A DNA stretch of 62,901 nucleotides, the filler included, from Hyphochytrium catenoides (Eukaryota > Protista > Hyphochytriomycota): the NCBI GenBank assembly GCA_900088475.1. It is 5 parts of 5 records of this genome, joined end to end, with 100 filler letters (N's around TTAATTAATTAA, not from the genome) between each part and the next. Parts side by side here need not be neighbours in the genome. Positions count along the whole stretch, not along the records: positions 14,101 to 32,301 come from FLMG01003288.1; 4 more parts are not named here. One strand, written 5' to 3'. Shown in pieces: positions 1 through 62,901 of the stretch (position 1 is its first letter; each line of letters begins with the position of its first letter). A program made the position numbers and the translations under genes. The notes below the pieces were generated by a model. It made no database searches, was not told the origin of the DNA, and saw only the letters and a program-made list of their open reading frames with translations.

Positions 1-634
1 AGACAACAGCAACAGCTTCTAGAGTTGTATAGACTGGAAGGGATGGGGCAAGGAGAGAGGACAGAGAAGAGTGGTGACGGAAGAAAGGCAGAGTTGGGGA
101 AAAGAGGAGAGGAGTGACACAGAGAGGATGAGAGAGCCAAGGGCAGAGAGCAACAGTGAGAGCGGGAAGAAGGACAATGCCGCGGAAGGGACAGTGAGAG
201 AGATAGGACGGAGAAGTAGAGAGGGATAGGGTGAGAGAAGGAGAGAGAGAGAATTGAGAGAGAAAGAGAGAGAGAGAGGAAACGAGAGAGGAAGGAAGGA
301 GATGTGATCCATCCATGATGGCTTCTCTTCAATACATTCCGCATCTCTCTCCTCCACACCGATTGGATTCAGAATTATACTAGTCTTATTCAAATTATTA
401 CTGACCTCTGTTCGTCTTGCAGCTTGAAATGAGCCAATCAGTGAGCAGCTGGTCATTCAACCGCCCGCCTCAGGTAGTGGAGCCTTGGAAGGCAAGCTTC
501 CACGTGCCTAATCTGTCTGTCGTGCCGACCAACCCTCTTGTGAGTGATGGGGGCTATTTTGGTCCTGATGCTGGCGTGTGAGATGGGGGAGAGAGAGNNN
601 NNNNNNNNNNNNNNNNNNNNNNNNNAGAAAGAGA

Positions 635-668
<34 letters not shown>

Positions 669-1694
669 TGGGGGTATAGCGAGGGAGAGAGAGAGTTGAG
701 AGGGGACAAAAGAGAAGAGAGAGAGAAGAAAAGAGAAAACACGAAGCGAGGTTAAGTGGAAAAGATCATTAAAAGCGGCATCGTGGAGAGCGGAAGGTGT
801 GAGATGAGCTACTCGCCGGAGAGAGAGAAAGAGAAGTTGATGGGACGGAAGAGAGAAAAAAAGAGAGAGATGAGGGAGGATTGCCCTTTTGGCGGGTACA
901 CCTTTTTTAAGGAGCCTCTTGGGGAGAATAGGGTTGCTTTCCTGCCAGGGATCGGGAGAGAGAAGCAGCCAGCACGAGGGAACAATAAAGCCACCAGAGC
1001 TACATAAGGCAAATCTTGAAAAGCTCACCAGGGCAGAGGGAAGAGAGAAAGAGAGAGAGAGAGGGAGAGAGAGAGAGAGAGAGGGAGAAGAGAGAGAGAG
1101 AGAAAGAGGAAGCACAGAGAGAGAGAGTACATATTACTAGGTAGCAGACGATAGGCCAGACGAACGTGGATGATTCAGGTAAATTGGTTTCTCTCTCACT
1201 CTCAGGGAAATAGTGACGGGACATCAAGAAAAGTGCTGGTCACGATCCTCCCGCCGCTGGCTGCTTATCCTTTGGTCTGTGTGGCTGTCACTCTCCCCTA
1301 AGCCGTTACTGCGGCACTCAGCTTCTCCTCTCCCACCATCCTCTTGGCCATTTCAACCTTTCCTCTTTCCATTCATCGAGCCAACGGGGCACCCCTCAGC
1401 CGAAGGGAGAGGAGAGAGACAGAGAGAAAGTGAGACAGAGAGAAAGTGACACAGAGAGAAGGGAAAGAGAAAAGGAAGGAAAGAGATAGAGAGAGAACCT
1501 TAAAGAAGAGCACGGTAAAGAACAAGTCAACCTTAGAACCGTTTGCCACTCTTCCACCTCCTTCACGAGGAGAGAGACCGCGCCGTGGTTTGTCGAAGCG
1601 CGATAATGATTCAGAAGCTCTAGCTCTTGACACTTGAGGCTTCTCTCTCTCTCTCTCTCTGTCTCTCCTGGTGCTCTGTCTTCCACACCAAGAT

Positions 1695-3415
1695 AATGGC
1701 TCACTCATTTCTGAGCGTAATCAAGCCTACCCGGCGCCACTCTCACAACCCTTCTTCGTCTCTGTCGGAGTCAAGACGAGAGGACCTTCTCTCTTGCTCA
1801 TCTGTCTCTTCTTCTTCTTCATCCACGTCTCCAAAGGCTAAGTATGTACTGGAGATAGAAGGGGCAGGGGCTGTGGTCCACGCCTGGGGAAATGATCTCA
1901 GCTGTGCCAGAGCCGTAGACCAGCATGCCTCCCTTCCTGGCTCCTCTCGTCTTCTCTTTCTCTCTCCCATCTCTCTCTCTCCCGTTGAATTAACAGACGG
2001 TGCTATCGTCTACATCGAGGCAGAAAGTGGTCACGTTCTCCGCGGCAGCTCCACCTCTCGCTACTGCGGCTGGAGCAAGATAAAGGATAAGAAGGCAGAG
2101 TTCCGCGTCCATTCTCTTCCCTCTCGGAGAGGAGCTGGAGGATCAGGAGAGGAGCGGAGGTTCTGGTTGAGCAGTGTTTATTGGGCAGGGTACACCGTGG
2201 GCCTCACGGGCACTCCACCTCTTCTCTCGATGCTTGACATCAAGTCCGCTTGCATTCGCGGGTACATCGTGCTGAAAAGGACGTCTAGGTAATTGCTTTT
2301 CTATCTCTTTTCTCTCTCTCTCCCTCTCTTTTTTTCTCTCTCTCTTTGTCTCTCTCTCTCTCTCTCTGCGCGTGCAGGCACTCGCTCTCTCTCGCGCTCT
2401 CTCTCTCTCTCTTTCCTCATCACCACCAGTGATAATTCACTTCTCTTTGGATCCATCAACCCGGCCTTCCTGTCCTTCAATGTTCTTTCCTCGACTGTGT
2501 CGGGGTACTTTCTACGTGGCCTTCTTTGTCCAGCTCCTTTCTCGCCTTAGTCCGTGTGTCCAGGCCTTGATTTTACTGTTAGTCCTCCCTCTTTGTTGCA
2601 GCTCGAGCCCATGTCGCTTTGCATCTCACTCCCTCACTCTCTGTCTCTCTTTCTGTCGCACCTCGTCTCTCTCTCCCCTCCTCTCACTCTGCGGGTTGGT
2701 TGATTAACGTATAACTCTGTCTGTCTTCCTCTTTCAGTGTGGGCCACAACCTAATCTTCCACACTCGGTCCGTGGGAGTGAGTCGTCGCCGTTCTGACAC
2801 TCTTCTCACCAACTTGACGCGAAGGAGCCGCTGCAGCCACTGTCAGCATATCTCTAGCCGCCCTCTGTATCATAGAGACAGCTCTGTCTGCACGGCCTGT
2901 GGATTCGAACAGGTAAGAGATGGATTAACGCTGCTGACTAAAGAAAGGGGAAGGAAAAAGAGACAGAGCTGAACAAACGAGAGAGAAGCAGCACAGCGAG
3001 AGTACATAAGGTTAGAGGGATTCAGATACGCAGAAGAGAGAATGAGAGAGGACACAGAGGAAGAGACCATAACAGGGAGGAGAGAAAAAGAGAGAATAGG
3101 TATCATCGCTTGTGGATTCTGATCGTCTCTTCTCCTAGCGAGCTCACCCAGCTTCAAGTCCAATGCATGCATCTGACCGCCTCAACAGCAAGAGGCGTCA
3201 CTCTGCGCGCCCTATGCGAAGTCCCTCTTCACTCCGAGCGGGAGCAGCAAGAGAGAGAAGAGACAGCCAGTCTCTCCGTCGCTCTTCCCATGAAGAGTTA
3301 CTTCCCTCTTCCCTGCCCGAGCCTCAGAGCTATCAGATTAGGCGTTGTTTCTCCCAGTTGGCAGCCATAAAGGAGACATCGCCCCCTGCTCTTCTTCCCG
3401 TCATACATTGCAGGG
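1695..3415 (+). CDS. Putative multi-exon gene, unknown product
   Basis: ORF MAHSFLSV...VLKRTS ends at a GTAA donor near 2289. A CT-rich intron ends TTTCAG at about 2737. Exon 2738-2912 (CSHC...CTAC, possible Zn ribbon) ends at GTAAG. A GA-rich intron ends CCTAG at about 3138, followed by an open Ser/Arg-rich exon. No recognisable family. Confidence 0.35.
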
Positions 3416-3689
3416 TTAAATGTGCTTAAGAGTCTCCTCTACGAGCTCTTTTCAGTCTCTGTGTCTGACATCCTCTTTATGTTGCCGTCGCCATACAGTG
3501 TCTGTCTTGTTCAATCATCGTTCGTGTGCACTGTTCCTTTTGACTCCTTGTCTTACTCTCTTCGGGAATCTCTCTCCCTGTCGTTTTTCCTCTGTTTCTC
3601 TTTCTTCGACGGTCCGGTTCCCTTGGTCTTAGTCTAGCTCCATCATGCCACTATGAATAGCCTATAATGGTCCTAACAGGCCAGATGCT

Positions 3690-3789
3690 NNNNNNNNNNN
3701 NNNNNNNNNNNNNNNNNNNNNNNNNNNNNNNNNTTAATTAATTAANNNNNNNNNNNNNNNNNNNNNNNNNNNNNNNNNNNNNNNNNNNN
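3690..3789. other. Artificial contig linker
   Basis: 44 N + TTAATTAATTAA + 44 N = exactly 100 bp; identical design occurs four times. Confidence 0.95.
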
Positions 3790-4279
3790 TCCCCCTTCTC
3801 TCTCTCTTCTCTTTCTCTCTCTTTTTCTTTCCTCTCTCTCTCTCTTGTTCCCTCTCCCTATAAACTGTCTTTAGCCCAAGGTCACGTGATGGTCGCGGTG
3901 CAACTAAACAATGGGCACTAACCCTTTTCATTATTCTCTAAAAGACCTGGTACTCTTGCTGCTTCTTTCCTTTTATAAGGCCTTGGACGGAGCGGGGCGT
4001 TCGTGCAGCCCCAAACCCAAGTGTAGCAGAGGGAACTGCGGATGGAAGACGGAGCCAGACGGACAGACAGAGGAACACAAATCAATGAGTACGTTACTCC
4101 TCGCTGAAGCCAGCAGATGGAAGGCTGGCCGCTCACACTTCATCATCATCACCTCCTCGATCGGACTCGTTTCCATCATCAACATTGTTTGGCGCTATGC
4201 ATCCCACTCCACATCAGAAGAGCCGGGAACTGATGAACATCATCAGTGAGCGCCGCCAGCTCACTATCTGGGTACTGCC

Positions 4280-7010
4280 TCATGGTGGCGACCACCAGGC
4301 GAGAAGTAATGCAAGCAGCTTCTTTGATTGAGGCGGTGAAGGAGCTCGACAAGGACACTAGCAGCCTGCTGGCGGTCAGCACTGATACTGCTCCTGCTTG
4401 CACCAACCATCCAGAATTTTTCTAGAGCGGCTGGCGGCAAACCTGGAATATATACGCGTCTTCTTCACAGAATGGTCCCTCGAGGACATCTACTCGTTCA
4501 GTGTTCTGGGCAAGACCGGAGGCGATCTTAAATGCAAGTTATCCCTGCTCAAGGGCCGGCAAAGGGATGCAGCTAGGGAGGCCTTAGACGCTTACCGAAG
4601 TCGCGGACTGGGATCTTCTAAAGTTAAGGACCGCTCGACTGCTCTCCAACCTCACAGCTTTGTAGGACGATTCCGATGTGACTATCATAAGCAGAAGGAA
4701 GCATCCTTCCTCTCTGAGAAGAAGAAGCAACAGCACTCGTTCGAGCTCAAGCACATCGATGTTGTCTTTGAGACCGGAGATTGACGATGCGTTTGCAGAA
4801 GACTGCAGGTTGTTCAAGGTGATCCTCGTCGTCCTTTATAATGACGTCCAAGGCCTACTCCCGAACAATTTGAAGGTGCTTGTTAGCATTGTCGTGAGAG
4901 CGATTTTTGTTGACTATGTGGAGGAAGGAAAACTCTTCTTGATATCCCGATGGCGAGAGGCAGGCGCCGCCTGGGCGCTTCTGGTTTCGTCGATCGTGAG
5001 TTGGACCTTGTTTTAGATGCTGTCAGGCATACGGTCTCCCGCCATATCATGAAGAAGGCGGCAGTCAGTGTGGACGATTTGTGGGCAGACATCACGTTAG
5101 ATAATGCGATGGCCTTCCTACCAGCTATTGTGCACAATATCTTATACGACAGGCAGAGACGGCTAGCATCGTTAGGAGAAGTTGGAGAGCAAGTCATTTC
5201 AGGTGGCAGATGGACTATTGGGACCTCATGCCAACGAAGAGCTTGGAGACACAGAGCTGATTGTGACTTTTATGGTCAACTTCCGGCTCGGGCTAATGGA
5301 ATCTGCAGGTCGTTCTCTAAGTGTAGCTCACGTCCCTCTTTGTATACGGTGGCTCCGGAAAGAGATTAGATCTTCATCCTGCCAGGGGAGCGTTGTTCTG
5401 ATGCCAGACATGGTTCCCGTGGACAAGCACTGCCAGTTGTTGACTGATACCAAGCATTATCTGATTAGTTCCTTTCCCTCGAACGAAGACTTTTCACGCG
5501 CTGCTCTGGCTCAGAGTATGGGAGAACCTCTAGTCAAGCTTATTTTTCAGGGACACGACGGTAGTCTAATGGGCAGGTCACTCCTTGAGCTCTTCACTCT
5601 CCTTTATGACGGAACTGCCAGCTCGGAGGAACGAAGTAGTGCTATGATGTGCAGGCTGAGTGATGGAAGGCTGTTGCAGCGGTGCCTGCAACTGGCATTC
5701 CGACATGGTGTGGAACAGGGCCTACGCTTTTCTAAGAAACCTACCAAACAAAAAAGAAGCGCGTTGTCTTAAAGAAGGAGGCAACGAGTCGAGGGCGGGA
5801 GAAAGCGTCCGGAGTTGTCAGCGAGCTGACCAACAACATGAAGCGACCCATAGTAGAGTCCATCCTTCAGCTTCTATTGGCGGGGGAATTGGCAGCCATG
5901 AACGACAAGTCATGGGACACTATCTGGCACAATTCTCTCCTTATCGCTGCCCTCTACAAAGTGCTACAGGAGCCTTATATCCCACCGTCCAGGGCGCCTG
6001 ACCAAGGGTTTTGCATAGAAAATGTCTTGGCCTTCCTAGCAGATACTTGCCTCCTTACAGATCTGATGCCGATAGAGCTCCTAACTCGAAGCCCTCTCCT
6101 ACAGGATATATGCCGACATGCTATCGAGAGTATGGATGGTGTGGGCATCACGATCATGACTCTCCTGGTCGCCAAGGAGCTTCGCCAGGTACCGCCGTCG
6201 TTAGACAGGCTAAAGGACCCCAGACGCGAAGGATGGATAGATGAGGAAAGGTTCGATCAGGTTGTCTTGGAAGCAGAGTTGGAACCAACGTACGTCGTGG
6301 ACTGTCTAAGGCATCAGAAAATCCTGCATCGATAACGGAGCAATCCTTTGCTCGATAGAGAAAGGAGAGAAGAGGACTTTGCGGTCGAAGTGGTTTGGGC
6401 CAGCGAGCCCTGTCCAGATGATCCATCGTATCGAACAAGCCATGAGAACGATAAGAAAAACTATCAAGAGTTCTTAGACAACGAGTGGAATCGTAAGTTC
6501 CGGAACTTCCTTCATCTGCTGTGGTTGCTGTTCACGGTTCGCGGGATGTCAGAGATAGTAACGGAGGAGGCTCATTGGAGTCTGGGAATGTCGTATGTCC
6601 TGCTCTATAGCCAAGAATCGAGCACTTCGACCATCCAAAACAAAGTGATAGCCATGGATTGGCTGCTGAAGATGCTTACCCATGCCTCCGTAACGCGACC
6701 AGCGGGGTTTAACAAGGAGGATTTGGATAGACTCTGTGTGCTGGACCGCGTCCTGCAGTTGAAAGCGCTATTGCAGATTCAGAAGGAGGAGGGTCTAGGT
6801 CGGAAGAAGAGAAAGGCAACTTCAAGGGGTAATGAAGTCTTGGACCGTCTAGTCCAACTGGTCAAGAGCTTACTTGCGGATGAAAAAGGTGTAACAAACA
6901 ACGTAGCAGCACGCCAGAAGAAAGAAGTCACGCTCTACATTCTAACGTCACTTCTCCAGTCATTGGTAGTTAGGTGCAAGTGCTGCCGCCCTTGGTGTCT
7001 CGCCTACTAA
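4280..7010 (+). pseudogene. Frameshifted, intronless pseudogene of a large alpha-helical protein
   Basis: Overlapping protein-like ORF pieces on one strand: 4398-4784, 4678-5016, 4950-5369, 5182-5772, 5838-6335, 6348-7010. The last two are in frame and separated by one TAA. Leu-rich helical composition, no microsatellite introns. Confidence 0.55.
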
Positions 7011-7544
7011 CTCTGTTCCGGACTACTACCTGTTGGAGGGAGGGAGGGCACGAGCTGTGACGAGACGCCAGCATTGCGATTAGCAATGCGCAGTACCGTC
7101 GGGGCCTGGGAGCCTAGCAGAAGGACGCAACTACTAGCAGCGCCTAGTAGCAGGGTCGTCCGGCCTGAACACTAATATGAAAGCAACGTGCTCTATCTGG
7201 TGCAGTGCTGTTGGCCGGACTGACTTCTAGAGAGGCAACGAACAACCCTAAGCGTGACCGGCCCTCGATCCTGGTGCCGGCCAGCACTGGCGATACGATA
7301 GAGAAACTGAAGCGCAAGAAGTACCCGGGCCACGAGCCTCTTGGGGGCTACTAGGGGCACACGCCTCATAGGCCACGCTTCGTCAGAAGCTACGTCCTTT
7401 ATGTATGCTTTATAAATGATTGACGTTGAACTCTTAATGTTGATGATATTGAGTTTCCTGTTACTGAGAAGACGTGATTGCGCTCGGAGGAGTGAGCGCT
7501 CATACCACCATCAAAGACGACTCTGCTCTTCATGAATCCATTCA

Positions 7545-10500
7545 CTAGATGTGCCACACTCGAACCAAGTCTTTAGATGCAGATACCGCAAGATGTCCGG
7601 CAGCACTCAGTGCCACGCTTGTGACTTCATTAGTGTGACCCACAAGCCTCTCTTTCCAGCCGCCTTCACCACTGCCCTGGAGCTCCCAAACGTCCACCAG
7701 ATGATCCGACGTTCCCGAGATCACTCTTTCACCATCTGCTGAGATGGCCAGACTTGTTATACGCCCAGAGTCTGGCATAACGTCTTCTACCATATAGCGC
7801 TTCTCACACTGCTCGGACTGAAGATTCCAGACAGCGATGCCAGTTCGGTCGAAGGGAAGATTCCGATGAAGTGGTGCGATAAACTTCTTGCCGTCCGGAG
7901 AGAGACAAATGACACATCCAACGGATTCTTTTATCGTTCTGACGCATGTGCTGCGTCCTTCCTGCTTGAGATCCCACACTCGCACAGTGAAATCCCGTGA
8001 TGCGGAGACAGCAAACGTGTCATCAACGGCGACCGATATGCTCATCACCTCATCACTGACTTTGAAGGACTCTGAGCTCTCGGTTTGCGGAGTCCATATC
8101 CGGAGTGTGCGATCATAAGATCCAGAAAGGACCTTCGACCCATTCGACGTTACTCCCACAGATGAGATCCAAGAAGAGTGGCCCTTAAGGATCTTCTCAC
8201 AGACTCCAGTGCTAAAGTTCCAGATCCGGAGAGTATGATCACTGGATCCCGAGACAATCTTCCCGCCATCAGCACTCACAGCGAGACAGAAGACGTAACA
8301 AGTGTGACCCTCAAGAATCCTCACACGAACGCCTGCTACAGAGTCCCAGATACTAAGTGTTTGGTCTTTCGATCCAGAGAGAACATGCTTGCCGTCCGGC
8401 GTGACGGCGACACAAGTGATGTCCGCCTTACGATAACCTCCAGATGCAGTCCCGGGCAGATTCGCCGCCTCAAGCTCCCAAAGACGTATGCTATTGTCAC
8501 AACTTCCTGACGCAGCCAGCTGTTTGCCGTTGTGAGTACGCTTTGCGATAGCAACGCTGTTGACCAAGGACGAATGGCCTTCCAGAACTCGTTCACAGGC
8601 TGTGGTCTGCATGTCCCAGACGAAGATGACGCCATCCGAGGAGCCAGAGATCATTCGCTTGCCGTCTGCCAGCACCACTACGCTTGAGGTGTGGGAGGCT
8701 GGACCACTGTCCGTTTCAAAAACCCTCTCACATACTCCAGAGTCCAGATTCCACAGGCGGAGGAGGTGAAAGCGGCTGCCAGAGACTGCGTACCTATCAT
8801 CAGGTGTGACAGCCACACACCGCACCTGATGCTTATGTCCGTCAAGCGTTCTCTCCAATCTCCCAGTGCGAAGGTTCCATACGCGCAGCTCGTTATCCCT
8901 AGCGCCAGATACGATACGATTGGCATCGGAAGTCACGGCCACACAGTCCACGCTTGAGTCATGCCCTCTGAAGATCTTCTCGCAGGTTCCGCTCACTGCT
9001 TCCCACAGCCGAAGCGTACAGTCTTCAGAGCTGGAGATGATCTTTGTCACCCTGGCCTCCTGCGTCGTTGCACTAACGTCCAAAAACGTCGACAGTCCAG
9101 TTATTCGTCCGGTATGTCCCTCTAACGTCTTCCAACAGACGCCTTTCTGCAGCTCCCATAGGCGGACTGTGTAGTCTCCAGACCCCGAGATGGCATATTG
9201 TCCGTCTGCCGTGACGGCTACGCTGGTAACCTCTGAAGAATGGCCTTCAAAGGTCTTCTCACAGATACCAATTCTGAGGTCCCAAACTCGAAGACAATGA
9301 TCCATAGAGCCAGAGACCACCTTCTTGCCATCCGGTGTGAATGTTACAGCTTCGACTTTGTTCGAATGGCCCTCATACTTCGCAAGACACGCGTCGAAGG
9401 CTTGCACTGGAGGCAGCACTTCACCCCAGACCTTCTCCGGGTAGATATGCTGCTCTCGCAGCCTTGAGGCCATTTGATACACTGTGGACTCGGGACGTGG
9501 CTGAGTCATGGCAGAAGCATAGACCATGGCTGGACTACGCTTGAGCAGGTGCCCTTCACGTCGTAGCCAGTAAGCAAAGTGTTTGACGATGGTCTGCTGA
9601 CGTGCTCTCTGGACAGCTCCATGATCTTTATCGCCTGCAGTATCCATCATGGAAGGCAAGAGCTCTTCAAGGACCCCCAAAGCGCGAGATGCCTCAAAAA
9701 GCTCATTGTCATCCATGTGAGCACGTGCTTCAACGGCTTCCAACATGCAAAGTTCTTGTATCAATTCCATGGCAAACTTTGGCTGTCTCGTTGCCAAGAC
9801 TAGTTGCTCCAGTTGGTAAGCTCCCTCATGGCAGCGCCTGCGGTTGGGCTGACCATGCATAAGAAGGAGCGGCTGTGCTTTAATGAGTCTGGTAGTGAAG
9901 ATGCTTGGCTCGCTGGATCGTCGTTGAGTGAAGTAGCTGGCTAAGCTTTCACGGGTAAAGAGCTCTAGATGCCGATACCTATCTTCCGCACATTCCCACA
10001 GCTGGCGGTGATACCACTGGAGGAGGCCATGGCCCTTGGTTACGATCAAGTCACCCAGTGACCGCAAGAGACGAAGCGGAGGCAGCTGCGGCATGCGCCT
10101 CACCGGAGGATCCCAGTATCTGAAGGTCTCTCTCAAGACTTCTTCATCCAGTGACAGGAGATCGATCAACTCGTCCTCGCTTACTCCGAAACGTGAAAAA
10201 GTCAGATAGGCAAGTGCATGAGAGACTAGAACCTCCCCCATAACAGTCTCTATGCCAGTCAATAAGAATGAGATAGCCTCCCTGATCCCATGAGTGAAGG
10301 AGATATCATCCACTTTGTCGCCCGACCGGAAAGTCTTCACGATTGAGACAATCAATCGCAAGAACAGAGGTGACCCAGAGGTTTTCACAGCCGCTCTTAC
10401 GGCCTCTAGAAGCCCCGCATTCTTTATCTGGTGACCCTCTGCCTCTAGGAGACTCTCAAAGATAGAAAGTCCCTCTTCCTCAGATAGACGGTTGACTTTG

Positions 10501-12683
10501 ATTGTGGGGATGTGAAGGTCTGCGATGCGTTGGTCACAGCCGAGCTTGTACCTCTCATCGTCAGGGATGCAGGAAATGATGAAGAAGACGTTACTCGGCA
10601 TGTACGCAGCCGGTAGAAAGTTCAGTTTCTTTCGGACTTGGCCTGCATCATCAAGCTGGTCAAGGCTGTCTAGCAAGAGATAAAGCGTCTTGCTCTTTGG
10701 AACTCTGTTGAGAAGCTGATGAAAGTATTCTACGAGTTCGTCATACTTGGCGGGGATAGGCTTCTTGTTGCTGCCGCCGCTGCTGCCAGACTGCTCCACA
10801 ACTCCTTTCTTTTTCGACCCAGACTCCAACAGAAACAGCAACTGGTGGCAGATGGACTTTATCAATTCATGCCCCGTCGCGCTGTACCTGCTTGTACCGC
10901 AGAACCGTAGGATGACCCAGGGATCATGAGGGCGGTCTATGGAGGCCAAGCTCGCACCCAGCTTGGCCATCAGCGCCGTTTTTCCGCAGCCAGAGCTGCC
11001 CAGCAGAGCAAGCACCCGGCAGGCAAGTGGCGTCTGTGCCGTTTTCCCTTGTGCAGGCTGTGCTTTACAACACTTCGAGCAGAGAGAAAACTGACAACGT
11101 TCACACAGAAGCCACATCTCCTCCTCCTTCTTCTTCTTCTTTTTCTTCGTCTTCTTCTTTGCTATCGCTCCGCATACATCACAGCGTCGAGTTGAGTCAA
11201 GGTGGCTGCTCGAGATGAGCGGGTGACAGTGTGAAGGAGGTACGATATACTCTTGCAGTGTGTCCTTTGTTTCCAGATGCTTCTTGACATGACTCATGGT
11301 AGCGTCTAGCAAATCGTAACGATGGAAGAAAGTCCGCTGCTTCTTCCTGGCCCATTCAAGGTGATGGAGGCATTCTCCCATGACGTCACCAGGCAGAGAG
11401 CTGTGCGCTGCGTTCTTACGCCAGTTCTCCATGACACTCTCAGCGTTGTCGATGTGCTTTTGAAGGCTTGTCAGGAGCACCTCACACATTTCAGCAAGGT
11501 AAGACTCGGAAGGCACAAAGCCATCCACCTCCAGCTTCTGACCCGTTTTGGCGTCCATCTTCGCGATCTTTGCCTGCGTTAGTGAGGTTGTGAGCTCAAC
11601 GACGTTGTCAACATTTGCCCTCAGTTCTGTGTGCAAGATGCCTCGCAGCAGCTCCCTTGCCGTTGTATCGACCTTGTCAGAGGAGAAATCGATAAAGTCC
11701 CGATAGCTCGGATTGCAGGACCACTGGTCAAGATCGGAGAATCTCCTATGTATCCACATCAGACGATCTCTTTCTCCAGACTGAACTGCAGCTGTGGTCT
11801 CCCAGTGTGTCACGCTTCTTCCAACATCCCAGTCCTGAATGCAAAGCTCAAGAAAGCTGCGACATGGCTCGCTCAGTGTGTTATACCGTGACTTCGCCTC
11901 TGGCGTGTCGAGACGCAGAAGTGTCCACTGTGGGGGCACGACATTCTCATCCTTGGCATAAAGTAGCTTCAGGTCCTCGAAGGACTTGATGTAAGCATCA
12001 GACTCACCAGATTTGGACTTTGAGGCAATGAGATGCCAGTGCTCCTCAGAGATAGTCCGAGGAAGCGCCCGCCAGCCATATTTTTCCGAGACAAGGCTGA
12101 CAAAGAAAGGCCCCATGGACAGGTCATAGCACTTCTGCAGCTCATCGCGACAAATGTCCCAAGTCAGGTGATCCGCGGACGCGGTGTCTTGGATGCCCCA
12201 ACGCAGCTCGACCATCTGCACGTTGATGCCCCTGCTCAGCCCATAATATCTAAGCTTCGGGGCCACGTTCGCAATGATTCTGTCTCTTTCCACAAAAGTG
12301 TCTGTGAATGTAGACGATAAGAAGATCCTTAAAACCCCAGACGGAGCTCGAAGAGTGAGGGCGGGCTTGCTCCACACGTCGACGTCACCAGAAAGAGCTT
12401 TGAGAGCGACGTTCTTGGTAAGATACTCACATGCTGGACCTGCTGTCTTGTCCTTCTTCCTCTGCAGTTTGGTCGTCTTTGGATCCTGTTCTTCTCCTCC
12501 TCCTTCTTCTGCTCGTGGCTCATAGTAATGAGACAGTCTGCCAAAGAAAAAGGGCTGTCCCTTTGGCTTGTAACCCTCCTGCTGTCTATTCGACTCCTTG
12601 ATCCCAGCAGGCGGCTGTCTGGAGGAAGAGGGAGGGCGACGACCCGGCGTACGATGATCAGCAGGTGCTGGGGCAATACTCAT
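7545..12683 (-). CDS. NWD1/NWD2/TEP1-like STAND NTPase: DUF4062 + Cys/His zinc finger + NACHT + 14 WD40 repeats
   Basis: 1712-aa uninterrupted ORF. DUF4062-type motifs IFLSSTFTD..ER, VELRWGI, ICRDELQKC, KYGWRALP. Walker A GSSGCGKT, Walker B LYLLLDSLDQL, NWD-type LRFCGTS, SPLFLRL, WYHRQLWE. I counted 14 GH...WD-type repeats. Confidence 0.93.
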   Translation of the reverse strand: MSIAPAPADHRTPGRRPPSSSRQPPAGIKESNRQQEGYKPKGQPFFFGRLSHYYEPRAEEGGGEEQDPKTTKLQRKKDKTAGPACEYLTKNVALKALSGDVDVWSKPALTLRAPSGVLRIFLSSTFTDTFVERDRIIANVAPKLRYYGLSRGINVQMVELRWGIQDTASADHLTWDICRDELQKCYDLSMGPFFVSLVSEKYGWRALPRTISEEHWHLIASKSKSGESDAYIKSFEDLKLLYAKDENVVPPQWTLLRLDTPEAKSRYNTLSEPCRSFLELCIQDWDVGRSVTHWETTAAVQSGERDRLMWIHRRFSDLDQWSCNPSYRDFIDFSSDKVDTTARELLRGILHTELRANVDNVVELTTSLTQAKIAKMDAKTGQKLEVDGFVPSESYLAEMCEVLLTSLQKHIDNAESVMENWRKNAAHSSLPGDVMGECLHHLEWARKKQRTFFHRYDLLDATMSHVKKHLETKDTLQEYIVPPSHCHPLISSSHLDSTRRCDVCGAIAKKKTKKKKKKKEEEMWLLCERCQFSLCSKCCKAQPAQGKTAQTPLACRVLALLGSSGCGKTALMAKLGASLASIDRPHDPWVILRFCGTSRYSATGHELIKSICHQLLFLLESGSKKKGVVEQSGSSGGSNKKPIPAKYDELVEYFHQLLNRVPKSKTLYLLLDSLDQLDDAGQVRKKLNFLPAAYMPSNVFFIISCIPDDERYKLGCDQRIADLHIPTIKVNRLSEEEGLSIFESLLEAEGHQIKNAGLLEAVRAAVKTSGSPLFLRLIVSIVKTFRSGDKVDDISFTHGIREAISFLLTGIETVMGEVLVSHALAYLTFSRFGVSEDELIDLLSLDEEVLRETFRYWDPPVRRMPQLPPLRLLRSLGDLIVTKGHGLLQWYHRQLWECAEDRYRHLELFTRESLASYFTQRRSSEPSIFTTRLIKAQPLLLMHGQPNRRRCHEGAYQLEQLVLATRQPKFAMELIQELCMLEAVEARAHMDDNELFEASRALGVLEELLPSMMDTAGDKDHGAVQRARQQTIVKHFAYWLRREGHLLKRSPAMVYASAMTQPRPESTVYQMASRLREQHIYPEKVWGEVLPPVQAFDACLAKYEGHSNKVEAVTFTPDGKKVVSGSMDHCLRVWDLRIGICEKTFEGHSSEVTSVAVTADGQYAISGSGDYTVRLWELQKGVCWKTLEGHTGRITGLSTFLDVSATTQEARVTKIISSSEDCTLRLWEAVSGTCEKIFRGHDSSVDCVAVTSDANRIVSGARDNELRVWNLRTGRLERTLDGHKHQVRCVAVTPDDRYAVSGSRFHLLRLWNLDSGVCERVFETDSGPASHTSSVVVLADGKRMISGSSDGVIFVWDMQTTACERVLEGHSSLVNSVAIAKRTHNGKQLAASGSCDNSIRLWELEAANLPGTASGGYRKADITCVAVTPDGKHVLSGSKDQTLSIWDSVAGVRVRILEGHTCYVFCLAVSADGGKIVSGSSDHTLRIWNFSTGVCEKILKGHSSWISSVGVTSNGSKVLSGSYDRTLRIWTPQTESSESFKVSDEVMSISVAVDDTFAVSASRDFTVRVWDLKQEGRSTCVRTIKESVGCVICLSPDGKKFIAPLHRNLPFDRTGIAVWNLQSEQCEKRYMVEDVMPDSGRITSLAISADGERVISGTSDHLVDVWELQGSGEGGWKERLVGHTNEVTSVALSAAGHLAVSASKDLVRVWHI

Positions 12684-13327
12684 CGCATTGCAGGCAGACT
12701 ACCCTTTCGTGAGAGCTCGTAGCTTTCGTTCCCCTAACAACGACGTCCTAGTAGTTCTCCTCAATGAATGACAAGAGCAAAAAGCCGCTTGGTGCGTGAT
12801 GATGCTCCTGGCAGGAATAGCGGCGGCGCAGCAGAAGAAGATAGAGCTTCTCACTATCATCACGAGTGGAACTGTTATTATCTGTCCGAGGTAGTTGATC
12901 CATCTTCTTGCTGCTGCTGGGAGTACCATGTGAAGACGAGGAGAAGAGCAAGAGGACACGGCGTCGTCATGATGGATGAGAAGGCGAAGCAGCCGCAGGA
13001 GGCGGGACAGCAGCGGCAGGACGGAGGCAGAAGAGCGAGACGAAGAATCCAACTCATCAGCTCATAAAACACAGAAGAACAAGGGAAAGGCCTCTCTGTA
13101 ATTTTTTATGGATAGAAATCATGTTTATTAGTTCTTTTTATGGTGCAAGGCAGAAAAGACAGAAGAAAGGTAGAAGAGAAGTAACAGCAAATCTATACTT
13201 TATTATTATTTTATCAGATGCAAAAATCCTGTCGGTTTTCCCAGGTGCTGCTTATGAGCAAGTGGAGCGTTTCATCATCGTTGACCTTACATATTCGCAT
13301 TTTCTTGGAGAAAAGGCGGAAGCACCT

Positions 13328-13511
13328 TAGTCCCCAAAATGTCAGAATCTGGCCTCCTAGGAACATTAACTATGGGCATTTTGGCCCCCATCCCTGGGCC
13401 CCCAAATCGACGATATATACGCCTTCGGCCTACGCATCCTTGACCACCTCGAGACTACAGATGTCATAGATAATACCCTGAACACGCAGACTCTGTCTAT
13501 TTTGGGGACTA
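13328..13511. mobile_element. MITE-like element, 184 bp, with about 24-bp imperfect terminal inverted repeats
   Basis: Left end TAGTCCCCAAAAT-GTCAGAATCTG (13328-13351); reverse complement of right end (13487-13511) is TAGTCCCCAAAATAGACAGAGTCTG. Confidence 0.6.
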
Positions 13512-13897
13512 TCTCACTTGGTACCTTAATTTTAGATTCGTGATTCAGACCGACCGACTCAATTGGTGGATTTACGCCCAGGCAGGCAACTTTTTTATAA
13601 GCCTAAGCTAATGTTAGGGAGACAGCTGTGCCACCCGACCCTATTAGCGTCTGGATGTCACCTCAAGCGTAACAAAATAAGCCATAGTTATTATTAGGCC
13701 ATCCATAATAACTACAATGTACAATTGTGTTGCCCCCAATTCTTCAATTAACTATTGGTCAAAACGTTACCAAACCTATTACCGCCAACGACAAGCCTAG
13801 CACTATCAAATCAGAACTATGGCTTGACAAGGATAGACGTTACCGTCCCGAGCAGTAGAATAGATACGACGTACTTGAACGAACAAGTACTTGGGAG

Positions 13898-14000
13898 CAG
13901 GGGTGGGCAAATATTTAATTTTAACTCCAATTTAATTTTAATTTCCATAATTTAAGGAAGTTAATTGGAAATTACGGCGAACGCTGACGAACTCTAACTC
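13898..14000 (+). mobile_element. Possible hAT-type DNA transposon terminus, cut by linker
   Basis: CAGGGGTGGGCAAA resembles hAT TIRs and is followed by AT-rich TTAATT subterminal motifs; only one end is visible. Confidence 0.3.
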
Positions 14001-14100
14001 NNNNNNNNNNNNNNNNNNNNNNNNNNNNNNNNNNNNNNNNNNNNTTAATTAATTAANNNNNNNNNNNNNNNNNNNNNNNNNNNNNNNNNNNNNNNNNNNN
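14001..14100. other. Artificial contig linker
   Basis: N44-TTAATTAATTAA-N44. Confidence 0.95.
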
Positions 14101-16150
14101 TCTTTCTCTTTCTTTCTCTCTCTCTTTCTTTCTCTCTCTCTCTCTCTCTCTCTCCCTCCTCCTCCTTTTGCCTATCGATCCGAGAGAAGACTCTAAGGGA
14201 CTTGTTGGTTTTTTGCAGGCCTTCTCTTTTCTCTATTCGGTTCGTTTCCTCTGCGCATTGCCCCGTTATATGCCATGGCGCAAGTCAACTCCTTCCTTCT
14301 ACAGTCAATAATGACTCTAACTTCAGAACACCTCTCTTCAGAACTACTACTATCTTCAGGAGCCAGATCATTGTGTTGCCCGGCGGCGGTGATCTATGCT
14401 GCATAATAATATCTCTGATGATGATGGGTGAGGACTAGAAGCATCCTTTCTACATCGCAACTCTTTCTCTGTCGTTACAAGTGTTATCGTCGTCCAGTGC
14501 CAGCCTTACTACTGCTATTAGATGCGCACCATAGAGACGATCGATAAGCACGAGCAAAAAAGGGCAATAAAACAGTAGTGAAGCACCTCTGTCATCTGAG
14601 AACTTTCAATGGCGTGAGGTGGCTTAGTTTAAGGGCATCATCTGGCAATGGCAGATCGCGAAGATGGGACAGTGAGAGAAGAGAACAGGGAAACAAAGAG
14701 AGAGCGTCATTAGCCTGACAAAGAGCATGAAGACAGAACAAAGAGAGAGAAAGAAGAAGTACACACAGAGGAGAGAGGGCACAACGCGGTCTAGTGTGAC
14801 GACGAACGGAAAAGACCGCGTATAAGTATATCCCTGGGTGAGAAAGAGAGAGACAGAAGAAGGAGAGAGAGAGAGAAAGAGAGATTCTTTTGGTTCCCTA
14901 CTACCGAAGAAGTGTCAGGATGCCTATACTTCTACCTGCAGAAGAACCAAAGTAGTGGGAAAGACAGATGCGATTCCCGACTTCCCGCTACTGTTACATA
15001 CTCCTTGTCCCTAAAAATATGCCACCAGACGCTCAGCTTCGAACATCAGAAATGCTCCCAGACCCAAAATTGCTCCCTCTTCGCAGTACTGCTTCCTCTT
15101 TGGCAATTCTTTATAAGAAAACTTTGAATGCATGTATAAAGGGGAAAAGGCTCATCAAAGTCCAATAAGGACGGCGGATGGCCAAGCAACGCGATGGCCG
15201 CTTCCACTATCTTGCGATATGAGAGAGACCGATCGAGAAGAGAATAGGAAAGGGGAGAGAGAGAGAGAGAGACAGAGTGAGAAGAGGAGATTAGAAAGGG
15301 AGAGAGAGAGGGAGAGAGAGAAAAAGAAAAAGAGAAGAGAAGAGGGCGACAACAAGAGAGAGAAAAGAAAAAGAGAAGAGAAGAGGGCGACAAAAAGAGA
15401 GAATAACAGAGAGACGGACAGACACACCAAGTAACTCATATAGGAACAAGAGGAGTGTCTTACTCCCATCTCCTTTCCTTTTGCCTTCCTTCAGATGACG
15501 ATGGCATGGTGCATTTCAGCGTTCAAAGAAGCAGAATAGAGCAAAGGACTCGAGAGAAAGAGAGAAGAGGTTAAGCTTCCTTTCGCCCTGAACAGGCAGT
15601 AGGAGTCCCTCTCCATTTGGCTTCTTTCCCACCACCTACCCGTGCATCGAACTCATAAAGTCTCTCCCGCCCCATCCTCTGCAAACCAGCAGGAAGTTGC
15701 TGAAGAGCCTAAAAAAGGTCCTACCTTTCTGCTGCAAGCGAGAACAAAGAAAATGAGCAGTCCGCCATTTGGCCTCTGGTTCTCTTTGTTCCTCTCTCTC
15801 TCTCTCTCTCTCTNNNNNNNNNNNNNNNNNNNNNNNNNNNNNNNNNNNNNNNNNTTTCTTTCTTTCTTTCTCTCTCTCTCTCTCGTCGTGATCCACCAAG
15901 TAATGAGGCGCAGTCATTGCGTTCTCTGGGTTGTCTATCATCATCAGCTTCTTGAGTATGGCAGGATAGAAATGAAGAGGGCATTCCTTGGACGATACAG
16001 AGTAGCGTTAATGTTCATTCTATATATAGAACTGTTCTCCTCTGAAGAAGAAGTAATAAGACTGGTCAAGAGAGACAGAGAGATGATGCAGTAGAGATGA
16101 TGGCACACATGGTATGAAGCGTACAAGAATAAAAGTACAAGGAGGGCTAT

Positions 16151-18424
16151 CTACTTCACTCTCTTCAGAAGAGCTGTGCTGCCGCCGGGCCCTGAGGAAG
16201 AGATATACAGCTCGTTTCCTTGACATTTGTAAGAGGCAGAGGAGCTTGTCATGAGCTCGTTTACCATCTCACTGAAGTCCTCTGTTTGAGGAGGAAAGCC
16301 TCCGCCCAGCGTGTAAGTGGCCACCGCTTGGAAGTCTGAGGCCTTTGGCTGGACAACAAGGGTGCCAGGAGGTGAGGAAGAGGAGAGCGTCCCTGAGGTC
16401 CCTCCTCCCAGAGAGATCTCTATTCTGTCGATCACGTCCAATGTCAGGGAAAGATGGAAGCTGTTTGCTCTGAGGTCGTAGCTTCCACTCGCGCTGATTG
16501 TCAGAGAAACCGTGCCAGACACCACGGAAGAAAGAACCTTCACCGCTCCTCCTTTCCCTAGTAGTTCTTCATACCGCTCAAGAAAAAACTCGTTGTCCAT
16601 CAGCCAGGAACCAGCAAGGCAGCCATCTACCTTCCCGCCCCCTCCTTCCCCGCCTCCTCCTCCTGAAGAGCTATCTGCACCACATTCTTCTTTCGATCTA
16701 GCTTCATACTGCACCCGAAAGGTGGTGACTATGGCCTCCAAGCTATAAGGCGTGGTAGTTACCAGGACATCAAACATCGCCACCGAGTCCACATCATTGC
16801 CACAGGGCGTCTCTATGACCAGACCCTCTACCGCCGTGACGTCCACCCAACTCTGCTCAGGTCGCCGGGCGTTCTTGAAAGAGACCAAGGTGAAAGGGTT
16901 CAGCAGCGGATGGAAGTGGTACTTCCCACCAGCTGGAAGCTTGAGAGTCTTCACCGTGAAAGCGTAGGGCGTGCATTCGATGAATAAACTTTGAGAGGAG
17001 GGAGAAAGTTCAATAGTGTCTTTCCCCGGCGGAGCAGGGAGAGGCACGGGCACCCCAGTCTTATCCCATATTTTCTTGTCATAATAGTCCCGGCCAAACT
17101 GATGGAATATCCAGGACATTCGAGGGTAGTCTGAGATGGCTTTGAGAATCTCTGGCGCCGTAGATGGACGCGGCATACTTCTTAGAAAGCCCACGACAGC
17201 CGCTTCTCCGCTTGGCCACAAGTTATGAAGCTCTTGGAAGAAGAGCGTTGTAGAGTACCGATTCTGTCTTGGGAGGGGTAGGGCAGGATTATACGCTGTA
17301 GAGTAACCAAACTCGACGTTGATCTCTGGGTAGACAACGCTGGAGAAGAAGGTAGCGCTGCCCTCTATCACCCACCAGTCCGAGTATTCCGCTGTGTTGT
17401 CGGTAGGATAGAGGTCATTGGCATACTGGAAGCAATGGAAAAGCTCATGTGCCATGTACTGGCGAAATAGCCTATGTGAACCTCCCTGGCCTGCCAGAGA
17501 CGAATAGAAGCTCTCCTGAGCTGTGACAAAGATCTGGACTCGACAAGCTTCAGAAGATGAGGAACCAGGATGGAACATAAAGGCATCGGCGACAGTATTG
17601 GGACCTGGAGAAGGGCCGTCCATCAGAACTATATAGATCTTAGGCATCGAGCCATAGCGTCCATATATTGGAGGGGCCGCCTGCAAGGCATGCGTCACTT
17701 CCTCGAGCAAGTAGCCGTAGAAAGAAGGCTCGCTCCAATTGTCAGCATAGCGAAAGAATCGGTCCATCCCTGCCTGGGGCGGCGCGGAGGAAGTGGATCC
17801 TGGAAAGATCTCCACGCAATTCAAGGGCTTCATGCCGCTGTTTGGCCACAACTGACTGCAGTCCATTCTATTTTGCGCCTCCGCTGGCGCACCAGCATCA
17901 TTACTTGCTCGTCCCACGATGCTTGTGGAGAAAGGTCCTGATTGCGTTACTTTGGCGAGTTGTTCTTCCTGAAAGAGGCTATCGCTGGACGAATGGCGTG
18001 AAGGAAAAGAGAGACCAGGAACTCCTCCTGTGTCCCACTCCAGCCCTCTCATCCGCCGTCGTCTCTGCGCACTGAGCGATGAGGAAGCCTTCTGCTCTTC
18101 AACTCCTACATAAGAAGGAGGAAGACAGATCCAAATAAATTCGTTCTGTCGCGTGCATATCTCTCCCTTGTAATGGCAGCTTGTCATGGGTTCATCCAGC
18201 CCCACATCACCATCAGAGGAGAAGCTCTTGCCTCCGCATTTGCTAGGTGGTAAATGCGGGAAGGGTGTAGGAGACGAGGAAGGGTCAACATCTAGTCCCT
18301 GAACAGGATGTCCTTGTTGGGAGCGGAGGTCTGCTATTGGATCGGCTGTTATTGTCTGGCTGCAGAGTGATAAAACCGAGAAGAGGCAGAAGACCGTGAG
18401 ACGAAGCTTATCCGACGGGCTCAT
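16151..18424 (-). CDS. Secreted zinc metallopeptidase-like protein (HEXXH...E) with N-terminal CBM1-like module
   Basis: Intronless ORF, first ATG at 18424. Signal-peptide-like MSPSDKLRLTVFCLFSVLSLCSQTITA. CBM1-like CGGKSF...C...GEICTRQNEFIWICLP. Polybasic RRRRMR. AHELFHCFQ followed by WWVIEGSATF. Gly linker, then C-terminal domain starting GCLAGSW. Confidence 0.8.
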   Translation of the reverse strand: MSPSDKLRLTVFCLFSVLSLCSQTITADPIADLRSQQGHPVQGLDVDPSSSPTPFPHLPPSKCGGKSFSSDGDVGLDEPMTSCHYKGEICTRQNEFIWICLPPSYVGVEEQKASSSLSAQRRRRMRGLEWDTGGVPGLSFPSRHSSSDSLFQEEQLAKVTQSGPFSTSIVGRASNDAGAPAEAQNRMDCSQLWPNSGMKPLNCVEIFPGSTSSAPPQAGMDRFFRYADNWSEPSFYGYLLEEVTHALQAAPPIYGRYGSMPKIYIVLMDGPSPGPNTVADAFMFHPGSSSSEACRVQIFVTAQESFYSSLAGQGGSHRLFRQYMAHELFHCFQYANDLYPTDNTAEYSDWWVIEGSATFFSSVVYPEINVEFGYSTAYNPALPLPRQNRYSTTLFFQELHNLWPSGEAAVVGFLRSMPRPSTAPEILKAISDYPRMSWIFHQFGRDYYDKKIWDKTGVPVPLPAPPGKDTIELSPSSQSLFIECTPYAFTVKTLKLPAGGKYHFHPLLNPFTLVSFKNARRPEQSWVDVTAVEGLVIETPCGNDVDSVAMFDVLVTTTPYSLEAIVTTFRVQYEARSKEECGADSSSGGGGGEGGGGKVDGCLAGSWLMDNEFFLERYEELLGKGGAVKVLSSVVSGTVSLTISASGSYDLRANSFHLSLTLDVIDRIEISLGGGTSGTLSSSSPPGTLVVQPKASDFQAVATYTLGGGFPPQTEDFSEMVNELMTSSSASYKCQGNELYISSSGPGGSTALLKRVK

Positions 18425-19181
18425 TATGCGAACACTTATATCAGTGTCATGGACCTCTACCCAGGAGCTCAATCAGAATGTAGCTTTCTGGTCACCGATG
18501 GCCAGGGTCTTTTGTAGTGGTGGACAAGGTAGAAAAGGAAAATTGACGAAGATAGCGCCAACGCTGAGAAGGAGCAGACACAGCTGAAGGGTAATCAGCC
18601 AGTCGTTGTGGGGCAAGGAATGGCGATTCTTTTGGCTCACTATGCACTTGAAGATCATTGCTTCTCAGCGTCTGCCATCATCTCCAAAGAGCGGGGCCGA
18701 GCCTTGGAAGAGCTTGCATATCTTTTTGTGGACATACAGACACGTTTCATTGGCTGGAGAGAGATTTGAAAGGGGGACTAAGATGTCTTTCATTGGCTAG
18801 ATGTTTCTTGAAGTTAAACTTTCATCCAATGACCTGTAAGGATTTGTGACAAATTGGCGGTCGGACTAAAGATCTAGAACTTACACTGGCCAATGGTAGG
18901 CTTGTCGACAGCCCTGAAGAGGAAACCCATAGTTCTGATTGGTTAGGGGCCGCTAACCCCCCCAGTCTCTTCACGGACTAAGCAGTCCAGCAAAAGAATG
19001 GTGAGTACTACACCCACATCACCCACCGGTTGAGAAGTTACTCACCTCGAAAGCCAATGCCCTTGCTTTTATAGACAACAATATCTTTGTTCCTCCTATC
19101 CAAGCTCTTGAATGATGTCTAGTAGATAATAATGGATATTGTGATGATGTGTTGAAGGTCTGGAATGTCCAAGCTGCAGTG

Positions 19182-19350
19182 GCTCTTGGAGCTCCTCTTG
19201 CAAGCCCATGGATGCATGCCATAACATGTCCAAGCTCTGCAATGGGTGCCCAACAAGCAAGCTCTTGGATGCCCCTCTTGCAGGCCCTATGTGTGCCTGT
19301 GTTATACAATATATACTAGCTAAGCTCTTGGATGTCCCTCCTGCAAGCCC
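19182..19350. repeat. Three imperfect copies of a 26-27-bp repeat (GCTCTTGGATGYCCCTCYTGCARGCCC-like) with unrelated spacers
   Basis: Copies at about 19182, 19261 and 19324. Confidence 0.7.
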
Positions 19351-19381
19351 ATACCAATGTTGTATGACGTCCCTGCAGCAT

Positions 19382-19585
19382 ATGGCGTCACTGCAGCAAA
19401 AGCAGAGTGACTACTGATGCTAGCTTGGATGTGACCAAGAAGAAAGAGCTGAGGCTGACTTTCGTCTCTCGGCTGGCCTCCATGGCGTCACTGCTGCAGA
19501 AGCAGAGTGGCTACCGATACTACCTTGGACGTGACCAGAGAAAGAGGCTGAGCGAGGCTGACTTTCGTCTCTCAGCTGGCCTCCA
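19382..19585. repeat. Tandem duplication of about 100 bp
   Basis: ATGGCGTCACTGC...GAGGCTGACTTTCGTCTCTC(G/A)GCTGGCCTCC at 19382-19481 and 19482-19585. Confidence 0.85.
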
Positions 19586-20298
19586 TTGCTATACCACTGA
19601 CCTTGCTCTTTCTTGTTTATTATTGATGGTTGGACGAGAGACAATAATACATGGTATTCATCATCCTCATCATCACCAATCCGCTACTGATGTCACCTGC
19701 TGGAAGGAAGCGGAAGGGTCACTGACGTTGCTCTTGATATTGATGCAAATGGACCGGGATATTTGTCGATCGCCTCTCTCACTCTCTCTCAATTTAAAGC
19801 GTCTACCGTCGTGGGAAGTGTCCTTGCTGCTAAATAGAAACAATAGCCTTCCAGGGCTTGTGGTTTGAACATCCAGGTGGCGAATTTGAGCAGAGAAGAA
19901 CTCTTCTCTGCCTCCAGTAGCGCCTGGAACCTCCAGGTGGCGAATGTGACGTTCATGTGAGCAGAGAAGACGCGCGAGAAAAGAGGAGAGAATGGTTTGC
20001 ATAGACAAGTTTCCCTTCTAGGGACTATGAGTTTCCTTCTGCCCACCCAGATGACGTGACAGAGCATGCAGATGAAGATAAGCCTCTGACTGGGGGAATC
20101 AAACTGGCGCTTGACATCACTAGCGTGGGAGTTCTCCTTCGCCCCCTGGCTGGGTCAAGCGGGAGGAGGCTCTTGGCCCCCAGAGAGTAGGTCGTCATAG
20201 CATTGGGTTGTGTGTGCGCTAAGCGTAGTTTGAGAGCCTCCTGCCTGCTTGGGCCCTACCATTCTAGCCACCGTGTCTTCCGTCTGAACGGGTTGATA

Positions 20299-20970
20299 TT
20301 ATGTCGGGTAGCCTTCTTGGTAAGCATCAGAGTGCCAGCGTCCCAAGAACTTGATAGTTAGGTCGCCCGCCTGACCGTTCATTAGTGTTCTTAGTGCAGT
20401 AGTGCCTCCTACCCTCAGGGAGTGTGTCGAGTACCGTTCGGGTGGGTGTCCGCAGGCTGCTGCCGCTTGCTTCACCAACTTGGCCACGTCTTTCGCAGTA
20501 ACAGCGATCCCCGGGCGGTGGTCCTCTTGCTAACTAACTCCCGCTCGCCTGGACGATCCCAGGCCGATTGCAGCGCCTTCAGCAGACATCCTGCCTTGAA
20601 AGGGCATAGAAGAGAGTGTCCCGACCTCCGTAAGCGACGATGAGACCCTCTCCCAATCTGGTCATTTTTGCCGCCGCGTAAATCGATAGAGACTGCCACC
20701 GTCCTGGCGCTATCTCTGCATGTTCTGCCGGCGCAGCCTCAAAGCCGTAGGTCGTTGATTCTAAGAACGCAAGAGTGGGTCTCTGCCCCCATGAGGCAAT
20801 ACTCCGACCTTCTGAGGAGGAAGGAGTAGGCCAAAACAGTGAGGCTCCATAAAAGTTGGTGGTGTGGTGTGTACCAAGAAATAAAGTCCGAGAGGCACAG
20901 CAGGATTGGCACTGTCACGGGCTGCTTCTGGGCCAGGGAGCGGATGTGCGGCTAAGGCCTTGTCAAAAAA
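20299..20970 (-). mobile_element. Degraded tyrosine recombinase of a DIRS/Ngaro-type (YR) element
   Basis: Across frameshifts: KQPVTVPILL...LWSLTVLAYSFLLRRSEYC (catalytic R), IDLRGGKNDQIGRG (K), LCPFKA, YSTHSLRVGGTTAL (HxxR), IKFLGRWHSDAY (W). Confidence 0.85.
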
Positions 20971-21299
20971 GCTGACTGCTTCTGCCGCGCTGCATAGATG
21001 CAGTCGGCTGTGCCTCCCCTCGCCGTTGCCGCTGTGTCTAGGTTCCGGGCAGGCGGCAGAGCCTGAGGCTGACCGAGCAAACCTGAGACTGAGGCGCGAG
21101 GTCAGCCTCATCCTCTAACCGAGCCAGGACAACCTAATATCCCCCAGATATTTAACCGACTCTCACCTCTCTCTGTCGCTCTCTCTCTCTCCCACCACTC
21201 TGTCTCTCCTGCACGTCTCTCTTGGTCCAATCCATGTGAGATAGATCAAGTACCGAGAGAGAGACCAATAGTTCTAACAACAAGCGGAACATGGAACAG

Positions 21300-22260
21300 A
21301 AAAGAGAGAAGAAAAGAAGAGAAAGGAGAGATCAAAGAAGAAGCGTCCTCTACTAGCTGCACAGTTCCGGTCTTGTACCGTTGCCGGCATTGAAGTACGG
21401 TTAACGACGTAGTAGAGTGGCCAGGTCCTGGTCAATGCCCAAGGTAATGAGAAGAAAGACGACCTGTTCGCGTGACAGAGATATGGATGTCGGTTGTTAG
21501 CTTATCAGTTCAGCCAGTAACCTGCCTCAACCCTCCACTCTCTCTACCTCTCTCTCTTTCTCTCTTCCCTTTTGCTCCCCATCGGCCCTTCTCTTCAAAA
21601 GCTGGGCTTCAGAGGAGAGAGAAAGAGGTCTGTGTGTCCCTCTCTCTTTCGTCTTTTCCTTCCCGCGAGTACCGCGGTAGGTAAGGATAACATTGCAGAG
21701 CTTGGGGAAGAACGACGACAGGAAGTCTCTTCCCCTGCTGGCTCCTCTTCGGGGTTCATTGTCCCTATGTCCTCATTCTTTGACGAGGAGGAGAGAAACA
21801 ACCTTCTCAGCTTGCGGCTCGTCAACCTAGAGCCCAGACCTGAAGGCTCTTCCCTTGGATACGGCAGACTTTCTTCCCCGAGGAGACTCTTTCGACACGT
21901 GAAGAGTCCTCCCTCCCTAAACACTGAAGAAAGAGTAAGGAACGGAGTCGAGGAAGTCTCTCTATTATCAGCCTTTCTTCTCTCTCACCTGGAAGACTGG
22001 AGGGTAGTGGAGGCAGGCACTCGCTTCCACCGTACTAAGAGAGAGAGACAGAAGTCTCTTCTATCCTGTCTCTCTCTCTCTCTTCAGGCCCAACAACCGC
22101 AAATCTCTCTTCCAGAAGCGTCTTATGGGGTGAGGCATGGCAGCGCTGGTTTGGAAGCAGACCAGGAGGAGAGAGGGAGAACCAATTGTTTTGGCAGTGT
22201 CTTGTTCCCTTCAGAGATCCTGCAGGCAGCGATCGTCGTCTCTCCAGAAGACGAGAGAGA

Positions 22261-22316
<56 letters not shown>

Positions 22317-22430
22317 TCTCTGAAATCAGGAAAGGCGGCGCTTCTATCTATATAATATCTCAGCGGAAATGGGGAGACTGGCACTAATTTCATGTGAGCA
22401 CGAGAGCAGGATGTGCATTTTCCTCTCTCC
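21300..22430 (+). pseudogene. Partial paralog of the downstream acidic-protein gene (upstream-region copy joined to an internal coding copy)
   Basis: 21300-21560 aligns by eye to 24640-24880. 21600-22430 aligns to 27480-28250 (peptides IVPMSSF..EE..NLL.LRLVNLEP and NGVEEVSL.SAFL..HLED occur in both). Frameshifts present. Confidence 0.8.
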
Positions 22431-23482
22431 CAGTAACGAGGAGCCTTTCCTACCTTGCTCCGCCATGGCCTTTCTTTCCTCGCTGGCGGAGAAAAATGGC
22501 TTAATAGATGAAGAGGTCCGACACTTGCGGTGCCTCTCTCCAGCTGCTGCGCTTCAGGAGAGAGAGAGCGGGGCCTGAATGTCCCTCTCTTTTTCGTCTC
22601 CTTCTCTTGCCGCGAATACCGGAAAGACCAGGGATAACCTTGCAGAGCTTGAGGAAGAAACGACAGGAAGTCTCTTCCCCTGCTGGCTCCTCCTCGGGGT
22701 TCATTATCCCTTGTCCTCAATTTCAACTGGGGAGGGGAGAAACAACCTTCTCAGCGTGCAGCCAGCAAGGGAAGAGACTTCCTGTCGTTCTTCTTCTCAA
22801 GCTCTGCAAGGTTATCCCTGGTCATTCCGGTATTCGTGGCAAGGGAAGGAAACGAACATGATGAGAGATACAGACAGGCCTGTTCTCTCTCCTGAAGCGC
22901 AGCAGCTGAAGAGAGGCACCTCAAGTGCCGGACTTCTGCATCCCTCTATAAAGCCATTATTCTCCGCCAGCGAGCAAAAAGAGGCCGTGGCCGAGTAAGG
23001 TAGGAAGGTTCCTCGTTACCAGAGAGAGGAAAATGCACATCCTCCTGCTCTCGTGCTCACATGAACTTAGTGCCAGTCTCCCCATTTCCGCTGAGATATA
23101 GAGATAGAAGCGCCGCCTCTGCTGGTTCCAGACAGACACGAGAGAGAGAGAGAGAAGATGAAGATGATCTCTCTCCTCTTCTACGACGGTCGCCGCCTGC
23201 AGGTTCTCTGAAAGGAACAGGCCACTGCCAAGATAATTCATTCTCCCTCTCTCATGTCCTGCTTAGAATCATCGCGGCCATTCCTCACCCCATAAGACGC
23301 TTTTGGATGAAGAAGTTTGCGGTTGTTGGGCGTGGACAGAGAGAGAGAGACAGGGTAGGAAAGACTTCTCTCTCTCTCTCTCTCTTAGTACGATGGAAGC
23401 GAGTGCCTGATCCACTATTCCGAAGTCTTCCAGGTGGGTGGGAAGAAAGGCTGATAAGAGAGAGACTTCCTCGGCTCGTTCC
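21940..23482. repeat. Long imperfect inverted repeat (fold-back), arms about 21940-22688 and 22763-23482
   Basis: Example pairs: CAGCGGAAATGGGGAGACTGGCACTAA (22361) with TTAGTGCCAGTCTCCCCATTTCCGCTG (23067); GGGATAACCTTGCAGAGCTTGAG (22631) with CTCAAGCTCTGCAAGGTTATCCC (22796); CACCTGGAAGACT (21986) with AGTCTTCCAGGTG (23424). Confidence 0.92.
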
Positions 23483-25036
23483 TGTCTCTTTCTTCAAGGT
23501 TATGCATCATAGGTCACCATCGAGCACACCATAGTTTGGCTGCTGCTGAAGAAGGAAGAAGGATAGGTGCTCCACTATTATAGTCCATACAATCATGGGT
23601 CGAGGAGGAATGTCTTGGAGTTAGAGTCATCACTGACCACCGTAGAAGAAAGGAAGCGAGTTGCCCCATGAGATNNNNNNNNNNNNNNNNNNNNNNNAGA
23701 GAGAGGGAGAGAGAGGGAGAGAGAGAGAGAGAGAGAAAGAGGCATGTCTGCTTACTACTAGCTGCAAGAGCCGAAACCGTAGTAGTTCATTCCTGTTCTA
23801 AAATCTAATGACTATTTTATGATTGTTTGATTGCCTTTTATTTGGAGAGACAAGAAAATCATTAATTTTGTTTGTGGCTCTTGTTGGGAACAGGCGTTAC
23901 ATGAAAAGGGGCACTTCCGTAATCCCTGTGGCGTAGGTTTAGGCTCCTGTAGCCCTAGAACTGTGTGTACGGCGGCTGAGGGGGAATACGTGTAGGTATC
24001 AGATTGTTGTAACAGTAGTGGCCGGTGCTCCAGGGGCTGGCAGTGAAGGAGCCGGAAGAAACTTCCTGGTGTGGAGGTAACAGCACTCTCTCTCTCTCTT
24101 TCCTCTCTCTCCTGGGTGTTCTCTTCTTTCCCTCTCTTTCTCTCATTCTTTCTCTCTCGGTTTCTTTTTTTCTTTCTTTCTTTCTCTCTAAGGCCTTATA
24201 TTTTCCTGTCTCTCATTCTCTCGCTATGTCTGTTTCTCTTATTCTCTCTCTGTCTCTTCCTCCCTCCCTTTCTTTATCTCTCTCTCTCTCTCTCTCTTCC
24301 GCTCGGTCTTTCTCTCTCTCATACATACACACGCTCTGCTCTCTTTCTGTCACTTAGCGACTCACTCTGTCTCACCTCCCTCGGCATTCTTCTCTTCTCT
24401 ACCGTTGCTAATCCACAAAGCTATTACCTCATCATCTCACCAATCAGTAAGGCTTTTCCTCCCCGTCGCGTCTTCTGCTCTCTCTCCCTTCTTCTCCTAC
24501 TGCTCCACTCCCTGTTCTCTCCTTACCAAAGACTATGGGACGATCATTGAGGGAGAAAGAGAGGATAGAGATGCCAGAGAAGAGGGAGACAGATAACGTA
24601 CTGAGAGAGAGACTGGCAGCAACAGAGTGAAGCGTGGAGGGTAAAGAAGAAAGAGAGAAGAGAGAAAGGCTAGGAGACAAAACGTCCCAACTAGCCGTGA
24701 CTCCGGTCTCATACGGTTGCAGACAACTACGACTAAGGAAGTAGAGTGGGCAGGCTTGAGCAATGTCCTAGAAAATGAGAAGAAAGACGATCTGCCCGCG
24801 TGGCAGAGATGCGGATGTCGGTTGCAAACGTGTCAGCTGGGCTGTAAACTGCCTCAGCCCTTCACTCTCTCTCCTTCTCTTTCTCTCTCTCTACCTCCGT
24901 TTTTCTCTCTCTCTCTCTCTCTCTTTCCTTCTCTGTTGCTCCCTCTCTTCCCTTTTCTCTCCTTTTTCTTTTCTCTCTTTCTCTCTTCCTTTCTTTTTCC
25001 CTCCTCTCGTCCTCCCTTGCTGTCTCTCTCTTTGTC

Positions 25037-25075
<39 letters not shown>

Positions 25076-25538
25076 AAAAGGAGCCTGATAAGAAGTAAAC
25101 AAACGAATATACCTCACCTCCTCTACATGCTCTTCCTCGTCCTTGCAACGTCCGTTACGCTGTTCCTTCCTAGCAATTGAGAGTCAAAGCACCACCGCAC
25201 CGCCGCGCCAATGCCGAAGGCTCCAATCTCTTGAGGAAAACTATCTGACACTCTGCAGTTTTCTCTGCATAGCCCACAACCTTTTTCAAGCCATTGCGTT
25301 CGGGAGAGGCCAACGCGCAAGAGGACGGAGAGAGAGCGAAAGGGGAAACTGCAGGGTTGGTTATCAGAGACGGAAAGGGAAAAGGAGAGAAGTGCGGGTA
25401 GGAGAGAGAAAGAAGCAGAAGAAGAAGGCCCAAGGAAGAAGAGACAAGGAGAGAGAGAGAGTTTGAGTAGTGGAGAGCCTTAGGTCTTGGACCGGGAGGG
25501 TGGAGCGCCGAAGTGGAGAGAGGGAAGGAAGCGGAGGC

Positions 25539-28500
25539 ATGGGAGGGTGGAGAGAGAGTCTGAAGGGGAGAGAGGGATGGATGGTGAGGAAGTTCCTCAG
25601 GGAGAGCGTGCTGCCGGCGGTGGGAACTGCAGGAGGAGCAGTCCTCATCACTGGAGCCTCTCTCCCTGTCGCGCCTGTCGTGCTCGCCGCTCTGGCTACC
25701 ACGGCCGTGGGCTTTCATGGCTTTGTGGAGAGGCAATGGCAGGAGACAGAGGAGAAAAAAGAAGAAGAAAGGAGGCAGGCGAGTGAGCCTAGGTAAGCTA
25801 TAGCGGACAGTAGAGGCCTAGAGATAGAGAAAGAGAGAGAGAGCGAGCGAGCGAGAAAGAGAGAGAGAGAGAGAGACCTGCAAGACAGTAAGATGGAGAA
25901 CGAAAGCTGTAAGCAGTATCTATTGATCAGCTTTGTAGTTTTTAGTACTCACTCTGTCTCTTTGACCCTCCATCTTCTCTCTCCAAGGACGAACCTCTTT
26001 CGCACTGAGGAGCCGGCAGGACAGGAGAGAGAGAGAAAAGAGGTCGTTACGTCGAGCACAACCACGGAGGAGGAGAGAGAGGAAAGGGGAGAGAGAGAGG
26101 GGACGGTATCGTCCTCCCTCCTATCTCCTCCTCTTGTGCTCCCTTTTCCAGATGATGCTCCACCACCTTCCTCTAATGCCGTTGGAGAGAGCGAGAACGT
26201 GGAAGAAGAGAGGGAAGAGACCGTACCTCAGGAGGAGCTCCAGCCACTCGTCGCCTTATCTTCCCTTGGTGAGAGGGAGGAGAGAAATTACCAAGAAGAA
26301 GGGGAAGAAATCCAGGCGGATCTGTCTCTCCCTCTCTCTCTGCTTGCAACCGCGCAGCCCCAAGCACCTGAGGTCGTAGGAGAGGAGAGTGCAGCAAATC
26401 TTTCTACCTCTGTCACTGTTCTAACTGTGGACGTTGCCGAAGCGAGACAAGAGGAAGAGGTAGAGCCTCTCTTTCTCTCTTTGTTGGACCATCTCTCTCT
26501 TGCTCCCTCTGCTATCGCTGACCCAATGGTGGAGGAGCAAAATGGCTTAGAAGTGGAACAGAATGTCGGAGAGGAGCCTCTGCTTCTCTTGTCTCCTCTT
26601 AGGGAGCAGAGCGAGGGCGTTGGGGAGGAGAGAGAAGAGCAAGTTTTCCCTGTCTCTCTTTCTTCTTTCAACCTCAGCGATGACGGACAGCGGACAGGAG
26701 AGACGGAGGAGAAAGGGTTTCTGCCTTCTTCGGCGAGCATCCGTTCTTCTCTCGGCGACGAGCAGGGAGAGAGAGAGAGTATTGTTCCCCTGGCGGCTAA
26801 TCTGATGGATGAGAGAAAGACACAAGACTCTTCTCGTGAGGAACAAGGGATTGGGGAGGACGAAGAAGAGAAGGAGGAAGAAGCCGCCCACCGCCTCAAC
26901 TCTCTTGCTCTGGAGCAGCTGGGGATTGAAGAAGAGAGAGAGAAAGACAGCAGCCAAGGGCTGGGAGAGCAACAAGAAGATCAGCTGGTTTCTCTCTCTC
27001 TTTCTGTCACGCCCATCGCGGAAGAACAAACTCCTGAAGAAGAACAGCAGCCTCAACGTCCTTCATCGGTGGTCCTTCCTCTCGCTCTGGAGGACCATGT
27101 GCAGGGAGAGAGAGAGAGGAACCTTTCAGAGCCGCTGAATGGTCTGCTCAAGCCTCTCGAGGAGGAAGAATGCTTTTCTCTGTCTCCAAGCTCTCTCTCT
27201 CTCGCGTCATCGCCTAGGAATGCAGACGAGCGCCGCCCGACTCCGAGACTTGAGAAGGAAGAAGAGGTCGCTTCTATCTCTTCCTCTCTCGCTGAGCAAA
27301 AGATGGAGGGAGGAGAGGAGTGGGAAACAGGCAGCTTCAGCTCTTTGGGAGAGAGGCAAGAGCCAAGCTTCTCTCTCTCTCCTGGTACAGAGACCTTCAG
27401 CGGTGAGACACCGAGTACAGGCGAGGAACCTTGCTTGCCTTACTCGGCTGCAGAAGTCCAGTTGCTGTGCTTCCCTTCTTCTGCAGCGCTTCAGGAGAGA
27501 GAGAATGAGGCCTGTATGTCCCTCTCTCGTTCGTCTCTTTCTCTTGCCACCAGTACCCGGATTTCCAGGGATAAGCTGGCAGAGCATCAGGACGAAGGAC
27601 AGCAAGTCTCTTCCCTTGCTGGCTCCTCTCCTCCGGGGTACATCGTCCCTATGTCTTCATTCTTGAATGATGAGGAGGGAGACAACCTCCTGAACTTGCG
27701 GCTGGTCAACCTGGAGCCCGGAGAAGAAGGCCGTCTCCCTGAACACGGCTCCCTGAGAGAGAGAGAAGACTCTTGCGAGCGCGTTAAGAGCCTTCCCTTC
27801 GTTAGAACGGAAGAGAGAGACTGGAATGGAGTCGAGGAGGTCTCCTTGTCAGCCTTTCTTCCCGCTCACCTGGAAGACTTCCGGGTAGCGGATCGGGCAC
27901 TCGCCTCGATCGTGCTAAGAGAGAAAGAGGAGTCTCTTCTGTCCTCTTTTCCTCTTCCCTCGCGCCCAACAACCGTAAACCGTCTTCCAGAAGCGTCTGA
28001 CATGGTGAGGACGGATGGCGGCGATGCTTGGGAGGCAGGACAGAAGAGAGAGAGAAGACGCTGTGTTGCTATCACGTTTCCTTCAGAGATAACACCAGAA
28101 GAGGAGAGAGATCATCTTCTCTCTCTCTCTCTCGTCTCTCTCGAGCCAGGAGAGACGGCGCTTCAAACTCGGTCTGTCAGTTGCGATGGGGAGACTGGCA
28201 GCACATCCATGGGAAAACGTGAGCAGGAGGTGCATTTTCCTCGGTCCAAGAAAGTCTCTCCTCTTCTCTCTCCCGCACTAGCAGATCGCGTGCCATGGGT
28301 GACTCTAGAAGACTTCCTGGGAGTTGACCAGGGAGAGTGCTTCTCTCTCTTGAAGGAGACAGAGACACAGTTATCTGCTGTGTCTCTCACACCTGATGCT
28401 GCCTTGCACTCTTGTCAGAGAGAAATGCGAGAGCCACCTGCTGGCTCTCTTTCCTCTCAGCAGGTAGCCGTCGGTCCACCTCGCTCTGGGGCGTACGACG

Positions 28501-29464
28501 AAGAGAGAGAGAAACTCGCTGTTCTCTCTCTTGTGTCGCTCGAACCGGCGTCTGAAGGTTGTCTCCGCAACTCTTATTCTTCCTACGGAAGAGACACCGC
28601 TGAAGAGAGAGAGAGAGGACCGCAGTCTTCTTCTTCTGAAAGGACAAAAGAAGGGAAGACAGCGACAACTGGCACTTCTTTCTCCTTTTCTCTCGCCTCG
28701 TCCTCACCCTTTGCACAGACTCCGAGGACATCATTGTCGAGCGTAAGCAGCGCCGCTGCTGCTGAAGAGAGAGGAGAAGCAACAGAGAGTGTTGAGCTGC
28801 AGAACGGTGAGGCTTTCTCTGCAGGTAAAAGTGTTCGCTCCCTTCCTTGTCACTACTTTTCTCTTCTCTCTCTCTCTTTTTCTCTCTCTCGCGCGCGCTC
28901 TCTCAGCCTCGCACACAATTTCTTGCACACACTCTCTATCTCTGATGTTCCTCTCGCTGGTCTTCTCTTTGACTGTCTGTTATTTCTCTCACCTTCCAAT
29001 GCCTTGCACAGAAGTTGACAGGGCCCAAGATCTGCATGGAAGAGAAGAGCTTTGCCTTCCTCCCATGGAACACGAGGTAGCCAGTCTCTGTCGTCTTTCC
29101 TTCTTTGTTCATCTGCTAATTCCTTGTTGAAGGCTCTCTCCTCCTCTCCAGAGCAAGACGGCGACGAAGACCGGACATTGACGTCCTTGAACTCTTTCCC
29201 TGGCTCCTCAGAAAAAGGAGATGGGGGAGACAGGTCAGTCCGTATTTTGGCTCTACTCTTCCGCTTGCTTTCTCTCTCTCATCTTTATCTCTGTCTTCTC
29301 TCCCTTACTCCTGTTTTTTTTCAGCTCTTCAGCGCCTCCAGACAAGGCGCTGCTAGATATAACGAGCAATGTTGAAGAAGCAGGAGAGTTACGGCTGTCA
29401 AAGTCAGACAAAGGTCAGGGCTGCCTCGCTGTCTCTCTCTCTCTCTCTCTATCTTCGAACGTGG

Positions 29465-29502
<38 letters not shown>

Positions 29503-31601
29503 TCTCACCTGTGTATACACCGAGAGAGTGTATGTTGTCTCTAAGATCCTTTATCTGGCCAGGTCTGGATGCATCCGCGGGCGCAGGACAAGAAACAGAA
29601 CCCGGAACTTCTGCAGCAAATCCTCAACGGCAAGGCTTAGTGCTTTTCCCTTCAGGTACGTTCCTGGCCGCAAGAGTCCAACGTGACGTTCAACCTCTCT
29701 CTCTCTCTCTCCTCTCTCTTTGAGAATCTCTTTTGTCGTCAAATCTCTCTCCTCCCATGTCCTCAGTCTCGCTGGTTTGTTTTCTAACTCTCAGTGATCT
29801 TTTTCTTCGCTCACGACCACCATGCAAAGAAGAGGACGGAGCCCAAGATCTGGACGGAAGACTTCCCGGAAGAGAAGAGCTATGCCTTCCTCCCGGGGAA
29901 CACAAGGTTAGCCAATCTCTCTCGTCCTTTCTTCTTTCTTCCCTGTCTAAGTTCTTGTTGAAGGCTCTCTCCTCTCCACATCAGGGAGAAGTAGAAGACG
30001 GAACGGAAGCCCAGACATTGGCGTCCTTGGAGTCTTTCTCTACCTCAACAAAAAAGGATGATGGCGACAGGTCAGTCCGTACTTTGGCTCTCTCTTCCTT
30101 TTTGATTGCTCTTTCTCGTCTTTATTTCTGTCTTCCACTCGCCTTTCGTGGCAATGATCTCTCTCTCTCTCTGTCTCTCTCCTGCCAGATGTTGACGTCA
30201 GTAGTTCTGCTGCTTCTTCATTCTTGCTCGTCTTCTCTCACACGCTCCTGCTTTCAGCTCTTTGCCTAATCAAGAGAAGGCGCTGCTGACGAGCGATGAC
30301 AAAAAGGCAGAAGACCTATTGCCATCAACGTCGGACAAAGGTCAGCGCTGCCTTTCTCTCTCTCTCTCTCTCTCTCTTCCTCTCTCTCGCTCTTTCTGTC
30401 TCTCACAACAGCCAGACCCACATAGTCTCTCTCTCTCTCGCTCTTCTTGTTGCTCGTTCATTCTCTTTCTCTTCGCTCTGGTATCTGAGGGGAGGAGATA
30501 AGGAGAAGAGAAAGAGTCTTATCTGCTTCTGCGGCATCTCTTCTTCCTTCTTCTGGGTCCCTTCGCTGTTGGCGACATCTTCGGGTCTCTGCTTCTCTGC
30601 AAAAGAAGAGAGAGAGACTGACGGAAGGAGAGAGAGAGATTGAGCCGGAAAAGAAGGATAAGAGACTGGTAAACTCAGAGACGAAGAAGAGAGAGAGAGG
30701 ATATAAAGAGACAGGCAGAGAAAGGGAGGGAGAGAGAGAAAAATAGAACGTCAGGTTGGACTGCATGCAGGGGAGAGCCCACGAGGAGGAAGAGAATGTG
30801 TCCAGAAGTAGAGGAAGACTCTTCCTTCTTTAAGTCTTAGTCCCTCAGCCACCAGATGGAAGCTTTCTGCCTTTCTCCCCTTCTCTTCGCTTCTCATTTC
30901 TTCTTCTTTTCGAGTCGGTGGATTCTCCTCTCTCGTCCTCCTTCCGGCTACGCTGATCCTTTCTCTGCCTCTCAACAACATGTTATCCATCCTTTCTTCC
31001 TCCAGACACCTACTGTCTGCTCTTCCCGTACATCTTTCTCTCTTTCTCTCTCTCTCTCATGAGATGTTCTGATTCCTATCTCTCTCCTTGTATGGGGAAC
31101 CTTCCCTACAGAGGTCTGGAGCCAAGCAAGAGAGACGTCCCCAAGGAGGACACTACTCAGAAGAGGCGTACCTCTCCTATCTCCTTCCTCCGCAGAGGAC
31201 AATCTAAATCCCCCCAAAAAGTCAGTGTACCTTGGCCTGTAAACGAAAGAGAGAGAGACGAAGAGAGAGAGAAAGAAAGAGGGGAGAAGAGAGAGAGGGA
31301 GTGTGTCGAGAGAGAGACATTGAGGAGAAGAGACAAAGTAAGCCAGACCGGGAAGACGCAAAATCTACGAGTCTCACCTTTCTACTCTCTCTCTCTTCTC
31401 TTTCGGCAGCAGCTACTCGGTAGCCAAGAAAGAGAAGAAGAAAGAAGAGAAAGTTGGCCTCTGGGGAAACTTACTGGACGCATTCCTGCCCCGGTCCTCC
31501 TCCTCCACCTCCTTGGCAGCCAAGTCCAGAAAGGCCTCAGTCTCCCCTTCTCCCGCTTCTTCTCTCCCTCATCCTCAACATCGACGCTAGCAGCTATATA
31601 G
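25539..31601 (+). CDS. Large Glu/Ser-rich, probably disordered protein with an N-terminal hydrophobic segment; multi-exon; start and end uncertain
   Basis: Exon to 25792 (VLPAVGTAGGAVLITGASLPVAPVVLAALATTAVGF) splices in frame to a long exon at 25988-28824. Short GT-AG exons follow at about 29011-29076, 29132-29232, 29324-29413, 29563-29655, 29830-29906, 29963-30070 and 30257-30340. Possible last exons at about 31112-31220 and 31410-31601. Confidence 0.6.
29011..30340 (+). repeat. Intragenic tandem duplication of a three-exon cassette
   Basis: AQDLHGREELCLPPMEHE / ALSSSPEQ..TLTSLNSF..GD / DKALL..SDK repeats as AQDLDG..GREELCLPPGEHK / ALSSPHQ..TLASLESF..GD / EKALL..SDK. Shared splice contexts TTGTTGAAG| and |GTCAGTCCGTA. 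Confidence 0.85.
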
Positions 31602-31650
31602 ACTGTATAATGCACTTCTGTTCATGTGTAACACCTCCTTCAGCTCCTGC

Positions 31651-31701
<51 letters not shown>

Positions 31702-32301
31702 TTTCTCTTGCACCTCTTGAGACTTCGAGTTAGGAAAGAAGGCCTAAGAGAGACACAGCAGGACACAGACCTGCGAGGAAAGAAAGAAAAATGAAAGGAT
31801 TGCAAGAGAGGGAGAGAGATCTACAGGAGACGAAAGAGTGAGGAACGAAAGGAGCTCAGTAACCATGAACAAAACACATAGAGAAGAGAGAATAAAGGAG
31901 GCAGAGAGAGAGAAAATCATTAGCAATCCAGTCTTCGCCCCGTTCATGGTCTGGCATATCTCTCCTCAGACTGACAGTAGAAAAAACCCTTGTCGTCTTC
32001 TCTTAGCTCACGCGAGAGGCATAGATCCGAGAAAGAGGAGAGAGAGAGTGAGAGAAGAGAGAGAGAAAGAAAAGAGAGTCCTTAAGCAGAGGGATGTCAG
32101 AAGAGGCAAGCCACTTGTACATTTGATCCATACATTGATTCTTACTACTCCCGATAGGAATGGAAGTACGTGCTTCTCTCTCTCTTTTTCTCTCTCTCTC
32201 TTGTCCTTCTGTGGGGCCCCATAGGTGCGAGCACGGACTGGCCGAGAAAGAGGAAGGGCAAGAGTCACACTGATTGGGAAGAGAGAGAGAGAGAGAGAGA
32301 G

Positions 32302-32401
32302 NNNNNNNNNNNNNNNNNNNNNNNNNNNNNNNNNNNNNNNNNNNNTTAATTAATTAANNNNNNNNNNNNNNNNNNNNNNNNNNNNNNNNNNNNNNNNNNN
32401 N
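32302..32401. other. Artificial contig linker
   Basis: N44-TTAATTAATTAA-N44. Confidence 0.95.
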
Positions 32402-32640
32402 TTGGTGGCAGTCGACATAGGAAAGGAGAAGAGGACCTGAGCTACCTTTAAGTTATTTTATCCTAGAAGATATGACGCTCGATTTTGCCTTGCATAGGCC
32501 CTATCTATATACTTTGAGACACTTACACATCCCTTCGACACAACCGAGTAACAAGGGCGGTTCACGCTGTCTTTGCCCTAGTGTAAGTGGGCGGCATATA
32601 CGTTAGGTCTTGGTCTCAAGGTGGCAACCATGGGCAGAGC

Positions 32641-32766
32641 TGGAGTCAGTTAGTTGAATCTTATCCGCTACTGCTATGAGGCGGAGGAAGGTTTGAGAAG
32701 CCACGTGGATGGTCCATGGAGTCAATTAGTTAGACTTTATCCGCCACTGCTGAGGCGGAGGAAGGT
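32641..32766. repeat. Imperfect direct repeat, about 75-bp period
   Basis: TGGAGTCA(G/A)TTAGTT...TTATCCGC(T/C)ACTGCT..GAGGCGGAGGAAGGT at 32641 and 32717. Confidence 0.75.
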
Positions 32767-32937
32767 GGGATGAAGAAGGTGGATGGCCCATGTGCAGAGC
32801 CTATCAAGGGTTCTGAGAGGACGTGGTTCTGAGCTGGACTGCCATAGTATGTCAGGCTATCACTTCGAGCCTTTCCTGAGTACCATGGATCTTTCTCTCT
32901 CAGAGCGCAGAGGATCTACCCGCCAGTGCCGCAACAC

Positions 32938-33783
32938 TTGATGAGATGGCAGAGTTGGTTGGAAGCTCTTCTTCGTTGTGATGCAAATAGCACAATGAGG
33001 TTAATAAAGCTTATGAGCTCAAGGAGAGCTTTATCGACTAGAAGTCCTTAAGTACCATAAAGCCTAGGTATGCATGCCATGAAGTTCGATTGCAAGAGAG
33101 AAAACGGAGAGAGAACACTCTAGGGAAGAGAGAGAACAGAGAGTGTTAGAGATCATTGGATGATCAACAAGAGAGATCCGTGGTCTCTGACAAGAGAATC
33201 GGCAATAAAATTGGTGGTCAGAAGGAAGGGAAGAAGTAAAGTCGGAAAGAGAGAAATGTTTATGAAGTAAGAACAAATTTCTAGAGAAGTTAACGAAGAA
33301 AGAAAGCAGGACAAGGAACCAAAAAGAAGAATGTTCCTTGCTAGAGAGACTCCAGAAGGAAAGGGTTCTCAACGCCCCTTCCCAATGAATACTGTCTACC
33401 TTCAATCGACTTCTCAGTTCTTTGAACGTCGCTGCAGGGAGAAACTTTGTTAGCACGTCGGCCAACATATCCCTCGCAAAGACATAGATTGGCAGCAGAT
33501 CTCCTTCCTGGTAGGGCTTCCGGATGAAGTGGAACTTGATGTCGATGTGCTTTGAGCGTTTTTGGAAGATTGGATTCCTTATGAGCTCCATCGCCCCTTG
33601 ATTGTCTTGATAATACTTCGTAGCCCCATGGTAAGAAGGAATAAAGTCTTTGAGAAGTTGTCTGAGCCAGATCAATTCTTGTGCAGCCATAGCAGCTGCA
33701 GTATACTCGGCTTCGGTAGAGGAGAGAGCGATTGTTGTCTGCTTACGGCTAATCCAGGCAATCGGAGAGCCATTAAGGAGGAC
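32938..33783 (-). mobile_element. 3' fragment of a Ty1/copia retrotransposon: RNase H, polypurine tract, 3' LTR (about 33374 down to 32938)
   Basis: LLNGSPIAWISRKQTTIALSSTEAEYTAAAMAAQELIWLRQLL...QDNQGA...NPIFQKRSKHIDIKFHFIR...DMLADVLTK. Then PPT GGGAAGGGG, then CGTTGAG (degenerate TGTTG). The distal end ...CATCTCATCAA is shared with the second copy. Confidence 0.9.
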
Positions 33784-33793
33784 AACAGCGCCA

Positions 33794-34080
33794 GAAGTCG
33801 ATTATATTGCAGCTGCTATGGCTGCACAAGAACTGATCCTTCTTTAGTTGGGACTACGAAGTTCTATCAAGACAATAAGAGGCGATGGAGCTCAAAAGGA
33901 ATCCAATCTTCCGAAAAAGCTCAAAGCATATCGACATCAAGTTTCACTACATCCGGGAGCGCTACCAGGAAGGAGATCTACTGCCAATCTATATTTCCGT
34001 ACGAGGGCTATGCTGGCCGACTTAATATAATGGACCACAAAGAAGAAGAGCTTCCAACCAACTCTGCCATCTCATCAACA
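33794..34080 (+). mobile_element. Second, internally deleted copia RNase H / LTR-end fragment in inverted orientation
   Basis: GCAGCTGCTATGGCTGCACAAGAA...CATATCGACATCAAGTTTCAC...ATGCTGGCCGAC mirrors 33457-33716. GAAGAAGAGCTTCCAACCAACTCTGCCATCTCATCAA(CA) mirrors 32938-32974. Confidence 0.88.
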
Positions 34081-35035
34081 CTCTCAAAGTCTAAAACTTA
34101 AGCGAAGAATCCCCATTGCCTTCTCTTTGGCTTTATCTACTGGGCTTCGACGTTGAATAGTTAATGGTCTCGTGCCTCTTGACAGAATATCGCACCATTG
34201 TGACGTGAGTGTGTGTCCCGTTCTCCGCAGATCCTTAACACTGTCCTCCATAGTTCTGCACCTCCATAGTTCTGCAGGAGTCCACCGTACCCATGGCAAT
34301 GTCAGCCTTACTACGCTAGGCTGCGCACTAACTGAGCCTCTCTTTGCCACGGTCTAAAGCTCAGAGCTGTCTTGGTGGTTGACGGACCGATGAAAAGCTT
34401 CAGTAAAGCTCAATCAGATCTTCACCCAGTCTGCAGTCCTGCTACTGGGGGATGCCTCAGACAAACAAGAACCACTTACCCGGGTTTGTAAAATAGGTCC
34501 GTCCTCCACCCACAATCCTATCTGGGTTTCTGAATCACGTTCAGGTGGATAGGAAAGAGCGATATCTTTGTTTAAAGTAAAGCTTTCTTGGGGTGTGCGG
34601 GCACGTGTTGGACCCTTGATAATAATGGGTCTCACTGGGTGGTGCTGATCTAGACCTGGGTAACGTCCCGCACCGTCCGAACCCGCTGGACGCCGCCACT
34701 GCCCCTGCTAACGGATCCGCAGCACTTTTAGAGACTGATAGGCGAAGATTGCGTCTGCGTCTATAGGCCCTCGATCTCTATTGAGCTCGGTCCTTGTAGG
34801 TAGATCGGTAGCTGCTGCTGAGAAGTAACTCGGCAGCTGTTCGTAGATTCAGGCGTTTAGTACGACTGCTGACTGATAGAGCCTTACGAGAAAGAAGGGC
34901 CAGACTTGGGGCTATGGCGCCTCCCAGAGGAAGTGGTGGAGCGGGCCAGGGGCTGTGAGTTGCAGCTTAGAATCAGGCTGAGAGTCTGACGTGGCGGATA
35001 AGCTTGTCAGGCTAGTGCCTTCCGTTTTGAGTTCT

Positions 35036-38000
35036 ATGAAGGGGCCAAGGTGGAAGCTGCCATGGCCCGTAAGTGGCAGACTACTGAGGAGGAAGAACTC
35101 CACAAAGCTCAACACCATGAGAGGAAGCAGTAGTAACGGCTTGCATGTCATCATTCTTCTAATCTATGCCGTGCTGATTATCTATTGTGTCAGCATGTTG
35201 CTCACATTGGACAGCTTTATGGGCATTCGGAGGCAAACCAGCATTCTGGACGAGCTGACTATGAGCTCATTCGTTCAGATTGAGTCGCTGACAGACCTTA
35301 AGACAGCACTGGACTCTCAGGATCTTCAATGCCTAGGATGGACGCAAGTGCAAGGCTGCAATCCCTTTGATGAGACACAGGCGAAAACGGTTGTGCCTTG
35401 TAGCCTTCTTGTTATGGACACATCAGCAGCAGGCTTCTGTCATTTCCAGAATAAGAGCTCTGGTGCCAGCGTCTACGTCTATCCGCGGCGCTGTGACAGT
35501 GCCTACGGGCCATTTTCTTGCGACACGATCTACGAGGATATAGCATCGAACAAGTACATTCGGCTGACGACAATGGCACAGATTCGCTCCCTAGGTCATA
35601 GGAACCTCGAATGCGTGGCGTGGCAACAGAAGGGCAGCTGCAGCTCAGGGGTCCTCGGCGGCGGTTTAGAGCCAAGGACACGGCAATGTGATGAACACAT
35701 TGAGCCTGACTCTCAGGGCTATTGTGAGTTTAACGCTAGAGGAAGTGCAGAACTGCTGCGGGTGGAGGCACAGCCCTGTGGGAAGCGTTCTTCCACCTTC
35801 CGGTGCCAGGACCTCCTTTCCAGCTTCAATAGCAGTGACTACACCTCGTTAGCGAGCTTGACGGAGATCATTCAGACGAACGGCCGGAAGAAGCTCTATT
35901 GCAAAGGCTTTTTCTCTCTTTATATGAACGGACAAAGGGCAGCGGCAGGTGACCGCTCCTGCGACGCTTCTCTCGAGAACGTTGTGGCAGGGTATTGCGG
36001 TCTGGAAGACGCCTTCGGACAGGAGTACAAGCTCGTTCTGCCCCAAGATGAAGGCTTTCAGACCTGCAATGAGCTGCTTGCCCTGGTTTACACGCAGCGA
36101 CCGCAGCTCATCCCTATCACCTCCAGGGACCAGTTTCGACGCCTCTATTTTGAAGCTGGCTTCAGTTGTTCTGGCTTCAGAGCGCTGGATGACTATGGCA
36201 AGCGCCGTCGACCAAAGGGTGATCTAGAGTGCAACAGTCGTCTTCCTCTGCCTTCCCGTGGGTGGTGTCAGTATCGAAACCACTTGTCTGGCAGTCTTTT
36301 CAAATTAGATCTTTCAGCGACACAATGGAGGGAGTACGCCACTTGTGCCACGGCGTTAGACTGGTATTGGAAAGGTCTTGTCCCGCTTAACAGCTGGGCG
36401 GATACTGTCGCAACCTTTCAAAGGTATCCGGGGCTGGAATGTAAGGGCCACAAGGGCACCATGAACTGCAATCCAGCTGAGAAGCGATCCACTGCAGGCG
36501 ATGACCGCTGTGACAGCCACGTGGGATCGGGTGGAGGCTACTGCGAGTACTGGAATAGGAATTTGAGTCAATCGTATGCGGTCATGCCGCACGGATGCAG
36601 AGCATTTTTCCGGTTCAAGTGCCGCGACGTCCCCGCCATGGTAACGTTCTCGGTGAAGTTCAGCAAGTTTATGGACAAGCTGAAAGCTGACGGCTCTCTC
36701 TACGGGAACAATATAACGGCTTTTGAGCCTTCTCATAACCGGGGGATTGTGGTCTGCGTACACGAGAGGATCTGGATCAACGCTTATGCGCTGCTAAAGT
36801 TGCTGACTCACCAGAATTGTAAGCTTCCGATAGAGATCTGGTCCTTCAAGAGTGAGATCCCAGAGGACTCGGCCACTCGCATGTATCTCACGGAAGCCTA
36901 TCACAATGTCACGTTCAGAGAGCTGCAGATTCGCAACACGAACAAGGCGCAGATGGGCTATCTCATCAAGCTCTACTCTTTAGTTCACTCTGCCTTTGAC
37001 GAGGTGCTACTTCTTGATGCAGACAACTACCCAGTTCGGAACCCCACCTATCTCTTTGCTACAGAGGAGTATCGGCAGCACGGGGCCATCTTCTGGCCCG
37101 ACTTTTGGAACGCACAAGTCAGCATCTTCCCTGATCTTCATGCGAGGAGCTTCTGGTGGGATATGGTGGGACTGCCGTATGTAGAAATGATGGAAGGGGA
37201 GAGCGGGCAGGTGGTGGCGGACAAGCGTCGCTCACGTGGCCCACTGGAGGTCATCAAGTTCTTCTTGCAGCACTTTGACACCTATGAGGCCTACATTTTT
37301 GGGGATAAGGACTGGTTCCGCTTCGCCTGGCTGCTGGCCGGAAAGTCTTTCTATCTGGGGCCTAACTGTGGGACAGCGGGGCTGATGCAAGAATCAGATG
37401 GAAGCTTTTGTGGGCACACGATGGTGCAGTTTGATCCTCTGGGCCGTGTGCTATTTATGCATCGAAATATGGCTAAGCTTAAGACTCCAGAAGGGCGGAG
37501 AATGGTCTGGCAGTACGTAGAGAAGTACACAGGAGTTGGGTACATGAAGACTCGCTCCATACGGACTGACTGCTTTGAGATCCACGACCTGGTGACCGCC
37601 ATCCCGACCTACTCAGATCCAGAGCTCAAAGACTTTGAGGCGCGGATACTGTCTTACGCCATGGAGGGGCTTCTACGCTTTCGGGACTCTTGCGGATTGT
37701 TCTGCTGGCCAGACTTCTCCCTTACCACCTATGAATTTCTCTCTTCTAGTCTAGAGAAGGAGAATGACTATGTACCACGCTTTTGGTTCCCAGCCATGGA
37801 TCAGCTGGCCATCCACGGCCGTACAGAGAAGAACGGGTACAATGCAATGAAAGAGCTGAAAGCGGTGCTAGGTTTGCTGGTCCTAGACTCTAACAAGGGC
37901 AGCTATACCCTCGAGTATATGGTTGACCACATTGAGCGACTTGGTCGACAGTTCCTGGAGTTTGAAGTGATCCTCCTCTATGAAAGTTCTGTCTCAGAGC

Positions 38001-38474
38001 ACACAAGNNNNNNNNNNNNNNNNNNNNNNNNNNNGGGACACGGACGGGTTTGCTAACTCTTTCGGGCTGAAGTTTCCTTCACTCAGGGGTATGCCGGTAG
38101 ATCCGGCGGCGAGTCAGTACGACTTCTATACCGCGGACTGGCAGGTCTCATGCTCTAATGTCCTAGAACGCCGAGATACAAAGTATTTGGATCCTGAGAG
38201 CTTCAGAGGCGTGGGCTATACAGCCGAGAACTACCATGAAGTGAAGAACAAGGCATTTCCTTGGATGAGCACCTCCTTCGAGGTTGACTCTTGCTTTGGT
38301 CGAGTAGCTATATATGAGAGGAAAGTGTTAGGTGATTGCGTCTACCCCGAGAATGAGTATCAGGTGCTTCCTGGGGCGGAGATTGTCGGCTTTCATGCCT
38401 GTCTCAAGCGGCGGCATGACGCTATCATACGTTTCAATCCTCGACAGGTGGTCTATTGGGAACTTAGGTCATAG
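35036..38474 (+). CDS. Type II membrane glycosyltransferase: TM + five Cys-rich repeats + GT71 (MNN2-like alpha-mannosyltransferase) + second GT-A-like domain; interrupted by N-gap 38008-38034
   Basis: TM LHVIILLIYAVLIIYCVSMLLTL. GT71 motifs RGIVVC, LPIEIW, FDEVLLLDADNYPVRNPTYLF, GAIFWPDFW, ESGQVVADK, GDKDWFRFAW, FCGHTMVQFD. After the gap: YLDPESFR, VDSCFGRVAIY, EIVGFHACL, IRFNP. Start could be 35036 or 35117. Confidence 0.88.
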
Positions 38475-38884
38475 GATTGGACGCTCCATCTACTCTTTCT
38501 TTCCTCTTACACACTTTCTTTGTCTCCTCTATATCCGCTCTGCTGCTGCTTGTTAGTCGTAAGATATTGCATAGTGTCAGGGGTCTAGTCTAGCATAGAC
38601 AGACGCAGGCAGAGCACTAGTGCCATAGGACAATAACATAGCCCACCTCAATAAGATCGAGTACCTCTTGAGGTAGCTCCATGGACTGTGCCCTCTCTGC
38701 CCCGTCTTCTTTTAACAGATCGTCTCTCATTCCCCAGTCATCGTCATCCTCACCCGCCATAATCTCTCTCATTCCTTCCTTCGCCCGTCAACGCTTTCCA
38801 TTCCTCTGCAGCTTTTGTCATGTTGATGTCGGTCTGGTCACGTACTCAGAGGGAAGACAACAGTCATTCCATCGTTTAGGAACT

Positions 38885-40720
38885 CTAGACTTTCGTGCTT
38901 TCACGGATCCGTGCTTTTTTCTAGTTCTTTGCTATCTGTCAAAGTTTGTCGCCTTCGTCCTGGAGGAAGCCTCTCTTTCCTTACAGAGACTTGAGCACCC
39001 TGAAAGCACAAGCTGACTACTGGGTAGAGCGGCACTGGAGGTAAGGAGGTGAAGGCTAGTCCTAAGTCCACCTAGCATTTAAAAGCCGCTAAGGTTAGAT
39101 ACGTCCGTCCAAACGTAAAGAGGCCTAGACGAGAAGAGGAAGAAAAACAAGCAGAGCGAACTGTTAGACTTACCCCGTTTCTATAGAAGCGAAGTGTCCT
39201 GTCCCTGCAATCTAATAAGATGCCTATCACATCCTAAGGTATATGGTATGGTTTTAATTGAGGCTGGCAGCGGGCTTCAACAATTAGACTCCATGCACCT
39301 TACCCCATTCCTGCTTGGCGGACCGTAAGCGGTACTCTCCTGCAGTAAGAAGGCACTATTTAGCCTATGGAGAATATGGCGGGTCAAATGACGCATGTGT
39401 CTCTCTCTTCAAGGCACGCTACAGCTTCAGAATGGAACATAAGAGCGTGTAGTTCGCTGAAAACCCCAGCATTAGACATCTGGGCAAGAGATAATTGGTG
39501 ACGCGGAGTAGACAAGACCCAGATTGGCTGGTTATAACCTTATGCACTTTATGTCCATCAGAGCAGAGGTAACCCCAGAATGAAGAGGGACACTCATAGG
39601 GACACTTGTTAAGCCCGAGCTGCTCGGTCCCAACGCCGATAAAGACGTCATCTTTGCAAATATAGTTGTCCACCTTCACTTCCCAATAAGTCCTAGTGCA
39701 AGAGTGTGAGAGAGGAGAGTACGAGCGGACTAAGGATAGGTAGAAGTGTTATGAGGAAACAATACGTAGACATCGTGACAAGAGAGAGAGAGTAGTAGAG
39801 AGTATAGGCCTACCAGCCCTTGGTATATCCTATGGTGCCTATAGCTGTGCCAAAGCCTGTCGCGGTTGATGTCACGATCGAGCCGTCACCGTGGACAGAG
39901 ACATAATTCCCATGCCTAAGGCTATCAAACTGCACGACTGTGTAGATCGTTAGTACTTAGGTCATAGCTGCTTTAGTCCCATTAACATGGAGCAAGCCCA
40001 AGAGATTGCCGGTGTGATAAGGATAAGGGGACCAGTGGTTGCCATGCAGAGATGACTCTGAGTACTTGCAGAGATGTTGGGAGACCTACATTCTCTTCTA
40101 ATAACTGCCAGCTTCGAGCCTTCAAGCATCAAGTGTCGAGCAGATTAACAGAATTCAGCGTATCATCACCAGTCGACGAACTGAGTGCGCACTTACGTTC
40201 ATCTAAGTGATAGTGTGCGACGCTGGGCTCGTCATCCAACTCAAGCAGCTGGCCGCCGACAGACAAGACTAAGCGCAGTTCCTCGCCCCTAACGCCTGGA
40301 AGGAGCGCAGAGACATTAGCAGGCTTGCTGCGTGGCATCCCATATACTCTATGTTGGAAGGGCTTACCAATCAGGTCTCCAACCATCGTCTTTACCTTTT
40401 GGCAGGGCTCATTCAGAGCACAGACGAGATCCACCTTGCTCTTTTCCCCTACAATATAAAGCAAGGGAAGTCAGGCGCTCGTGCCACGACGCGGAAACAA
40501 GTGTAAGCCGAGACTCACCGACAGTAGGATGCACTTTAAGAGCGGTTGAGGTGCGGAGGTCTTTACGTTGGATGTACCCTGTTCCCCAATCAAAGACAAT
40601 GGCGACATGACTTGCTTCCAAATTGGTCTTTCCCTCCTCTGAAGAGCCTCGAAGCTTGCCATACCCGTAAGGGGTAAGAACAGAGTCGCCGTCCTGAGCT
40701 GCAGACTCAACGCTCTTCAT
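38885..40720 (-). CDS. Ubiquitin-like + SPRY/B30.2 domain protein, multi-exon
   Basis: Exons read by eye: MKSV..VLTPYGYGKL..VFDWGTGYI; EKSKVDLVCALNEPCQKVKTMVGDLI; VRGEELRLVL..LELDDEPSVAHYHL (UBL-like); AIGTIGYTKG; YWEVKVD..VFIGVG..FWGYLCSDGHK; DVIGILLDCRDRTLRFYRNG; VDLGLAF..PLYPVVSL (SPRY). Confidence 0.82.
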
Positions 40721-41781
40721 CCTCTCAGAGAAGTTCGCTCTTTATTGCCATCTACAATGACTGCTACGTTGAGACCCGTGGAGAGCGGAGGACAGACTAC
40801 CCTTCTAGATATAGACGTCTATCTCATCTGCCAGGCGAGATTGTACATTGGGATGGAGTTTTCAAGAAGGGGTAACTCTTAGGTCGAGCGAGATGGTCGA
40901 AAGGCTTTGCTGAAGATAGCTTGTCAGAAAAGCAAAGTTGAATATCTCTTGCCCTCAACCGCAAAAACTATATTTGCATCCGCTCTCTAGAGACTCTTGC
41001 CACCTGTCCCTGGGGATCTGCAAGAGGCAGGACTAGGCATCCACAAGCCTCTATTCTCTATTTAGAGATGGCGATGTCTCCTGCGGCGCGGCTGCAGATG
41101 AAGATTATTGCATTCCGATTCTTCATGCCATCAGAATCCGGCCTGTAGTCGTAGTATCCAGCTGTTCCTACACTTGCAGTTATAGATCCTGAGTGCGGTT
41201 AGCGGTCCTTTTGCCCTTCATATCTCTGTCTACCGTCAACAGCCCTCCTGTATCTCTCTCTGAGCAGCTGTCCTCTGTCTCGGTCACCTGCTTGGAAACC
41301 CATGGTTCCTTGTCCTTCGCAGCAGCTGTTCGTTGCTGCTGCTGCTGCACTTCAGTCCCTCCACTGGCACACTTCCATCACCTTCCTCCTCCAGATCTGG
41401 GCTCGCTCACAAAGATCCAAAGCTCTCCTTTACCGTCGATGCCGTACGGCAAGCTTCCATGATGAAGACCCCTGCCCTCCCTCATGGATAGTTCGTCATC
41501 GCGATCATGGACCTCCTCGCGTAGGGAGCATGCTGACCTTGCTTGAGATTCTTGACCTTGCACCCCTAGCCATCTGCCAGCTACTCCTCTTAGGATAAAT
41601 GCATCTTTGCTTAACTCCACTAAATGGTCATCATCTTGCCGACACTTCAGTTTCCAATTTGCCACAGTGCACATAGCTACCAGTGATTGAGAATAGACGT
41701 TGCTAAGCCTTCTGATAAGGTTGGAAATCGTAGGTGAAGACTGTAGCGCAACCCAGTTCTTCAACACATCAGCCAACAATT

Positions 41782-42834
41782 ATGCCCACCGCAACCACGA
41801 TGAAGGAGGTATTTGTACGGAGTGAGGGCAGCACCGTCGTCGCCGAGCTTCGAGAAGCCGCAATCCCATCCCCGAAAGCTCATGAAGTCTTAGTTAAAGT
41901 CATGTCAACGGCCTCCAACCCCAAGGATTGGAAGTATGTGGTTCAGTTTAAGGACCAGCTTGGAGTGAAGGAAATGAATACGGGTGATGATATTGCAGGC
42001 TACGTCGAGGCTGTTGGGGAAGATGTAACAGAATTCAAGAAGGGCGATAGAGTCGCTGCCTTCCATATCATGGGTGATCCTCATGGCAGCTACGCCGAGT
42101 ACGCGATCGCGCCGGAAGACACAACCTTTCACATCCCAAAGAAGACGAGCTTTGATGAAGCTTCTACTATTCCTTTGGCTGCGATGACCGCCGCTCTGGC
42201 TCTGTACCAAAATCTTCTTCTTCCTCCTCCTTGGAAGCCTGCCAATACTTCGACTCGCACGCCGCTCATTATCTATGGCGGATCAACAGCCGTTGGAGCT
42301 TTCGCACTGAAGCTGGCCAAGTTGTCTAACATTCATCCCATCATCACTGTTTGCGGTGCCGGGAAGCCTTACGTCGAGTCACTGAACGCAGCCGATCATA
42401 TCATTGATTATCGTTCCACCTCAGACGTGGCAAATGCTATCAGAGCTGTTCTGGGGAACGAGGAATGCTTCCATGCGTTGGATGCAGTCTCATATGATGC
42501 CACTATAGCCACCCTTGGGAAGGTCATCAGTCGCAACGGCCAGATAACGACCGTTCTGCCGGCAAGTTCTCCTCCTGAAGGAATAACATACACATGGACG
42601 CACGTTGGGTCAGTCCACCAGAAAACGTACTTCCCTGGGTCTACTCCAGGAGCCAACAAAGACTTTGGTTACATCTTCTTCCGCTACTTTTCAAAGCTGC
42701 TAAAGGAAGGACGTTTCTCGGGGCATCCACAAAAACTTCTTGGTGGTCTCGAGAGTGTGGAGACAGGTCTGAGGATGCTAATGGAAGGAAAGATCAGTGC
42801 AGAAAAGTGCGTGTACAGGGTGAAGCAAGAGTGA
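41782..42834 (+). CDS. Medium-chain dehydrogenase/reductase, enoyl-reductase-like (LovC/ToxD-type), intronless
   Basis: EVLVKV...NPKDWK, GDDIAGYVEAVGEDVTEFKKGDRVAAF, GSYAEY, SFDEASTIPLAAMTAALAL, LIIYGGSTAVG, GKISAEKCVY. Confidence 0.92.
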   Translation: MPTATTMKEVFVRSEGSTVVAELREAAIPSPKAHEVLVKVMSTASNPKDWKYVVQFKDQLGVKEMNTGDDIAGYVEAVGEDVTEFKKGDRVAAFHIMGDPHGSYAEYAIAPEDTTFHIPKKTSFDEASTIPLAAMTAALALYQNLLLPPPWKPANTSTRTPLIIYGGSTAVGAFALKLAKLSNIHPIITVCGAGKPYVESLNAADHIIDYRSTSDVANAIRAVLGNEECFHALDAVSYDATIATLGKVISRNGQITTVLPASSPPEGITYTWTHVGSVHQKTYFPGSTPGANKDFGYIFFRYFSKLLKEGRFSGHPQKLLGGLESVETGLRMLMEGKISAEKCVYRVKQE

Positions 42835-45328
42835 GTGGTTCTATCTCGGTCTCATCAGTCCCAAAGAGTACTCCCTAGGACAACCTATCAACCCAAATTC
42901 TACTCGATGATGACGACAACTTCATAATAAAGTCAAGGCTTACCTCCGTCCTGATCATTCACTGCTCGTTCCGATCAGTAGTAAAGCCCTTTTTTAGGCA
43001 TTGGTCCCTCCTTGAGAGATCTCATTCTATTGTACATGCTAGGAAGTAGGGCAGTCTACGTGTATCCAAGAAGTAATCGAGGTATCATCTTTCTTTCTTG
43101 CTGCCTTTAGCACTTCGATAGCCTCACTCCACTTGCTCACGGAGAGTAAGGAGTGGAGATGGCAGCGATATAATGAAAGACATACCTTCTCGACTTCTCA
43201 TATCACGTCGCTATTGACGGCTATGAGCAGAGAATGGGGAGGACAAGGGCACTGACCAGCATCTCATTCGTGGAAGTTCCTCCCGGAACAGACAACAATC
43301 CTGCCGCGTTCCCGCCATGGCCGCTTTCCCTTATCTTGGAGTGTCCATGCAATGCACAGCTGTATATTATTCCGGAGGCGATGGGGATCAGTTAGAGGAG
43401 CATGGGTCTTCGCAGAGCTAGGGATGACTTTCGCTAGGTTGCTGCCGATGTCAATGTTTACAAGAGCAGAAGCAGTAATAGTCATTGTTGTCACTACCAA
43501 CTTACTCTCCAAATGGTGATGATGATAGGACTATTTTTTTTCTGAGACGAAGGCCTTCTTCTCCTCAAACATTGCCCTCTTCCTTCCGTGCTCGAATCTG
43601 ACGCTTCCCATGGCTTTATATATGGACGGTAGGCATTAGCCATAAATAACAAGTACTGATGATCGAGTACCACCAAAGCTTCCCAATTTTTCCTTTCTTT
43701 CTCCATCTTCTCTATTGCTAGGCCTACTATGCACTTCTTCGTATTCTTGGCGGTCGCCTCGCCACAGCCACCGTCGCTTTTGTCTGGATGTTATAGACTT
43801 TGGTCTTCGGCATCCTCTTGATCCGAGTAAGGAGAGGAGGACAACCTGCTGCTACCAGCGCAATCCCTGGCCTATGTTATCTCTTCCTGGCCTCGTATCC
43901 AATGTCGAATTGTTATGGGACCACCTTTACTCTACTCCTAACTCATAAATTATCATCTACTGGCGCAGTCCTACGTTGAATAAACCCGAAGGCTCATGTT
44001 TATGAGGGTGACTTACAGAAGAGCGAAGGATGGCGGCAAGGGCCTTAGAAGCGCTTACCCGGGGATGATCGGATGATTGATGGCGGCTGCTGAGAAGGAT
44101 CAATATAATAATAATCTAAGAGTATTATGAAGTTGGACTTCCGCGTTTACTGCCAGTCCCATTCCTCAACCCCACAATACTAAGACATAGAGGTTCTACA
44201 GGCAATATTGGACATTATGGAGCATCTCTACTAAAGAAGAGACAATAATCTGGGCTTTGAAGAGATTTATTGCGAACCTACAAAAGGATAGAAGAGTCTC
44301 ATCAATAATGCAGAATAATCATTTGGAGTTTTTGCGTTTTTGCAGATTCTTCTCAAGCTCTTTCTTCCTGATAGAGATTCCAACTCTCCTCATAATATTT
44401 AGGCGCCGCGTACAACCCTGTAATTCGTAGTTCGTGGTACTGATGGCTGTACTCTTCGGATTGTGAGGGGAACAATTTTCGGTGAGCAACAATGGCTTCA
44501 AAGAAGGGTTACCCATGCGATCTTCACAATACCCTCTATTCCGTGCTTTGCCACCCTCACAGTCGGCCTTTCTTTCCTGTCCATCCGAGGGCAGGATTCG
44601 AAAGATTCGGTCCTCCGTCTCCACTCCAGAAGTCTTCAGGGCCAGGCCCAACAGAAGAAGTTTCTGTGGCCGAATCTTGTGAATCCTTCCGCCTGTCAGT
44701 TGAAACCTTTCCACAAAATTTCTTTTCGAGACCCCTAGACCCAGAAAATAGCACTGGAAAATAATCAAGACTGGACACAACGGGATGGATGGTCCTCCAA
44801 GATTCCCTGGTTCGTCTACAGTGAGAAAGGCAGAGACGGGTGGGCCACACCCTGAGTGGGAGGGAAGGATGGATGTTGCAGGAATGAAGGGCTTTTCCTC
44901 AACACAGCTTCAACACCCCCTCAAGACTGATTCTACGCCTCACACACAAAGCAGATTCAACCTCACTATACCTATCAAACAAATAGTGTTTAGTCTCACC
45001 AATGGCAAATTAAGAGTTAATTAACACACGCAGCTCCTCTTATGTAAGCGTGGGTTTGCCGCTGAGGTCGGGTTAGCCGTCCAGAACCTTTCTCCGCGCT
45101 TCCGGAAAGGTGTTCATTAACCAGAAGATGGACATTGTTCTTGTCCTCCGGAAACTCGAAGGATGATACAGATACTCAGACAATCTCTGAGAGTATCTGC
45201 ATCTGCATCAAGCTCATAATTCGATTATAGCCATCGAACATCATCGTTCACGTCAAACTGCCGCGCTCAAAAGTAGCGCAAGGCTAAGAGAGCATACATC
45301 TTCGTGTCCAGTCCAGGTTATCGCCGTA

Positions 45329-45646
45329 ATGGAAGAGACCGCCTTGGGAAGCAAGAAGGGTAGTAAGAGGGACCTTCAAGCTGTGGGCAGCTTCATCCTG
45401 GAACCCATTCCAGAGGATCCCGGTGTTATCGTGCCAGCTATCTCGAAGGCACAGATGGAAAGACAGAAGGCAATATACCGGAACGCGAGAGTCCAAGCAT
45501 CCGTTGAACGCATCTGCAAAAGCAGCGAGAGTAAAAGGACCCAAGCGAGCTATCTACAAGAGCTAAAGAACCACCGCGAGCTTCTTAAGCGGAAGGAGCT
45601 CGCCAAGAAACAGTGGCGCGGAATGTGGCGTGTGACCGTCTTCTAG
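45329..45646 (+). CDS. Hypothetical small basic/coiled-coil protein
   Basis: ATG-initiated 105-aa ORF with protein-like charged helical composition; no family recognised. Confidence 0.35.
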   Translation: MEETALGSKKGSKRDLQAVGSFILEPIPEDPGVIVPAISKAQMERQKAIYRNARVQASVERICKSSESKRTQASYLQELKNHRELLKRKELAKKQWRGMWRVTVF

Positions 45647-46035
45647 GTCTTCTATTGGTGAAACTATCTGTGATATCAAGATCGAAGTCTGTGGATGTAC
45701 AGGAACACAGCCATGGAGGTTGACGATTATCGGCTGTGGAACAGCGTCTCCTTCTTACCAGCTCTCATCTACAGTGAGCCAGCCGAGCGGGACTAGCATT
45801 GCTGGAGACTCAACCGGCACGATTATTTATTTGTCTCTGTTAGCAGTTAAACGGCAGGTGACTATGTAAGTGTACCAAAGCGTAATGTCTGAAGTAGCCT
45901 CACAGGCGGCCGTCAACGGATGCTTGGCCTTTTGTCCTCTCGCTTGGGCAAAGCAATATTAACCTCAAGCACCAACCAACGCGTCTTGTTGGCTGATGCT
46001 ATTGGCAAGCGTGTTACAGTATACGTCCTACAATA

Positions 46036-47378
46036 TCATTCCGACATGGCAACGTCAACTCGCTGCTGTAGGAATTGAAGGATGTGGTCAAGGAGGCGGG
46101 GTACATCGTTGAGTCCCTTTTTGACTTCAAAGCCTATCAGGATGCCTACATGTATAATCCACATCAATGTCCCTGTCTGTATCAACCCAGTGAGTGACCA
46201 AACCTAAGGGATTACCTTTCTCTTGGTAATGGTTCACTAAAGGCGCTGTCTCCCCATGGTAAACTCTCAAGCGATGCTGAATAACATCTGGAGTATCATC
46301 ATCTCGCGATAGCAGTTCATCGTTGCCACACACGTCACAGACGCCATGTATTCTTGGAAGCAGCGGCGGCATGTCCAAACCCTCTGTGGCAGCGGAACAA
46401 GAGGTGAAACCTTAGTCCCCCTGAAACCACTAGTTATCTTTATCAGGTGCCCTACCTTTCTCGCAGTATATATTGGCTAAGTTGTAACCTGTGCCACAGT
46501 GTGAGCACACCCTAGTGAGGTAGACAGTCAGAACCACGTCTGTTGGGTACACCTTGCAACCTATTAATATCAATATACTTCACCTTCTGCCTAAGATCTT
46601 CTCCGTCAGTACCCACTCTGGTATGTTGATATTGGTCACAAGGTCAAGCTCTGAGACCTGTAGAGACACAAAAGAGCATGGCCAGTAGGTAAAAAGAGAG
46701 TGTGCCTGCAGTAGCTCAAGAGGAAAAGACGTACTTCATGAAATAGTTTTGCTTGTTGAACATTGCGTGGGAAGCCATCCTGCATTGGAAGACCAATGTC
46801 AGCAGAATTATCGCCTCTGAAGGATCTGTGAGGCAGCGTACCAACAAATATCCTCCCGCACAGTCATCCTCTAGCAAGCGAAGTCTCACCTAACCAGAAC
46901 ACATGGTTAGGCCTATGTACCCATAGTAGCACGAGGCGCGGACAAATCGTCAACTCACCATCTCGAGCACGATTTCATCAGGAACAAGAGCTCCCTTGTT
47001 GGTATATCTCTGCATGCATTGCAAAGTATGGGAGATCAGGAAAAGTTACAAGGAGTTTTGGAAAAAAGAGTGTCTCACCTCTAGCTGTGACGCTAAAGCG
47101 GTCTTTGCCTTGATTTGCCTTCTGATAATGTCGCCAGTGGAAATGACTGGGACGCCGAGCGCCGGCCCAATCTTGGCTGCATATGTACCTTTTCCGACCC
47201 CCGGCGGGCCTAGGAACATAAGGTTAAGTCTATTCGACCTCGACCCGGAAGAGAATGTACGGCCCGAGGGTCCATTTGACCCCCAAGATCTTGTTAAGAG
47301 GTCACCCCGCCATACTTTTCCAGCCACCCTTCTCTCTGACGTCGGCGCTGCAAAGTGAAGCAGAGAAGGTCTCTTCAT
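46036..47378 (-). CDS. adk: Adenylate kinase, long form with zinc-binding LID and probable organellar presequence; 8 exons
   Basis: [34 protein letters not shown]|[48 protein letters not shown]; all joins are GT-AG. Confidence 0.93.
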
Positions 47379-50300
47379 GGAGGGTTGCACTGAAAGGAAA
47401 TGTTCCAGTTGTTCCTACTAGAAGATCCACAAGTCAAGGATGATGCTTCAGGTGCCTACGGTCAAAGATTGTTGTGCACTCTAGTAATCCTAGGCTGCCT
47501 GTCCTGTACAGGAAACTGCTGCAATGGCGTTAGAAGAGGTGATTTCCGTAAAGTAAGTGCGGTGATAACACTTGCAAGTTGAAGCTGCGTGTCTCTTGAT
47601 GGAAGTTGCAGATTGACGGATTGTGGCGACTGAGGAGCTCTGCCCTCTCAGCATTGCTGGCAGGTCATCAGAATGATTGAGGCGACACGGCCAAACACAC
47701 AGACGATGCTGGCGCGACAGAAAAGTGGGAACTGAATGTGGGTGGGTCAATGTTCTATATGGGTGAGGCACACTCATAACCCCGAACTCACTGTGAATAG
47801 CACTAGACCCGATTACCTGCTAGTTAACATAGATATCCATAACGATGAGGAACCTGTCGTCTAGGGTCCATTGTTCACTATAATCTGTCATTATTTTGAC
47901 GAAGCTTAGTCAAACGCCATGTATTTGTTGTTGATAACAGTGTTGAGGCTGACCCATATATGGAGAGAGGAACAGCTCAAAAGAAATGAAGGAAGAAGCG
48001 CAGGATCCTTGATGATCCGAATGAAGGGTCATTCATTCAACGAGGAGGAGACCAGATCATCTGGAGGAAGAGCAGCGAGAAGAAGAAGAGCAGCGGCGAA
48101 GTTTGCATGTATGGGTTAAGCCCCTCGATGGCAGGCTTCTTACTACCAAGAGCGGCGGCATGATGCTGAGCTCCAAAATAACAGTTTGATCCGAGGCTCA
48201 ATAACCGTTTCCTTGTTTTGTGAGAGGCACATGCATGCGGCACGCGAGATGGGCTGCTACAGCAAATATGGATGCTGCAGCTATCGACGATCTATCCCCC
48301 ACCGCGTGGGAGATCAGAATGCTAGTAGCTGGTACTCATTATCTGTAAGCCTGATTGAGAAGTGATCTATGCTAAGATGCTTACGTGATTCCCTATCAAT
48401 AATATTAGAAAAGCGCTATTACTTGAGTGCTGGCAAATTTACTGTTAAGGCCATCACCAAAGACGATACCTCCTGCTGGCTTACCTTATTATTGGAAGAG
48501 TAAAGCTTGCCCACAACACTAGCTAAGTGACAAATGCTGTCCTCCTCGCTCGTCCGTCATCGTAGCGAAGAAAAGAAACACAGATATGGCATGAAATGGG
48601 CATCATCCTTATTGCTCTCCGTCCCGCCGAGCTGTTAATGTAGTAGTCCACTTATACTATAATCTAGTCGCTTAGTAGTAAGGGCTCTCATCAGCAGTAC
48701 AATTGCCAAAGTGTTCGTAGCAGGCCGTCCTCCCACCAAAGAGTCCATTTGCACTTACTGACTCGTCGCTCACGATGACTGAAGCTTTATTATGCTATCA
48801 CAACTATAACAAGAAAGAAGACTAGGAATCCTTTGGCTTCAAAAAGCGCTCCTTCAACTGTTCTTCTCTGTTTCCATTCGATAACACAAGTACGTTTTCT
48901 GCGGCAAGTGCCCCATAAATTGTCTGATCTTGGCCCCCATTTGCTTCCGGACCACCACATCACGGTATAGTCACTGATGTAAATAGCGAGTGCTTGCAGT
49001 AGGGGCAAGCGGGCAGCCACTTGCATGTCTCTGATGAGCGCCAGCATTCTATAGCTTGTCCATGGGTAACAGGCAAGAACCTCAAACTAGCTAGAACGTT
49101 ACGATCACTACTATGAATAGTCTTCCCCTTTCTCCTTAGCTGGCCTACGTCAATCGAAGCTGCCTGGTTGGTCGTCACATCTCGTCCTTTCTCCAGCAGT
49201 AACGCAACTGGTTCCCTATCTCCGCCACGGTTTTGATAAGGAACAAGGAACCTCTGCACGGAACCGCTGGCGGGTAGTAGGAAGTACCGGCTCACAAAGA
49301 GACAGTACTTTCCCTTTGCCTTTTAGGCAAGGTAAAGCGCCAGTCCGAATGACTGGGTAGTATCGGTCTCTGCCTTCCCCATCATTGGAGCCAAGTCGCC
49401 GCTCATCTATGTGTAACCCAATGATCTGCCCGATGGGGATGACCGTCGCCTACACAGGTGTATAGGGGTTAATTGCTTTCATTAAGAACTCCATAGTGGA
49501 GATGTGTGGTGGCTGTCTACCATGGGTAGCCAGAGCTCCTCACGACATAAAAAGAAACAGCCACTTTGGACCCCTAACAAGTGCTGAGAAAAGCCAACAG
49601 GATCTTGTATCTTAGTTTCCCATGACGATTTGGGTAGCATTTCGTATTCCCACATGAGAGAATGCGAATGGGGGTTACACTTTTGACGTCTCTGCAGCCC
49701 ATCGCTGTCAATCTCTCTCTCTCTCTCCCTCTCTCTCTCCCTCTCTCTCTNNNNNNNNNNNNNNNNNNNNNNNNNNNNNNNNNNCTTCTCTCAGTTTCGT
49801 TCTAATTCTTCCTCCCTTTCGCGCTCTCTCTCTCTCTCTCTTCTATCTGCACCGTTTGTCCCCCCGTTTGTCCAAGACAACAGGAGGCTGAGGCAACAGA
49901 GAGAAAGAGAGAGTAAAGCGGGATGAAGAGCAGGGCCTTAGAAAGGACTGAGTTTAATGCCAAGTAGGAGGACGATGTGAAGGCTGCGGTAGAGCTAGCG
50001 CGAAGAAGGGGCAGAGAGATGAAGATGATTTGGAGACAGCGCCGCTCCTGAGTGCTTGCAGGACTTTGTGAGGATGGTAGAGTTTTAGTCAAAGCGAAGG
50101 AGATACCTTAACAAGCTGTTCTCACAAGGTGCCCGGGGACTCCAACACTGTCTTCAGCTTTCTCTGTGTGTTGCACCCGAGATAGCAGCGCTGGAAGAGA
50201 CTGCCCAATAATCGGACACCTATACACGCGGCCACGACTAAGGACGGGACTTCTCTTGCCTGAGCATAGTCTTCTGGTCTTATCCTTTGCTTTCCGCACT

Positions 50301-50587
50301 ATAAAAGTCGGTCCATAAGTCAAATTGGCCCACGGAAGAGCCGAGATGACATAAGGCAAATGGTGCTGGTGGACCCGTCAAGGGCAGCAGAGGACTCATT
50401 GCACTGTTCACGGTGCTAACCTTGTCCTCTAACGCCCCTGCCCCTTTCGCTACTCGCGAAGCCGATCTTTCTCTCCCTCTATCGCGGAAAGAAGCTCTCC
50501 TACCGTAGAAAGGAGAGAAATCGGTAGCCTCTAGCAGGAAGGTGTTTGATATGCCACGCTCAGCGTGAGCGAAGTACTACATCCGGC

Positions 50588-51496
50588 ATGGAAGATAGAG
50601 ACGACGATAGTGGCGAACAGGCGCATGTGGAGAGTGATGAGGAATCTCTTCCCGGCCCCACCGTAGAAGACGATAGCGAGCCAACACGGCCGAAGCTCCA
50701 TAAATACTCTACCACGCTTGCCGTCCGGAACGCGGAAGAGAACAAGGCAATCGGGCTCAGCGCGGATGGGAGCCTTAGAAAGGTCTCAGAGAGCCGCCCT
50801 GAGGGGCTGTGCGACATCGAAGACGATAAGCTTGACATCCGGAGGGGATCCGTCTGTTATGGCACACTAGCCAGCGAGAATCATAGTCTGGACGGGGACG
50901 CAGACGATGGAGATGCAAATGACTTCGATAAGGAGCATGGGCAAACGCCCGATGGGCAGACTGAGGATGGACATAGAAGCAGCATTCTGCGGCGAGAGAG
51001 CGCGTATAGAAATGGCAATGTACCTTCTAGCACTCCCAAGCTAGTATGGGCGGACCATTCGGGTACCGAGCCCCTAGATGAGGTAAGCACTTGGAGGAAC
51101 GAGCAAACGTTGCACCTGGTCATGCTGTCAACCTGCCGATAGTCGTAGATGAACTTCCTGTCCGCATCTTCTCTCCCTTCGATATCTCGTCTGTGCCATT
51201 CTGCTTTTCCAAGATGTTCCACTCCGTCCTGTCTTTTTATCCTCCGCAGCTGCCCCTCCTGTCTTTCTAACTACTTCTCAAGTCCAGTGGTATGTCCCTG
51301 TCTCAATTCCTAGCGGCTATAGCTTCATCGTACTCCTTCGCATCTCGCGCCCTCCTTCTTTTTCCTCGTCTAACTCCACGGCTGACGCTTGTAGGTGGTC
51401 ATCTGCGACAAGAATTATTATAAGACGCCTGCAGAAGAGGAAGAGTCACAGGAAGTTCCAGTCACTCACAAGTCCTCCTGCTGTATAATATCATAG
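50588..51496 (+). CDS. Small acidic disordered protein with PP1-docking-like motifs and C-terminal CaaX; 2 exons
   Basis: Exon 1 50588-51082 (GAG|GTAAG), exon 2 51395-51496 (GCTGAC..TTGTAG|). The join reads SSILRR...PKLVWADHSGTEPLDE|VVICDKNYY...KSSCCIIS*. Confidence 0.72.
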
Positions 51497-51975
51497 CCAA
51501 CCGTAGAGCTCAAGCCAGAGCCACTCTCGGCTCCACAGCAAGTCGCGCCCCCAACCAACTAGAGAGCAAAAGAAAGTTACCCTGTGGAAGACTAACCCGC
51601 ATCCCCTCCCGTCCGGCTCCAAAGGCGTCCTTGGACACTCTTTTAGGTTCCACAGCACATTGTGGAAAGGACAACGAGCAAGATCTCTGTCTATCCGAGC
51701 TGAAGTCTAGAAAGAAGATCGAGGAAGGTCGTCCCACGTGCTCTCTTGGGAAGCGGTTGGCGGAGCATAAGGCAACCTTATCTCTATTACTGCTCAAAGC
51801 TGTAAGCTTAAGGGCGCCTAGGGCACGAGCTCTCCTCGTCACTGTTAGATAGATCAATAACCTGACGACATCGGCAGGCCAATAGCGAAACCTATTCCGT
51901 TAAGGAGAGACGCATCCCTCGCTAATATATTGAAATGTCCCTTAGCCCAACACGGTGGCGGAGTCTCTATGGAGC

Positions 51976-54732
51976 TCACGACTCTGTATTATGGTCAATG
52001 ATCTCAAACCCTCTCATCACGTCCTTTTCCTCTTTCAGCCGCTGCTGCTTCGGAGATGCTCTTTTGGTGGATCTCCTGCTACCAAGAGCGTTTGCTTTTT
52101 CATCTTTGTTAGCTTTCGCCTGTTTGATCAGCCTCTCTCTGTCCAAGATGGAGGTAAGGTCTCTATCTGCGATGCCTTCAACTAACCTCTCATCCTGTTG
52201 AATGCTCACGTCGTCACGTAGAATCTCTCGAAGCTCATCTGCTGTCAATGACGACGAGGAGGCAGAGGCGATGTCCTTGAACTGTCCGCGACTGATTACC
52301 AATCGCGCTAGCTTCCTCTTGGCGTTTGCCTTCATTAGAATCTTGTTCTCCACAGAGTTCCTAGTGATCAAGCGGTACACGACCACATTCTTCTCTTGTC
52401 CTATGCGATGGCAGCGATCTTGAGCTTGGTTGTCCTGGTGAGGGTTCCAGTCGGAGTCAAAAAGGATGACAGTGTCCGCCGACTTTAGGTTAATCCCCAG
52501 GCCCCCCGCCCTTGTAGACAGAAGGAAGCAGAAGATACTGTCATCGCCGTTAAAGGCGGTGATCTCACTGTGTCGCTCTGTCATGGGAGTGCTCCCGTCA
52601 ATCCGGCAGTAGGAATAACCCTTCGAGTCCATATAGTCTTCGATAATATCTAGCATCGTAGTCATTTGAGAGAAGAGAAGCACACGATGTCCCGCAGCCT
52701 TGAGGCCAGCCAGCATTCTGTCCAGCACCTGCATCTTTCCGGAGTCCTGCACAATACTATGCTTGCCTTTCCTTCTTAGATAATGTCCTTTGTCATCTCT
52801 GAAGCCACCAAAGAGGTAAGGATGGTTGCAGCACTTCCTGAGCTGCATCAGAGTGTTCATCAACGAGCCTGTTCCACCAGCATTGCTGCCCTTGACTCCA
52901 TGCTCTCTCTCCAGATACGAGCCTAGCTCTTTCGAAGCGATCAATCGCTGGTATTCTTGCTACAGAAGGCCAATTGGGGATGTCAGTGGGTGTGTACAGT
53001 ACTTTTGTGCATGGAAGAGAATAGAGGGGGGCGCAGCGACAGACAGAGGCTAAGATGTGTTAGAGAGAGAAAGATTGACAGCGAAACCAACGAGAGAGAG
53101 AGTCAAAGAATATATAGAGACGGACGCAGAGAGAGAAAGTGTACAGGGTTCACCAGAAACGAGAGAAGGCCCTCACCTGCATTGGTGACTTCCCCGCATA
53201 GACCACAACCTCAACCTTTTCAGGCAACTCTTTAACAACGTCAGACTTTACTCTGCGCAACAGAAAGGGTCTAAGGATGTCATGCAGCTTGGAAACCATC
53301 TGGTCATTGGCCTCCGCGTCAATAATCTTGTTTTCTCCATAAGAATCGAAGCCAAACCACTTCTCAAAGACGTCAAGTTCATCAAAAATGTCTGGGAGAA
53401 GGAAATTCAACAGGCTCCAGAGCTCCACAAGGTTATTCTGCAACGGCGTGCCAGACAGCAACAGACGGTTCTCGGTCGACAAGAGTTTCAGCTCCCGGAT
53501 AAGCCTGCAGTTCATATTCTTGAGCCTGTGGCCCTCATCAACCACGAGATACTTCCAAGATATGTTCGTGAGGTACTTGCGGTCTCTCATGGCAATTTCA
53601 TAAGATGTGATGACGATCGGACACGCCTCTCGCTGTTTCGCGTTGGCGATCTTTGAAGACCTGATGGTCTCTCTCTCTTGCTGAGTGCCGTGGTACAGAA
53701 CTGAGCCAATTGATGGCGTCCATTTCTCTATCTCTTTCTGCCAGTTTGAGAGCGTTGAGAGAGGGGCCACTACGAGCATTGGACCCGGCACATTGTGCTC
53801 AATTAGATGAGCAAAGAGCCCTATCACTTGTATGGTCTTTCCCAGTCCCATCTCGTCAGCTAAAATACCGTTGATCCCATTTTCAAACAGGGAGGCCAGC
53901 CACCGTACGCCTTGCAGCTGGTAGTCCCTCAGCGTGCCGCCCGTCATAGAGCGAGGCTGCTTGAAGGAAGACGCAACGGACTTAGCCTCTGTGAGGGCCG
54001 CTTGGGCAGCAACTTTTTCATACTTGGCTGCAGCTCTGATCCGCTTTTGGTTCTGTTGGTCCAAACCACGGAATCGTGAGCAGAGCGAAGACGGAGCGCT
54101 AAAAGTCAGAGACAGAACTGAAAGTAGAACTAGTGTCAACGGGCTCCTACCTTCTGCTCTGCCGTTGCGCTGGCCCTTTTGCGACCCTTTCTGGGCCTCT
54201 GTGGAGTAGCAAAAAGCACAAGGACTAAGGATTAGCTGCAGTATACTGCATCTCGGTCGGTTGCAGTACCACTGACCTCTTCTGCTTGGACGAGCTCACT
54301 TGGCTCAGTGGTCGGGATAGGAGCACTTGCTTCCACCAGGTTGCTTCTAAGGAAATTCGCATAGGCCCCAGCTTTCTCCAGCAGCAGGTGTAAACGATTC
54401 CGCTTCTCACCCGAGGACTTCTCACTGCTAGCATCGTCTCAATGTTCAGAATCTAGCTAAACGGCAGGTCTTATCGGAGGACAGAAAGCTTACCTATCAA
54501 CTTGTAACTGTGCTTCGCGCTCTTGGAACTCTTCGGCATTGCGAAGAGAAGCTAGGCGTTCTTCTTCTATAAGCTCTGGTGGAATCAGGGCAACTTCCTC
54601 ATCAAAAGATGAACTTTCAGTCAGCACTTCCGCCTGATCTTCCTTTAAACTGCCGGCGGCATCCATGACGCCCACGGCCTGCCCTTCGGTGCCATAGGCC
54701 TCCTGATCCGCTGGCTTGCCAATAATCTGCAT
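51976..54732 (-). CDS. HELLS: SNF2-family chromatin remodeler, HELLS/LSH/DDM1 subfamily; multi-exon
   Basis: N-terminal RLHLLLEKAGAYANFL. QPRSMTGGTLRDYQLQGVRWL..LFENGINGILADEMGLGKT, VVDEGHRLKNMNCRLIREL, LLLSGTPLQNNL, MQLRKCCNHPYLF, FLLSTRAGGLGINL, DSDWNPHQDNQAQDRCHRIGQ. Confidence 0.92.
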
Positions 54733-55069
54733 CCTAGGCTTTATCGTGAACTGTCCTGTCGCCTCCTTCCGTCAAGCGCTTCCTCTGAATTGATCACTGG
54801 CGACTGCTGTCCCTGATAGCTGGCTAATCTCTCATTGAGCTGCGGGGAGAGAGGCTTCTTGGAGACTGACAGAGATTCTTCATCGGGGAACGAAAGAAAT
54901 CGTCGACCGGGAACTGTGACGTCTCATCATCCCACACCCATCATGCCCATTCATAATAATCTTCATGAGTCGCTTTTGATTCTTATTTATTGAAATGGTT
55001 ATTTAGGATGGTGGCGGCGATCAGAATTTGGCGGGAAGTGCTGTGTTTTGGTGGTTCCCTTGGCGCCAT

Positions 55070-55585
55070 CAGAGACAGAGAGAGAGACAGAGGCCGAGAG
55101 AGACAGACAGAGAGAGAGAGAGACAGAGCGAGAGAGAGAGACAGAGAGAGAGACAGAGGCCGAGAGAGACAGACAGAGAGAGAGAGAGACAGACAGAGAG
55201 AGAGAGACAGAGAGAGCGAGAGAGGTACAGAGAGAGAGAGAGAGACAGAGAGACAGAGAGAGAGAGACACAGAGAGAGAGAGAGACAGAGAGACAGAGAG
55301 AGAGAGAGGCACAGAGAGAGAGAGAGACAGAGAGAGAGAGAGAGACAGAGAGGGAAGACAGAGAGAGAGAGAGAGGACAAGAAACAGAGAGAACGGAAGA
55401 GTGAACGTGAGAGAGAGAACGACGGGGAGGAAGGAAGGACAGAGAGAGAGAGAGAGAAAGGGGAAGAGAGAGAACGAGTCGGAGCGAGGAGCGAGAGAGA
55501 GAGAGNNNNNNNNNNNNNNNNNNNNNNNNNNNNNNNNNNNNNNNNNNNNNNNNNNNNNGGGAGAGAGAGAGAGAGTGAGAGAGAG
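55070..55585. repeat. Long compound (GA)n/(GACA) microsatellite between divergent HELLS and Hsp70 genes
   Basis: Directly visible; includes an N gap. Confidence 0.95.
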
Positions 55586-55887
55586 GAAGAAAGAGGGGAA
55601 AAGACAGCATGCTATGCCAGAGAGAGCATGGGAGATTGAAACCGGAGAAAGGGCTTGGAATAATAAGACACGATGATACAAAGAAGGAAAAACCCTTCAG
55701 GTTGAGAACGACCAGGCCGCTCAGGTCTGTCTTTCTGTCATCGACAAGGTCTTTCCGGTGACACCGTCAGTAAGCAGCTCACGGACCAGCAGGAGAGAGG
55801 AGAGAGAGACTGAAGGTCCATTGCCGCTTAATATTGCCAGCGAAACCCGGCGTCAGATTCGGTCTCTCCGCTAAAGAGTGCTTTCTC

Positions 55888-58800
55888 ATGGGCCCGGACA
55901 ACGGCGCTTTCGCCTCCTGGGAGCGCGATGAGGAGTTTGTCCCTGGAGAGCCATGCATTGGCGTTGACCTCGGGACCAGCAACTCTTGTACGATTGTCTC
56001 GAAGTAGAAGCATTGTGACCTGCCCTTTCGAGGAAGTGCTGACTCTCTGCTCTCTCACAGGCGTCTCAGTCTGGCTGTCAGACAGACATCGCGCTAAAGT
56101 CATCAGAAACGCCAGGGGAGACCGCACCACACCCTCACTCGTGACGTACAATGAGGATCTGGAGACTGAAAGTGGGATGGCCATAGCCGTAGGAGCTCTT
56201 GAAGAGGCCAGAGAGAGCGCTGGGCAGGAAGCAGCTACACCAAGAGTCGTGGTACGCTGCGTCAAGAGGCTTATCGGCAGAAAGTATGGGAGAAGAAGCG
56301 CTGCGGGACCTACGATGCATGCTTACGCCTCTTTCTTTTTGAACTTCACTTGCCAGCCTCTCAGACCCAGCGGTGCAGGCTGTCAAGAAGTATTTGGGTT
56401 ATCCGCTGGAGGAGGAGAGTGACGGCAGCGTGGTGATTGCTGTGCAGCCAAGTAGCCCAGCCTCAAAGCAGGGTCGGGTTGTGTCTCCTGAGGAAGTGTC
56501 CGCAGAGATCCTGAAAGAGCTCAAGCGATGCGCAGAACGATACCTTGGACGTGCTATTGATCAGACGGTTATCACGGTGCCTGGTGCGTTGGAAATTATC
56601 TCTTCTTTCCTCTCTTGCCTGGCTACGCCTTCTCTTTCTAGCAGCTTGTTTCTGCTGCATATTCTTCGTTGCTGACTTCCTTCTGTTGCTGCACTGGTAG
56701 CTCGTCTGTTGCTAACCTGACGAACCAACAATGAAGACTGTGTCTTACTTATGTCGTACCACAGCTTATTACTCCTCTAGACAGCGGCATGCCACAATCC
56801 GTGCGGGTCAATTGGCCGGCTTCCGTGTGGTCCGAACGCTGGCTGAGCCCACAGCTGCTGCCATGGCGTACGGGCTCTCCGTCGCTGGGGACAAGACTGT
56901 GGCGGTCTGTGACCTTGGGGGCGGAACGTTTGATGTCTCCGTGCTCAATATCCAATCTGGCAAGTTTGAGGTCCTTGCCACTGCGGGAGATCTCCAGCTA
57001 GGAGGAGAAGATGTCAACCAGCTTGTGGAGGAGGAGCTGATGAGGCAGAGGTTGGAGGAGCTGAGACGACAAGGGCTAGAGGTGTCGGCTTTGGATGGGA
57101 AAGAGCTCGAAGGGCTAAGAAAGCGCATTGAGGAGGCAAAGATTGAGCTGTCAGATTGTGAAGAGGTACAAGACGAGCTGGGACAAGCTCTGCCTGCTCT
57201 CGGAGCAATGTAGATATCTGATATCCAGCTATTTGGGTTACTCTGTTGGCGTCCTCCTCTTCTCTTTGACTGCAGTTCTGCCGTACCTCTTCTTCACCTA
57301 CTGGCCTGTTAGCTTCAAGAGAAAAATTCATTATTATCTTCTCCTACTGCGTCTCTGTTTGATAGGTTTCCATTGCGGTGCCGCGCTCTTCCGGTAGCAA
57401 GGAGCTCTTCACGTTTTCTTTGTCCAGACCCAAGTTGGAAGCTTTGGCTAGTAGTCTTCTTGATCGGTGAGCACCGTAGAATAGGTAGGATCTCAGAAGA
57501 GAAGATTGCTTAAGCCTCTCCTTGTTGGTCACTAGATGCGAGGAAGTTGTGCGGAAGGCTCTAGCCGGAGCTCAGTCTGACGCTGGAGACATCGATGAGG
57601 TCATCCTCATTGGTGGAGCGACGCGCATGCCCGCATTCGTCGAGCGGATGCACCGAATATTTGGTCCTAAGGTAGGACAGCCCAGTGGCTGTATGCGGGG
57701 ACGCTTGATGAGAAGCATCGAAGGAAGGATTAGCAGAGGGAGTGCGCTTACTAGACAATATGCATAGCAACGGCACAAGGCTTCCGCAAAGGTGGAAAAA
57801 GATAGAGAAGGAGGCAGAAAGGTAGCATGTCAAGAAATAGGGCCTGATAGAGTGTGTGGACGCGTGATCTCTCTCTAGGAGTTCTGCGAGTCGATTGACA
57901 GAGATTGTGCGGTAGCCCAAGGTGCAGCCATCAGGGGAGCAATCCTTGCTGGAGAGGACGAGGTGAGCAATGAATAGGTGCCTCCTACGTCCTTGTGTGC
58001 CTATGAGCATCTCACGTCGCTATCGCGCTCTCTCTCTTCTGTTGGAGCCTTGGCCTGAGTCTGGGCTATCTATGCACCTTGATGTGTGACTTCCCTCTCA
58101 CATTTTGTTCAACATAGCGCCTGTTGAAGGATGTCCTGATGATCGATGCGGTGCCCTATCCAATTGGACTGAAGAAGAGTGACGGCGCCTTTGAGGTGAG
58201 GCTCTGACTTCACAGTTTGGCCCCATCAGCTGCGATGGAACTCATTACCGGCCGCTTGCCGCCACATCTCCTATTTCGCTTTTCATTGCCCTCTCACTCT
58301 CTCTGTCTCTCTCTCTCTCCCTCGTTCTCGCACTTCCTCCCTCTTCTCTCTCCATCACACACAAAAACTCTCTCTCTCTCTCTCTGCGCTTCCTCCCGCA
58401 CTCTCGTCTCTACACCTCTCTCTGGCACTGTTTCTCACTCTAACAATTTCCTACCTTCCTCTTCCAGTTCATTCTCCTTCATACTTCCCTCATGATTCTG
58501 GTTTGCTCTGTTGTCCCCCTCACAGGTAATAATCCCGGCGAATGCTAAGATCCCTGCGGAGTTCACGAAAGAGTTCCTGACCGTGGAAGATGACCAAGAG
58601 GGGCTGACCATAGAAGTTTATGAGGGAGAATCCTCTCGCGCTGAGGAGAATGAGTTTGTCAACCGCTTTGACTTTATCATCCCTAAGAGTTCTAGAGGAC
58701 CAGCAGGAAAAGTGCCTCAGACGGTGAAGTTCTATCTAGATGGCGGCGGCGTGCTGCAGGTCAAAGCTGGAGTGGCACTGGCTGAGCCTGAGGAGTCAGC

Positions 58801-58894
58801 GTTCTCCTTCTATCTTCTCTCTTTCCTCGTAGTAGTGCTGAGTATATGCTATGTTTATGCTAAGCTGCACTTTGGAGAAAGCCTCTCCGACTGA
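55888..58894 (+). CDS. Atypical Hsp70: ATPase domain + linker + beta substrate-binding subdomain + C-terminal TM helix, no helical lid; 9 exons
   Basis: Exons 55888-55987, 56061-56283, 56357-56584, 56765-57166, 57366-57466, 57537-57671, 57879-57962, 58118-58195, 58526-58894. Motifs [93 protein letters not shown], then [20 protein letters not shown]. Confidence 0.9.
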
Positions 58895-59511
58895 TGGATC
58901 CATGCCGCCTGCCCTTGCCATAGACATCTTGCTTTTTGAAAAGGTGTCCGTACGCTCTAGCATGACACTGTCAGACCGTGCTTCTACTTCCTCGCCGTTT
59001 TCTTATGTCCCTCTGGTCCGTGGCTCTCCTTACTTGCCCATTCCCTCCGTACTGCCGCTACTTCTTCCACCGGTCCTACTTCTCGCTGGGTTCAGTATCA
59101 GCCGCAGCACTCGTTATAGTTTAGTCTGTGCCTGCCTTTGGACGCGGATCCTCTGTGGCACTGGTCGAAGCGGCCACTAGACCGACAATATATGTGAGAC
59201 GCCGGGACCTAAGGATCCTGCCTCCTCAAGGGATGGAGAGGAATGAGGGTCGTTACCTGGCTCTCGCGCCTGTCCTGTCCATCGCGATCGGCCCGCCCGT
59301 CAGTGTTCTTTGAGGCCTCTTTCGTCCTTCCGTCTCGTGATTCTGATGTTCTGATGGATCCGAATGCTGACGTTACCGGCTTTATCGCCCTCTTGGTTAC
59401 TTCAAACACTCGACCAACCCTCAGGCCTTCTCTCTCCTCTCTCATTCTCTCTCTCTTTCTCTCTCTCTCTCTCTGTCTCTTTCTCTCTCTCTCTCTCTCT
59501 CTCCCTCTCTC

Positions 59512-59611
59512 NNNNNNNNNNNNNNNNNNNNNNNNNNNNNNNNNNNNNNNNNNNNTTAATTAATTAANNNNNNNNNNNNNNNNNNNNNNNNNNNNNNNNN
59601 NNNNNNNNNNN
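59512..59611. other. Artificial contig linker
   Basis: N44-TTAATTAATTAA-N44. Confidence 0.95.
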
Positions 59612-62600
59612 ATCTTAAACCCTTCTGTCTCCGTCTCCAACTCAAAGCTCTCTCTATCTTCTCTCTGTCACCACATCATCTTCCTCTGTCTCGTCCTCCT
59701 ACCTGCTTATCCATGCTCTGACCTATCTCTCTTCCTCTCCCTTCTATGTCTCTGTCTCACTCTTTCTCAATTTCAGTCTTCGTTCTTCTCTCTTTTCGCT
59801 GTTTGGCTGTTTTCCCCTATGTTTTGTCCCTTGCGGGTGATGGCTGAAGGAGGCAATGCCTCTGTTTGTATCTATGGACTACCGATGGTCAGCGCCAGGA
59901 GTAATAATATGGGAAGCTCTGAGTTAGCCTTGGGTCTTACCTGAGAGGTCATAGTAGTACGATACTGCACTCTGTGGAAAGTAGTAATAAGCTGGTCTTC
60001 TTTTGATTCTTATACTTCCTCCCTTTGGTGTTCCGTAGTAGTAGTGTGAGCCATCATCACTAACCAATCTAGGAGGAGGACATAAAGAGCAACCAAGAAT
60101 GACCGGTTCAGGTCGTATTATTACGCTCAGAAAGCCTAAGGTAAACTATGGCAGGACGAGGATGTGCTAGGTAGAACTATTTACAAGGACAAACCTAGGG
60201 ACCAGATAAACATAAGGAACTACAAGGAAAATCAACTACTGTCCTATCTGCGTGGACCATGTAGCGTCTGTTCAAAATAGAGTTGGGTTGTATCCCCTCC
60301 ATTTATCACTAGCTGTAGTAGTTCCTAGGCAGTCTGTGCGTGATGTACGCTCACTTGATAGTGCACTTCATCTTCTTCTTGATGATGATGATGATGATAA
60401 AGATACGACAGCCTTACCACCATGATGGGCTGGGAGCTGCCTGCTCCTGGGCCCTGAGGAAGGATGTTCATCACGCTTGTCTCTCTTGGCCTATGAGACA
60501 TGAAAAGTTGACTTCCTGTCTGCAGTTGGCCTTGTTGAAGCAGATCATTATCGTCCTAATCTACCATAATATAGCCACCACCACCACCGCTCACCCCAGG
60601 GAATGCTCGCATGAAGAAAGATGATAAATATTACGATGCCTTACACAAGGGACTTTGACCGTCTTTACGTTTATCTTTTACTATTATAAATGGTCCAGCG
60701 TTGGCATGAACAACACTTCCGCTTCTGGTGGCAGGAAGGACGACTCTTCTGCTCTTCTTTTCAGTAGTGGGGCTTCTTCATGCTCCTTTTTATCGTGCTG
60801 TCTTCTTAACGATAGCGGTGTGATCATGTGTGAGGTGCGTCTAACTAACGGTTAAAGATTATGATGTGCTACTATAGGTGATAACTAGAGTTTGATACCT
60901 ACTCTTCAGCATAGTAGCGTCCAGCTACTGAACGGGATCTTCCCTCTATATGTTATTATGAATGGCGGCTTACCAGTGCCTCCTACTAATATCGTCCAAT
61001 GAGAAATGGTTGATTCTCCAGGGTGTTTTATAAAAAGATATTAAATAATAGTAAGTGCTTCCATTAGTAGACAGTCTGTAAAGGAGTAATAATGCCCCTG
61101 GCCATCGAAAGTGGAGAAAATATAACTATGGGCTGAAGCAGTAAATAACGGTAACTTGTTAGCAGAACTACTGCGAGGCTAATAAGTTCTTCTCTCTATA
61201 TATTATTATACGCCAACGGACAACAAGAACTGGTGACTGGTCCCTACCACCTACCCTCCTTCACCTTTCCCTCCACTCATCAACCATCAATAAACAGCAT
61301 TCCTGCCTCTTGGGTGATACTGAGTTGTGTACCTGAGTCTGCTGAATGACGGTGGCAGAATATAAAGGACAAAACGTTACAACTTGATTATGCAAGAGAG
61401 ACGTGATGACGCTCATATAGTGATAACTTGGCTTCTTCCGAGGTGGTGGTGGTGGCTTTAGCGTTGACGCCATACTAAAAGAGAGCAAGGGAGGAACTAG
61501 AAATGGATCCCTCCACCACCATTTTAAGGACTGCTGGGTCACAACGAAGATGAAGTAGTAGAAGTGAAAAGTAGTATGCACCTAGCTCACCGATCCTTAA
61601 CGATGATAATATCTTTGATAATGCTAAAGATGTCACCATACTTAACAAACAAGCAACCACATGCGGGTCGGGCCCGATGGACTCGCTTGTGCTATTGTCT
61701 ACGGTGCTTTCTGTCCGTCCTTGCTCTTCAGCTCTGCCTCGACCAAGACCGACTCAGCGTCATTTTCGATGGCTGACGCCCTCCACCAGTATGTGGATCA
61801 TACCTTCTTTGCCAATATTTTCTGCCTTTTTTTTAAGCAGACGCGAACCGCTCATCTCCTACGTCGTCGGCACCTCCTCGCGATACCTACTTATCATCTT
61901 GCTGTCGGTCTCCTTCCTTCCTGATTCTTTTTGCGTCCTCCATTGCCTTTCTTTCCTGATGTGTCGTCTTGCGATTATTAGGTCGTTCTTCGCCTCTGTT
62001 GTCGAACTCGATTCCATAATATCAACCCAACAATACTAAGTTGGAGTGCTTACTACATTTTTTACTACCGTGTCAACAAGAAGTCTGCGAAGGGAGAAAG
62101 AAAGTAGTACCAATGAGCGAACGAGCCCTTACCCAGTCAAGACTATCTCGGAGGCAGATAGATGCACTGATGATGATGAATTCTGCTAAGCGATGACAGC
62201 CTTTCTTTTTTCATGAGTGAAACAGTTGTCATTAACCCAGCCTTACTTACATATCATAGAGGTACGACGGATGAAGGATGATGACAATAATTGATGAAAG
62301 GAAATAACACCAAAAAAGGTGAGAGCGGGTGAAGGATTGCATCAAGCAGACAATGGCCAAGATAATAACATGAGACCTGATTAACAAAGGACTGCTACTT
62401 TCTTCCTCGCGTTCTTCCTGCTCAACAGTCATCTTTCCTTTTCTTCAACAGCCCGCCGCCTCCTCCTCCTTTTCCTGATGGATAAGTGCAACAACGTGCC
62501 ATCAGCTGTCGCTGGCGATCACTGTCGTCCAGGGTGGTCCACTCCCGCTGACTAACTGCTGGAGGAGGGTTCCGGGTTATTACTGCTTGTCGCCACATGC

Positions 62601-62901
62601 TTCGATGACAACTTTTTATATTGCTCTGCTGGTAGCCTTGCTTTTCGGACGGAGTCGTCGTACCTCTACTTCAGTCATAGTTTGTTGTCCGTCATCCGAG
62701 GAATAATAATGCGAGCAGCCGTTGCAGCTAGCTTCTATAGGAAGAAGGGGCAATCGGACTCCGATAAAGGAAAATATAAAGACGGCCAGTAGACCTCATC
62801 AAGAAAAGGACGTCCACTTATTTAGAGAGATGGTAGTACTAGACTAGTTCTTCTCTAACCATGATTACAGCTTTATCTTCCTCCTCGCTTCCAAGCATCT
62901 C

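Follow-up and report, generated by a model that had tools for sequence, protein, structure and literature searches.

The DNA analysed (the window) is a 62,901-nt stretch made of five joined parts of the genome of Hyphochytrium catenoides, and at positions 21238-23496 it contains a rearranged partial copy of a gene for an acidic protein that ends in a palindrome of about 1.57 kb with a 71-nt spacer. Several inverted rearrangements, the palindrome among them, occur in a small set of paralogues that is prone to rearrangement and located on scaffold C3877, to which this region belongs, and on a sister contig, C4317. As judged from sequence comparisons, the palindrome is probably a pseudogene fragment that underwent neutral fold-back duplication, a decaying rearrangement scar.

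The gene from which these sequences derive is represented on the same scaffold by a long open reading frame (25893-29018, plus strand) of 1041 codons, encoding an acidic, repetitive orphan protein and hereafter called the neighbour. Its length greatly exceeds chance expectation (simulated maximum, 412 codons), and its codon-position composition and coding log-likelihood are like those of real genes of the same genome. No Pfam match was obtained for this ORF or for the ORF remaining in the left copy described below, a word-based homology search with residues 400-1000 of the long ORF found no homologue, an ESM Atlas search with it gave no usable match, and a search for SRS/SAG domains was also negative. 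The acidic-protein gene is fast-evolving. No Rfam family matched at gathering thresholds across the piece; a low-scoring match to the eukaryotic SSU model, on the last contig alone, is probably mitochondrial rRNA.

A unit of about 0.8 kb within the long ORF (27459-28253, plus strand) is homologous to two direct copies and to both arms of the palindrome. The first direct copy, unit A (21588-22436, plus strand), corresponds to 27470-28253 with 69.7% identity by BLAST, or 78% in aligned columns, and with 46% identity at the protein level. Unit B (22522-22762, plus strand) repeats the beginning of the unit as a second, partial direct copy, 77.6% identical to 27459-27702 and 82% identical to 21590-21818 by BLAST; it is colinear with positions 3601-3886 of the C4317 locus (L012), and both the loop and the innermost portion of the left arm come from it. 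Upstream of unit A, and linked to it via a CT-rich tract, lies V' (21238-21577, plus strand), a copy of a non-coding stretch, V (24586-24907, plus strand), situated 986 nt 5' of the start codon (ATG) of the long ORF, with a CT-rich low-complexity tract following it. V' and V are 71% identical over 346 columns by BLAST, and 79.7% identical in 311 aligned columns of a global alignment (K2P 0.24); these are the only two copies of this sequence across the genome. Thus, the preliminary description of this locus was correct in placing a copy of the region upstream of the acidic-protein gene at its start, in recognising next to it copied internal coding sequence of that gene (a partial copy, at 21588-22762), and in noting a partial repeat of the copied unit in front of the fold-back. 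The copied portion comprises 27459-28253 of the 3126-nt ORF together with V, with the approximately 2.56 kb that separate V from the unit absent, and its homology to a coding gene is truncated in the manner of a pseudogene fragment. In the neighbour, a polypyrimidine tract and CAG are found just 5' of the unit. An origin of the junction between V' and the unit by retro-copying was not adopted, as the supposed intron does not interrupt the frame of 1041 codons. Retention of the upstream region as a promoter is not indicated by the data either, since V' is as diverged as the remainder (K2P 0.24, versus 0.26-0.30 elsewhere) and its original lies 986 nt from the ATG.

Self-BLAST of the piece revealed a reverse-complement match of 21925-23496 to itself (79.9% identity over 1638 columns, E=0). 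No inverted self-match of at least 100 nt was found in 51 kb of other loci of the same genome. The left arm (21925-22688, 764 nt) is made up of a 3' portion of unit A and a 5' portion of unit B, and includes a (CT)n microsatellite at approximately 22262-22320. The loop (22689-22759, 71 nt) is a continuation of unit B without inverted partner, and plus-strand homology to the neighbour and to the C4317 copy extends through it to 22762. The right arm (22760-23496, 737 nt) is an inverted copy of the left arm, and its minus strand represents a frame-broken copy of the gene fragment. These dimensions agree well with the palindrome of about 1.5 kb, with arms of about 730 bp and a loop of about 75 bp, that had initially been described. 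Watson-Crick pairs account for 632 of the 720 aligned columns (87.8%) in the arm alignment, with 61 positions gapped, and identity is uniform along the arms. As RNA, the 1500 nt from 21961 to 23460 are predicted to fold into a single long imperfect hairpin (MFE of -1129 kcal/mol), in which five uninterrupted Watson-Crick stretches measure 21-33 bp; counting G:U pairs raises their number to eight. In its capacity to form an extended intramolecular duplex, the palindrome is comparable to inverted repeats of the hairpin-RNA (hpRNA) type.

The palindrome stems from a short-read Platanus assembly of a heterozygous diploid (PMC5795050) in which uncollapsed haplotype-like sequence is present and at least one scaffold join nearby is doubtful. 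The arms could be separate paralogues or haplotype variants that the assembler mistakenly fused, head to head, where the loop now lies. We nevertheless regard this as very unlikely, because the palindrome lies inside a single contig free of gaps, the right arm is found at no other place in the genome, and an inverted remnant at the equivalent position of C4317 independently indicates a genuine fold-back in the lineage. Moreover, the two arms are 12% or more diverged, and no exact match between them is longer than 33 bases, so that a k-mer graph would have had no reason to fold back. A collapsed-repeat artefact was rejected on similar grounds, with no N inside the palindrome and a longest exact inverted match between the arms of 33 nt; the preliminary description had likewise held misassembly to be unlikely because the arms are diverged.

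The relationship between palindrome and long ORF as neighbours is less secure. They belong to different contigs (c2 and c3, respectively), separated by an assembly gap at 23675-23697 that lies 179 nt outside the palindrome, on the side toward the acidic-protein gene. On C4317, the homologue of the sequence that starts at 23698 follows the reverse complement of the sequence that starts at 14101, and nothing resembling 23497-23674, a stretch which is unique in the genome, stands before it. As C4317 joins the far end of the scaffold at 23698, the adjacency and the relative orientation of the palindrome and the long ORF are putative. The palindrome is real, but its adjacency to the gene depends on a join across a gap that C4317 does not support. 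The conflict with the sister contig in order or orientation of contigs within C3877 is in itself a warning.

Comparisons among the copies confirm that the arms are closer to each other (85-89% identity) than to the neighbour (74-80%). The order of divergence is (neighbour,(C4317 copy,(left arm,right arm))), the corresponding K2P distances being about 0.30, 0.21-0.23 and 0.12-0.17. Hence the arms are homologous to the long ORF, as had been claimed, but the neighbour is the most distant known copy and not the direct parent; the nearest relative of the arms is the copy on C4317. That contig contains no long ORF, an inverted remnant of 102 nt (L012 3886-3987), and a palindrome of its own (L012 4198-4584 and 4720-5080) which is independent and derives from another part of the gene. 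Fold-back rearrangement is therefore recurrent in the acidic-gene family. A genome search with the palindrome retrieved only C3877 itself, C4317 and a single microsatellite match. Foldback (FB-type) transposons resemble the palindrome in their long inverted arms and short spacer, but they are multi-copy, dispersed elements, whereas the palindrome is confined to two related loci and derived from a host gene; this assignment was rejected.

The palindrome lacks coding and pairing constraint. Differences between unit A and the long ORF are distributed almost evenly over the three codon positions (57/51/60), with 9 of 20 indels being multiples of three. The pattern is equally flat in the other comparisons (28/28/28, 32/44/49 and 26/26/23), only about one third of the indels in the copy comparisons are divisible by three, and codon-position constraint is absent in every copy; the right arm, in addition, has frame breaks. 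We consider it extremely improbable that the two copies are convergent, tail-to-tail coding paralogues of the acidic-protein gene that both still function. The left copy retains an open frame of 271 codons (21572-22387), whose codon score (0.016 per codon) is faintly coding-like, but this frame begins with TTG and has neither a conserved ATG nor one near its start. Matches of the right arm to the acidic protein in tblastn are short and split between frames -1 and -3, its ORFs do not exceed 157 codons, and neither a codon-position bias of substitutions nor an excess of in-frame indels is apparent. With regard to pairing, selection to maintain it would favour G:U-tolerant changes, and no G:U excess is detected (24 G:U versus 21 A:C mismatches, binomial p=0.77), although the power of this comparison is modest with only 45 transitions (against 43 transversions). 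The mismatches of the C4317 palindrome (10 G:U, 5 A:C) likewise show no significant bias. Neither the near-perfect arms nor the G:U-tolerant changes expected of pairing maintained by selection are seen.

Because signals of constraint are absent from the arms and the copies, we infer neutral decay. Region 21238-23496 would then be a defunct copy of part of the acidic-protein gene, in which V' became joined to the internal unit of about 0.8 kb and the unit subsequently restarted. A later inverted duplication would have yielded the palindrome and its spacer, probably when replication or repair switched template or was primed from a folded-back strand, and the arms would since have drifted neutrally, accumulating the observed distances and many indels. 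The proposed origin by inverted duplication is in this respect upheld, for a partial copy of the acidic ORF that carries a copy of the upstream stretch. Fold-back segmental duplications and palindromic pseudogene fragments are known to arise by replication template switching or fold-back priming. Like them, the locus has a spacer that is short and asymmetric, its two arms are more closely related to each other than to any other copy, it lies in a cluster with other tandem and inverted duplications, and it shows neutral decay. Nothing essential sets it apart, the unusual feature being the second, independent palindrome from the same gene at the sister locus. Alternatively, two independent palindromes in one small gene family could reflect repeated selection for hairpins.

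A rival reading is a functional hairpin-RNA (endo-siRNA) locus, in which a transcript initiated in V', upstream of it, or in an adjacent dispersed repeat would read through both arms, and the resulting siRNAs, loaded into Argonaute, would lower expression of the acidic-gene family through the long ORF, the C4317 copy or both. The machinery for such processing is encoded. The genome contains an Argonaute gene (an 834-aa ORF with all AGO domains, a Piwi score of 371 bits and 47% identity to oomycete AGO1) and, on C4108, a Dicer-like gene with dsrm/Dicer_dimer, DEAD/ResIII and two RNase III domains. An RdRP was not found in a genome search, but hairpins do not require one. A transcript spanning the palindrome is accordingly predicted to be diced. 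The runs of paired bases of at least 21 bp noted above also speak for this reading. Arms derived from gene fragments are typical of Drosophila hpRNAs and young plant MIRNAs (PMC10317233), and the locus resembles hpRNA loci in that part of a protein-coding gene has given rise to a long inverted repeat, with a predicted extended duplex, in a genome with Dicer and Argonaute. In Phytophthora, inverted repeats are the most productive sources of small RNAs per Mb, and one of them, pin-IR2758, a 714-nt inverted repeat, gives rise to heterogeneous 21-nt siRNAs (PMC3804510). Phytophthora species are the nearest relatives that have been studied. Their loci share with the palindrome a stramenopile 'pseudofungus' lineage, a similar arm length and a predicted RdRP-independent route to dsRNA, but they are defined by sequenced small RNAs, and the palindrome by sequence alone.

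Several observations speak against such a function, and we consider it unlikely. Known hpRNAs have near-perfect arms and siRNAs fully complementary to their target, whereas the arms described here are 12-17% diverged, with many bulges and indels, no G:U excess and about as many transitions as transversions, and the conservation of V' does not exceed that of neutral sequence. Little complementarity to the putative target is apparent. Among the 2992 non-simple 21-mers compared, 6 (0.2%) match the neighbour ORF exactly and 32 with one mismatch; several of the exact matches are CT-rich, as is the longest non-simple word in common (24 nt). Near-perfect matches within the long ORF are confined to 28112-28135 and 27486-27504. 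More 21-mers, 36 in all, match the C4317 copy exactly, and this, like the second palindrome on that contig, counts in favour of a hairpin-RNA function. The status of the long ORF as neighbour hangs on the gap-spanning scaffold join. We thus see no sequence sign of a maintained silencer of the adjacent gene. If the palindrome is a fold-back scar, any transcript of it would still form a long imperfect duplex and be cut by the Dicer-like enzyme, but this would be incidental.

As it stands, the locus is mainly a well-documented case of fold-back rearrangement recurring in a fast-evolving orphan gene cluster. RNAi is not mentioned in PMC5795050, and the presence of Argonaute and a Dicer-like gene makes a small-RNA experiment worthwhile. 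The palindrome could be a working hairpin-RNA gene of a hyphochytrid, in which case the independent second palindrome on C4317 would mean that the orphan acidic family repeatedly gives rise to RNAi triggers of its own, but we hold this to be improbable. Were it true, the locus would provide a locally encoded gene-plus-silencer pair in a lineage for which no description of RNAi is known. If the hairpin-RNA locus were active, the known range of gene-derived endo-siRNA loci would reach beyond oomycetes to hyphochytrids, and the locus would offer a test case for RNAi in this lineage.

The palindrome lies in scaffold C3877 (18,201 bp, present in its entirety at positions 14101-32301), a eukaryotic sequence with abundant (CT)n/(GA)n tracts in an assembly of 61 Mb and 4759 contigs; the published Hyphochytrium catenoides assembly comprises 4758 scaffolds and the mitochondrial genome, built with Platanus from short reads of a diploid organism with a SNP frequency of about 2.75% (PMC5795050). 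C3877 is made up of three contigs, namely c1 (14101-15813), c2 (15855-23674) and c3 (23698-32301). Comparison of C3877 with its own reverse complement yielded an inverted self-match at 21925-23496 (79.9% over 1638 columns, E=0), so that the imperfect palindrome of the preliminary description is real: a left arm (21925-22688) and a right arm (22760-23496) surround a loop of 71 nt (22689-22759). Watson-Crick pairs occupy 632 of 720 aligned columns, with 61 gapped positions, and identity is roughly uniform along the arms, with a minimum near the (CT)n tract at 22262-22320. The fold check proposed earlier gave, for 21961-23460, a single long imperfect hairpin of -1129 kcal/mol. It is very improbable that the palindrome itself was misassembled, as it lies within a gap-free contig and the longest exact inverted match between its arms is 33 nt, which makes a collapsed-repeat artefact unlikely. 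No inverted self-match of at least 100 nt was found in 51 kb of other loci of the same genome, a small control.

The internal region of a 1041-codon ORF (25893-29018) has been partially copied in direct orientation, and the left arm belongs to this copy. The ORF is far longer than expected by chance (maximum of 412 codons in 2000 simulations), has a coding log-likelihood of +0.08 per codon in frame and negative values out of frame, and resembles the Argonaute, Dicer-like and 773-aa genes of this genome in codon-position composition and coding log-likelihood. Searches for a Pfam domain, a word-search homologue and an Atlas look-alike all returned nothing, and the predicted product is an orphan, acidic protein, probably disordered. 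Its counterpart on the sister contig C4317 (locus L012) is fragmented, without any ORF above 250 codons.

In the copy, unit A (21588-22436) matches 27470-28253, and the unit then starts over as unit B (22522-22762, matching 27459-27702), bearing out the partial repeat described previously. The copied upstream non-coding stretch is likewise present: V' (21238-21577), which precedes unit A, matches V (24586-24907). The K2P distance between them is 0.24, so that V' was duplicated at one time with the unit and has since diverged at the same pace as the remainder. The upstream region is thus present as a copy, but a retained promoter is not indicated: V' is conserved no better than the other copied parts, and 986 nt lie between the end of V and the ATG of the long ORF. 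Directly before the duplicated unit, at 27470-27486, the long ORF carries a polypyrimidine tract followed by CAG, resembling a 3' splice site, and the V'-unit junction sits in the equivalent CT-rich stretch of the copy. A dispersed repeat family at 20032-21170 has at least 40 copies on many contigs (74-90% identity); the reduction of its shorter copies to the two termini suggests a mobile element of the non-autonomous type. As it stops 68 nt ahead of V', this repeat could be a source of transcription into the copy and palindrome.

Other features of the scaffold include about 100-nt tandem copies (n=2, 85-88% identity) in unique surroundings at 19382-19589, and an old tandem duplication just downstream of the long ORF (29002-29492 and 29820-30404, 70-75% identity) which is common to C4317 (L012 5328-5780 and 6203-6670). 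A single-copy ORF of 773 aa occupies 16151-18472 on the minus strand. Its product has a hydrophobic stretch at the N-terminus and an HELFH (HExxH) motif, and weakly resembles the zinc-peptidase-like Pfam families DUF6055/DUF5700. The sole relative in the databases is a protein from an Anaerolineales MAG (26% identity), and the gene may therefore be of bacterial origin.

Distances in two alignable segments give the order (neighbour,(C4317 copy,(left arm,right arm))), with K2P values of about 0.26-0.33 to the neighbouring long ORF, 0.21-0.28 between the arms and the C4317 copy, and 0.12-0.17 between the arms. The arms are indeed closer to each other than to the neighbour, as described previously, and this branching order implies that the inverted duplication struck an already old partial copy, and not the neighbour directly. 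On C4317, L012 3886-3987 is an inverted remnant of 102 nt, 89% identical to 2948-3049 in reverse complement; its first 30 nt can be aligned to the outer extremity of the right arm of C3877. The contig also has a separate palindrome (L012 4198-4584 / 4720-5080; arms of about 361-387 nt, 90.6% paired, 135-nt spacer) derived from another part of the gene, 28251-28617. By this comparison, fold-back rearrangement is recurrent in this small acidic-protein family, and the large palindrome may be older than the separation of C3877 from C4317, with different trimming afterwards.

The gap at 23675-23697, outside the palindrome, separates it from the long ORF, and continuity across it was checked against C4317. 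There, L012 1-2113 corresponds to 14103-16198 in reverse complement (95% over aligned columns). A (GA)n tract follows and leads directly into sequence homologous to 23698 and beyond (GCATGTCTGC..., then 23890-24519); farther along, L012 4646-8866 matches 28176-32294 at 90%. C4317 thus places the left ends of c1 and c3 against each other. Both of these ends (14101-14160 and 23698-23740) stop within one (GA)n/(CT)n tract that is uninterrupted in C4317 (L012 2050-2150), and nothing similar to 23497-23674, a sequence unique in the genome, occurs on that contig. Two explanations would fit: an inversion of c1 and c2 in this haplotype or paralogue that broke within the (GA)n tract, or the joining of c3 to the wrong end of c1 and c2. 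Homology between C3877 and C4317 extends to both ends of scaffold C3877, with single-copy sequence beyond, so that the pair looks like an uncollapsed haplotig. Given the C4317 junction, a co-regulated hairpin lying beside the gene in the same orientation is unproven; under the alternative contig order the palindrome would lie about 9.5 kb from the ORF, on the opposite strand.

Substitutions are flat over codon positions in all comparisons (57/51/60, 28/28/28, 32/44/49 and 26/26/23), only about one third of indels are multiples of three, and protein identity (46%) is that expected without constraint at 70-78% nucleotide identity. The right arm is split among several reading frames, and two intact convergent genes, excluded by these breaks, are scarcely credible. 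Judged by these patterns, the copies are pseudogene fragments. Selection on a hairpin, whichever strand is transcribed, is expected to favour G:U over A:C mismatches. The arms show no such excess (24 G:U vs 21 A:C, p=0.77), contrary to what G:U-preserving change would have produced, nor is the ratio in the C4317 palindrome significant (10 vs 5); transitions and transversions in the arms number 45 and 43. At the modest power of this test, there is no sign of pairing maintenance in the arms.

The genome encodes the Dicer and Argonaute components whose confirmation had been called for: an Argonaute with full domain set in a single ORF (C2026:6901-7800, L010), nearest to oomycete AGO1 (47% identity), and a Dicer-like gene (C4108, ~209-217 kb, L018) that combines dsRBD/Dicer-dimerisation and helicase domains with two RNase III domains. 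RNAi is not treated in the genome paper (PMC5795050). No RdRP (PF05183) was detected in the genome, with control genomes likewise giving no response. Unbroken Watson-Crick pairing over 21-33 bp occurs five times in the duplex, and the count rises to eight with G:U pairs; together with the Dicer-like gene, these runs suggest that its RNA would be diced if transcribed. Among 2992 non-simple 21-mers from both palindrome strands, 6 have a perfect match in the long ORF, 32 a match with a single mismatch and 69 a match with two; the longest non-simple shared word is a CT-rich 24 nt, and 36 exact 21-mers are common to the palindrome and the C4317 copy. A functional hairpin-RNA locus has its prerequisites in genome and structure, and precedents elsewhere: inverted repeats, one of 714 nt, are the most productive small-RNA sources in Phytophthora (PMC3804510), and hpRNAs of other organisms do originate from their own targets (PMC10317233). 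Such a locus is nevertheless unlikely here, each sequence-level test able to favour it having come out neutral. We consider it fairly probable that a partial duplicate of the acidic-protein gene arose, later suffered a fold-back inverted duplication, and is decaying neutrally. The palindrome would then be one among several fold-back scars in a cluster of paralogues prone to rearrangement, and small RNAs, should it produce any, would be incidental.
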